Source of the DNA: Eledone cirrhosa
Taxonomy: Eukaryota
Length of the DNA: 64,000 nt
Direction of reading: 5' to 3'
Assembly: GCA_964016885.1 (NCBI GenBank)
Contig: OZ024744.1
Coordinates: forward strand, 32,364,001-32,428,000
A program made the translations under genes and the position numbers. The notes beneath the pieces were generated by a model. The model searched no databases, had not been told where the DNA came from, and saw nothing but the letters and a program-made list of their open reading frames with translations. The first letter of the stretch is position 1, and each line of letters begins with the position of its first letter. Positions 1-64,000 of the stretch are shown one piece after another.

Positions 1-3000
1 ACAAGTTGTGAGAATGTATCAGGAAAGAATCTCAGAATTCAGAGATCACAGTTCAGATACTGTGGACATGTGGTTAGAATGTCTCAGGAAAGAATCTCTG
101 ATTTGAGAGATCACAGCTCAGATAGTGTGGACATGTAGTTAGAATGTCTCAGAAAAGAATCTCTAAATTGAGAGACCACAGCTCAGATACTGTGGACATG
201 TGGTTAGAATGTTTCAGGAAAGAATCTCTAAATTGAGAGACCACAGCTCAGATACTGTGGACAAGTGGTTAGAATGTCTAAGGAAAGAATCTCTGAATTA
301 AGAGATCACAGCTCTGATACTGTGGACATGTGGTTAGAATGTCTCAGGAAAGAATCTCTGAATTGATAGATCACAGCTCTGATAGTGTGGACATGTGGTT
401 AGAATGTCTCAGGAAAGAATCTCTGAATTGAGATATCACAGATCATATACTATGGACATGAGTTTAGAATGTCTCAGGAAAGAATCTCTGAATTGAGAGA
501 TCACAGATCAGATACTGTGGACATGTGGTTAGAATGTCTCAGGAAAGAATCTCTGAATTGAGAGATCAAAGCTCAGATACTGTGGACAAGTGGTTAGAAT
601 GTCTCAGAAAAGAATCTCTGAATTGAAAGATCACAGCTCTGATACGGTGGACATGTGGTTAGAATGTCTCAGAAAAGAATCTCTGAATTGAAAGATCACA
701 GCTCTGATACGGTGGACATGTGGTTAGAATGTCTCAGGAAAGAATCTCTGAATTGAGAGATCAGAGCTCAGATACTGTGGACAATTGGTTAGAATGAATC
801 AGGAAAGAATCTTTTAATTGAGATATCACAGCTCAGATACTATGGATATATGGTTAGAATGTCTCAGGAAAGAATCTCTGAATTGAGTGATCAGAGCTCA
901 GATACTGTGGAGAAGTGGTTAGAATGTATCAGGAAAGATTCTCTGAATTGAGAGATCATAGCTCAGATACTGTGGGCATGTGTTTACAATGTCTCAGGAA
1001 AGAATCTCTGAATTGAGAGATCACAGCTCAGATATGGTGGATAAGTGGTGAGAATGTATCAGAAAAGAATCTCAGAATTCGGAGGTCACAGTTCAGATAC
1101 TGTGCACATGTGGTTAGAATGTCTCAGGAAAGAATCTCTGAATTGAGAGATCACAGCTCTGATACTGTGGACATTTGGTTAGAATGTCTCAGGAAAGAAT
1201 CTCTGAATTGAGAGATCAGATCTCAGATACTGTGGACAAGTGGTTAGAATGTCTCAGGAAAGAATCTTTGAATTGAGAGATCACAGCTCAGATATGGTGG
1301 ACGAGTGGTGAGAATGTATCAGGAAAGAATCTCAGAATTGAGAGATCACAGTTCAGATATGGTGGATAAGTGGTGAGAATGTATCAGAAAAGAATCTCAG
1401 AATTCGGAGGTCACAGTTCAGATACTGTGCACATGTGGTTAGAATGTCTCAGGAAAGAATCTCTGATTTGAGAGACCACAGCTCAGATACTGTGGACAAG
1501 GGGCTAGAATGTCTCAGGAAAGAATCTCAGAATTGAGATATCACAGCTCAGATAATATGGACATGTGTTTAGAATGTCTCAGGAAAGAACCTCTGAATTC
1601 AGAGATCACAGCTCAGATACTGTGGATATGTGGTTAGAATGTCTCAGGAAAGAATCTCTGAATTGAGAGATCACAGCACAGATACTGTGGACAAGTGGTT
1701 AGAATGTCTCAGGAAAGAATCTCAGAATTCAGAGATCACAGTTCAGATACTGTGGACATGTGGTTAGTATGTCTCAGGAAAGAATCTCTGATTTGAGAGA
1801 TCACAGCTCAGATACTGTGGACATGTGGTTAGAATGTCTTAGGAAAGTATCTCTGAACTGAGAGATCACAGTTCAGACACTGTGGACATGTGGTTAGAAT
1901 GTCTCAGGAAAGAATCTCTGAATTGAGATATCACAGCTCATATACAGTGGACATGGGGTTAGAATGTCTCAGGAAAGAATCTCAGAATTCAGAGATCACA
2001 GTTCAGATACTGTGGACATGTGGTTAGTATGTCTCAGGAAAGTATCTCAGGTTTGAGAGACCACAGCTCAGATACTGTGGACATGTGGTTAGAATGTCTC
2101 AGGAAAGAATCTCTGAATTGAGAGATCACAGATCAGATAGTGTGGACATGAGGTTAGAATGTCTCAGGAAAGAATCTCTGAATTGAGAGATCACAGCTCT
2201 GATACTGTGGACATGTGGTTAGAATGTTTTAGGAAAGAATCTCTGAATTGAGAGTTCAAAGCTCAGATACTGTGGACATGTGGTTAGAATGTCTCAGGAA
2301 AGAATCTCTGAATTGAGATATCACAGCTTAGATACTATGGACATGTGTTTAGAATGTCTCAGGAAAGAACCTCTGAATTCAGAGATCACAGCTCAGATAC
2401 TGTGGACATGGGGTTAGAATGTCTCAGGAATTAATCTCTGAATTGAGAGATCAGAGCTCTGATATGGTGGACATGTGGTTAGAATGTCGCAGGAAAGAAT
2501 CTCTGAATTGAGAGATCAGAGCTCAGATACTGTGGACAAGTAGTTAGAATGTATCAGGAAAGAATCTCTGAATTGATATATCAAAGCTCAGATACTATGG
2601 ACATGTGGTTCGAATGTCTCAGGAAAGAATCTCTGAATTGAGAGATCACAGATCAGATACTGTGGACATGTGGTTAGAATGTCTCAGGAAAGAATCTCTA
2701 AATTGAGAGATCACAGCTCTGATACTGTGGACATGTGGTTAGAATGTCTCAGGAAAGAATCTCTGAATTGAGAGATCAGATCTCAGATACTGTGGACAAG
2801 TGGTTAGAATGTCTCAGGAAAGAATCTTTGAATTGAGAGATCACAGCTCAGATATGGTGGACGAGTGGTGAGAATGTATCAGGAAAGAATCTCAGAATTG
2901 AGAGATCACAGTTCAGATACTATGGACATGTGGTTAGTATGTCTCAGGAAAGAATCTCTGATTTGAGAGATCACAGCTCAGATACTGTGCACATGTGGTT

Positions 3001-4777
3001 AGAATGTCTCAGGAAAGAATCTCTGAATTGAGACATCGCAGGTCAGATACTGTGGACATGGGGTTAGAATGTCTCAGGAAAGAATCTCTGATTTGAGACA
3101 TCACAGGTCAGATACTGTTGACATGGGGTTAGAATGTCTCAGGAAAGAATCTCTGAATTGAGAGATCACAGCTCTGATACTGTGGACATGTGGTTAGAAT
3201 GTCTCAGGAAAGAATCTCTGAATTGAGAGATCAAAGCTCAGATACTGTGGACAAGTGGTTAGAATGTATCAGGAAAGAATCTCTGAATTGAGATATCATA
3301 GCTCAGATACTATGGATATATGGTTAGAATGTCTCAGAAAAGAATCTCTGAATTGAGAGATCACAGCTCTGATAGTGTGGACATGTGGTTAGAATGTCTC
3401 AGGAAAGAATCTCTGAGTTGAGAGATCACAGCTCAGATACTGTGGACATGTGGTTAGTATGTCTCAGGAAAGAATCTCTGAATTGAGAGATCACAGCTCA
3501 GATACTGGGGACATGTGTTTAGAATGTCTCAGGAAAGAATCTCTGAATTGAGAGATCACTGCTCTGATAATGTTGACATGTGTTTAGAATGTCTCTGGAC
3601 AGAATCTCTGAATTGAGTGATCACAGCTCAGATATTGTGGACATGTGGTTAGAATGTCTCAGGAAAGAATCTCTGAATTGAGAGATCACAGCTCTGATAC
3701 TGTGGACATGTGTTTAGAATGTCCCAGGAAAGAATCTCTGAATTGAGAGATCACTGCTCTGATAATGTTGACATGTGTTTAGAATGTCTCAGGACAGAAT
3801 CTCTGAATTGAGTGATCACAGCTCAGATATTGTGGACATGTGGTTAGAATGTCTCAGGAAAGAATCTCTGGATTGAGAGATCACAGCTCAGATACTGTGG
3901 ACATGTTTTTAGAATGTCTCAGGATAGAATCTCTGAATTGAGAGATCACAGCTCTGATACTGTAGACATGTGTTTAGAATGTCTCAGGAAAGAATCTCTG
4001 ATTTCAGAGATCACAGCTCTGATACTGTGGACGTGTGGTTAGAATGTCTCAGGAAAGAATCTCTGAATTGAGAGATCACAGCTCTGATACTGTGGACATG
4101 TGTTTAGAATGTCTCAGGAAAGAATCTCTGAATTGAGAGATCACAGCTCAGATACTGTGGACATGTGGTTAGAATGTCTCAGGAAAGAATCTCTGAATTG
4201 AGAGATGACAGCTCTGATACTGTGGACATGTGGTTAGAATGTCTCTGGAAAGAATCTCTGAATTGAGAGATCACAGCTCAGATACTGTGGACATGTGGTT
4301 AGAATGTCTCAGGAAAGAATCCCTGAATTGAGAGATCACAGCTCAGATACTGTGGACATGTCGTTAGAATGTCTCAGGAAAGAATCTCTGAATTGAGAGA
4401 TCACAGCTCAGATACTGTGGACATGTGGTTAGAATGTCTCAGGAAAGAATCTCTGAATTGAGAGATCACAGCTTAGATACTGTGGACATGTGGTTAGAAT
4501 GTCTCAGTAAAGAATCCCTGAATTGAGAGATCACAGCTCAGATACTGTGGACATGTGGTTAGAATGTCTCAGTAAAGAATCCCTGAATTGAGAGATCACA
4601 GCTCAGATACTGTGGACATGTGTTTAGAATGTCTCAGGAAAGAATCTCTGAATTGAGAGATCACACCTCTGATATTGTGGACATGTGGTTAGAATGTCTC
4701 AGGAAAGAATCTCTGAATTGAGAGATCACAGCTCAGATACTGTGGACATGTTGTTAGAATGTCTCATGAAAGAATCT
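1..4777 (+). repeat. 65-bp satellite array, about 73.5 units, runs off the window start; derived from RTE LINE coding sequence
   Basis: Consensus CTCTGAATTGAGAGATCACAGCTCAGATACTGTGGACATGTGGTTAGAATGTCTCAGGAAAGAAT. The AGGAAAGAAT anchor recurs at 21, 86 ... 4766 (4745 = 73 x 65). Confidence 0.97.
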
Positions 4778-4805
4778 ACGTTTCGTAGCATTATTTTAAA
4801 TTCGT

Positions 4806-4966
4806 AGTATCGGTAGAGAGTCGGACACATAAAGTTAGACCCCTTGCCATTCTGAGTTCAAATCCCGCCGTGGTTAACTTTGCCTTTCATCCTTACGGGG
4901 TCGATAAAATACCAGTAATGCACTGGCTAATTGCTGGCCTTGAACCAAAAGTAGAAAACAATTATT
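4806..4966 (+). mobile_element. tRNA-derived SINE, 5'-clipped with an internal deletion
   Basis: B-box-like GAGTTCAAATCC; body matches copies at 37337, 45711 and 49015; ends CCAAAAGTAGAAAACAATT. Confidence 0.85.
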
Positions 4967-5432
4967 TTAAAACCTGGCTCAGCCCATCCCCTATCCAAGA
5001 CTGAATACAGCAGATTTCTTCCAGAGGACAGAGAGTGAAAGAAAGGAAGTAAGTAAAGGATATAGACTGGTACTGTTTTATAGACCTCGAATGGAGGAGA
5101 AGCAAAGTTGATTATAGATATACATAAACATATTAATAGAAATACTTGGTTAATTAATGTATCAATCAAAAATAAATGATTCATTATCTAATTCACTACG
5201 ACTGCATTGGGCTAAACCGATTCAGAACCATTGCCCATGTCTTTAACACTAAAATATAATTATAAAGATATATTAAAGAAAGAAGTCATTTGAGAAATAG
5301 AAAATAAAAATAAATTTTATGTATAAGAGAAAAGAGGATGTAAAACATTAACTCATTCAAAATGGATGTCTTCATTTGTCATTTATATGTTCCTATCTTT
5401 AAAAAAATGTATTATTCACCAGAAAGCGATAC

Positions 5433-5470
<38 letters not shown>

Positions 5471-5476
<6 letters not shown>

Positions 5477-6211
5477 ATTAAATAAATGGAAAACTATATT
5501 TATAAAACCATATTTATTTCATTATATATATTTCGGGGATATCATATTAACAATATGCTATGCCTTCATCAGACAAAATACAATATAAACAGTTTTATAG
5601 ATAAATAGATTCGACATACCGTTATAACACCGACTTCATTTGAAGAGGTTTAAATAAATAAATAAATAAATAAATGTATCATTGATACATTTACTCAAAA
5701 TGACCTCCCACTACCTAATTTTCTATATATGTATGTATCTATCTCTATTTCCTCTCTCTATATATGTGTATATCTCTTTCTGTTTCTTTACATGAAGTTC
5801 TTCTCTTTATCTATCTTTCCATCTCTCTATTTTGTTCCATGCATTTCTTCTTTTTCTTCTTTTTCTTCCTTTTCTTCGTTTTCTGTCTTTCTTTCTTTTT
5901 TCTCTCTTTCTTTCTCTCTGTGTAAAATTTTTTCACTGCCAGCTTAAACCTCTTCAAATGAAGTCGGTGTTATAACGGTATGTCGAATCTATTTATCTAT
6001 AAAACTGTTTATATTGTATTTTGTCTGATGAAGGCATAGCATATTGTTAATATGATATCCCCGAAATATATATAATGAAATAAATATGGTTTTATAAATA
6101 TAGTTTTCCATTTATTTAATATTGTAAATATACTCCAAATATTTGTCGAGTGCTTTTATATCAGTTATAAATATTTACTAGTTGTAACCCAACAATTTTA
6201 AATATAACTTT

Positions 6212-6213
<2 letters not shown>
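5471..6213 (+). mobile_element. Fold-back Penelope pLTR-like module in (TA)n; about 183-bp inverted arms 5471-5653 / 5944-6126
   Basis: Arms read as reverse complements; right arm extends by a unique tail to (TA)n; hammerhead motif in each arm. Confidence 0.8.
6017..6082 (+). ncRNA. Minimal type-I hammerhead ribozyme motif (mirror copy on - strand at about 5515-5580)
   Basis: TATTTTGT-CTGATGA(6025)-imperfect helix II-GAAA(6063)-TATATA-TA-ATGAAATA; helix I pairs with G-U. Confidence 0.75.
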
Positions 6214-6250
<37 letters not shown>

Positions 6251-6251
<1 letters not shown>

Positions 6252-6388
6252 CGGAGGAAATGTGGTAAGGAACCAGGTGGACCATAACGCACCAAAGTAC
6301 TCAATACTTAGGGTAGTAGAATGGGTAATAGGAACGAGTAGTACCCCGACGGCTGAGCTCAAGCCGTCGGGGTACTACTCGTTCCTAT
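6251..6388 (-). mobile_element. pLTR-like terminal fragment with a snap-back hairpin, between (TA)n tracts
   Basis: 6251-6367 is a diverged reverse complement of 11607-11723; 6328-6388 is a hairpin (ATAGGAACGAGTAGTACCCCGACGGCT / AGCCGTCGGGGTACTACTCGTTCCTAT). Confidence 0.65.
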
Positions 6389-6438
6389 ATATATATATAA
6401 ATATATATACATATATATATATATACATATATATATAC

Positions 6439-6494
<56 letters not shown>

Positions 6495-6499
6495 CTTAT

Positions 6500-7338
6500 A
6501 CCACTATTAGCTGCTAAAGGGTTCTCCCTAAAAATGAAAGGCAGGTTGTACGATGCCTGCATACGAACAGCAATGTTGCATGGTAGTGAGACCTGGGCAT
6601 TGTGTGCAGAGGATATACGCAGACTAGAGAGGAACGAAGCTTGCATGCTCCGCTGGATGTGTAACAGTAATATACGTGAACGGCAAAGCATAAACGAACT
6701 AAGGAAAAAATTAGAGATAAGAGGGATCAGATGTTGTTTACTCGAGAGAAGGCTGCGTTGGTATGGACACGTGATGCGCATGAAAGTCGATAGCTGTATT
6801 ACAAAGTGCAGGGCAATAAAGATAGACGGTAGCCACGGAATAGGCAGACCTAGAAAAACATGGGATGAGCTGATAAACTCCAACCTCATACACTTACACC
6901 TCTCCAAGACAATGTCACTGGACCGTGACCTTTGGCGGTACTCAGTAACAGAGAAGACCCGCCTTGCCAGTAGGCATCTCTAACAAACTACACCCCGTCC
7001 CGCCACCACCCCCACCCCATCCACACCACCCCGTTCCATGTAAAGTTATGTTGGTGCCGCGCCATCCAGGCCGAAACAAACGAGATCGTGTAGGTGTCAC
7101 GACAAAAAAACACACAGTCCACGCTGTAATGTGGCCGTGTAGGCAACACGGTAAAAACCTCCCAGACCCACACTGTAAATGTGGTTGGTGTTAGGAAGGG
7201 CATCCAACTGTAGAAAACCTGCCAGACAGTCCTATGCGAGCAAGACAATCACTCTTGCCTCAAGTGGGACTACCCCCGTCCAAACCCATGCAAGCGTGGA
7301 ACACGGACGTTAAACGTTGATGATGATGATGATGATGA

Positions 7339-7340
<2 letters not shown>
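6500..7340 (+). mobile_element. 5'-truncated RTE-clade LINE (ORF C-terminus 6534-6983, 3' region, (GAT)n tail)
   Basis: KGRLYDACIRTAMLHGSETW...RRLRWYGHVMRM...GRPRKTW...DRDLWR is the typical RTE post-RT C-terminus; tail at 7319-7340. Confidence 0.9.
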
Positions 7341-7384
<44 letters not shown>

Positions 7385-7550
7385 CGTCCTGACCTCAGCC
7401 GTCGGGGTCCTGACTCTTTTTCTTTATATATATTACTTTGGGAGGGTCATGCTGCCAATAAAAACACAGGCACCTATTGGTTTTGACTTCAATTTACTAT
7501 AAATTTCCGGTTGGTTGGTTGGTTCAATAACCGGATGGCTGGTAATATAT

Positions 7551-7596
7551 TGTCAAATTGTTTTCGTCACACATTCTGTGACCTCCTCAGTGACTG
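7551..7596 (-). ncRNA. Hammerhead ribozyme motif inside a pLTR-like repeat (7431-7660; homolog at 39150-39410)
   Basis: Minus strand: GTCA-CTGAGGA-G-GTCACA-GAATG-TGTGAC-GAAA-ACAAT-T-TGAC. Confidence 0.75.
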
Positions 7597-7664
7597 TGTT
7601 TTTATTTTGTGTTCCCCCCTTTGTTCTGTCTTACACCATCTTATGTGTAGTATATATAAACAAG

Positions 7665-7711
<47 letters not shown>

Positions 7712-7756
7712 GTGAACAAGTGAAGAATAACATAACCATCATGTATTCAGTCAGCC

Positions 7757-7820
<64 letters not shown>

Positions 7821-7856
7821 ATATATATACATTAAGATCTCTTCTTCTATATATAC

Positions 7857-7974
<118 letters not shown>

Positions 7975-8255
7975 GTGTGCAGATGTGTTTGTGTGTGCCT
8001 GTGTGTGTATATTTACTCATTGGAAATTATATAAATGTATAATACGCCATACACAAAATTGAAGAACTAGTCGAATCGTTAGAGCGCCAGAGAGAATAGC
8101 TTGCGGTATTATTTCGACACACTGGACTCTGTATTCAAAACACACCAGAGTTGATAAATGAAGAACTAAGTAACTACTGAATGGGGAGATCATTCTTCTG
8201 TCACCCCACCTCTCTCTCTCTCTCTCTCTCTCCCTCTCCCTCACTCTCTCTCTCA

Positions 8256-8286
<31 letters not shown>

Positions 8287-8829
8287 CCTTTCTCTTTCTC
8301 TCTCTCTGTCCTATAATTCAAAGGTAAAACTATATCACGTTGATTTGACGCGAGAACTACATAAACGTTACATATGTCTGTGGAATACTCAGCTACAATC
8401 ACTATAATTCCCATCAATACATCGTATCTTTCAGTAAAACATTTTATTTCACATTGCTTTACCATTTACATTACTCTATACTTACTATTATATTTTCACG
8501 GTAATGGCTTTATCTGACATAAATATCTCACATAATATCGAATCTATGAGATTTTGATATTATTTATTTTGAGAACAATACCTTAACGTTGGTATGAGCG
8601 ACCAGTTACAGCCGGTTTGTACAGAAAGAGGTGAGAAAATTCTGGCTAGATACGGTCGGTTTAAATGGTAAAGGATTAAAGGATCACACGTCTATGGAAT
8701 ACTCAACCGTTCTCATGTTAACTTCAGGAGCTGACTGTTTCATTGTTTTAAACACCCTAAAGTAGAAACAATTATTTCAGTAGTATGAATTCAGTCGATG
8801 GTTCCCTTACTTTACAAAATGTTGTAGTT

Positions 8830-9087
8830 TAATGTTGTTGTAGTTGTTGTTGTTGTTGTAGTTGTTATTGTTGTCGCTGTTGTTGTTGTTGTTGTTGTAT
8901 TGTGAGTTGCTTTTGTTCGCTGCTGTTTTTACTTTTGCTGCTGATGTTGTAGTTAATATTCTTATTGCTGTTGCTAATTGTTGTTGTTGTTGTTGTTATG
9001 GTTACTGTTAGTGTTGTTGTTGATACAGTTGCAGTTGATATTTTGTTGTTGGTTTAGTAATAGTAGTAGTAGTAGTAGTAGTAGTAG

Positions 9088-9142
<55 letters not shown>

Positions 9143-9253
9143 GCTACTACTACTACTACTACAACCACCACCACCGACACCACCACCACTACTACTACTA
9201 CCACCACCACCACCACTACTACTACAAGTAATACTACTACTACCACCACCACC
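8830..9253. repeat. Compound microsatellite (GTT)n/(TAG)n/(TAC)n/(CAC)n
   Basis: Direct reading; (TAG)n abuts (TAC)n, giving a self-complementary tract around 9088. Confidence 0.9.
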
Positions 9254-9254
9254 A

Positions 9255-9570
9255 TCTTACATTTAGAAAACACACATTAGACAACCATGCAGAACAACTC
9301 CATCGCAGCTCTGTTGTTCGGCTGGCATCGTCTACGCGCGTGTTGCGCAAGTACTGTGAAACAATAAATTTCAACACTTCTTTGCACAGAGGTAATATCC
9401 ATAGGCGAAACTACAATTGTCACTGCTGGCGCAGCTCCTGCTTCGGCAGTCAAGGTCTGCAATTCATTCACCCAGTGCCTGGCAGACAAAAAGGTGCTGC
9501 CATAAAATGGGTGGTGCAACCTAACTCTGGTAACTTACTAATCCCGAGCAACGCCGGGCTTTAATGCTAG
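9255..9570 (+). mobile_element. Non-autonomous Helitron-like element
   Basis: 3' hairpin CCCGAGCAACGCCGGG, then CTAG (9567-9570) followed by T; candidate A|TC start at 9255 (5' end tentative). Confidence 0.6.
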
Positions 9571-9571
9571 T

Positions 9572-11595
9572 ATATAATATAGTTAAATCTTAGACAGGAA
9601 CAAAAACAGAGAGTTAGTACAAATAATGGTTTATTAGATTTACGCTTTTGAGAGTGGGGGTGTGGGGGACGACATTTCGGGCATAAGCCCTTCATCAGGA
9701 GAAAAGTGTGTAGGAAGAAAGTTCCGAGGGTGTGTGGTGGAGTGGTGGAAAGACATTTTAAAAAAAGGTGGGGGACGATTTTCTTTTTAGAAGTACAAAT
9801 AAAAATAAAAATAAAAATAAACAAAAATAAACAAGTGGTGGAAGGGTGTGAGGCGTGTAGGGGTGGTGGCGGATGGAGTTGAGAGAGGGAGGCGGGGGGT
9901 CCGAGCGGGGAGGGCTGAAGGTGGCGTTTGTGTATGTGTGTAGGTGTACGTGTGTGTGTGTGTATGTGAATGTGAGAGGTGGGGGAAGAACGAGGTTCCA
10001 TGTTCAGCTAAAGGGGAACAGTTGTGTACATGAGGTGGGGTGTAAGTCGGTTATTGCGTGAGGATGGAGAGGGCTCAGAGGGTGGGGGAGGAAGGGGGGG
10101 GGGCGTGTGGATTCCGGAGGCTGAGTGTGTGTATGTGGGGATACGCATGTGTGTGTTTGTGTTTATACGGGATGTAGATGTAGGTGTCGTGATTCGTGAG
10201 TAAGTTCCTAAAGTAGTTCCGTGGAGTGTGCGATAATATGTTGGATATTTCTCCTGTTATAGAGTGGATAGCTGGAACGGTGACCAGTGGTGTGCAATCC
10301 AATTTTGTGGTAGTGCGGAAGTGGAGAGATGTAGGGTGCGCGCGCAACAGGAAGTGGTCAGAGGGTCAAGGCAGGGTGAAGAGATAGCAGTAGAGGTGGA
10401 TGACAGGTGAAGAAAGGGTCTGTATGTGGTCTGTGTGTCTGTGTGTGCGGAGGTGCGGTGGACAAGGGGAGGGGAGGGGTAAGTGTGAAAGGTAGAGGGA
10501 GAAGGTGGTGGTGTGGGGGGATGGGGTGTATTTTAGTGGAGGTGTTAGTGGGTTGTTTGTGTGTGAAGGGGTGTAGGTGGAGTGGGGAGAAGGAGAGGGA
10601 GAGAAAAGGTGTTGGGGACGGAGGAGGGAGTGTAGTGTGCTGGTGTGTGTGTGCGTGTTTAGATGAGTGTGTGTGTGGTAGAAGGGGTTTTAGTGGGTGT
10701 TAGTATTACTGGTGGTGGGGAAAGGGTTGAATGCGGGTGTGTTAGTGGGGGTGAGTGGTGGTTGGGTGTGTGGAGTGGGTGATGTACGTAGGTGTGGGTG
10801 TGTGTATGTGTGATGGTGTGTGTTCGTGTGCGTGGGATTGGGGGGATGTTAGTGATATTAGATGTGGGGTGGTCGGAGTGGATGTGTGGGTGGGGGATAG
10901 TTGTGGTAGTAGGGTGTGTGGATAGTGTGAGTTCGTGTATATATGTACAGGTAGGTGTGTGCGTGTCTGAGGGGAGGTATGGGTGCGCGGGTGTTAGTGG
11001 GGGGGGGTGTTAGTATTGAAAGTTGGGGGAGGTCAAGGGGGTCGGGCGGTGAAAAGGAGGAGTGTGTTAGTGGTGTTAGTGGGGGATATGTGGGGGCAAG
11101 GTAGGCGGTCGAAGGCTAATGGAATAGGGGTGAGGAGTTCAGGCCGGGGTGTGTGGGTCTGTAAGGTGAAGATGGTGTGTTGTTCGTGCATGACGCGGGT
11201 GGCTGGTATTCCATGGCATTGGATCAGGCCACAGACTGTGAGGTGGTGGGCGGAATGTCCAGGGGAGCCAAAGTGGCGGGCGATGGCGGAACTACCGCCG
11301 AGACGAATATCCCGGAGGTGTTCAGTGAAACGATCCACCAGGCGACGTCCAGTCTGTCCGACGTAGGTTGCGCTGCACTCCGTGCAGCGAAGTCCATAGA
11401 CTAGGGAGGTGCAGCGGAAGGTGTGCCGTTGGGACCCTGGAAGGTGGTGGGATTGGTGATGTGGAGGCAGGTGTGGCAGCGAGGCCTGGAGCAGGGAAGT
11501 GAAATGGGGGGATTGGGGGGTAGGGGGCTGTGGACGAGGAGGGTGCAAAGATTGCGTGCGCGTTTGAACGAGGGGATGGGTGGGGATGGGAAGAA
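9572..11595 (-). mobile_element. 5'-truncated Penelope-like element: GIY-YIG endonuclease remnant (about 11033-11480) and long 3' region
   Basis: FRCTSLVYGLRCTECSATYVGQTGRRLVDRFTEHLRDI...AIARHF...HEQHTIFTLQT; hammerhead core and AATAAA near its 3' end. Confidence 0.88.
9668..9702 (-). ncRNA. Hammerhead core at the PLE 3' end (helix I degenerate)
   Basis: Minus strand: CTGATGA-A-GGGC-TTAT-GCCC-GAAA-TGTC. Confidence 0.65.
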
Positions 11596-11722
11596 ATAAC
11601 CGTCGAAACGGCTTGAGCTCTGCCTCGGGGTCATACTTTCTCCTATTACCCACTCTACTACCATAAGTATTGAGTACTATGGTGCGTTATGGTCCATCTG
11701 GTTTCTTACCACAACTCCTCCG

Positions 11723-12860
<1,138 letters not shown>

Positions 12861-13074
12861 TATATACAAGGGGAGAGAGGGAGAGAGAAGAGGAGTGAGA
12901 GAAGAGGAGAGGGGAGAAATTATGGGAATATATATGTATATTATATAATGGCAAACGTAAGATGAAAGAAAGAAAGAAAAAAAATGAAAATATGTGCTGA
13001 AAATTTAAAATTGCTTCCCAGATATTCTCTTAAGTATTTCTGTAGTCTGGCAACATCTTAAACAATAGTGTACA

Positions 13075-15085
13075 ACATCTACAACAACAATAACAGCAAC
13101 AGCAATACATACAAGACAAACAATAGCAATAAAAAAATCAACAGTAATAATAATAATAACAACAACAGCAGCAGCAGCAGTAACAACTCCGTCAATAACA
13201 ACTGCAACAACAAAAACAACAATAACAGCAATTAGAGACAAGTTAACAACAACGACAACGGCAACAACAACAATGTACAGAAATAACAGTCGCAACAGCA
13301 ACAAAAATAACTGTAACAACAACAACAAAAGCATTGTCAACAGAAACAACAACAGTAAAAACAACAACAGTAACAACAACAGTAACAACAACTACAGTAA
13401 CAACAACAACAGTAACAACAACAACAGTAACAACAACAACAGTAACAACAACAACAGTAACAACAACATCACTAACAACAACAGTAACAACAACAGTAAT
13501 AACAACAACAGTAACAACACAACAGTAACAACAACAACAGTAACGACAACAACACTAACAACAACAATAGCAACAACAACAGTAACAACAACAACAGTAA
13601 CAACAACAACAGTAACAACAACAACAGCAATAACAACAACAGTAACAACAACAACAACAGTAACAACAACAACAGTAACAACAACAACAGTAACCACAAC
13701 AACAGTAACAACAACAGTAACAACAACAGTAACAACAACAGTAACAACAACAACAGTAACAACAACAACAACATCAAAAACAGTAACAACAACAACAGTA
13801 ACAACAACAACAACAGTAACAACAACAACAGTAACAACAACAACAGTAACAACAACAACAACAGCAACAACAACAACAACAACAGCAACAACAACAGTAA
13901 CAACAACAACAACAGTAACAACAACAACAGTAACAACAACAGTAACAACAACTACAGTAACAACAACAACAACAGTAACAACAACAACAACAACAGTAAT
14001 AACAACAACAACAACAACAGTAACAATAACAATAACAACAACAACAACAACAGTAACAACAACAACAGTAACAACAACAACAACAACAGTAACAACAACA
14101 ACAGCAACAACAACAACAGTAACAACAACAGTAACAGCAACAGCAACAACAACAACAACAGTAACAACAACAGTAACAACAACAACAGTAACAACAACAG
14201 TAACAACAACAGTAACAACAACAGTAACAACAACAGTAACAACAACAGTAACAACAACAACAGTAACAACAACAGTAACAACAACAACAACAGTAACAAC
14301 AACAACAGTAACAACAACAGTAACAACAACAGTAACAACAACAGTAACAACAACAGTAACAACAACAACAGTAACAACAACAGTAACAACAACAACAACA
14401 GTAACAACAACAACAGTAACAACAACAGTAACAACAACAGTAACAACAACAGTAACAACAACAACAGTAACAACAACAGTAACAACAACAACAACAGTAA
14501 CAACAACAACAGTAACAACAACAGTAACAACAACAGTAACAACAACAACAGTAACAACAACAGTAACAACAACAACAACAGTAACAACAACAACAACAAC
14601 AACAGTAACAACAACAGTAACAACAACAGTAACAACAACAGTAACAACAACAGTAACAACAACAACAGTAACAACAACAGTAACAACAACAACAACAGTA
14701 ACAACAACAACAGTAACAACAACAGTAACAACAACAGTAACAACAACAGTAACAACAACAGTAACAACAACAACAGTAACAACAACAGTAACAACAACAA
14801 CAACAGTAACAACAACAACAGTAACAACAACAGTAACAACAACAGTAACAACAACAGTAACAACAACAGTAACAACAACAACAGTAACAGCAACAGTAAC
14901 AACAACAACAACAGTAACAACAACAACAGTAACAACAACAGTAACAACAACAGTAACAACAACAACAGTAACAACAACAGTAACAACAACAACAACAGTA
15001 ACAACAACAACAGTAACTACAGCAGTAACAACAACAGTAACAACAACAGTAACAACAACAGTAACAACAACAGCAACAACATTGA
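13075..15085 (+). repeat. About 2-kb (AAC)n array punctuated by AGT
   Basis: Units of GTA(ACA)3-5; degenerate at the 5' edge, homogeneous internally. Confidence 0.95.
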
Positions 15086-16238
15086 CAATCACATGAACAA
15101 CAATGGATTGTTGTTATTCTTTTAATCTTTTATTCTGTAACACAATGTGTAGTTTCATTCGTTATAATGCGGTCATGCTGGGGCAACGCCTGCATAATAA
15201 TCATTATATCGATGTCAGCAACCTTTTCTTTTCATTTTTTTTGTCTGGAACTTATTTTATCACTTCTAAAAGTCTGAAAGAAGGACGAAAAGAAAGGAAG
15301 ACGTGGAACGAAAGACACACTGGTTTGATGCACCGTATATTTCTAGGTCTACGCCTATACACGTACACATACACGTGCCCGCATACACGATTATACTGGG
15401 CGTAAAAGTGCTTGGGGTATATTGGGGTATGTTGAAGTATGCTGAGGATATATTGCATCCGGTCCCGAAAATTTCCTGGGATTTCAGAAAATGTTTACAT
15501 ATATTGAAGACTAGACTAATGTTGATATTCTGAAGGAAATCGGGACATGAATAGAAATGTGTAACCATTGATAAAATTCTTACCCATTGTGGGACTGTGG
15601 AAATGTTCTGCAGATATTTTGGGTAATTGTGATATAAACTGGTACACAACTACCAGAACTCCACTGGTAGCTGGTATGTACTCTGGTTGGTAAATTTGAG
15701 GAAATGTCCTATACATAAGTAGGGTAAACTATGATAGAAGCTGATGCAGTATTGGAATAAGCGTCGGTAGACCAATAATGTAAACCACCAGGTTGCGGTG
15801 GACTTGTGCTAACAACTTGAGACGGTTTTATGGCAGGTAGGGTAAAGGTGTCTTAATTAATATTGTCCGCATCGATGACATACGTTAGACAGTCTTAAAC
15901 AAAGCTGAGACTCGGTTGCTACAAGCCATCACATCTTTGCCATGTGGAGAATCGACAGACGGTAAAGTCGTTTCACTGAGGCTTACACAACTATCACCAT
16001 TATAAACAATTATTGTACAGGATTTGTTTATCACAGGTTCTAGGCGATAGAAAACCCGCAACAGGTTCAATTGGGGATGTTGATGAATATATCTAGCATG
16101 GAACCTGCACGTATGACGGCTCCACCATGAGGTTAATATTTTCCTGTTGTTCTAGTGGAGCGACCAACACCACCTACTAGAATTTGAGGTGGATCAAAAT
16201 AAAAAAATTCTGAAAGGGAACTTGCTTCCTTCTGCACA

Positions 16239-16332
<94 letters not shown>

Positions 16333-16559
16333 AATCAGGATGGATTCAGTTTGAAATTGTTTAGGTCCTTACTCAACAGAGTACTAGATAGTTGGGATAG
16401 TAGAGCATGCTTATGTTATAAAGAGTCAGGACCCCGACGGAGAAGTTTTTGCCATTACAACAGCCAGTTCCATAGTCTAAAACTGGGTGTTGAAACGGCA
16501 AGAACTAACCGTAGAGGTTCTGACTCTTTATAACACACACACATACACACACACACGCG

Positions 16560-16633
<74 letters not shown>

Positions 16634-16653
16634 TATATATATATATATATATA

Positions 16654-17596
16654 CAAAATTAAATTAAGGTTGTCATGTCTGAGAGACATGCGCCATATTC
16701 ACTGCAGAATAAGCTCAAAGATTCCAATGAATAGATCCGAGCATTTTATATCAACTAGAAATAGATTGACATATATATATATATAATAAACACATGAAAC
16801 AATCTCAGGGAATAATTTGTAAAGTGTGTAAGCACACATAGCTAGGTAGGTAACTAATTAAAGTTTAACTAGAACTTCAAATACAGATACCTTTTAAAAT
16901 GATTAATCTCCTTTGTATATATTTCTTTAAATAAAAAAATATATTTTACCAATTAACCAGTAAATCACAGCGGTCAAATCCCGGATGGTCACCAAAGGAG
17001 AAAGATCCATGTGTTTATTTTATATATATATATGTCAATCTATTTCTAGTTGATATAAAATGCTCGGATCTATTCATTGAAATCTTTGAGCTTATTCTGC
17101 AGTGAATATGGCGCATGTCTCTCAGACATGACAACCCTTAATTTAGTTTTGGATATATATATACGGCTCCTTGGTTGTAGAGCTAATTCAGTTGAATGGA
17201 CTCGGTTGCTATTTCTAGCTGTCGATAATCCTATTCACGCCACTGGGATGACGTGTTGCGATGTCTGTATTTTTTATAAAATGCAACATGTGGTTCGAGT
17301 CATTCACAGATTTGCATTTGCTGTGTAAACGCAAATGGTTGGATCTTCTCCTTTGGTGACCATCCGGGATTTGACCGCTGTGATTTACTGGTTAATTGGT
17401 GAAATATATTTTTTTATTTAAAGAAATATATACAAAGGAGATTAATCATTTTAAAAGGTATCTGTATTTGAAGTTCTAGTTAAACTTTAATTAGTTACCT
17501 ACCTAGCTGTGTGTGCTTACACACTTTACAAATTATTCCCTGAGATTGTTTCCTGTGTTTATTTTATATATATATGTGTCAATCTATTTCCAGTTG

Positions 17597-17600
<4 letters not shown>
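16654..17600. repeat. Nested inverted duplication of an unclassified repeat
   Basis: 16654-16796 is inverted at 17009-17150; 16758-17008 is inverted at 17341-17600. Confidence 0.85.
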
Positions 17601-17621
<21 letters not shown>

Positions 17622-17629
<8 letters not shown>

Positions 17630-17985
17630 CGTATTTAAGAAAGCCACAACAATGCAAAGGGAAATCTCGAGGTAGGAAGTGAAATATAGATAGGAAAAAC
17701 AGGTGAAAGTGAAAGTTGAGAGAGACAAAGATGAAAACAAAACAAAGGTAGAAGGGTTACCGTAGTAGAGATTTTAATCCCAATATTTCGGGCTCAAAAA
17801 TCTCTACTACGGTAACCCTTCTACCTTTGTTTTGTTTTCATCTTTGTCTCTCTCAACTTTCACTTTCACCTGTTTTTCCTATCTATATTTCACTTCCTAC
17901 CTCGAGATTTCCCTTTGCATTGTTGTGGCTTTCTTAAATACGTATTTTTACACATTTCACAATGCTTCAAGCAAACTTTAACACC

Positions 17986-17988
<3 letters not shown>
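17622..17988. mobile_element. Fold-back module in (TA)n; 154-bp arms 17622-17775 / 17797-17950
   Basis: Arms are reverse complements; spacer keeps only half a hammerhead (- strand GCCCGAAATATTGG); tail CACAATGCTTCAAG resembles the tail at about 44268-44283. Confidence 0.8.
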
Positions 17989-18046
<58 letters not shown>

Positions 18047-18048
<2 letters not shown>

Positions 18049-18175
18049 TCATCATCTACTTATTCCTGAGTCTTGTCAGAAGCAACAGTCTCCAATTGAT
18101 CCGGTTAGATCCCTAAGCGCAATTAGCCAAGCTCATGTATGTTATCCAACCATGTTGCTCGGGTTTACCACTGCG
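18047..18175 (-). mobile_element. 3'-end fragment of the same RTE/Expander family as 21820-23520
   Basis: Reverse complement aligns to 23343-23520 with an internal deletion. Confidence 0.75.
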
Positions 18176-18351
18176 CTACCTGTCGGTTGGGTTTGCTCAT
18201 ACATATATTCCTTTTATCTAGGCTAAATAATGAGTTTTGTTACTCTCGAGTTTCGCCTATCACAGGATCATTTGACTTCGGCATTGAATACTCTTTTCTC
18301 TCAGCCGTCACACTCCATCCATCCCTTCAATCTATCTTATTTCTCATTCTT

Positions 18352-18469
18352 TCCACTGATGAAGCACTAGCGTCCGAAACATTAAGACCCACTTCCTGCT
18401 ATTTTAAGCCGTTAACCTAATATATTCCTTTCATATGCTGTACTGATTGTGTTGTTATTTCTGTTTACC

Positions 18470-18553
<84 letters not shown>

Positions 18554-18593
18554 TTGTGTGTGTAAAGGGTAAACAGAAATAACAACACAATCA

Positions 18594-18597
<4 letters not shown>
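18352..18597 (+). repeat. Degenerate hammerhead core (18356-18380) followed by an inverted repeat 18441-18597 enclosing (CA)n(TA)n(TG)n
   Basis: CTGATGAAGCACTAGCGTCCGAAAC; arms TACTGATTGTGTTGTTATTTCTGTTTACC / GGTAAACAGAAATAACAACACAATCAGTA. Confidence 0.6.
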
Positions 18598-18677
<80 letters not shown>

Positions 18678-18721
18678 AAGTTAAATAAAAGTCAAATGAT
18701 TAAAATTTAGCTTCGTTTATT

Positions 18722-18776
18722 ACTGCTATATATATTTCAGTGACAGCCATCTTTGGCTGTGACCTCTTCAGGCAGT
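18722..18776 (-). ncRNA. Hammerhead ribozyme motif
   Basis: Minus strand: ACTGC-CTGAAGA-GGTCACAGCCAAAGATGGCTGTCACT-GAAA-TATATA-TA-GCAGT; perfect helix I. Confidence 0.85.
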
Positions 18777-18902
18777 TTGAATTAGTATGGTATAGACAAG
18801 TACATATGTTGTTTAGGTGTATGATATTGTCAATACTCTGATATGCCCAGTTCCTTGTTGGGTTGTTAACACCAACAACACCACCACCACCAACACCACC
18901 AC

Positions 18903-18970
<68 letters not shown>

Positions 18971-18973
18971 ATT

Positions 18974-19160
18974 TAGAAATGGCTTCTACAGGACTAGAAC
19001 TGTTTCATTTGGGAGAAATCATTAGGGCCTTCCTGATGATTTCTCCCGAATGAAACAGTTCTAGTCCTGTAGAAGCCATTTCTATATCAAATATTTATAC
19101 TCTGCTATATATTGAGTGCCTTACTTACTGTGGTTACCACCGATTGCACCCGGGATACAT
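18974..19160 (+). mobile_element. Short fold-back pLTR module with hammerhead (19026-19078); family also at 28494-28552 and 38521-38710
   Basis: CTGATGA(19033)-TTTCTCCCGAAT-GAAA-CAGTTCTAG-TC; inverted arms 18974-19025 / 19033-19084. Confidence 0.75.
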
Positions 19161-19444
19161 AATTTCTTGTCTACAAATTCTTCATATGTGTTCTATAAGG
19201 AAATTAATTTTTTAGGGTTCATCACATATATGAGGAATGACATTCCGTTCGTGACCATCTAATCTTTATTCAGGTATAGTGTATTTAGAACTACATTATC
19301 CAATGTGTACTTCATTATTGCTCTTGCCGTGTATACTTGACAGAGCAGAACTATAATATAAAAGTGCGTTCCTTCCATGGCACTCCCATCTTCAATTCAG
19401 AAACATTGCACCTAGAACTTCGTAATAATAAGAACAGCGGCAGT

Positions 19445-20983
19445 ACCAATAGCAACAACAGTAAAACAACAACAACAACAACACCGTCGCCACCACCAAC
19501 AACAACACGACCACCAACAACACCAACAACAACACCACAAACACCACCACCAACACCAATGACAACAACAACACCCCCAACATCACCAACAACAACAACA
19601 CCAACCACAACACCAACACCAACACCACCAACACCACCAACAACAACAACTCCAACCACAACACCAACACCACCAACACCACCAACAACAACAACACCAA
19701 CCACAACACCAACAACCACAACACCAACAACACCAACAACAACAACTCCAACCACAACACCAACAACACCAACACCAGCAACAACAACAACTCCAACCAC
19801 AACACCAACAACAACACCACCAACACCACCACCAACAACAACTCCAACCACAACACCAACAACAACACCACCAACACCACCAACAACGACAACTCCAACC
19901 ACAACACCAACTACACCAACACCAGCAACAACAACAACTCCAACCACAACACCAACAACCACAACACCAACAACACCAACAACAACAACTCCAACCACAA
20001 CACCAACAACACCAACACCAGCAACAACAACAACTCTAACCACAACACCAACAACAACACCACCAACACCACCAACAACAACTCCAACCACAACACCAAC
20101 AACAACACCACCAACACCACCAACAACGACAACTCCAACCACAACACCAACAACACCAACACCAGCAACAACAACAACTCCAACCACAACACCAACAACC
20201 ACAACACCAACAACACCAACAACAACAACTCCAACCACAACACCAACAACACCAACACCAGCAACAACAACAACTCCAACCACAACACCAACAACAACAC
20301 CACCAACACCACCACCAACAACAACTCCAACCACAACACCAACAACACCACCACCACCACCACCAACACCACCACCAACAACAACAACACCACCACCAAC
20401 ACCACCACCAACAACAACACCAAAAACAACACCAACAACACCACTAACAACACCAGCACCAACCACAACAACAACGACACCACCACCACCACCAACAACC
20501 ACAACAACAACACCAACCACAACAACAACGACACCATCACCACCAACACCAACACCACCACCAACACCACCACCAACATCAACACCAACACCACCACCAC
20601 CAACAGCAACAACAACCACAACAACACCACCACCACCAACCACAACAACAACACCAACCACAACAACAACACCAACCACAACAACAACGAGACCACCTCC
20701 ACCACCACCACCACCCACAACACCAACACCAACACCAACAGAACCACCAACATCAACACCATCACCACCAACACCAACACCACCACCCACAACACCACCA
20801 CCAACATCAACACCAACACCACCAACATCAACACCAACAACACCAACACCAGCACCAACAGCCACAACAACAAAAACGACAACACCACCACCACCACCAC
20901 CACCACCAAACACAACAACATCTTCGCCACCGCCACCACCACCAACAACGACAACAACAACAGCCCCGCCACCAACAACAACC

Positions 20984-21019
<36 letters not shown>

Positions 21020-21526
21020 CCAACCACAACAACCACGACACCACCACCACCACCACCACTACCAATACCAACACCAACAACAGCCACACCACCAACAACA
21101 ACAACACCACCACCAACACCAACAACAGCCACACCACCAACATCAACACCACCACCACCAACAACAACAACAACCACAACACCACCAACAACAACAACAA
21201 CGACTTCGCCACCATCACAACCACCACCAACAACAACAACAACAATAGCCCCACCACCACCACCACCAACTTCACCACCAACACCACCACTACCACCACC
21301 AACAACAACAACAACAGCCCCACCCAACAACAACAACAACAACAGCAGCCCCACCACGCGCACCACCAACACCAACACCACCACCACCACCAACAACAAC
21401 AACAAATTCCCCACCACCAGCACCAGCACCACCACCACCACCACCAACACCAACTTCACCACCAACACCACCAGCACCACCACCACCACCAACACCAACT
21501 TCACCACCAACACCACCACTACCAAC

Positions 21527-21558
<32 letters not shown>

Positions 21559-21570
21559 CAATAACAACAT
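19445..21570 (+). repeat. (AAC/ACC)n compound array with about 240-bp higher-order repeats
   Basis: Sequence at 19981 recurs at 20221, and 19921 recurs at 20161. Confidence 0.92.
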
Positions 21571-21819
21571 CAAGATATCAACTTTTCAAAGGTCTCTATT
21601 TCCTTTCATTTATCAATTATTGTTGAAATATTTATGATCTTTATGTCCTACATAGGATATTTACAGTCGTACGATTAAAGGACAATCCATTCGTGGCTAT
21701 CCAATGTGGATATGCAGTATAGCTAGAACTCTATTACCCACGTCAGCAACGCCAGCAGTAGCAATAACAACAATTGCAGCAACAAAATTAACATTTTTAA
21801 CAACAACAACAAGGGAGGG

Positions 21820-23520
21820 AGGCATAAAAGCCAAATTTGCAATCTTCAATTCGATATTTGTACGAACCCTTACCTATGGTTGTCTTGTGTAATGACCGAA
21901 AGAATAGTGTTGGGAATACAAACGGCTGAAATGGGGTCTTCTGAAAGGTCTTTGGAGTAACGTTACTCGATAGAGTGTGTAGCTCGGAGATCAGAGAGTT
22001 GCTCCAGGTAGAGCTGCTACTTCTCCGAATTGAGGGATCGCAGATCCGATACTATGGACATCTGGTTAGAATGTCTCAGGATATCAGAGAGTCACTCCAG
22101 GTAGAGCTGCTACTTCTCCGAATTGAGAGATCACAGATCCGATACTATGGACATCTGGTTAGAATGTCTCAGGAAATCAGAGAGTCACTCCAGGTAGAGC
22201 TGCTACTTCTCCGAATTGAGAGATCACAGATCCGATACTATGGACATCTGGTTAGAATGTCTCAGGAAATCAGAGAGTCACTCCAGGTAGAGCTGCTACT
22301 TCTCCGAATTGAGAGATCACAGATCCGATACTATGGACATCTGGTTAGAATGTCTCAGGATATCAGAGAGTCACTCCAGGTAGAGCTGCTACTTCTCCGA
22401 ATTGAGAGATCGCAGTTCCGATACTATGGACATCTGGTTAGAATGTCTCAGGAAATCAGAGAGTCACTCCAGGTAGAGCTGCTACTTCTCCGAATTGAGA
22501 GATCACAGATCCGATACTATGGACAGGTGGTTAGAATGTCTCAGGAAATCAGAGAGTCACTCCAGGTTGAGCTGCTACTTCTCCGAATTGAGAGATCACA
22601 GCTCTGATACTATGGACATCTGGTTAGAATGTCTCAGGATATCAGAGAGTCACTCCAGGTAGAGCTGCTACTTCTCCGAATTGAGAGATCACAGATCCGA
22701 TACTATGGACAGGTGGTTAGAATGTCTCAGGAAATCAGAGAGTCACTCCAGGTTGAGCTGCTACTTCTCCGAATTGAGAGATCACAGCTCTGATACTATG
22801 GACATGTGGTTAGAATGTCTCAGGAGATCAGAGAGTCACTCCAGGTAGAGACTCTACTTCTCTGAATTGAGAGATCACAGATCCGATACTATGGACATGT
22901 GGTTAGAATGTCTCAGGAGATCAGCGAGTCACTCCAGGTAGAGACTCTACTTCTCTGAATTGAGAGATCACATCTCTGATACTATGGACATGTGGTTAGA
23001 ATGTCTCAGGAGATCAGAGAGTCACTTCAGGTAGAGCTGCTACTTCTCTGAATTGAGAGATCACATCTCTGATACTATGGACATGTGGATAGAATGTCTC
23101 AGGAGATCAGAGAGTCACTTCAGGTAGAGCTGCTACTTCTCTGAATTGAGAGATCACATCTCTGATACTATGCACATGTGGTTAGAATGTCTCAGGAGAT
23201 CAGAGAGTCACTTCAGGTAGAGCTGCTACTTCTCTGAATTGAGAGATCACATCTCTGATACTATGGACATGTGGATAGAATGTCTCAGTAAAGAATCGTT
23301 GGACAGATTTTACAGGCAACACCAACATGTAGGAGACCCAGGAGTAAACCCTGAGCAACATAGTTGAATAACATGCATGAGCTTGGCTGGTCACGCTTGG
23401 GTATCCAGCCGGATCATTTGGAGAGAGTTGCTTCTGACAGGACTCGTTGGAAGGAGTGTTTAAGGACTCTGCTCCCACGACACTCTCAGGAATAAGTGGG
23501 TTGAGTAGAAGTTGAAGAAG
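21820..23520 (+). mobile_element. 5'-truncated RTE-clade (Expander/Rex3-like) LINE with an internal tandem amplification
   Basis: KAKFAIFNSIFVRTLTYG..VMTER..IQTAEM..TLLDRVCSSEIRE.LQVELLLLRIERSQ.RYYGHLVRM, then after the array RIVGQILQATP...DRTRWKECL. Confidence 0.88.
21990..23291 (+). repeat. 93-bp (31-codon) tandem repeat, 14 units
   Basis: ATCAGAGAG anchor at 21990, 22083, 22176 ... 23199. Confidence 0.97.
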
Positions 23521-23521
23521 C

Positions 23522-23629
23522 GAAACGACGACGACAACAACAACAACGACGGCTACAACAACAACAACAACAACAACAACGACGACTACAACAACAACGA
23601 CGACAACAACAACAACAACAACGACGACT

Positions 23630-23660
<31 letters not shown>

Positions 23661-24487
23661 CGACTACAACAACAACGACGACGACAACAACAACGACGAC
23701 TACAACAACAACAACAACGACGACTATAACAACAACAACAACGACTACAACAACATCGACGACAACAACGACTACAACAACAACAACGACTACAACAACA
23801 ACGACGACTACAACAACAACGACGACTACAACAACAACGACGACTACAACAACAACGACGACTACAACAACAACGACGACTACAACAACAACGACGACTA
23901 CAACGACTACAACAACGACTACAACAACAACGACGACAACTACAACAACAACGACTACAACAACAACGACGACTACAACAACAACAACGACGACTACAAC
24001 AACAACGACTACAACAACAACGACGACTACAACAACAACGACGACTACAACAACAACGACGACTACAACAACAACGACGACAACAACGACTACAACAACA
24101 ACGACAACAACAACGACTACAACAACAGCAACGACGACTACAACAACAACAACGACGACAACAACAACGACAACAACAACGACGACTACAACAACAACAA
24201 CGACAACAACAACGACGACAACAACAAAAACAACAACGATGACGACAACAACAATGACAACAACAGCGACAATAACTACGACCACAACAACAGCGACAAT
24301 AACTACGACCACAACAACAGCAACAATAACTACGACCACAACAACAGCAACAACGACAACAACAAAAACAACACCAACAGTCACAATAACAAGGAAGACG
24401 ACGTCGATGACAAAATATTAATAAATTCAACAATGTCAACAACAACAACGACAATGTTAACAGCAACGTCAACAATAACAACATGGC

Positions 24488-24518
<31 letters not shown>

Positions 24519-24525
24519 GCAACAG
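23522..24525 (+). repeat. (AAC/GAC/TAC)n compound array
   Basis: Direct reading; 15-18-bp GAC(GAC)TAC(AAC)n subunits. Confidence 0.93.
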
Positions 24526-25467
24526 CATTTCAAGCGTCTCTTATTTCTTCAATTCATTTCTGAGTTATTGTCGAAATATTTATACTTTATATATCCTCCA
24601 TAGGCAGGATGTTCCCACTCTCATAGTCTGGACTTACTTTTTCTCTAGACCCACTCCCCCACCCCATTATTTCATTCTCACCCGATACACCCTGATCCTA
24701 CCGGTACCCACTACCACCTACCCCTAGTACCCACCCACCACCACCACCACCACCTCATCCTCCTACTCCTCTTACTCTCCAATACCCCCCCCCCACCGTC
24801 ACCTCCTCCTCTTCTCCAAGACCCCACCGCCACCACCACCACACACAAACACCAACCCCGCCGACGCCGCTGCCTCCACCACATAACACTACCATCCATA
24901 AAAGACGCCGATTTTTTCCGTCTTCGAATTCTAAAACCAGATAGGACACCCTACTCCTTGAACAAGAAAAAAAAAAGAAAAAAAGAGAGAGAGACGTTCT
25001 TTGAGCAGCAACGCCCTAATCCTTCCGATTGAAAGAGAACAAATATTCTTAAGATAGTCCCCATAGATTTCAGTGGTGACTCTTAATAACTTAAGACTGA
25101 GGCTTTTGACAAGAAAATCCCTTTCTAAAATATTTCCTACTTTTCTCGCATTTCCACCAAACTAAGTTAGGTTTGTTATATATATTAACAAAAATAAAAT
25201 AAAAATGTTTGTTTTGTTTTCTATATATATAATATATATATCCTTTAAACTAAAGCTAAGATTATATCCTATCCTGTGCTATGTATGTATGTATATATTA
25301 TATATATATATAATATACACATATGCGTGTACACACAAACACACATATGCAAATACATACATTTCTATATTTATACAAATCTATAAATCCACGTATGTAT
25401 CTTTGTGTATGCGTATAACATATATGTATGTATATAAATACATGCTTGCATACATACATACGTATAT

Positions 25468-26640
25468 ACATGGTGGCTGCCAACTCGTTTTCGAGTACGG
25501 CCACTACTTTATATCCATGTAGGAGAACCCCTACCGATGCGCTGAACGAGTGTGACTTTTTAGTCCAGCCAGCGACTTGAAAACTCTGGTACAAACACTA
25601 CACCTGTGACAATTATTGACACATAGTGCTGGGCTCATGTTACCATATGACGACAAGTGTAGAGAGATCTACAGATATAAAGCAATGCCTGTGCCGTGAA
25701 GCTTTTATAGTGAGCAAAGACACTGCACAAAGCCAGTCCCACTCTCTTAACCAAGATGATATTTACCAAAAAGAAGAACAAGTCAACATCATTGGATACC
25801 ATCAGGGTTGCAGGTGTTATATCAGAGTTTGCCTTCACCTAGAATTCTGCCTTGACAAAGGCTAAGGGGTCATCTCTCCCGGTGATTTTGGATGGCCATT
25901 GACTCTTAAGAGCTCCTTTGGCCTTTGACAGGTTTTTTTTTTTTGTGCTGCAGGATGTCCAAAGTCACCCTCCTCACCAAGAAACCTTGGTGGGGTTGCC
26001 AGTTTAGTCGCCAACGACCCGACCATGAGACAGGTTGTACTGGGATACATGTTACCAGTAGCACCAACTGGTGACCTGACATAACATACATACATACATA
26101 CATACATACATACATACATACATACATACATACATACATACATGGTGATGGCTGCAATTCGATTTCGCGGCATGCCATCGCTTGACACATGAGCCCCACG
26201 GACGTGGCTGTTTAGTCCTGTTAGGGGCTTGTCTATGCCAGCAATACCAAGCATCGCAAAAATGTCACATATCAAGCGTTGCCTGTACTTGAAGCTTTTT
26301 TAAGTGAGGAAAGGCTTTGCAAGGGGCCAATCCAACACTCAGAACATGAAATATTTTTACCCAAAAAGAACTGGTCTACATTATTTGATGTAAACGAAGT
26401 CACATGTTTTATATCAGAGTGACCTTCTCCTAGAGAGATGTCTTAATGAACACTAGAAGTCTCTCGCTCCACAAAAGCCTTTATTGGGTGGCTGTTGACT
26501 CTTCTGAGTTCCTCCGCCCTTTGAGGGTCTTTTTTATTCATCCCGTAGGGTGTCCAAAATCACCCTCCTCACCAAGCAAGCTTGGTGGGGTTACCGGTTT
26601 AGTCACCGACGACCCAACCATGTTCAGTTTGTATTGGGTT
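25468..26640 (-). mobile_element. Two diverged tandem non-autonomous retroelements (25468-26075 and 26141-26640) with (ATGT)n tails
   Basis: Collinear shared blocks (CACCCTCCTCACCAAG..CTTGGTGGGG..TTTAGTC; ATATCAGAGT..CCTTC.CCTAG); minus-strand CTAGGWGAAGG..ACTCTGA resembles RTE 5' UTRs; no ORF. Confidence 0.6.
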
Positions 26641-26726
26641 AAATGTATATACATACATGTATATATATTCATACATGTTAGAGCATAATTAATATAAGTT
26701 TTTTCTTGTCTCTTACTCCACAAACA

Positions 26727-27555
26727 GCTCTTTGGTTTGCGTCACACGCTGTGACCTTGGGTGGAACAGCAGTACATTTGGTAGAGGGCGAAACTGCCAA
26801 AGTCCATCTCGGCGGCTGATTACCATATATACTTTTATTAACGGCTGAGCAGCCTAATTTGCATATCGAGTCAGCAGTCGGCCGGGTGTACGATAAATGG
26901 AAAAGAATGAAAGGAAATTTCATTTCTCACAAAAAGGCGACGATGGTTGCCGAACACTGTACGGCTTAATTCGGGCTGTTTGTTTACAAACAAAACGAAC
27001 ATTATAATAAATGTTCGGTAAACCCATACGTACATATATATATATATGTGTGCATGTATGTATATATATAGATACTACTGTACGATTGTATACATATATG
27101 TATGTACGTATACATACTTACATTTAAGTATCAGCCGTACTAAGAGTGAGAAATGAAATTTCGTTTCATTCCTTTCCATTTATCGTTTTCGGTACACCCG
27201 GCCAACTAACTCACTCGATATGCAAATTAGGCTGCTCAGCCGTTAATATGCATAAGGAAAGTATATACTTTCAGACGTTCAACAATGTGACAGGAAGGTA
27301 TACGGTGCTGACGATAGCTAATAAGTTTGAAACTAATACATCGTTCCTGTGTCAGTGTTGAAGAAAAAGGCGACAATGGTTGCCTAAACACTGTACGGCG
27401 TAATTCGGGATGTTTGTTTACAAACAAACCGTACATTATAATAAATGTTCGGTAAACCCATACGTACATATTTATGTGTGCATGTATGTATATATATATA
27501 CATACTACTGTACGTCTGTATACATATATGTATGTACGTATACATACTTCCATTT
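26727..27555. repeat. Unclassified interspersed repeat family, rearranged copies (also 38785-39150 and 43011-43650)
   Basis: 26930-27125 is duplicated at 27363-27555; 26838-26929 is inverted at 27148-27246; shared core TGTTTGTTTACAAAC. Confidence 0.8.
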
Positions 27556-27560
27556 ATATG

Positions 27561-27594
<34 letters not shown>

Positions 27595-27989
27595 TATTTA
27601 CAGGTAGTAAACAATTCCTAGGTGAGCTGGACAGCAGACGGTCTTTAGAGAAGAAGCCAGTTTCATGCAAGTTTAATTCCTTACATTCTAATGAAGCTGG
27701 GCTACATCCAGGTCATGACCCCTGGGTGCCCATCTGCTGACATTTACCATTCGTTTAATGGAGACTTTATGTGTATTTAAACCGCGTAGAGAGATTTATT
27801 GACAAGATTTAGCTGGAACTACTATGTTGCTTCTGCTTTCAAACTTATACTTCAACGCTTTCTTGAGTTTCGGAACATAACCTTGGTAGTCATAGCGATG
27901 AGATGTTAACAGTATCACCACTACTACCAACACTGCAAACCACGACTTACTAGAGGTTGTCACTTAGCCAGCACTAAAATACAAACACG

Positions 27990-28400
27990 ATGCCGCTAAA
28001 CAGTATGGCGGTCGTTTTTCTTCCTCCTCGACAATATCCAGCTGAAATTCCTTTCCGCTGCTTCTTTTTCTCCTCAGAGACTGAAAGTTGTCTCATGAGA
28101 TTGGAAGTAGATTTGTCCACAAAGCCTGTAGCCTCAAACTCTATAGCGAGAACTTTGAGTCGGAAGTTGGCTTCCCTCTGGCTGTTGACCAAACTGGCGT
28201 ATTTTTTGTCTTAAATACGGTGCTTCTACTTCCAAATGACAGGGCGAGTCTAATCAAAATCACATGTTTTGATGAAATGGAGTACGATATCTGGTCTCAA
28301 GCCATACCTCTTGATGATTTCTGGTGATTTTACCGACCCTGGGAGGGCTGCTGAACACTCCCATTTGTCTGCACCATCCAGAAAACTCAACTCCCGTGTC
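27990..28400 (-). pseudogene. Restriction-like endonuclease remnant of a HERO-like non-LTR retrotransposon
   Basis: Minus-strand frames give FLDGADKWECSAAL..PEII..GLRPDIVL..KHVILI..KYASLV..LAIEFEATGFV (PD-(D/E)xK type), frameshifted. Confidence 0.65.
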
Positions 28401-28493
28401 ATGTATCGTATAGCTGCTCATGAATATGATTTGCTGTCTCCTGCCGTCTAAAAATTACTCAGAATCTCGAACCTAGTGTTCGAGAATTAATAT

Positions 28494-28552
28494 AGAAACG
28501 GCTTCTACAGGACTAGAACTGTTTCATTCGAAAGAAATCATCAGGGAAGCCG
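28494..28552 (-). ncRNA. Solo hammerhead motif of the 18974/38521 family
   Basis: Minus strand: GGCTTCC-CTGATGA-TTTCTTTCGAAT-GAAA-CAGTTCTAG-TC-CTGTAGAAGCC. Confidence 0.65.
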
Positions 28553-28731
28553 GCTGTCAATGTGATATTGTGGTATTTATACGTTTTCTGATAGTAGGGG
28601 AAGGTGGTGATTGGGATGGGTGGAGGTCATGGGTTGATGGGTTTGAAGAAAGGGGATTCTTTGAGAAAACTATATATATATATATAGTGTGTGTGTATGA
28701 TGTATATACACACATAAACATACACAAACAA

Positions 28732-28786
<55 letters not shown>

Positions 28787-28851
28787 CAGAGAGAGAGGGG
28801 GGAGACAGAGAGAAGAGAAGCAGAGTAGAAGAGGGCAGGAAGTGAGAGAGA

Positions 28852-28916
<65 letters not shown>

Positions 28917-29135
28917 GAATCCGAAAAGCTTGTCTGATTGCCAGAGAGAAGCCATCGTCACAATGATATTGACCAGACATTTACCAGCATTGTTGTGTCG
29001 ACACGAGATCTTTCATTTTCTTTACTGATACTTCCAAACTTCCAGACACACTTTTCCGACACTCGCCATGAAAAGTATTTATTTTTATATCTATATTTAT
29101 ATTTATACTAAGATTTCAACCTGTTGACACATATT

Positions 29136-29168
<33 letters not shown>

Positions 29169-29696
29169 TGTGTGTGTGTGTGTTGTGTTGTGTGTATACA
29201 TATGCATACATTTATTTGTATAAATATATAAATATAAACGTGCACATACATTCAAACACATACACATACATTCAAACATATACATTCACAACACAGACAT
29301 ACATTTACACAAACACATACACATATACATTTAAACAAACACACGCACACCCATACACCTATACACAGCGTAGCAACTGAAAATGCCAGACGCTGTTTTG
29401 CTATATTTTTTTCACCATCCCTTTCCTTCCCTTTACACACATGCATTCACACAAACACACACACACACACACACACACAACATTGTGTGTGACGGACGGA
29501 CGGAAGTCGCTCATATTTATAAATAGATTGCGGGGATTTTTAAATAACGTTTGTCATGTTTTATTTTAAATTTGTTTTTCAAAAACATGAAATATAAAAA
29601 CAAATATAAAAACAAACGTTTGTTTTGTAAACACACTTTATTGTGATGTCCAACATTCACCGCCTCTCTACTTAAATAGAAACCAATTATTTCATT

Positions 29697-29781
29697 TCTT
29701 CTTCTTCTTCTTCTTCTTCTTCTTCTTCTTCTTCTTCTTCTTCTTCTTCTTCTTCTTCTTCTTCTTCTTCTTCTTCTTCTT

Positions 29782-29812
<31 letters not shown>

Positions 29813-29824
29813 TTCTTCTTCTTC

Positions 29825-29886
<62 letters not shown>

Positions 29887-29896
29887 GTTATTGTTA
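29697..29896. repeat. (TTC)n grading into (TTA)n
   Basis: Direct reading. Confidence 0.97.
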
Positions 29897-30107
29897 TTCC
29901 TTGAATCTCAGTTATTGATGTTGGTTAACTGGAAAGTCCGTTGGATTGAATATCAAGCCACTACCTGCAGCCTCAGATATTCAGGACGTATCGGAGGGTT
30001 CTTGCCGTTCCAAGCAAGCATGCCTTTTGAAGCGTTCCAAAAAGCGTGAAGGGGCCGATTTTCTTTAACCATCCCTGGAAACCTTTGGAGATAGTCCCCA
30101 GTGCGCC

Positions 30108-30108
<1 letters not shown>
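29897..30108 (-). mobile_element. 212-bp 3'-end copy of the adjacent R4/Dong-like element
   Basis: Near-identical to 30162-30373; (TAA)n on both sides. Confidence 0.9.
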
Positions 30109-30161
<53 letters not shown>

Positions 30162-30164
<3 letters not shown>

Positions 30165-30856
30165 CTTGAATCTCAGTCATTGATGTTGGTTAACTGGAAA
30201 GTCCGTTGGAATGAATATCAAGCCACTACCTGCAGCCTCAGATATTCAGGACGTATCGGAGGGTTCTTGCTGTTCCAAGCAAGCATGCCTTTTGAAGCGT
30301 TCCAAAAAGTGTGAAGGGGCCGATTTTCTTTAACCATCCCTGGAAACTTTTGGAGATAGTCCCCAGTGCGCCTATGACAATCGGGATCACTTTGACTTCA
30401 TGGCAGTTCCAAATCCTTTTCACCTCCCACTTTAGGTCCTGGTATCGGTTAATTTTCTCCCTCTCCTTCTCTTGCACTCTCGTGTCGAAAGGGCAGGCCA
30501 CATCCACAATCAGACACGATCTTTTTTCTTTGTCCACAACCACCAGGTCAGGTCTATTGTGTTCCAGTTTTTTGTCCGTCTGTATCCTAAAATCCCACAG
30601 CACCTTCACCTGATTGTTCCCGTCACCGCCTCTGGCCTATGCTCATACCATTTCTCAGAATGTGGTAAATTGTTTACTTTGCACAGGTGCCAGTGGATCA
30701 CCCTGCCCATCACATTGTGTCTCCAGCCCTTATAGTGGGTCTGGGCTAGGTGTTTACACTCGGACACAATGTGAGCCACAGTCTCCTCTCTCTCTCAACA
30801 GATCCTGCACAGTGGGCTAGCCTCCTCCTTGTAAATATGGTGTTTCAACCACTTCG

Positions 30857-30860
<4 letters not shown>
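30162..30860 (-). mobile_element. 5'-truncated R4/Dong-clade retrotransposon (CCHC finger and RLE) in (TAA)n
   Basis: CRIC*EREETVAHIVSEC..WRHN..IHWHLC..KWYEH, then VLWDFRIQTDKKLEHNRPDLVVVDK..IVDVACP..EKINRY..IPIVIGALG. Confidence 0.88.
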
Positions 30861-30910
<50 letters not shown>

Positions 30911-31125
30911 GTTGGTGAAGCCACGCTTCTTATCGCCTTCAGTCTTTTCAACGTTTTACCTCTTTTTCAACCGTTGTAAACCTTTTATTGAAGTTTTAAA
31001 TTTGATAAAAGTTTAGAAGAAGTGACCCACCTAATACAGGGGTTCACTAGTAAATAATACGGCACCCATTTACGGGGTGTCGTATTCGTATTTGTGTAAA
31101 AAAAAATTTTTTGAAAAATTTCAAC

Positions 31126-32924
31126 ATGGATAACATAAGAAAGAGAGAGAGCGCTGTCAGACAACACAGAGAGAGGGGGACTTTATCATGTCAACAAGCG
31201 GAGGTAAATATAAACGAAAATATTACAAAGGAAAAGAAGATTGTTACAGATTTAAAATTAACAAATATTTCTAAAACAAACAACACCAACAATAACACCA
31301 ACAACACCACCAACAACAACACCAAAAATAACAACAACAACACCAAAAATAACAGCGGTAAGGTCGAAAACGACAATAACACAAATAACAGCGGTAAGGT
31401 CGAGAACGACAATAACAATGACAATAACAACAGCCACAACAATAATAATAGTAGGAACAGTATCAACAAAAACAACAATAATAACAACAGCCACAATAAC
31501 AGTAACAGCAGCAACAGTATCAACGAAAACAACACCAACAACTGTACCAGCGAAAAGAACAACAATGACACCGATACCTGTAATAACGACCTCAGCACCA
31601 CCAGTAAGACCAGTAGCAGCAGCAATAGTGGTGCTGCTGAAAAAGGGACCACTTCTTTTGCAGGTGTCGCCCGAAATATCGAGACAGTGTTAGTCACAGA
31701 GGAGGAGATGGCAGTCGCAAGGGCCATGGTGACAAGAAGCGCAAATAGAAGCGCAAATAGAGTTTCCCTGAAACCTCCACCCGATTTTTTCAAGGACCAG
31801 CAGCTACGAACGGTGACTTACCGCACCGTAATCAAAATCTCACATCGAGTGGAGAGAGACACGGAGGCTCAAATCCAAAAGGCCTTGCGGTGCGTCTGGG
31901 CTCGCAACACCCACATCACCCGAGGCAGAAAGTACGCCACAGTAGACGTACTTTTCGCCACCCCCCAGGAAGCAAAGTCTCACTCTTTGGAAACCCTAAA
32001 GAGTGAGGAGTTAGTCTTGGTGCCCTCCTACTGCGGGCAGAAAATGGTGAGGGTCAAAGTGACCCAGGTCCCACCTGACGTACCCATACCTTGGTTGGCC
32101 GCGTCTGTCCTTGCTGGAATTGAGAACAGGGCGACCATGCTGCAAGTAGAAAAAATAGGGAGAGAGAACTGGTCAAGTATAGGCATGCAAATGCTTATAC
32201 AAACTGACCAGGAATATATCGAGGCTATCCCCGATATCATAGACTTCAAGGAAGGAGTCCAACTCCCTATAAGTGTAGAAGGAAGACGGCCAAAATGTTA
32301 TCTCTGTGGGTCGAAAGTCACCTTAGGGCCTTTTGCCCGCAGAAGACACAGAAGAGGGCCCCTCTCCTTCCAATACCTGGTCCGCTGCTACCAAGAGCAG
32401 AACAGGCAACAAACGCAGAAGCCCCTTCCACGCTGAGTAGGAAGGCAACGTCCGTAGCACCCGTACCAAGGCCACGGATAACTAAAGCAGCATCATCAGT
32501 AGCGGCAACACCAATAGCTACATTTGAAATAGCTACACCAGCAACAAAATTGCCGAAGAGGGTTCCACTACCACCACCAACAGCCGTGGAGCACATACCC
32601 CTCTCAGACGCCACAGAATCCGACATGGAGTTTGAGGCGGGAGTGACGTGGCAAACAGTCTGCCACAAAAAACAAAAAACAAAAGAACCCTTAGATTCAC
32701 CCTCCAAAAGCGAAGGCATACAAAGAGGGGTAAAGGCAGCAAGGAAACTTGCAGCAACACCACCACAAACACCAACAACGCAAACACAACAAGACACACA
32801 CACCAAACAGCAACAAGAAGAAAACGGCAACAACATCACCCCTCCCCCCCAAAAAAAGTACACAGCCATGACCAGCGAAAGGGACGGTTCTACTGTCCCT
32901 TCACCACACGAACAAGGTAAGTGA
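31126..32924 (+). pseudogene. Copy A ORF1 (Asn-rich N-terminus, CCHC knuckle), frameshift at about 32320
   Basis: VEGRRPKCYLCGS / SHLRAFCP is split across two frames. Confidence 0.85.
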
Positions 32925-32956
32925 CCCTTTCTCATTTGCCCTGATTCTCATCCAAC

Positions 32957-35900
32957 ATGGCTGTACTCAGAATAGGCAGTATAAATGCACGTGGCCTGGG
33001 GTCATCTTGGAAGCAGGGTCACCTGCTCAATGACCTCAGGTCACTAAACATAGATGTGGTGGCTATCAGTGAAACCAGAATCTCCGAGGCACGGGCCTTC
33101 GCACCGATCTTCGGCGGCTACGATGTATACGCATCTCCCAGCCGTCCAGGATCGGGGGGAGGGGTTGTCGTCCTTTTTCGGAGAGGCTTGGATCTCGCGA
33201 TACGGGCCATTTTCCTGGACCCAGAAGGTAAGTCGGTAGTGCTGGACGTGACCGGCAGCGAAGGCAATGCTTTCAGGCTAGTAGACGTCTACGCCCCAAC
33301 AGGGGCAGGACGGCCAGAATTCTTCAGACATCTAGAGACCTTTCTTGGAACGTCCCGCTCTTTAGTGTTAGTGGGCAACTGGAACGGTATCTTGGATGCA
33401 CGCTGGGATCGTGTGGGGTTAGGGGATAGGGGAGGAGGGTGAAAGAGCCTCACCAACCTGCTCAGACGTTTTGAACTGTCTGACAGGTACCGACTGGATC
33501 ACCCGAATTTGCCAATGTGGACATGGACAAACCGCATCGGGTCATCCAGATCGTATCTAGATAGGTATTCTGCAGGGAACTACATAAGGCTAGTATAAGT
33601 TGTCCACAATTTAAAATAGTCGACTACACAGACCACAAATTTGTGATCTGTGAGATCGACATAGACAGACTTCATAGACAAGCGCCTGGTTACTGGAAGC
33701 TGACCGCGTCTTTCCCGACGCGCAAGGCCTACAGAGACCCGATTAGCGTATTAGTTAAGCGGGCGTTGACGGGAGCGGTCGTCAACAACAGGTGGTGGTT
33801 CGCCCTGAAAAGGACAATTAAAGTAGAGTCGATTAGGTTTAGCAAAGGAGTAGTGATAGAGGAAAATAGAGTAGAGGGAGAGCTAGTCAGAAAGCTAGAA
33901 GAGGCGTTTAGGACAGGCATCGCAACCGACTGCTTGCGGCGAGATTGGCACTCGACCAATTCTTCAACGCAAAACACGCAGGCTGCGTTGTCAGAGCTAG
34001 AGCGCGTGCTCTGAAACACGAGGGGAGAAAAGCCGTCCAATGGGCCCGGGTGGCAGAGGCGCGACGTGGCAATAAAGCTACAATTCGGTCTTTGTCTGAC
34101 CAAAACGGGTGCGTGATGCTCGAACCCGAGCGGATGTGTGAAGCTTTTCAGCAGCACTTTGCTGAACTGTTCGGGAGCGGCGGCGGTCCGGATCGGGACA
34201 TGGACTTCAGTGCATACCTCGACGGACTGCCTCGGCTCTCGTCGACCGCAGCACAGTGTTGCGAAAAGCCAATAACAGCCGGTGAAATACGGGAAGAGAC
34301 GGCTAACTGCACAAGAGGTAAATCGCCAGGTTTAGATGGTCTACCCTACGAGCTTTATGCATTTATGCCAGACTTATCGGGGACCTCTTGGTAGACGTCT
34401 ACTGCAACTGGCAGCAGAACGGGAGCATTCCCAGTTTTGTGAGCCGGGGAGCAGTGGAACTACTGAGAAAAGACCCGAACAAGGGGGATGTTATTGATAA
34501 TTTCAGGTAACCCTGCTAAACGCAGAGTTCAAGATTTTGGCCAAGGTGTTAGCAACGAGGTTGGCGCTTGTCGTCAAGGGTCTGGTGGGAGAGGCGCAGA
34601 CATGCGCCATCCCGGGCAGATCCATACACGACAACCTCCACCTCATGCGATACATCATAGAGAGGGTGGTTAAGGAACCTGGCAATGGCGGGGCCCTGAT
34701 CAACTTGGATCAATCCAAAGCATTCGATAGGGTAGACCATAGGTACCTGGCGGCGGTCCTCGAGGCAGCCGGTTTCGGGCCCGTTTTCAGGCGTTGGATC
34801 GCAGCAATGTACAGCGACATCTGCTCAGTTGTGAGGGTGAACGGTCACCTGCCGCAGCCGTTCAGCATCATGCGCTCAGTCCGCCAGGGTTGTCCCCTCT
34901 CGTCCCTCTTGTACGTATTGGCTCTCGAGCCGTTACTTCACAAACTGGGGGCGATGAGGGCGTCCCACGCGAACTAGGATGCGGGAAATCCGAGTCGGCT
35001 TACGCTGACGATGTCACCGTGGTGGTGTCGAGCACCAGACATGTCCAGATGCTCGGCACCGCTCTCAAGGAATACGAAGCGGTGACAGGAGCAAAGATAA
35101 ACCAGGAAAAGTCGGTGGGCTTGCAGCTCGGCACCTGGAGAGGCAAGTCCATGCCGTCCGACAGCGTCGTGGGGCGTTGGACGGACGGACCGGTTAAATT
35201 GCTCGGGGTCTGGTTCGGACCGGACCTCCAAATGAAGAAAAACTGGAACGAGGTGACGAACAGGGTGGCCTCTCTCACCCAGAAATGGGCTGAGAGGAAG
35301 CTGTCCCTGAAAGGCTGGGCGGAAGTGGCGAATGCGTATATCGCATCCGTCATCTGCTACCGCCTCACCGTCGTCCCTTGCTCCAGCCCAACTCTCACCA
35401 AAATGGAGCGCCTCCTCTTCCGCCTTTTGTGGAAGGGACGCGCTCCCATGGTCAGACGATCCATCTGTTGTCAACACCCGTTGCGTGGAGGACTGGGCAT
35501 GCCATAGCTGATGATGCGCAAACATGCTCTGAGGCTGCGACATCTCTGGTGCTTCCTTGATGGTGAACGGGTGCGGTCGCCGTTCGCCAGGCACATTTTC
35601 CCACAGCTCGTCTCTTTGACGGAGCTGCAGTCCTGGGTCAGAAAAAGACAGAGGGATAGCGCTTGGAAACTGGAATGTCTCCAGGCGCTCACTGCTCTCT
35701 CCCAGTTGGGCACCAGTATCGGTGGAACATCCACCTCGGCGTTCTATAGAGGACTAGTGGAGGGGAAGAGCGACGACGTTCTCGGAGAGATCCTGGGCGT
35801 CGAAGATCAGCTGCTTGCTCTCTTCTGGAGAACTTTCAGCCCGAGGCCTATGGATAACTTCCAAAAATCCCTGGCCTGGCAGTGCTACCGGGGAGCGCTG

Positions 35901-36350
35901 CCGGTTCGAGATAAGCTCTACAGGCACGGAAGTGCCGTCAGCCGAGCCTGTCCGAGATGCGCGCATAGCGACGAAACCGTTGTGCACGCACTCGTTCAGT
36001 GCCCGAGCATTGCTGACTTGTGGAGCTATGTTGAACAGTTGCTGTCACGTGTGGGACTGATCCGGTTGTCAACTGAGTCCATTGTGTAGATGGTCTCGCC
36101 GTCTTCCTTTGAGGAGGAAGGGCAGGCGGTTTTCATCTGCCTGGTGGCCATGGCGAAAGAGATTGTGTGGTGGACAAGGTTAAAAGGATTAAAGGCAAAC
36201 ACTTTTCTCTTCGGCGAATCCCTAATTAACTTTTTCAAGTTTCACTTGAAGAGGAAAATCAGGGTGGAGAGGTAAGTGCTGCCTTCTAGCAAGTTTGTTG
36301 AAAGGTGGGTGAATGTAGCGAGAATGTCCCGAATGAACATACGTCTGTAG
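32957..36350 (+). pseudogene. Copy A ORF2: APE endonuclease, RT and zinc finger; multiple stops and frameshifts
   Basis: INARGL, ISET, YAP, SYLD, TDH; KSPGLDGLP, LDQSKAFDRVDH, VRQGCPLS, AYADD, LLGV; CPRC..ETVVHALVQC. Confidence 0.93.
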
Positions 36351-36638
36351 TTTGAGAGATGGAAAAATTGAGAGAGGGCGCTTGCCCTGGTAGTCAAGGT
36401 GGCCGTGGTCTTTGGTGTGGTTTTCGCCACGAGTACACTCGGAGGTTTCCCCCCTATTGGGGAATTTTTTATTGTTTCAATTTTCATTTTATTGTTTATA
36501 TATATATATGTTTTATGTCTTTTTTCTTTTCTTATATAAATAATAAAAATATTTACACGCACAAAACCCACATCGTACCGTCCTGTACCGTCTGTGATGT
36601 TTTTCTTGATGTCAGCCCTTGTGGCCAATAAAGAAATC

Positions 36639-36659
36639 ATTATTATTATTATTATTATG

Positions 36660-36712
<53 letters not shown>

Positions 36713-36784
36713 ACTCCTCCTTCTCCCCCCCCCCCCCCCTCCCCTCCGTCTCCTCCTCATTCTTCCCCTACTTCTTCTTTTCTT

Positions 36785-36840
<56 letters not shown>

Positions 36841-36850
36841 GCTGCTGCTG

Positions 36851-36881
<31 letters not shown>

Positions 36882-36883
36882 AA

Positions 36884-36915
<32 letters not shown>

Positions 36916-36931
36916 TCTTCTGCTGCTGCTG

Positions 36932-36989
<58 letters not shown>

Positions 36990-37013
36990 GACGACGACGA
37001 CGACGACGACGAC
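36639..37013. repeat. (ATT)n, (CTA)n, (CTG)n and (CGA)n microsatellite cluster
   Basis: Direct reading. Confidence 0.95.
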
Positions 37014-37336
37014 GGGCCTCCGTCGCTGTGCTTGGGTGTAACGTTTTCTTTATTCTGTCCGCTGGGAGCATTATGTGTCGCGTGTCTTGGGTTTTGCTTT
37101 TCCCTCCAATGTCAAGGCCGGCATTACTGGGGTGATTGAGTATTCTTTCTGCTAACTGTTTTAAAAATAAATATGGTGAATTAGCAAAGACGTTAGAGCG
37201 TCGGATTAATTATTTTTCAACTTTGTCTATATTTCTTTTCTGAGTGAGATGGGGTGACAACTTAGATTAGCAATGCTGGTTAAGTGTAGGAGATGTGGAT
37301 TAGCCGAGTGCCAATACCTATTTCGAGCTATTGGGT

Positions 37337-37516
37337 TGGCAGTATCGGTAGAGGGTCGGACGCCATGCTTTGACGCATAGACTTACGGCCCTTGCCATTT
37401 TGAGTTCAAATCCCGCCGAGTTTAACTTTGCATTTCATCCTTACGGGGTCGATAAAATAAAGTACCAGTAATTCACTGGGATAATTGCTGGCCTTGTGCC
37501 AAAAGTAGAAACAATT
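37337..37516 (+). mobile_element. tRNA-derived SINE
   Basis: A-box-like TGGCAGTATCGG, B-box GAGTTCAAATCC; nearly identical to the reverse complement of 45711-45902. Confidence 0.9.
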
Positions 37517-37527
37517 ACTTGTCTCGA

Positions 37528-37705
37528 TCTCTATGTCTTGAAGTATTACGTTGAGGGGCAAAAAGAAAAAAAACGCATGCACGAACTGAATATAAATGAT
37601 ACAAGCAATATATCTATGCAACCTTTCAGTTATTATTTTCTAAGATTTTGTCCACTAACTGAGTCATCCTTTTAACCGCCGGGCAACGTCGGGTACTGCT
37701 GCTAG
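37528..37705 (+). mobile_element. Helitron-like element (3' end clear, 5' end tentative)
   Basis: CCGGGCAACGTCGG hairpin, then CTAG (37702-37705) followed by T; same terminus type as 9543-9570. Confidence 0.55.
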
Positions 37706-37810
37706 TACAAAATAAATCAAGTAAAAAAAAAAAATATGAGTGGCCACAACTAGAAAATTTTTGACCAACGTAGAGTAAGATCAATTTACTGAAGGATAAC
37801 AAATATAATA

Positions 37811-38025
37811 ATTTCTACTCTAGGCACAAGGCCGGCAATCTGGAGGGAGGAGAAAGTCGATGAAGTCGACCCCAGTGCGTTACTGGTACTTTATTTTGAC
37901 GGTCTCATAAAGATAAAAGTCAAAGCTAACCTCGGTGGGATTTGAACTCAGAACGCAAAGGGCCATAAATCTATGCTGCAAGGCATGGTGTCCGACGCTC
38001 TACCGATACCGTCAATACACCACCC
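37811..38025 (-). mobile_element. Older, related tRNA-derived SINE
   Basis: Minus strand B-box GAGTTCAAATCC, ACTGGGGTCGA core and CCTTGTGCCTAGAGTAGAAA end. Confidence 0.8.
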
Positions 38026-38345
38026 TTCAATAATAACAGCAATACCAACAATAACAGCTGTACCATTACCGGTACAGTGTCATTAGCAGCTGCACCAACA
38101 CCAGCAGCAGCAGCACAAATAGTAACGTCAGTGACATTAATATCATCATTATCAGCAACAGCAGTAGTAGCAGCAACCACATCAGCAGCAGCAGTAGCAG
38201 CAGCAAGGAGCTTACGCAACAGGCAAGGCAGCTGTGATGATAAATAAAGGAAATGAGATTCTCATTCCGTTCAAGAGAGAACTTATGACGTAAAAGAAAT
38301 CGTGAGAAAGTTTCGGGATTTTTTTTACTCTGTAAGTGACGTCAT

Positions 38346-38413
<68 letters not shown>

Positions 38414-38520
38414 GGTTGTGGTGGTGGTGTGGTGGTAGTGGTGGTAGTGGTGGTTGTTGTAGCGGTGGTGGTTAGTGTTGTTTTTGTTGATAAGAAAAGA
38501 AGTGATATATATATATATAT

Positions 38521-38706
38521 AAGTTTATCCCGGGTTCAATCGGGGGTAACCACAGTAAGTAAGGTACTCAGTACATAGTAGAGTATAAATATTTAATATA
38601 GAAATGGCTTCTACAAGACTAGAACTGTTTCATTCGGGAGAAATCATCAAGGCTTCCTGATGATTTCTCCCGAATGAAACAGTTCTAGTTCTGTAGAATA
38701 TATTTC

Positions 38707-38710
<4 letters not shown>
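38521..38710 (-). mobile_element. Short fold-back pLTR module with hammerhead cores in both arms
   Basis: Same family as 18974-19160 in the opposite orientation; arms about 38596-38649 / 38657-38711. Confidence 0.75.
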
Positions 38711-38774
<64 letters not shown>

Positions 38775-38916
38775 GTAAACGGATAAAATGAAACGAAATT
38801 TCATTTCTCACTCTTTGTACGGTTGTTACTTAAATATAAGTATGTATACGTACATACATATATGTATACAGACGCACAGTACTGCCTCTCTGTTTTGTTC
38901 CTGTTCAAATTTTTCC

Positions 38917-38954
<38 letters not shown>

Positions 38955-39214
38955 TATACATGTACACATATATATATATATATGTACGTATGGATTCACC
39001 GAACATTTATTATATTGCTCGATGTGTTTGTAAACAAACATCCCGTATTAAGCCGTAGTGTCTAGCAACCATCGTTGCTCATTTGTTCAACACTGACAAA
39101 GGAACGCTGTACTAGTTTCAAGCTTATTAGCTATCGTCAGCAACGTATACACATAAACAAGATGGCGTAGGACAGAACAAAGGAGAGGCACAAAAAACAA
39201 AGAAAAGAATCCCC

Positions 39215-39258
39215 AGTCACTGAAGAGGTTACAGAATGTGTGACGAAAGAACTTTGAC
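39215..39258 (+). ncRNA. Hammerhead ribozyme motif within pLTR-like repeat 39150-39410
   Basis: GTCA-CTGAAGA(39220)-G-GTTACA-GAATG-TGTGAC-GAAA(39245)-GAAC-TT-TGAC. Confidence 0.8.
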
Positions 39259-39404
39259 AATATATAAACAACCATCTGGTTGTGGAACCAACCAACCAAC
39301 CGGAAATTTATAAATTCCTAAATTTATAAATTTATTATAATAAATTGAAGTGAAATCAACTGGTGCGTGTGTTTCTTATTGGCAACATGACCCTCCCAAA
39401 GTAT

Positions 39405-39469
<65 letters not shown>

Positions 39470-39471
<2 letters not shown>

Positions 39472-42400
39472 GTGTTAAACAATATTCAATGATTATGTCA
39501 AAGAATGAGTTTTACAGTAGATTGGAAGCACTCAACAACCTGAAGGATCATAAACGAAACTTTAAGGAAGAGATGCCAGTTAGACTGATTGCTCCATCGA
39601 AATCGGATATAGGAGTAATAAGTAAAAACATCATAGATAGAATATTCCCTACTCTTAAATTGAGATCTAATTTGAGCTTATGGAAAGATAGAAATGCGAT
39701 CATTGAATGGTACACGAATATTGAAGATAAGAAAAACTATAAATTCATCCAGATGGATATTACTAGCTACTATTCTTCTATAACACCTAAACTTCTAAAT
39801 AAGGCCCTTTCATATGCTTATAAGCATACTGATATAACCACGGATGAAATAGATATAATTTTAACAGCCAGAAGAACTCTCATTAACTCCAATAATGAAT
39901 TTTTGACACGCTCAGATAGAGATAGAAACTTTGATATCACTATGGGGCATCTGATTCCGCGCAAATCACAGATCTTCTGGGAATTTTCAAATTAAACATG
40001 ATAAATAGAAAACTGCCGGAGATTATCGGTGGTTTATATAGGGACGACATTTTATTTACGGTGGTCAAACACAACAATATAGAATTAAGAAAAGTATAAT
40101 AGAATTCTTTAAAACGTACGACCTTAAATTAGAAGTAGAAAATGGTACCAAAATAGTTAATTTCCTTGACGTTACCTTTAACTTAATCACTGGCTTCTAT
40201 TACCCTTTTCATAAGCCTAATGAAAACTTAAATTATGTTAGTAACTATTCAAATCACGCTAGATCTGTAAAAAAGGGTATAGTAAATAGTGTGCAAAAAC
40301 GTATTAATAAAATATCAGCCAATAAAGATATATTTGATAAAAATGCTGAATACTACAACAACGCGTTAAAAAGAGCAGGATATATGAATAATATAGAATA
40401 TGTAGATAATAACAATCCAAGTATTATTCCTAATAATAATAATAAAAATAATAACATATATAAGAGTAACTCTAATAATTATAACTCAAACACACATACG
40501 TTAAATAAATCGAGAATACGAATTAGATCCAAACCAGTCATATGGTTCGCACCCCCTGCTTCGGTCGCAGTTAAAACATTGCAAAACTATTCTTTAAAGC
40601 TCTTGACACCTCTTTCCCTACTCAACATAAATACCATTCCATTTTTAATAGACATACCATTAAATTCGCAAATTCTACAACCAGTAACATGGCCCAAAAC
40701 ATCACCAAATTAAACGCCAAAATCCTAAAACCAAACCAACATAATGTTCATAATAATAGAGTTAACATTAATGATACTAAACCAAAATGTAATTGTAGAA
40801 ATAAAACTATTTGCCCTTTGCAAAATAATTGTTTAGGTAGTAATTTGGTTTATAAATGCACCGTAAAAACTGATCACAAAACATACAATTACATTGGATC
40901 AACCTCGTCCACATTCAAAGCTCGTTTTGCGAACTATAAATGCTCATTCTCGAACTCTAAGAGGAAATCATCCACGTCTTTATCACAGCTCATATGGTCT
41001 TTAAAAGAGAAGAATCTAGAATACTCCATTCTTTGGACAAAACTTCGGAACTGTGGAATTTACCGCAACTCTAGTATATCAAATAACTGCCCGCTCTGTA
41101 CAATGGAGACCCTGTTGATTATTAATAATTATGAGACCCTAATTAACAAAAAAAGTGAATTATTCTCTAGTTGCTTCCATAAAGCTACGTCCACTTTTTT
41201 AGCCTCACATAAAACGAGAAAGAAAGAAACAATTACACCAAACCATTAACAACTCGGTTACCAGGAATATATAATCAACAGTTAAAAAAAAACATTAAAA
41301 AAACATTAATTGCCTTTAATATTGCTTTATTTTATAACTATCTAAAGAAGAAACAACGCTAGAATGAATGACAATATTTCAATTAACATGCCTAAACATT
41401 GATACACACAACATTATTTGTTAACTTTGATCAATACCATCATTTCTTTATCTCCTTATTTCTCCATCTATCTTCCTATCTATGCCTATAATTTAGTATA
41501 ATACCTAATCCTTACATATTTACGGAATTTATTTAACTGTGAATTTTTAATACATTTGTGATCACTTTTAAATTTTAGTTTAATATCCAATCCATAAATT
41601 TTTATGAAACTTATCTATAACTCTAAATTTTTAATGAGTTTTTGATCTATTATTTATAGTATAATATAGCATATATTTCTTTTAAATATATTTACTGCTC
41701 TATAAAATCTAAAATTTAAGACAGATTCAAACTTATATATAAATGTGAACTTTTTGCTGCGCTTTCGATCTCTCATCTATTTATAATATAATATATTATA
41801 ATATGTATGTAGTTATATATTATATTTTATATATTTTTAAATATTTTTAAATATACCTACCACATTTCTATATATATGATTCAAATATAGAGAAAATATC
41901 CAAACTAAAAATTATTATAGACATTATGTTGAACTCTGTATTATCCATGCACTCATTATTGTTTATATATATATATATATATGTATTTAAATGTGATACG
42001 TTGATAAAATTATAACTGTTATCATTTACCTAAAGTATACTACACTAATAATACCTAATATATATCTATATATATACATCCCTATATCTAATAATATGTT
42101 GATATCTTGGTTGAAGAATAATTACTGCATTTACACCCGGTTATACATAGGTATATATTTATCCTTAATATCCTTCAATATATTATCTTATTTTATTCTT
42201 ATTTTCGTTATTATTTACCTTAAACATACTGGCTCATTAACATATACCTATATACATAATAGTTATTTAAATATTTATAACAATAAGTACTTCAAAAGCT
42301 TTACATACCTAATATGTTGGTATATTTGTTAAAGTTTGAATTTAGGTAAATAATCAACAGTATAATATTTCATTTTTTATGTGCCAACTAAATCCATTAA

Positions 42401-42974
42401 ATGTTACCCTCATAAAATTCAGAAGTTTAGAAATGATAACACAGTTATCGAATTTATATAAATAATATATAACCAGCAAATAATCCTGAAATCTGGAGTC
42501 TTCACCCTAACATTATAAATTAAATTAAATATTTTCAAATTTAACCGTATAACTTTCGAAAAAATCTCCTTCTGCATATATCACCCCGTCCTCACACAAC
42601 ACACACTTTATTTTTCCCTCTTTATAAATCCTTTTCCAGTGGCTATCACTGGCTGTTATGATTCATGAGACGTTTTCCTAGATATATTGTAGTATCATAC
42701 ACTTTAAAACATTTAGAACAGTTACAATGTGCAACGTTTTTTATTGCTCACACATTCACTAATGAATTTATTACGTTTTCGCATTTTCTCATAAATAGGA
42801 TATAAGTAAAATTTTATCTTGGGTTAATCACTACCTCGATTAAATCTTAACCATTTAACATCTCAGTGTATGTCATGAATCATTATATTTTGTCTGATGA
42901 GGACGTACTGTTGTACATCCGAAATATGTATAATAAAATGTAATTGATCAAAAGAACATCTATTATATTAATAC

Positions 42975-42975
<1 letters not shown>
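39470..42975 (+). mobile_element. Decayed Penelope-like element: RT and GIY-YIG (39489-41249, frameshifted), 1.7-kb AT-rich 3' region, terminal hammerhead; bounded by (TA)n
   Basis: VRLIAPSKSDIG, IQMDITSYYSSI, GLYRDD, VNFLDVTFNL; CNCRNKTICPL..LVYKC..YIGST..FKARF..CPLC.ME. Confidence 0.9.
42886..42940 (+). ncRNA. Hammerhead ribozyme motif at the PLE 3' end
   Basis: TATTTTGT-CTGATGA(42894)-GGACGTAC-TGTT-GTACATCC-GAAA(42921)-TATGTA-TA-ATAAAATG. Confidence 0.85.
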
Positions 42976-43010
<35 letters not shown>

Positions 43011-43014
<4 letters not shown>

Positions 43015-43066
43015 AGTATGTGTGTATACGTACATACATATATGTATACAGACGTACAGTAGCATG

Positions 43067-43136
<70 letters not shown>

Positions 43137-43650
43137 CATACAGGTACACATACATATATGCACGTATCAGTTTAGCCGACGCTTATTATAACGCCGCTTT
43201 GTTCGTTTGTAAACAAACTGAACAGCCTGAATTTTTATGCCGTACGGTGTTAAGGCAATTTTTATGCCGTACGGTGTTAAGGAAAGTATATACTTTCGAA
43301 CGTTCAACTATCTGGCAGATGGGTATACGGTGCTGATGATAGCTAACAAGCTTGAAACTAGTACATCGTTCCTGTGTCAGTGTTGAAAAAAAAGGTGACG
43401 TGGTTGCCTTAACACCGTACGGCATAAAAATTCAGGCTGTTCAGTTTGTTTACAAACGAACAAAGCGGCGTTATAATAAGCGTCGGCTAAACTGATACGT
43501 GCATATATGTATGTGTACCTGTATGTATATATATGTATGCATGCTACTGTACGTCTGTATACATATATGTATGTACGTATACACACATACTTACATTTAA
43601 GTAAGTGCCGTACTAAGAGTGAGAAATGAAATTTCGTTTTCATTTTATTA
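43011..43650. repeat. Inverted duplication of the 26727 repeat family; arms 43011-43258 / 43404-43595
   Basis: Arms are reverse complements apart from an expanded (TA)n in the left arm. Confidence 0.85.
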
Positions 43651-43653
43651 CAA

Positions 43654-43740
<87 letters not shown>

Positions 43741-43745
<5 letters not shown>

Positions 43746-44299
43746 TTTGAATATGTATAATAAAGCCAAAACAATGCAGGTATGGACATAGAATAAAGAA
43801 TGCAAATGCAAAAGATATTGTTGACAATTAGTCTTTTACCTTAGATTTATTTAAATGTCCTTAATTTTCGAGATAATATCTCTTCTTCAGAGGGAAATAA
43901 AGGTCTCAAACCAGCGTTCTAAATAGCTTGCCAAGTCATGCTGACAGGAAATGGTATAGAATATCTGTTCTATCTGTAATGTCATTAGAGATAGAACAGA
44001 TACTCTATCTCTAATGACATTAGAGATAGAACAGATATTCGATACCATTTCCTGTCAGCATGACTTGGCAAGCTATTTAGAACGCTGGTTTGAGACATTT
44101 ATTTCCCTCTGAAGAAGAGATATTATCTCGAAAATTAAGGACATTTAAATAAATCTAAGGTAAAAGACTAATTGTCAACAATATCTTTTGCATTTGCATT
44201 CTTTATTCTATGTCCATACCTGCATTGTTTTGGCTTATTTATACATATTCAAACGTTTATACCTCATTACACAATGCTTGAAGTGAACTATAACCTCCT

Positions 44300-44301
<2 letters not shown>
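43741..44301 (+). mobile_element. Fold-back pLTR module (about 250-bp arms) in (TA)n with hammerhead at 44105-44141 (mirror 43856-43894)
   Basis: CCT-CTGAAGA(44109)-AGAGAT-ATT-ATCTC-GAAA(44130)-AT-TA-AGG; centre 43960-44045 has short nested inversions and duplications. Confidence 0.82.
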
Positions 44302-44380
<79 letters not shown>

Positions 44381-44388
<8 letters not shown>

Positions 44389-44584
44389 AGGGTTGCAGGT
44401 AAATGCGTCCGTAGGTGGTATACCGGTTGAGCACTCAATGCTCGTGTAGAGCAGAGTATAATATTATAAAGAACGAGGAGATGCAAAACTGATTCCTCGT
44501 TCTTTATAATAATATACTCTGCTCTGCGCGAGCATCGAGTGCTCAACCGGCATCCCGCCTACGGACGCATTTACCTGCAACCCT

Positions 44585-44592
<8 letters not shown>
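44381..44592. repeat. About 100-bp-arm hairpin element between (TA)n tracts
   Basis: GTTGTTGTAGGGTTGCAGGTAAATGCGTCC... / ...GGACGCATTTACCTGCAACCCTACAACAAC, with several arm mismatches. Confidence 0.85.
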
Positions 44593-44652
<60 letters not shown>

Positions 44653-44656
<4 letters not shown>

Positions 44657-45139
44657 TAAAACCACCAATAAATGGTAGGCTCCAAGCTGTATGGGGAACT
44701 CAATGAATGTAATCCGTATGTAAAAGATGTCGTGAAGCAAAGTTTAAAATACAAAATTTCAACGATATAATTCATTGGAAGCTGAGTCAAAACAATACAA
44801 ATAGTGAAAACAATGAAATTAAACAAAATACGGGTAATTCATAGTAAAACTGATTATTTTACGATCGTTTCTGGGGGGTAGTTCTCCGTGTGTTCATTCT
44901 ATTAGTGATCTATGTAAAATATATTACAAATTATCAAAGTAAGAAAATATACATACACCTTCCCTCTCCGCCGTCTTCAGAAATAATTCATACTATGATA
45001 ATTTGTAATATGTTTTACACCAGATCACTAATAGAATGAACATACGGAGAACTAACCCCCAGAAACGATCGTAAAACAATGAGTTTTACTATGAATTACC
45101 CGTATTTTGTTTAATTTCATTGTTTTCACTATTTGTATT
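44653..45139 (-). mobile_element. Fold-back pLTR-like module (arms 44794-44936 / 44996-45139) with an extended hammerhead at 44851-44990
   Basis: Minus strand: ATTATTT-CTGAAGA-about 100 nt-GAAA-CGATCG-TA-AAATAAT. Confidence 0.72.
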
Positions 45140-45710
45140 ATTCATCCTACAGAACAACTTTTTTGATTTCGATGGTAATACTTACAAGCAAATATCGGGG
45201 ACTGCGATGGGCACAAAAGCCGCTCCAACTTATGCCAACTTAGTCATGGCATACTTAGAAGTCCAGATATATGAACAGTTCAAATCAAAATACGGATTGA
45301 ACTTCCACAAATATTTATCAGAGAATTGGAAACGCTACTTGGATGATTGCCTCATTCTTTGGTCCCACACACTTGACCAACTGAAGGATTTCAAAAACTT
45401 AATAAACGGCATCAATAACCACATCCAATTCACAATGAAATACAGCCAAGATCAACTCCCATTTCTGGACATCTTAATCACAAAAAAAGACACAAATATC
45501 GAAACTGACATACACTACAAACCAACAGATTCCAAACAATATCTGCTATTCACCTCCAACCATCCAAAGCACACGAAGACGAACATTCCTTTTAACCTAG
45601 CAAGAAGAATTTGCACAATTGTCTCCAATTATGAAACGCGAAATAAAAGACTTCAAGAACTAAAGGAAATTCTACTTGAGAGAGAGTACCCACTATTACT
45701 AATAAATAAT

Positions 45711-45902
45711 TGTTTCTACTTTTGGCACAAGGCCAGCAATTATCCAGTACATTACTGGTACTTTATTTTATCGACCCCATAAGGATGAAAGGCAAAGTTA
45801 ACCTCGGCGGGATTTGAACTCAGAATGGCAAGGGCCGTAACTCTATGCGTCAAAGCATGGCGTCCAACCCTCTACCGATACTGCCAATTCACCGCCCTTC
45901 AC
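45711..45902 (-). mobile_element. Full-length tRNA-derived SINE with an 18-bp target-site duplication
   Basis: CTATTACTAATAAATAAT at 45693-45710 and 45903-45920; A- and B-box-like motifs on the - strand. Confidence 0.93.
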
Positions 45903-47083
45903 CTATTACTAATAAATAATGGAATAGAAAGGGCTAAAGCAATAGGCATTGATGAATTACGGAAACAGAAACAAATTCAAGGTACGTCCAATATTCTATC
46001 ATATATCTCAACACACAACCCAAGAAATGCGGAAGCTTACAACACTATTCACAATAACATCCCACTACTAAAACAAAACCCAAGAATGAAAAAAGCCCTT
46101 GAAACACACAAAATAATCAAAAGCAAAAGACAACCAAAATCACTGAAAACATTACTCACCAATGCCAAATTACCTACCACAAACCCACAACCAAGTATCA
46201 AAAAATGTGGTCGCCCTAATTGTGGGACCTGCACTCACCTCATTGAAGGCAACACGTATACATTTAAATCAGGACAAAATTTTACTGTAAAAAATCACTT
46301 CACTTGCTCATCAAAAAATCTAATTTATGCCATTAAATGTAAAGGATGCAATGAAGATTATATAGGACAAACTAAACTCACACTCAGAAACAGAATGACA
46401 GTTCATCGCCAACAATTAGGAGATCCAACCACGAGACAGATACCACTAAGTGCACATCTAGACATTTGCGCAAGTAATAAGACACCCAAATTCCAAGTCT
46501 TCCCATTTTACCTTTGCGCTAACAATACAACAGAACAAATGCGAATAAATAAGGAAAATATGTTTATTCAAAAATATAGACCAACATTAAATAAGGTTTA
46601 ATATACATTATGTCAACACCACAATATGACATACACACACACACATAACACCTTCTACTTTAGAAAATAAAAACCCGAACTAAATAAACCTTAACATACG
46701 TCTGCACTGGCAATACAACAGCAAACACGAAAAAGTAAGGAAAATATGTTCATTCAAAAATATTCCTACTAAAGGAATCACTTTCCTACACACACACATA
46801 CACACACAATATATCTATATATATATATATATTCTCTTCATCTTAACATGCTAACCATACTCCCACACACATAACACCCATACACACACATAACAACCCC
46901 CACACCTACAACTCCCTCCCCATTTCTACTAATAGAACCACTTTCCTACACACATATATATATATACACACACACAAAATATATATTCTCTCCATCTTAA
47001 CATACTCGCACACACACACATAACACCCATACACACACACACACAACTCCCTCCCCCATCTCTACTAATAGAATCATCTTCCA

Positions 47084-47120
<37 letters not shown>

Positions 47121-47641
47121 TACACACACACAAGCACACAAATAAACATACATATCTTCAGTCTCAATAGAAAATCTGAACTCTGACACCCCGGCGAGCT
47201 GGCCATATTCACTGAACCAGAACATTTCTCCCAATCCCTTTTCTCTTGACCACTATCTCTCCATTGTCATAACATTCACTATAAAGACTACAGAATAGTT
47301 TTCCAAATAAGGGCGCAAAAATGTAATAAAAACTTGTTCACGTGACAGCCAAATTTCATTTATAACCAACCAAAAAAAAAGCCTTCGTGAGCCTCATTTT
47401 TTCAAGTAAAAAGAAATTCAAACACTCATATATGAAAAAACAACCTGTGACAACCGCCCCTCTCTTATTTGAAGAACTATTGTAACGCGAACTGGCGCGA
47501 AATTTATTATAATTATTGACAAACCAATCAAATTACTTCTCGAAAAACCTGGAATTTCAAGCCACTTTTTCCATATAAAACAAGTAACATTCAGAGACCA
47601 ACCAGATGTGAGAAAAACCACAGACCCTCCATCTCAACTCA

Positions 47642-47679
47642 CCTTTTGAAAAGCAGAAGAACTGCGAAACCGGTAAAGG
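47642..47679 (+). ncRNA. Minimal hammerhead (C3U core variant) at the PLE 3' end
   Basis: CCTT-TTGAAAA-GCAG-AAGAA-CTGC-GAAA-CCGG-TA-AAGG. Confidence 0.78.
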
Positions 47680-47811
47680 AACCAAATAAATATATATATT
47701 TAAAAAAAAAAATAAGACTTCAGTTGCATTTTCGATTTCATCTCTTTTTCTTTATACTTTCACTCGTGTAGGACACCTCGGTTATTTTTCATTTTGTAAA
47801 AAAAACCTCAC

Positions 47812-47881
<70 letters not shown>

Positions 47882-47925
47882 GTGAAAGCAGCGATTCTTT
47901 GCTTAAACATTAATCTGTTATTTTA

Positions 47926-47971
<46 letters not shown>

Positions 47972-48093
47972 ATATACACATATACATACATCTCAAAATT
48001 CGATGGATTTTCACCCCGAAACTGGATAACAAGCCGGAGTACACCTGTACTTCCACCAGGAAATCTTTCGTATCATTGAAATTACTTTTGCTT

Positions 48094-48203
<110 letters not shown>

Positions 48204-48204
48204 C

Positions 48205-48302
<98 letters not shown>

Positions 48303-48309
48303 GTATATA

Positions 48310-48471
<162 letters not shown>

Positions 48472-48514
48472 AAACAATGAAATAAAAAATGAAGTCATTA
48501 GAGATATACTTCAC

Positions 48515-48650
48515 TGCTTTACGATCGTTTCTAGATGATGATAATACATTGTATTTATACTCGGTTATTGATCTATGTAAGGTAAGTTACAAACTATCAA
48601 ATAAAGAGAATATTTACTTACATGCATATCACCAGCTGTTTTCAAACCAT
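48515..48650 (-). ncRNA. Extended hammerhead motif homologous to 44851-44990
   Basis: Minus strand: TTGAAAA-C-AGCTGGTGATA...TATCATCATCT-A-GAAA-CGATCG-TA. Confidence 0.55.
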
Positions 48651-48801
48651 AATAATTTTATTCAGAATTAGTAGTATGTTAGTATTATGTCCTTATTTGG
48701 AGGTAGTTGAAGAACTAACGAATCAAATAGTTTTTTTTCATATGATGTTAAGATGAAAAGTAATACACTTTAGTTGAGGTCATGACCCTTTGAAAGGAAT
48801 G

Positions 48802-49386
48802 GTTGAAGGGTGTTAATAGTAGAATTGGCATAAAATCTATTAGGAAGGAATGGGATTGTCAAACTGATAGTTGAATCTATCTGGTATAGTGAATTTATAA
48901 GGCAAGTCACAATAAATGGTGTTTTGTGTTGTATTGGGTTTTAAGGTGAATATAAATTAAGGTTATGGCTAGGAAAGATAGTATATTAAAAGAAGAAAAT
49001 TATAATAAGATAATTGTTTCTACTTTTGGCACAAGGCCAGCAAATACCAGTGCATTACTGGTACTTTATTTTATCGACCCCGTAGGGATGAAAGGCAAAG
49101 TTATAATAAGATAATGAAATACAGTAATGCGATAATATACAACTTATTTGTATATTATCGCATTACTGTATTTCATTATCTTATTATAATTTTCATCTTT
49201 TAATATACTATCTTTCCTAGCCATAACCTTAATTTATATTCACCTTAAAACCCAATAAAACACAAATCACCATTTATTGTGACTTGCCTTATAAATTCAC
49301 TATACCAGATAGATTCAACTATCAGTTTGACAATCCCTTTCCTCCTAATAGATTTTATGCCAATTCTACTATTAACACCCTTCAAC
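48802..49386. repeat. About 240-bp inverted repeat (48802-49141 / 49149-49386) abutting Tx1 copy B
   Basis: Centre GCGATAATATACAA-CTTAT-TTGTATATTATCGC; a few arm mismatches. Confidence 0.88.
49015..49100 (-). mobile_element. 5'-truncated SINE with a 15-bp target-site duplication, in the left arm only
   Basis: TTATAATAAGATAAT at 49000-49014 and 49101-49115. Confidence 0.88.
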
Positions 49387-52300
49387 ACAGACACTACAGA
49401 ACCCCAAAACATACCCCTACCCATCAACACGGATGAGGAACCCCTATCGACGGCACCCAGCGGCGATGAGGAGGAACCCTTCCAACCCGTGAAAAGAATA
49501 AAAAGAAAGAACCGCATGAACAAAAACGAAACAAACACACAAACACCAGCACAAACAGTACAAAAATCACAAACAAAAGTTCCCCCTCCCGAAAACAAAA
49601 CACCCACAACAAAGAGAAAACACGTGCAGGAACCACAGACAAAAACAAACACAACACAGGAAAAGTACACATACACTTACATAAACGAAGAAAATAGAAC
49701 ACTGATGGAGACCATCAGAAACAACCCTTTGGTCAAAACCGAAGGGAAAACTTTGGATAGCTCCAACAAAAACAAAAAAATGAACCTAAAACTGATCAGG
49801 GTCCCTATAGGAACTTATAGATCCCTAAAAGAAACATTTGTAGAGGACGTGGGGAATTCCTGCGTGAAACCAATCAACCGCGTCCTCTACAAAGGCCTCC
49901 CCACCACAGGCACCCCACCCAAGTCATTCCCACCCCACCAGACACCCCCTCCCCACCAAACACCTCCGTCCCCACCCCGCCAGAAACCACCACCCCACCC
50001 AACAACCCATCCCCACCCTCATGGAAAATGTGCAGCCCGATACCCGGGACGCAGAGAGGTAAGTGCCTTTTCTCTTCACCACCAACATAGCTATGCTAAA
50101 AGTAGGTTGTTTAAATGCGCGTGGCCTGGGCTCAACTTGGAAACAAGCAATGCTTCTAAATGACCTCAGGTCACACCGTATAGATGTGATGGTTATTTGC
50201 GAGGCCCGGATCAGCAACGTGCGACAGCTTACCCCCACCTTTGATGACTTTGAGATGCACGCATCTCTCTGTCAGCCCGGAGGTGGGGGTGGGGTTGTCG
50301 TTCTGCTGCAAAAACATCTGGGTCTCGCAACACAGACGGTACATTTGGACCCGGAGGGTCGACTAGTGGTTCTGGATCTTGGCAGTGGTGAAGGCGGAGC
50401 GTTTAGGTTGGTAGCCGCCTACGGCCCTTTCGGGTCAATGCGGCCGGACTTCTTCCATCGTCCGGAGACTTTTCTAGGGACGTCCCGCTCCTTGCTATTA
50501 GTGGGGGACTGGAATGGTGTCCTAGATGCACGCTGGGACTACGTAGGGGCCTGTCCCGATAGAGAGGGGTGTAATAGCCTAAAAGGGTTAATCGGTCGAT
50601 TTGACCTGGCCGATAGATATCGACTAGATTTTCCTACTGCGCCAACCTTAAGGATAAGGACTTTTTAAGTTGTCCAAAAATGCGCATGGTTGGCTATTCA
50701 GACCACAAGTTAGTGACCTGCATGGTCAACTTTGACAGAACGCATAGACAGGGACCCGGTTACTGGAAGCTCAACTTGTCCTTACCGGCAAATAAGGCTT
50801 ACAGGGACCGGATTAGCACTTTAGTTAAGGAGCGGCTGACGGGCGCCATCGTCAACAGCAGGTGGTGGGGATCTCTCAAAAGAGAGATTAGAGTAGTCTC
50901 CATAGATTTAGTAAGGAGTTAGCCTCAAATAGAAATAGGAAGGAAAGGGAGTTGGTAGATAGTGTAGAAAAGGCAATTAGAAGCGGCGACGTTGCCAGAG
51001 TGCTAGCGTCGAGAACGGCCCTGGGCCAGTTCTTCGACGCGAAACATGAAGGCTGCATCGTCCGAAGCAAAATACGTGCTCTGGGAAACGAGGGGACCAA
51101 AGCTGTTAGCTGGGCCCGCGTGATAGAAACCAAAAGAGGGAGTAGATCAACTATCCGGTCTTTGCTAGACCAGGATGGACGGCTGATCCTTGAACATAAG
51201 CAGATGTGCGAGGCTTTTCAAAAGCACATTGCCAGATTGTTCGGAAGGGGCGGGGAACCGGTGGGGAAGTGGACTTCGGTCCATACCTCGACGGCCTGCC
51301 ACGTCTCTCGGACAGGGAGGCGAAGTCCTGCGAGGAGCCGATTTCAGCCGCTGAGATAGAGGACGTGCTGAGCCAATGCCGCAAAACAAATCCCCAGGTC
51401 TCGATGGTCTTCCATACGAACTATATCTAGCTATGCCGGACTTGTTCCCCGATCTACTCGAGGCGGTCTACTGCAACTGGCAACAGAACGGGAGAATTCC
51501 CTGTGCTGTGACCAAGGGCGTAGTCACGCTAGTGAGGAAGGACGAGAACAAATGGGACGATATAAATAATTTCAGGCCCATAACCCTGCTAAATACAGAG
51601 TTACAGATTTTGGCCAAAGTGCTAGCAAAGAGGTTGGTGCTTGTCGTGGGAGACCTGGTGGAAGATGCGCAGACATGTGCTATCCAGTCCAGGTCCATCC
51701 ACGACAACCTCCACCTCATGCGATACATCATAGAGAGGGTTGGGAACGAACCCGGCTTTGGTGGGGCCATGATCAACTTGGATCAATCTAAGGCGTTCGA
51801 TAGGGTCGACCATGGTTACCTACATGCGGTGCTAGCGGCGGCAGGCTTCGGACCCGTTTTCAGGGCTGGATCAATGCCATGCACAGCAGCCGCATCTGCT
51901 CTAAGGTCAAGGTGAACGGCTACCTCACGGAGCCGTTCGAAATAGCGCGGTCCATCCGACAAGGGTGCCCTCTCTCCTCCCTTCTGTATGTAATGACTCT
52001 AGAGCCACTGCTGCGGAAGTTGGAGTTGTTGCAGGGCATCCCGTTGGAACCGGGATTGCGGAAAGCGGTGTCGGCCTACGCCGATGACGTGACAGTAATG
52101 GTGTCGACGGCCTCGGAAATCGGGGCGATCGGCACCTTACTGGAGGAGTACGAAAGGTTTACAGGGGCTAAGCTGAACCGGAACAAGTCGATCGGTCTGC
52201 AACTCGGCACGTGGAGGGGCAGATCGATGCCCTCCGAGGCGTCGTCGGGCGCTGGACGGAGGGCCCGGTGAAGTTGCTCGGGGTCTGGTTCGGACCAGAC

Positions 52301-53719
52301 CTCCAGGTGGAGAAGAACTGGGGTGAGGTAACGAACAGTGTGTTTGCACTGACCCAGAAGTGGGCCGAGTGCAAACTGTCCCTGAAAGGTCGGGCGGAGG
52401 TGGCGAACACTTATATAGCGTCCGTCATCTACTACCGCCTGACCGTTGTGCCTTGCCCAAGGGAAACGCTCGCCAAAATAGAGCGCGCACTCTTCCAATT
52501 CCTTTGGAAGAAGCGGGCTCCTATGGTGAGGAGATCCATCTGCTGTTAACACCCTTCGAAAGGAGGGCTGGGGAAGCCGTGGCTAATGATACGTAAACAC
52601 GCATTAAGGCTACGGCACCGCCAGGTATTCCTCACCGGTCAACCGGTGTTGGCCCCGTTTGTGAGGCGAGCCTTTCCCAGACTCGTCTCACTCACCGAGC
52701 TGCAATCCTGGGTCAAGCAAAGACCGAGAAAACTGGGCGCCTGGCACACTGAGTGTGCCCAGGCGCTCACGGCTCTCTTGCAGGCGGACCCGGCTGTCAG
52801 TGGAGAATCCACCTCGTCATTCTATAGAGGGCTGGTGGTTAGCGGGTACGACGACGCCCTCGGAGAAGCCCTAGGCATGGAGGAAGACGAACTGGCTAAC
52901 CTGTTCGGTAGGACATTCAGCCCGGGACCCATGAATAACTTCCAGAAGTCCCTGGCCTGGCAGTGCTACAGAAGGGCTCTGCCCGTTCGAGAAAGGCTCT
53001 ACAGACACGGGCTCCCGGGTAGGGCCCCCTCGAAAATGATCTGTCCCAGATGCGTGTGCGACGAGGAAACCGTTGCACACGCATTGGTACACTGCTCGGG
53101 CATTGCCGATCTGTGGGGCTATGTCGAACAACTGCTGTCAAGGGTGGGACCGATCGGGTTGACCACCGAGTCTATTGTAACGATCAAGCCGCCTCCCCTC
53201 TTCAAAAACGAAGGAGAGGCTGTGTTTCTGTGCGTAATAGCCATGGCGAAAGAGGTTGTATGGTGGACGCGTCTGAAAGGACTGAGGTCAGACACCTTTC
53301 TCTCTGGCCAACAACTGGTCCGTTTCTTCCGATATCATTTCGGCAGAAGGATCAGGATGGAGAGAGAGGTGCTGCACCCCAGCCGTTTTTATGAAAGATG
53401 GGTGAAAGTGGCGAGAATGGCCAGTGTGAATGGGGCTTCACTCTACATCAGACTATAGGTGAGGAAGATGAAAGATCAAGGGAGCACCCCTTCTATGTGC
53501 TCCTGAGGAGAAGGGTTGCACACCTTTTTCGGGGATATGTGCGACCCCGCAAGGCGCCTCCTCCCTATTGAGGATTTTGTTATAAAATTTATTTTGTTAT
53601 GTTGTATTTTATTTTTATATTTTGTTATTGCCTCCTCCTTATTGAGGACGCCTTGTTTTGTAAACTCCCCCCATTGTACTTGTCCCACTTTTGATGCCCT
53701 GGTGGCAAATAAAAAGAAA

Positions 53720-53794
<75 letters not shown>
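49387..53794 (+). mobile_element. L1/Tx1 LINE copy B, truncated in ORF1; ORF2 50093-53458 decayed; (TATC)n tail 53722-53794
   Basis: LNARGL APE motif, RT motifs, CPRC..HALVHC; internal deletion at about 50647. Confidence 0.93.
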
Positions 53795-53795
<1 letters not shown>

Positions 53796-56584
53796 GAGTA
53801 GAAGAGGCAATTAGAAGCGGCGACGTGGCCAGAGTGCTAGCGTCGAGAACGGCTTTGAGCCAGTTTTTCGACGCGAAGCACGAAGGCTGCGTTGTCCGAA
53901 GTAAAATACGTGCTCTAGGGAACGAGGGGACCAAAGCTGTTAGCTGGGCCCGCGTGACAGAGGCCAACAGTGGAACTAAATCCACCATCCGGTCTTTGCG
54001 AGACCTGGATGGACGGGCGATTCTTGAGCCTAAGCAGATGTGTGAGGCCTTTCAAAGGCACTTTGCCCGACTGTTCGGGAGGAGCGGGGAGCCGGTTGGG
54101 AACGTGGACTTCGGTCCATACCTCGACGGCCTGCCGCGCCTCTCGGACAGGGAGGCGAAGTCCTGCGAGGAGCCGATTTCGACCGCTGAGATAGAGGACG
54201 TGCTGAGCCAATGCGGCAAACGCAAATCCCCGGGTCTCGATGGTCTTCCTTACGAATTATATCTAGCTATGCCGGACTTGTTCCCCGATCTCCTCGAGGC
54301 GGTCTACTGCAACTGGCAACAGAACGGGAGAATTCCCTGTACTGTGACCAAGGGCGTAGTCACGCTAGTGAGGAAGGACGAGAACAAGGGGGACGAAATA
54401 AGTAACTTCAGGCCCATAACTCTGCTAAATACAGAGTTACAGATTTTGGCCAAGGTGCTAGCAAAGAGGTTGGCGCTTGTCGTGGGCAACCTGGTGGGAG
54501 ATGCGCAGACATGCGCTATCCCGTCCAGGTCCATCCATGACAACCTCCACCTCATGCGATACCTCATAGAGAGGGTTGGGAACGAACCCGGCTTTGGTGG
54601 GGCTCTGATCAACTTGGATCAATCTAAGGCGTTCGATAGGGTCGACCATGGTTACCTGGATGCGGTGCTAGCGGCGGCAGGCTTCGGACCCGTTTTCAGG
54701 GGCTGGATCACTGCTATGCACAGCGGCCGCATCTGCTCTAGGGTCAAGGTGAACGGCTACCTCTCGGAGCCGTTCAAAATCGCGCGGTCCATCCGACAAG
54801 GGTGCCCTCTCTCCTCCCTTCTGTATGTGTTGACTCTCTAGCCACTACTGCGAAAGTTGGAGTTGTTGCAGGGCATCCCTTTGGAACCGGGATTGCGGAA
54901 AGCGGTGTCGGCCTACGCCGATGACGTGACAGTAATGGTGTCGACGGCCTCCGAAATCGAGGCGGTCGGCACCTTACTGGAGGAGTACGAAAAGTTCACA
55001 GGGGCTAAGCTGAACCGGGACAAGTCGATCGGTTTGCAACTCGGCACGTGGAGGGGCAGACCGATGCCCTCCGATGCCCTCCGATGGCGTCGTCGGACGC
55101 TGGACGGAGGGCCCGGTGAAGTTGCTCGGGGTCTGGTTCGGACCGGACCTCCAGGTGGAGAAAAACTGGGCGGAGGTTACGAACAGGGTGTTTGCACTGA
55201 CCCAGAAGTGGGTCAGTTGCAAACTATCCCTGAAAGGTCGGGCGGAGGTGGCGAACACCTACATAGCGTCCGTCATCTACTACCGCCTGACCGTAGTGCC
55301 CTGCCCAAGGGAAACCCTCACCAACATGGAGCGCGCGCTCTTCCAATTCCTTTGGAAGAGGCGGGCTCCTATGGTGAGGAGATCCATCTGCTGTCAACAC
55401 CCTTCGAAAGGAGGGCTGGGGATGCCGTGGCTAATGATGCGTAAACACGCATTAAGGCTACGGCACCTCTACGTATTCCTCACCGGACAACCGGTGTGGG
55501 CCTCGTTTGTGAGACGAACCTTTCCCAGACTCGTCTCACTCACCGAGCTGCAATCCTGGGTCAAGCAAAGACCGAGAAAACTGGGCGCCTGGCACACTGA
55601 GTGTGCCCAGACGCTCACCGCCCTCTGGCAGGCGGATCCGGTTATCAGTGGAGACTCCACCGCAACATTCTATAGAGGGCTGGTACGCAGCAGGTGCGAC
55701 GACGCCCTCGGAGAAGCCCTAGACATGGAGGAGGACGAACTGGCCAGCCTGTTCGGTAGGACATTCAGCCCGGGACCTATGGACAACTTCCAGAAGTCCC
55801 TGGCCTGGCAGTGCTACCGAGGGGCTTTACCCGTTCGAGAAAGGCTCTACAGACACGGGCGCCCGGGTAGGGACCCCGCCAAAAAGATCTGTCCCAGATG
55901 CGTGTGCGACGAGGAAACCGTTGCACACGCATTGGTACACTGCTCGGGCGTAGCCGATCTGTGGGACTATGTCGAACAACTGCTGTCAAGGGTGGGACCG
56001 ATCCGGTTGACCACCGAGTCTATTGTAATGATCAAGCCGTCTCTCCCCTTCAAAGATGAAGCAGAGGCGGTGTTTCTGTGCGTAATAGCCATGGCGAAAG
56101 AGGTTGTATGGTGGACGCGTCTGAAAGGACTGAGGTCAGGCACCTTTCTCTCTGGCCAACAACTGGTCCGTTTCTTCCGATATCATTTCGGAAGAAGGAT
56201 CAGGATGGAGAGAGAGGTGCTGCACCCCAGTCGTTTTTATGAAAGGTGGGTGAAAGTGGCGAGAATGGCCTGTGTGAATGGGCCTTCTCTTTACATAAGA
56301 CTGTAGGTGGAGAAGAGGAAGGAACGAGGGAGCACCCCCTCTCTGTGCTCCTGAGGAAAAGGGTTGCACCCTTTTTTCGTGGGTGTGTGCGACCCCCCAA
56401 GGCGCCTCCTCTCTATTGAGGATTTTATTATAAATTTTATTTTTTGTTATATCTTATTTTATTTTTATATTTTGTTATTGCCTCCTCCTTATTGAGGACG
56501 CCTTTTTGTGTAAACTCCCCCCTTTGTACTTGTCCCACTTTTGATGCCCTAGTGGCAAATAAAAGAAACATATCTATCAATCTA
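53795..56584 (+). mobile_element. L1/Tx1 LINE copy C, truncated in ORF2; short (TATC) tail
   Basis: Begins directly after the copy B tail; stop at 54839; 10-bp duplication CCGATGCCCT at 55061-55080; ORF2 ends at 56306. Confidence 0.93.
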
Positions 56585-59500
56585 GGTGTCGTCTGTTCTA
56601 CAGTGTGGATGTAATTCACTTCGCGCAGAATTTCTGTTCAAATTTATTGCGGAAATTTTGTAAGTTCAAATTTAATTTTGATACTATTGTGTAGTCTGAA
56701 CTGTCAGGCGGTGGGTCAGCTCATCTTTACCCCTCCTAGAGTTGAAAAACCCGTTTTTTTTTAATTTTGTGGCAAAAAAAATTTCAATCGTCTGACAGAA
56801 ATGTTAAACGAAGCGAACGAAAATAGTGGTGCAGGGACAGCAGTAAGAGTTGTAAGCTCGCACGCTTTAGTCCCCCCCTTCCTTCCCAACTAACGTCATA
56901 GAGAAGGAAGGAAAAAATAAAATAAAAACAGACGAATCTGCGGAGAAAAATGACGAAAACACAAATCTGGACATGGATTCAAACAATGGAAAAAAAAAAA
57001 TTTGAAAAATTGCATGACAATATTAATACCACAAACAAAGACACAACAAACACAAAAATAACATTTGAAAACAACATCATAACAGAAAGCAAAGCAGACG
57101 ACAATGTCAACAAGATTTCATTTGCACAAACAACAAAGAAATCTTTGACATATATACCTGAAAATATTTCAAATGTGGCACGAAGAATCACAGACGCCAA
57201 ACAATACATAAGTGAAGGAGAGAATGGTATTTTATCGGTAAAAATGCCTCAAGAACTCACCAAAGACATTGAAAGTCGAACGGTCGTATTACGCACCATC
57301 AACAACAGTTCAAAAAAACCTGAACAGCCAACTCAAGCAGATATCAAAACAGTACTCACAGAAGTACTTAATGAAACCACTTTCATAAGAAAAGACAGAC
57401 TGTATGGAAGCCTAGCAATTATCATGAAGAACGAATCGGCGGCAAAAAAATGTGCTTTGTCACCGATTCGTTCGAAAAATTTTACCTTTTATCCATCTTA
57501 TATGGGAAAAGAACTCAACGCATATGGCTGGATGCAATGATGCCATATGTGGACTACTGCTGGCTCATAGCTGGCTTCATCGATCCAGTGAACGACAACG
57601 TGATTTCCATTGGGAAAACCACAGGCAATGCGTTCAGTGGAACAGGTATAGAGCTGGTAGTGCAAATGAAGCCTGAAAGCAACGCCCAAATACCCGACAG
57701 AATCCTATTAGAGGGCCACGGGTATATAAACATTAGCGTGAAGGGGAGAAGGCCGTCCTGTCATATCTGTGCAGGAAGAGGGCACCTGAAGGCCGCTTGT
57801 CCCCAACTCAACAAAAAGAAAACCCTGCTACCAACACCAGCTCCACCACCACAACAGTTAAACAAACAACAAAACTCAGTCCCACCCAACCCGTCCCTCA
57901 GTAAAACTATACTACCACCACAACACAAACAGTCACAACACATTACCCCAAAACAAAATACAGGCCCACCGAACCCCTCACTCAATAAAACAACACAACC
58001 ACCGCAGACACAACACACAACACAGACTAACATAGTGACATCCCTCTCCCCCACAAAGAAAACCAACACGGAAACATTACCAGCAAACATACCTTTTCCC
58101 TCCAACACTGAAGATAACCCAACGAATTCGGAGGAAGAAACGGAGTCCTTCAGACAGATTAAAAGGAAAAAAAGAAAACATGTGCAAAACACACAAGGCC
58201 AAACAACCCCCACCCAAATCTCAACACAATCCAACAAAACAGAAAACACCCCTCCAGCAACAAACAAAACCAAACCTGCCCCTCCCCTCTTCGAAACACT
58301 CACACCATCCGAAAAGAAGACATTACACTATACTTACATCAACAGAAACAATAATAAATTAAATGAGCTCATAAACAATAATCCTTCGGTACAAACCGAC
58401 GGTGTAAACTTTGTTTCTTCAGAAAACTACCCACATTTAAAATTAATAAAGATCCCAATGAACCTCTACCAAAAACTAAAAAAAGGATTTTAAGGAGGAC
58501 GTAGGACCACCCTCTGTCAAACCCATAAACCGCGTCCTACTAAAAAGCTTTCCCCCTCCCCTTCCCCTCCCCAACACAACTCCATACACCCCAACCCCAC
58601 CACACACTGACGACCCCACACCACCACAAGACACCCCTTCACCCAACACCCCCGACCCCATGGAAGTCGTGCGACCCGAACCCCGGGAAGCGGAAAGGTA
58701 GGTCTCTACACTCTCCTTTTGCTCTGCCGCCCACATGGATGTGTTAAGAGTAGGATGTTTGAATGCACGTGGCCTGGGCTCAACTTGGAAGCAAGCAAAG
58801 CTTCTAAATGACCTCAGGTCATGTGGTATAAATGTAATGGTTATCTGTGAGACTCGGATCAGCGTCGTGCGGCAGCTGGCCCCTACCTTCGATGACTTTG
58901 AGATGCATGCATCTCTCTGTCAACCTGGAGGTGGGGGTGGGGTTGTCGTACTGCTGCAAAAACACCTGGGTCTTGCCGTACAGGTTGTGCACTCGGACCC
59001 GGAGGGTCGTTTGTTGGTGCTAGACGTTGGCAGTAGTGAAGGTGCGGCCTTAAGACTGGTCGCCGTCTACTCCTCTTTCGGAGCTGAACGGCCCGTTTTC
59101 TTCCAGCGTTTGGAGACTTTTCTGGGAACGTCGCTTTCCCTGCTTCTAGCGGGGATTGGAATGACATCCTAGATGCTCGTTGGGACTATGCAGGAGCATG
59201 TCCTAATAGAGGCGGGTGTAACAGCCTCAAGGGGTTACTCGACCGTTTTAACTTGGTCGATAGATATCGACTAGATTTTCCAACTGTGCCTACCTGGACT
59301 TGGAGAAACCACAGTGGTCAATCTAGATCGTACTTAGATAAATTCTTAGTTAGAAGTAAGGATAGGGACATATTAAGCTGTCCAGAAATGCGCACGGTTG
59401 GCTACACGGATCACAAATTAGTGACCTGCGTAGTCAATCTCGAGAAAACACATAAACAGGGTCCCGGTTACTGGAAACTTAATTTGTCTTTACCGGCAAA

Positions 59501-62389
59501 AGAGACTCACAGAAACCGGATTAGCAGATTAGTTAAGGAGAGGTTGACGGGTGCAATCGTCAACAACCGATGGTGGGCATCTCTCAAAAGAGAGATTAGA
59601 ACAGAATCAATAAGTTATAGCAAGATGTTAGCTGCTGATAGGAATAGAAACGAGAAAGAATTAACAGGTAAATTAGAAGAGGCAATCAAGAGCGAAGATG
59701 TGGCCAGAGTGCTGGCATCGAGGACGGCCTTGAACCAGCTTTTCGATGCAAAGCACGAAGGCTGCGTCATTCGAAGTAAAATACGTGCTCTAGGTAATGA
59801 GGGGGCCAAAGCCGTTGGCTGGGCCCGCGTGACAGAAGCTAAGAGTGGAAATCGATCCAACATCCGGTCGTTGCAAGACGAAGATGGACAGGTGATCCGG
59901 GAGCCTAAGCAGATGTGCGAGGCCTTTCAAAGGCACTTTGCCCGATTGTTCGGGGGAGGCGAGGGTCCAGGCGGGGACGTGGATTTCGGTCCATACCTCG
60001 ACGGCCTGCCGCGTCTCTCCAGCGAAGAGGCAGAGTACTGCGAGGTACCAATCTCGGCTGATGAGATCGGAGATGCGCTGAGCCAATGCAGCAGACGCAA
60101 ATCTCCAGGTCTCGATGGTATACCTTACGAACTTTATTTAGCAATGCCGGTCTTCTTTTCCGAACTCCTCGAAGCGGTCTACTGCAATTGACAGCAGAAC
60201 GGGAGAATTCCTTGTTCTGTAGCCAAGGGCGTAGTCACGCTGGTGAGGAAGGACGAGAACAAGGGAGATAGTATAAACAATTTTCGGCCCATAACCCTGC
60301 TAAACACAGAGTTAAAGATTTTGGCCAAGGTAATAGCAAAGAGGTTGGCGCTTGTCGTGGGTGGCCTGGTGGGAGATGCGCAGACATGTGCTATCCCATC
60401 CAGGTCCATTCACGATAACCTCCACCTAATGCGATACATCATAGAGAGGGTTAGCAACAAACCCGGCTTCGGTGGGGCCCTGATCAACTTGGATCAATCT
60501 AAGGCCTTCGATAGGGTCGACCATGGTTACCTGGATGCGGTGCTAGCGGCGGCTGGGTTCGGTCCTGTTTTCAGAGGCTGGATCACTGCCTTACATAGCA
60601 ACCACATCTGTTCTAGGATCAAGGTGAACGGCTACCTTTCGAAGCCGTTCGAAATCACACGATCCATTCGACAGGGGTGCCCTCTCTCCTCCCTTCTGTA
60701 CGTATTGACTCTCGAGCCTTTACTGAGGAAGTTGGAGTTGTTGCAGGGTATCCCCCTGGAACCAGGATTGAGCAAAGCGGTGTCGGCCTACGCCGATGAC
60801 GTAACAGTAATGGTATCGACCGACTCGGAGATCGAGGCGATCGGTACCTTACTGGAGGATTACGAAAGGTTGTCAGGAGCGAAACTGAACCGGGAAAAAA
60901 TCCATCGGGCTGCAACTCGGAACGTGGAGAGGCAGACCGATGCCTCCCGACGGTGTCGTCGGACACTGGACGGAGGGCCCGGTAAAGTTGCTTGGGGTCT
61001 GGTTTGGACCGGACCTCCAGGTGGAAAAGAACTGGAACGAGGTTACGAACAAGGTGTTTGCACTAACCCAGAAATGGGCCAAGTGTAAGCTGTCCCTAAA
61101 AGGGCGGGCGGAGGTGGCGAACATTTACATAGCGTCCGTCACTTACTACCGCCTGACTGTCGTGCCTTGCCCTAAGGAAACACTCACCACCATGGAACGC
61201 ATGCTCTTCCAATTTCTTTGGAAGAAGCGCCCTCCTATGGTGAGAAGATCCATCTGCTGCCAACAACCTTCGAAAGGAGGGCTGGGGATGCCGTGGTTGA
61301 TGATGCGTAGGCACGCATTAAGGCTACGGCACCTACAGGCATTCCTCACTGGTCAACCGGTGTGGGCTCCGTTCGTGAAACGAGCCTTTCCGAGACTCGT
61401 CTCGCTCACCGAGCTGCAGTCCTGGGTCAAGCAAAGATCCGGAAAACTGGGAGACTGGCACACTGAGTGTTCTCAGGCGCTCAGGGCTCTCTGGCAAGCG
61501 GGCCATGCCGTCGGTGGAGAATCCACCTCATCATTCTATAGAGGGCTGGTGGCTAGCCGGGGCGATGACACCCTTGGAGAGTCGCTGGACATGGAAGAGG
61601 ACGAACTGGCCAGCCTGTTCGGTAGGACTTTCGGCCCGGGACCAATGGACAACTTCCAGAAGTCACTAGCCTGGCAGTGCTACCGGGGGGCTCTACCCGT
61701 TCGAGAGAGGCTCTACAGACATGGGCGCCCGGGCAGGGATCACTCAAAAAAGATTTGCCCTAGATGCGTGCGTCACGAAGAAACCGTTGCGCACGCATTG
61801 GTACAATGTCCGGGCGTGGCTGATCTGTGGGGCTACGCCGAACGACTGCTGTCGCGGGTGGCGCCGATTCAATTGACCGCCGAGTCCGTGATGACAATCA
61901 AACCGCCTCCCCTCTTCACAAAGGAAGCAAAGGCGGTTTTTCTGTGCGTAATAGCCATGTTGAAAGAGGTTGTTTGGTGGACACGTTTGAAACGTCTGAG
62001 ATCAGGCAACTTCCTCTCTGGCCATAGTCTGGTCTACTTCTTCCGATATCCCTTCGGAAGAAGGATAAGAATGGAGAGAGAGGTGCTTGGCCACAGGCAG
62101 TTTTATGAAAGGTGGGTGATAGTGGCGAGAATGGCTCGTGTAAATGGGCCTTCTCTGTATACCATCCTGTAGGTAGAGAAATAAAGGAGAGGGGAGCACC
62201 TTCTCCATGTGCTCCCCGGGCAAAGGATTGCACACTTTTTCGGGGGTGTGTGCAACCCCCATCACGTCCCCTCCCTTTTGTGGTTATTTTCGATTATTTT
62301 CATTTTATACTCTTTCTACTCGATTGTATGTAAACTCCCCCTTTGTATTTGTCCCTTCTTTTTATGCCTTTATGGTAAATAAAGAAATA

Positions 62390-62442
<53 letters not shown>

Positions 62443-62449
62443 CTCTATC
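56585..62449 (+). mobile_element. Full-length decayed L1/Tx1 LINE copy D (ORF1 about 56801-58701, ORF2 58735-62172), (TATC)n tail 62390-62449
   Basis: CHICAGRGHLKAAC knuckle; full APE-RT-zinc finger with a few frameshifts and stops. Confidence 0.94.
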
Positions 62450-64000
62450 AGTCGTGTGTCACTTCGCGGAGAAGTTTCCGTTAATTTATGTAAGGAAAAA
62501 ACGTGAGTTTTTAGTTCAATTTTATATCATTGTGTAACTTGACCACCCGTCTGGACCTTCAGGTGGTGGGTCAACTCATTTTCGCCCCTTCAGGGGCGGA
62601 ATATCCATTTAAAAAATTTTTCTCCATCGAATCTTGGAAAAAATATTGTAAAATTTTGATTACGTTATGAACGCTGCGTCCAACGATAATGGTGGTGGAG
62701 AGGCGGTAAGACTACAAAGCTCGCAGTCAACAACGTCTTCTTCACTAGATACTATAGAGATGGAAAGACAAAATGAAAATAAAAAAACGAATTCACATCC
62801 AAACAACACAAATGACACCAAACAGCTCAATGACAACAAAAATAACAGCAAAACCAATAATGATGATAAAAGCAACAATGATAACAACAACAAAGAAAAA
62901 AATAAAGACAACGCCAATAACACCAGCATCAAAGACAACAACAACACCAAGGAAAATACGGATGATACCAACATCGGTGACAACAAGAATAACAACAAGA
63001 ATAACAACAATAATGACAACACCACCAATACGGATTCCACAAAGAAACCAAAAATCTCCTTTGCGGAGAAAGTTCAAAAGAAAGAACAATTGATATATCT
63101 CGACATAACAAATGCTGAACACCTTTTAAAGGACGCTAAGAGATATGTCACCTTCGAAAAAAATGGTGCTTTCAGCATCAATTCTCCGGTAGAAATTCGC
63201 AAGGAAACTGCTCTCAAAACGATAGTTTTTAGGACAGTTTCCAATTCTACCCGAAAACCAGTCCAATTGTCACAGAAAGATATTGAACTGGTTTTCAAAG
63301 ATTCAATGAATGATATTGCATTCATTCAAAGAAGCAAACTTTTTGGGAGTATTTCGGTACTGATGAAGGATCAATTGACGGCCCAAAATTACTCTGTGTC
63401 GCCAATTGTATCCAACCTGTACACCTTTTTCCCTACATACATGGGAAAAAGGACACAAAAGATCAGAATCACAAGTGTCACACCAAAGGTGAACATATGG
63501 TGGATACTGTGCGGCTTCATCAATTTTGATGAAGACAGAATACTGTCAGTAGGCAAGTCCCCCAGAGATGTATTCAATGGGACTAGCATTGAAGTTCTGG
63601 TGCAAATGAGCCCAGAGCGAATAGCTATGATCCCACAGCGTGTACTCCTGGACGGACTTACCTACATAAACCTTTCGGTTGAGGGTAGGCGGCCTTCATG
63701 TTACCATTGCTTTAGCAGGGGTCACCTGAGGGCTTCCTGTCCTAAACTAATGAACCAAAAAAAGGCTCTTCTGCCAACACCCATCAAAACAACACAACCA
63801 CCAACACCACCACTACAACAACAACACCAACACACAAAAATAACCACAACAAACACAGTCCCACCCAACCTCACTCCACCTAAAACCACTGCAAAATCAC
63901 ATACAGACACAACAGCTCCCCAAGACATTCCCCTCCCCAATCACACAGACGATACAACAGATGAGGCTATCTCGCCATCACCCAGTGAAGACGAGGGAGA
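62450..64000 (+). mobile_element. L1/Tx1 LINE copy E, 5' part (runs off the window)
   Basis: 5' UTR shares CACTTCGCG.AGAA.TT and CAGG.GGTGGGTCA.CTCAT with copy D. Confidence 0.92.
62667..64000 (+). CDS. Copy E ORF1 (gag-like, CCHC knuckle), open to the window end
   Basis: Manual translation MNAASNDNGGG...KISFAEKV...FFPTYMGKRTQKI...SVEGRRPSCYHCFSRGHLRASCP with no stop seen; absent from the ORF track, presumably because it has no stop in the window. Confidence 0.85.
   Translation, partial: MNAASNDNGGGEAVRLQSSQSTTSSSLDTIEMERQNENKKTNSHPNNTNDTKQLNDNKNNSKTNNDDKSNNDNNNKEKNKDNANNTSIKDNNNTKENTDDTNIGDNKNNNKNNNNNDNTTNTDSTKKPKISFAEKVQKKEQLIYLDITNAEHLLKDAKRYVTFEKNGAFSINSPVEIRKETALKTIVFRTVSNSTRKPVQLSQKDIELVFKDSMNDIAFIQRSKLFGSISVLMKDQLTAQNYSVSPIVSNLYTFFPTYMGKRTQKIRITSVTPKVNIWWILCGFINFDEDRILSVGKSPRDVFNGTSIEVLVQMSPERIAMIPQRVLLDGLTYINLSVEGRRPSCYHCFSRGHLRASCPKLMNQKKALLPTPIKTTQPPTPPLQQQHQHTKITTTNTVPPNLTPPKTTAKSHTDTTAPQDIPLPNHTDDTTDEAISPSPSEDEG

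What the first reader, a model, noticed from the sequence alone, without database searches (positions are those of the whole stretch)
1..23291. Two different tandem repeats born from the same LINE coding segment
Seen: the 65-bp satellite unit matches the 3' part of the 93-bp unit 17 kb away plus the AAGAATC exit found only after the 14th unit (23291-23297). It shares diagnostic bases with the 3' units (CTCTGAATT, CATGTGG) rather than the 5' units (CTCCGAATT, CATCTGG). The 93-mer still sits inside its parent RTE/Expander element. Inference: the RIERSQLRYxGHVVRMSQ-coding stretch is a hotspot for satellite birth, captured here at two stages.
Basis: partly seen in the sequence, partly recalled or inferred. 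Interest (0 to 1): 0.72.

Follow-up and report, generated by a model that had tools for sequence, protein, structure and literature searches.

The report
Satellites colonise dead LINE copies nearby
Two tandem repeats here are built from the same short coding stretch of an old jumping gene, and each shares private base changes with a partner array sitting in a different dead copy of that gene nearby, so the arrays are likely copied from one dead copy into another rather than born afresh at each site.

Summary
In detail: both units come from one segment near the 3' end of an old non-LTR retrotransposon's reading frame. The two-stage story does not. The 14-unit 93-bp array shares private variants with an 81-kb, ~868-unit 93-bp satellite 108 kb upstream, which sits in an unrelated LINE copy. 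The 65-bp haplotype recurs in an 8-unit array 1.26 Mb away, again in another host. Genome-wide, at least 113 copies carry the 65-bp junction, 110 a 123-bp junction and 11 the 93-bp junction. They cluster by chromosome: C25 holds 42 of the 65-type and none of the 123-type. Units are less diverged than their hosts (2.1% vs 10.7% in 20 C25 loci). Best reading: rare junction births, then likely spread between dead LINE copies by ectopic gene conversion or circle reinsertion, then local expansion. TE-derived satellites and interlocus spread are each known; this is a new variant with base-level donor/recipient pairs. This scan noted similar cases earlier on other DNA of this genome.

The parts
1..4777 (+). 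3' end of a 31.3-kb, ~482-unit 65-bp satellite (family positions 338-402). It begins upstream of the window inside its own 5'-truncated LINE copy (G000:C28:32,337,265) and ends at a junction with no LINE 3' flank.
21808..21985 (+). 5' flank of the host LINE copy of the 93-mer (family positions 117-299, 5'-truncated, decayed)
21986..23288 (+). 14-unit 93-bp array (31 codons, family positions 303-395); a mosaic of haplotypes that also occur in the 81-kb satellite 108 kb upstream
23289..23511 (+). 3' flank of the host LINE: exit AAGAATC (23291-23297), end of the reading frame, short 3' end and decayed GAA-type tail
18070..18196 (-). Separate small fragment of the same LINE family (positions 421-548), too short to hold the segment; no array

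Best explanation
Both arrays are satellites made from one segment of an old non-LTR retrotransposon, and each likely spread by being copied from an existing array into another dead copy of that element nearby. Step 1 (inferred): a junction arises rarely by tandem duplication in one copy; the 93- and 65-bp junctions lie at 2-3 base microhomologies, the 123-bp junction at none. Step 2 (sharing shown, mechanism inferred): a break in another old copy is repaired on an array as template (interlocus gene conversion) or takes up an array-derived circle, which brings in the junction and the donor's unit variants while the host keeps its own flanks. Step 3 (inferred from sizes of 2 to ~868 units): unequal exchange expands some arrays in place. 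The window's 14-unit 93-mer is likely a colony of the 81-kb satellite upstream; the 65-bp array likely seeded, or shares a seed with, the 8-unit array 1.26 Mb downstream. No function for the host is proposed.
For: (1) 93-bp pair: A358 is in 7 of 14 window units and 512 of 861 giant-array units, but 1 of 71 single copies and 0 of 78 units of ten other 93-bp arrays. C376: 6/14, 277/861, 0/74, 0/78. Two multi-site haplotypes are shared likewise (4/14 vs 176/861 and 4/14 vs 29/861; 0 in controls). The hosts differ at 39 of 207 3'-flank bases, have different 5' ends and share no outer flank. (2) 65-bp pair: the exact 39-base haplotype has 39 matches in the genome: 32 in this array, 6 in the array at C28:33.63 Mb on the other strand, 1 at C28:120.2 Mb. 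The two hosts differ at 28 of 174 5'-flank bases. (3) Territories: C25 (1% of the genome) has 42 of 113 65-junction ends and 0 of 110 123-junction ends; C23+C24 have 3 and 30. C1-C5 hold 95 of 192 baseline copies but 11 of 113 and 4 of 110 junction ends. (4) Units younger than hosts: last unit 23/1080 (2.1%) vs flank 313/2919 (10.7%) in 20 C25 loci; 3.6% vs 8.4% in the first 30 listed 65-type loci; 7.0% vs 8.2% in 49 single copies. A two-unit locus (L189) has 0/54 vs 9/107. (5) Hosts are separate insertions with their own truncation points and tails and star-like flanks.
Against: Direction and pathway are not shown. Shared variants could come from later exchange between arrays that each arose alone. 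For 123-bp arrays the unit-versus-flank gap is small (6.2% vs 9.1%; baseline 7.0% vs 8.3%), so that family may be old or partly inherited from a source element. The ten other 93-bp arrays and the 7-unit array at C28:31.05 Mb mostly carry their own variants, and the 111- and 125-bp arrays look born in place. The TACAGAC variant also occurs in 100 copies without the 65-junction genome-wide, none on C25, so it is not array-specific. Some loci are segmental-duplicate pairs. I picked the 20 C25 loci out of 42, and all showed the shared variant in the listing; shared and CpG sites were masked, and the search pattern fixes 5 of the 54 unit positions measured. No empty allele or ortholog of any host was seen.
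Confidence: 0.75

Rival explanations
1. Each array was born independently in its host at the same microhomology, and neighbouring arrays were homogenised later by interlocus conversion.
For: GGA microhomology at the 93 junction and TC (5 of 6 after CpG decay) at the 65 junction. Scattered 93-bp arrays with host-private variants. One-off periods exist.
Against: The 123 junction has no microhomology yet recurs at 110 or more loci. Junction type is chromosome-specific (42:0 on C25 vs 3:30 on C23+C24). Only 11 loci match the 93-end pattern against 2,495 for the ordinary context, yet one lies 108 kb from the giant array.
Confidence: 0.13
2. A source LINE already carried the duplication and retrotransposed it; arrays then expanded in the progeny.
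For: Every host has a normal 3' end and tail, one two-unit locus has a clear target-site duplication, and several begin inside the first unit. 93, 111 and 123 keep the frame. Known for LTR12 and Ogre (PMC3389668, PMC7004042, passages).
Against: Host flanks share no subfamily variants. Units are younger than flanks. Baseline copies follow chromosome size while junction copies do not. 65 breaks the frame.
Confidence: 0.08
3. One reading: the 65-mer descends from the 3' units of this 93-mer, an early and a late stage of one birth.
For: Same segment, same strand, 17 kb apart; the 65-mer majority is 3 changes from units 9-11.
Against: The 65-bp array has its own host; it shares no private change with the 93-mer; its junction is at 113 or more loci and in contigs of two differently labelled organisms.
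Confidence: 0.02

Closest known systems
Rsp-like satellite spreading into 1.688 clusters on the Drosophila simulans-clade X (PMC7403614; abstract and passages read)
   Same: One junction reused at many loci of a chromosome; a rare microhomology event followed by homology-seeded spread; interlocus gene conversion or eccDNA proposed.
   Different: There the landing pads are another satellite. Here they are dispersed dead LINE copies, and the satellite is made of the landing pad's own sequence.
TE-derived minisatellites with positional hotspots in AluS and LTR12 (PMC3389668; passages read)
   Same: Tandem repeats start inside TE copies, and some TE regions yield more of them.
   Different: In the passages read, hotspots are put down to local initiation or to propagation by transposition, with no obvious genomic hotspots; here there are chromosome territories and variants shared between hosts.
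Satellites containing LINE ORF2 or 3' sequence: chicken HinfI/CR1, Phodopus PROsat, seal Pvc 20, common cetacean satellite (as listed in review PMC9659126; passages read)
   Same: Satellite monomer homologous to the 3' part of a LINE.
   Different: Those are cited as single families with partial similarity; here several periods come from one segment and the arrays still sit between both host flanks.
Ogre LTR-retrotransposon 3'UTR repeats expanding to satellites in Lathyrus sativus (PMC7004042; passages read)
   Same: A series from short in-element arrays to long satellites within one genome.
   Different: Ogre repeats are carried by the element and lie in a non-coding region; here they are coding sequence and appear to be acquired after insertion.

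Membership tests
Non-LTR retrotransposon (LINE) | Reverse transcriptase upstream of the segment in longer copies | tested here: met
   L202 frame: RVT_1 E=3.4e-6, 27.4 bits, below the 29.6 curated cut-off; best solved-structure matches are R2 and LINE-1 ORF2 proteins, E 4e-5 to 5e-4
Non-LTR retrotransposon (LINE) | Variable 5' truncation, fixed 3' end with simple-repeat tail, target-site duplication | tested here: met
   a 20-base duplication flanks L157; not sought systematically
RTE clade | RT phylogeny within RTE; single ORF with APE endonuclease | not tested
   No tree and no full-length copy examined; the RTE label rests on recalled features (short GAA tail, short 3' end, C-terminal RLRWxGHV-like motif) and comes from no call
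TE-derived satellite DNA | Long head-to-tail arrays whose monomer aligns to a TE | tested here: met
   31.3-kb and 80.6-kb arrays, units about 86-95% identical to the family majority
Element-borne tandem repeats (Ogre/LTR12 type) | Repeat inherited from the source element: carriers share flank variants and units are as old as flanks | tested here: not met
   Star-like flanks and younger units for 65-bp arrays; weaker for 123-bp arrays
Homology-seeded satellite spread (Rsp-like type) | Same junction at many loci, clustered on one chromosome | tested here: met
Homology-seeded satellite spread (Rsp-like type) | Inserted units discordant with the resident host sequence | tested here: met
Homology-seeded satellite spread (Rsp-like type) | Repeat present on extrachromosomal circles, or 3D contact between donor and recipient | not testable with these tools
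   Needs Circle-seq or Hi-C
Centromeric satellite | CENP-A binding; one large array per chromosome | not testable with these tools
   No ChIP data; arrays are many, mostly small and uneven between chromosomes, which does not suggest it

The most novel reading that the evidence does not exclude
A tandem junction behaves as a self-spreading element with no transposase: it homes by recombination into dead copies of its parent LINE, takes over most eligible copies on a chromosome (all 3 in 200 kb of C25), and different junctions hold different chromosomes as territories. Old LINE relics would then be the road network along which satellites disperse.
Probability: 0.5. Interest if true: 0.78.

Novelty: new variant of a known kind. 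Interest (0 to 1): 0.6.

Why it matters
How satellite arrays reach new loci is an open question that is usually argued without a known landing site. Here hundreds of dated landing sites (old LINE copies with private mutations) hold arrays whose donors can be traced base by base, including two donor/recipient pairs around this window. That makes conversion versus circle reinsertion, distance decay and direction testable with population assemblies, Hi-C and circle sequencing.

Tried and rejected
Descent of the 65-mer from the window's 93-mer: rejected. Segmental duplication of whole loci as the general cause: outer flanks are not shared for the two local pairs, and among 20 C25 loci only short shared repeat pieces appeared; a few duplicate pairs exist elsewhere. 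A SINE sharing the LINE 3' end as the cause of 5' ends near position 420: no common upstream sequence by eye, apart from duplicate loci. TACAGAC as an array-specific marker: rejected, 100 copies without the 65-junction carry it. A short higher-order repeat in the 31-kb array: none; best lags 130, 61 and 69 units. Locus-specific orthologs from public runs: no run covered the unique flank at 95% identity, so inconclusive. No RNA holder listed. Pfam on the array's own frame gave only sub-threshold noise. A recalled cephalopod genome paper could not be read (not held), so nothing rests on it. Paper searches listed no paper on arrays spreading between dead LINE copies; I saw listings only for most, the library lacks most subscription journals, and no supplements were read. 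A look-up of earlier scan notes by sequence returned nothing.

Full report
What is in the window. Tandem Repeats Finder gives a 65-bp array at 11-4777 and a 14-copy 93-bp array at 21986-23288. The 93-bp unit is 31 codons in the frame of a decayed retrotransposon ORF, with LINE sequence on both sides. The window is G000:C28:32,364,001-32,428,000 in a 3.0-Gb genome. I aligned 22 array-free copies to get a family reference with positions 1-618. The 93-bp unit is positions 303-395 and the 65-bp unit is 338-402. Longer copies carry reverse transcriptase: RVT_1 below its curated cut-off, and matches to R2 and LINE-1 ORF2 structures. The RTE label is recalled, not tested by a tree. The family is old and common: 4,624 exact matches to one 21-mer, which 11 of 30 sampled copies match, and about 8% non-CpG divergence.

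The 65-bp array runs upstream to a total of 31.3 kb and about 482 units, and starts in its own 5'-truncated copy. That host differs from the 93-mer's host at 25 of 139 aligned 5'-flank bases. The two bases called diagnostic are the family majority state and a CpG decay found in 29 of 67 single copies. The 65-mer's own changes (A361, G368) are absent from all 14 units of the 93-mer.

The segment does yield many arrays. Eight of the top 30 loci for the LINE 3' end, this one included, carry arrays of it with periods 93, 111, 123 or 125. Patterns that catch the last unit plus the LINE 3' flank give 113 loci for the 65 junction, 110 for the 123 junction and 11 for the 93 junction, against 2,495 for the ordinary context; all are exact-match lower bounds. 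The 65-junction 30-mer has 14,383 exact matches; 135 of about 482 units here match it, so the family is about 1-3 Mb. Contigs from two differently labelled organisms bridge the 65 junction at 85% likeness, so it is not private to this assembly. Each host examined is a separate insertion with its own 5' end and tail.

Arrays are not spread like the LINE. A random subsample puts 95 of 192 copies on C1-C5, against 11 of 113 and 4 of 110 junction loci. C25, 29 Mb long, holds 42 of the 65-type and none of the 123-type; C23 and C24 together hold 3 and 30. Five of the 11 93-type loci lie within 3 Mb on C19. Among copies picked by one internal variant without the 65 junction, 8 of 20 on C19-C28 carry arrays and 0 of 30 on C1-C3. 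In 80 copies on C1-C2 picked by a 3' 21-mer, 3 carry a duplication of this segment (two of them a duplicate pair) and 1 carries a 49-bp array of another segment. In 200 contiguous kb of C25, chosen where arrays were known, all 3 copies that cover the segment carry 65-bp arrays.

Units are younger than their hosts. With CpG and shared sites masked, the last unit differs from the family at 2.1% of sites and the adjacent 3' flank at 10.7% in 20 of the 42 C25 loci, which I picked; 3.6% vs 8.4% in the first 30 listed 65-type loci; 7.0% vs 8.2% in 49 single copies. Flanks share no subfamily variants. An array inherited from a source element, or grown only from its host, should be as diverged as its flank. 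For 123-bp arrays the gap is smaller (6.2% vs 9.1%).

Two donor/recipient pairs surround the window. First, an 80.6-kb array of about 868 93-bp units lies at C28:32,197,438-32,278,022, between the 5' part and the 3' end of its own LINE copy. The window's 14 units share its non-CpG variants A358 (7/14, 512/861) and C376 (6/14, 277/861), which occur in 1 of 71 and 0 of 74 single copies and in 0 of 78 units of ten other 93-bp arrays; two multi-site haplotypes are shared too. The hosts differ at 39 of 207 3'-flank bases and share no outer flank. Second, the 39-base 65-mer haplotype occurs 39 times in the genome: 32 in this array, 6 in an 8-unit array 1.26 Mb away on the other strand in another host, and once at C28:120.2 Mb. 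Sequence has therefore moved between arrays in unrelated old insertions. That the move also created the small arrays is inferred from how rare the 93 junction is elsewhere. The direction from large to small is inferred from size and diversity only.

Mechanism. Shown: same segment, reused junctions, separate hosts, unit variants shared across hosts, clustering by position. Inferred: rare junction birth at short microhomology (GGA for 93, TC for 65, none for 123); repair of a break in a single copy on an array template, or reinsertion of an array-derived circle; expansion by unequal exchange. Births in place also occur: the 111- and 125-bp arrays and most scattered 93-bp arrays carry host-private variants. 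The segment may be favoured because it lies mid-way in the usual 300-600 bp remnant, with homology on both sides, and because existing arrays multiply the template; this is untested. Samples not picked through a junction show 5 distinct junctions inside the segment (61, 65, 93, 97/99, 123) and 2 outside (49, 92), which is suggestive only. A second, related LINE family (71% DNA identity to the element at window 6495-6983) has an 80-bp array of the homologous coding stretch.

Comparison and novelty. Satellites with LINE sequence are known (PMC9659126, passages), as are TE regions prone to tandem duplication (PMC3389668, passages) and element-borne repeats that grow into satellites (PMC7004042, passages). 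The closest process is Rsp-like spreading into 1.688 clusters (PMC7403614, abstract and passages). Eight searches listed no paper in which dead LINE copies are the landing pads, within the library's limits. Earlier unreviewed notes of this scan describe similar cases on other DNA of this genome; I had written my reading before that look-up, and they are not independent support. I class this as a new variant of a known kind, of interest mainly because the donor/recipient pairs make satellite dispersal directly testable.

Noticed in passing
G000:C28:32,197,438-32,278,022 (L339-L337, L327-L332): 80.6-kb, ~868-unit 93-bp satellite enclosed by both ends of one LINE copy, 86 kb upstream of the window start.
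   Followed up: yes
G000:C25:9.0-9.2 Mb (L267-L286): The stretch is crowded with tandem arrays of other dispersed repeats: a 72-mer at about six sites, an 80-mer from a second LINE family at three sites, and 48-, 50-, 52-, 95-, 117-, 139-, 155- and 200-mers (part of that output was cut). Array formation in dispersed repeats looks like a general habit of this chromosome.
   Followed up: partly
L080:1619-2181 (C1:13.28 Mb) and C25:9,096,077-9,097,098: Arrays from other parts of the same LINE: 49 bp at positions 539-596 (5-base microhomology) and 92 bp near position 1.
   Followed up: partly
L045 (C26:15.21 Mb): One 123-bp duplication followed directly by a long 65-bp array in the same host, so junctions can stack.
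   Followed up: no
C28:112-121 Mb (L043, L044, L049, L054, L062, L063): A 64-bp deletion variant of the 65-mer forms its own local cluster of arrays.
   Followed up: partly
L093 and L095 (C1:18.10 and 18.31 Mb): Two 123-junction copies share the 3' outer flank but not the 5' flank; L095 has a short inverted piece at its 5' end.
   Followed up: no
window 6495-6983: 5'-truncated copy of a second, related LINE family with an open 162-codon frame over the homologous C-terminal region.
   Followed up: partly
window 31054-36089 and 49249-62172: Several long decayed elements with an ORF1-like frame followed by endonuclease- and RT-like frames, at least three in a row on the + strand (L1/Tx1-like by recalled motifs).
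   Followed up: no
window 39471-41249, 45075-46601, 11033-11686: Frames resembling Penelope-type RT and GIY-YIG elements by recalled motifs.
   Followed up: no
window 5473-6210: About 5480-5650 and 5960-6130 look by eye like the two arms of a long inverted repeat, perhaps a foldback element.
   Followed up: no
window 29843-30373: 265-bp unit duplicated at 97% between TTA microsatellites.
   Followed up: no
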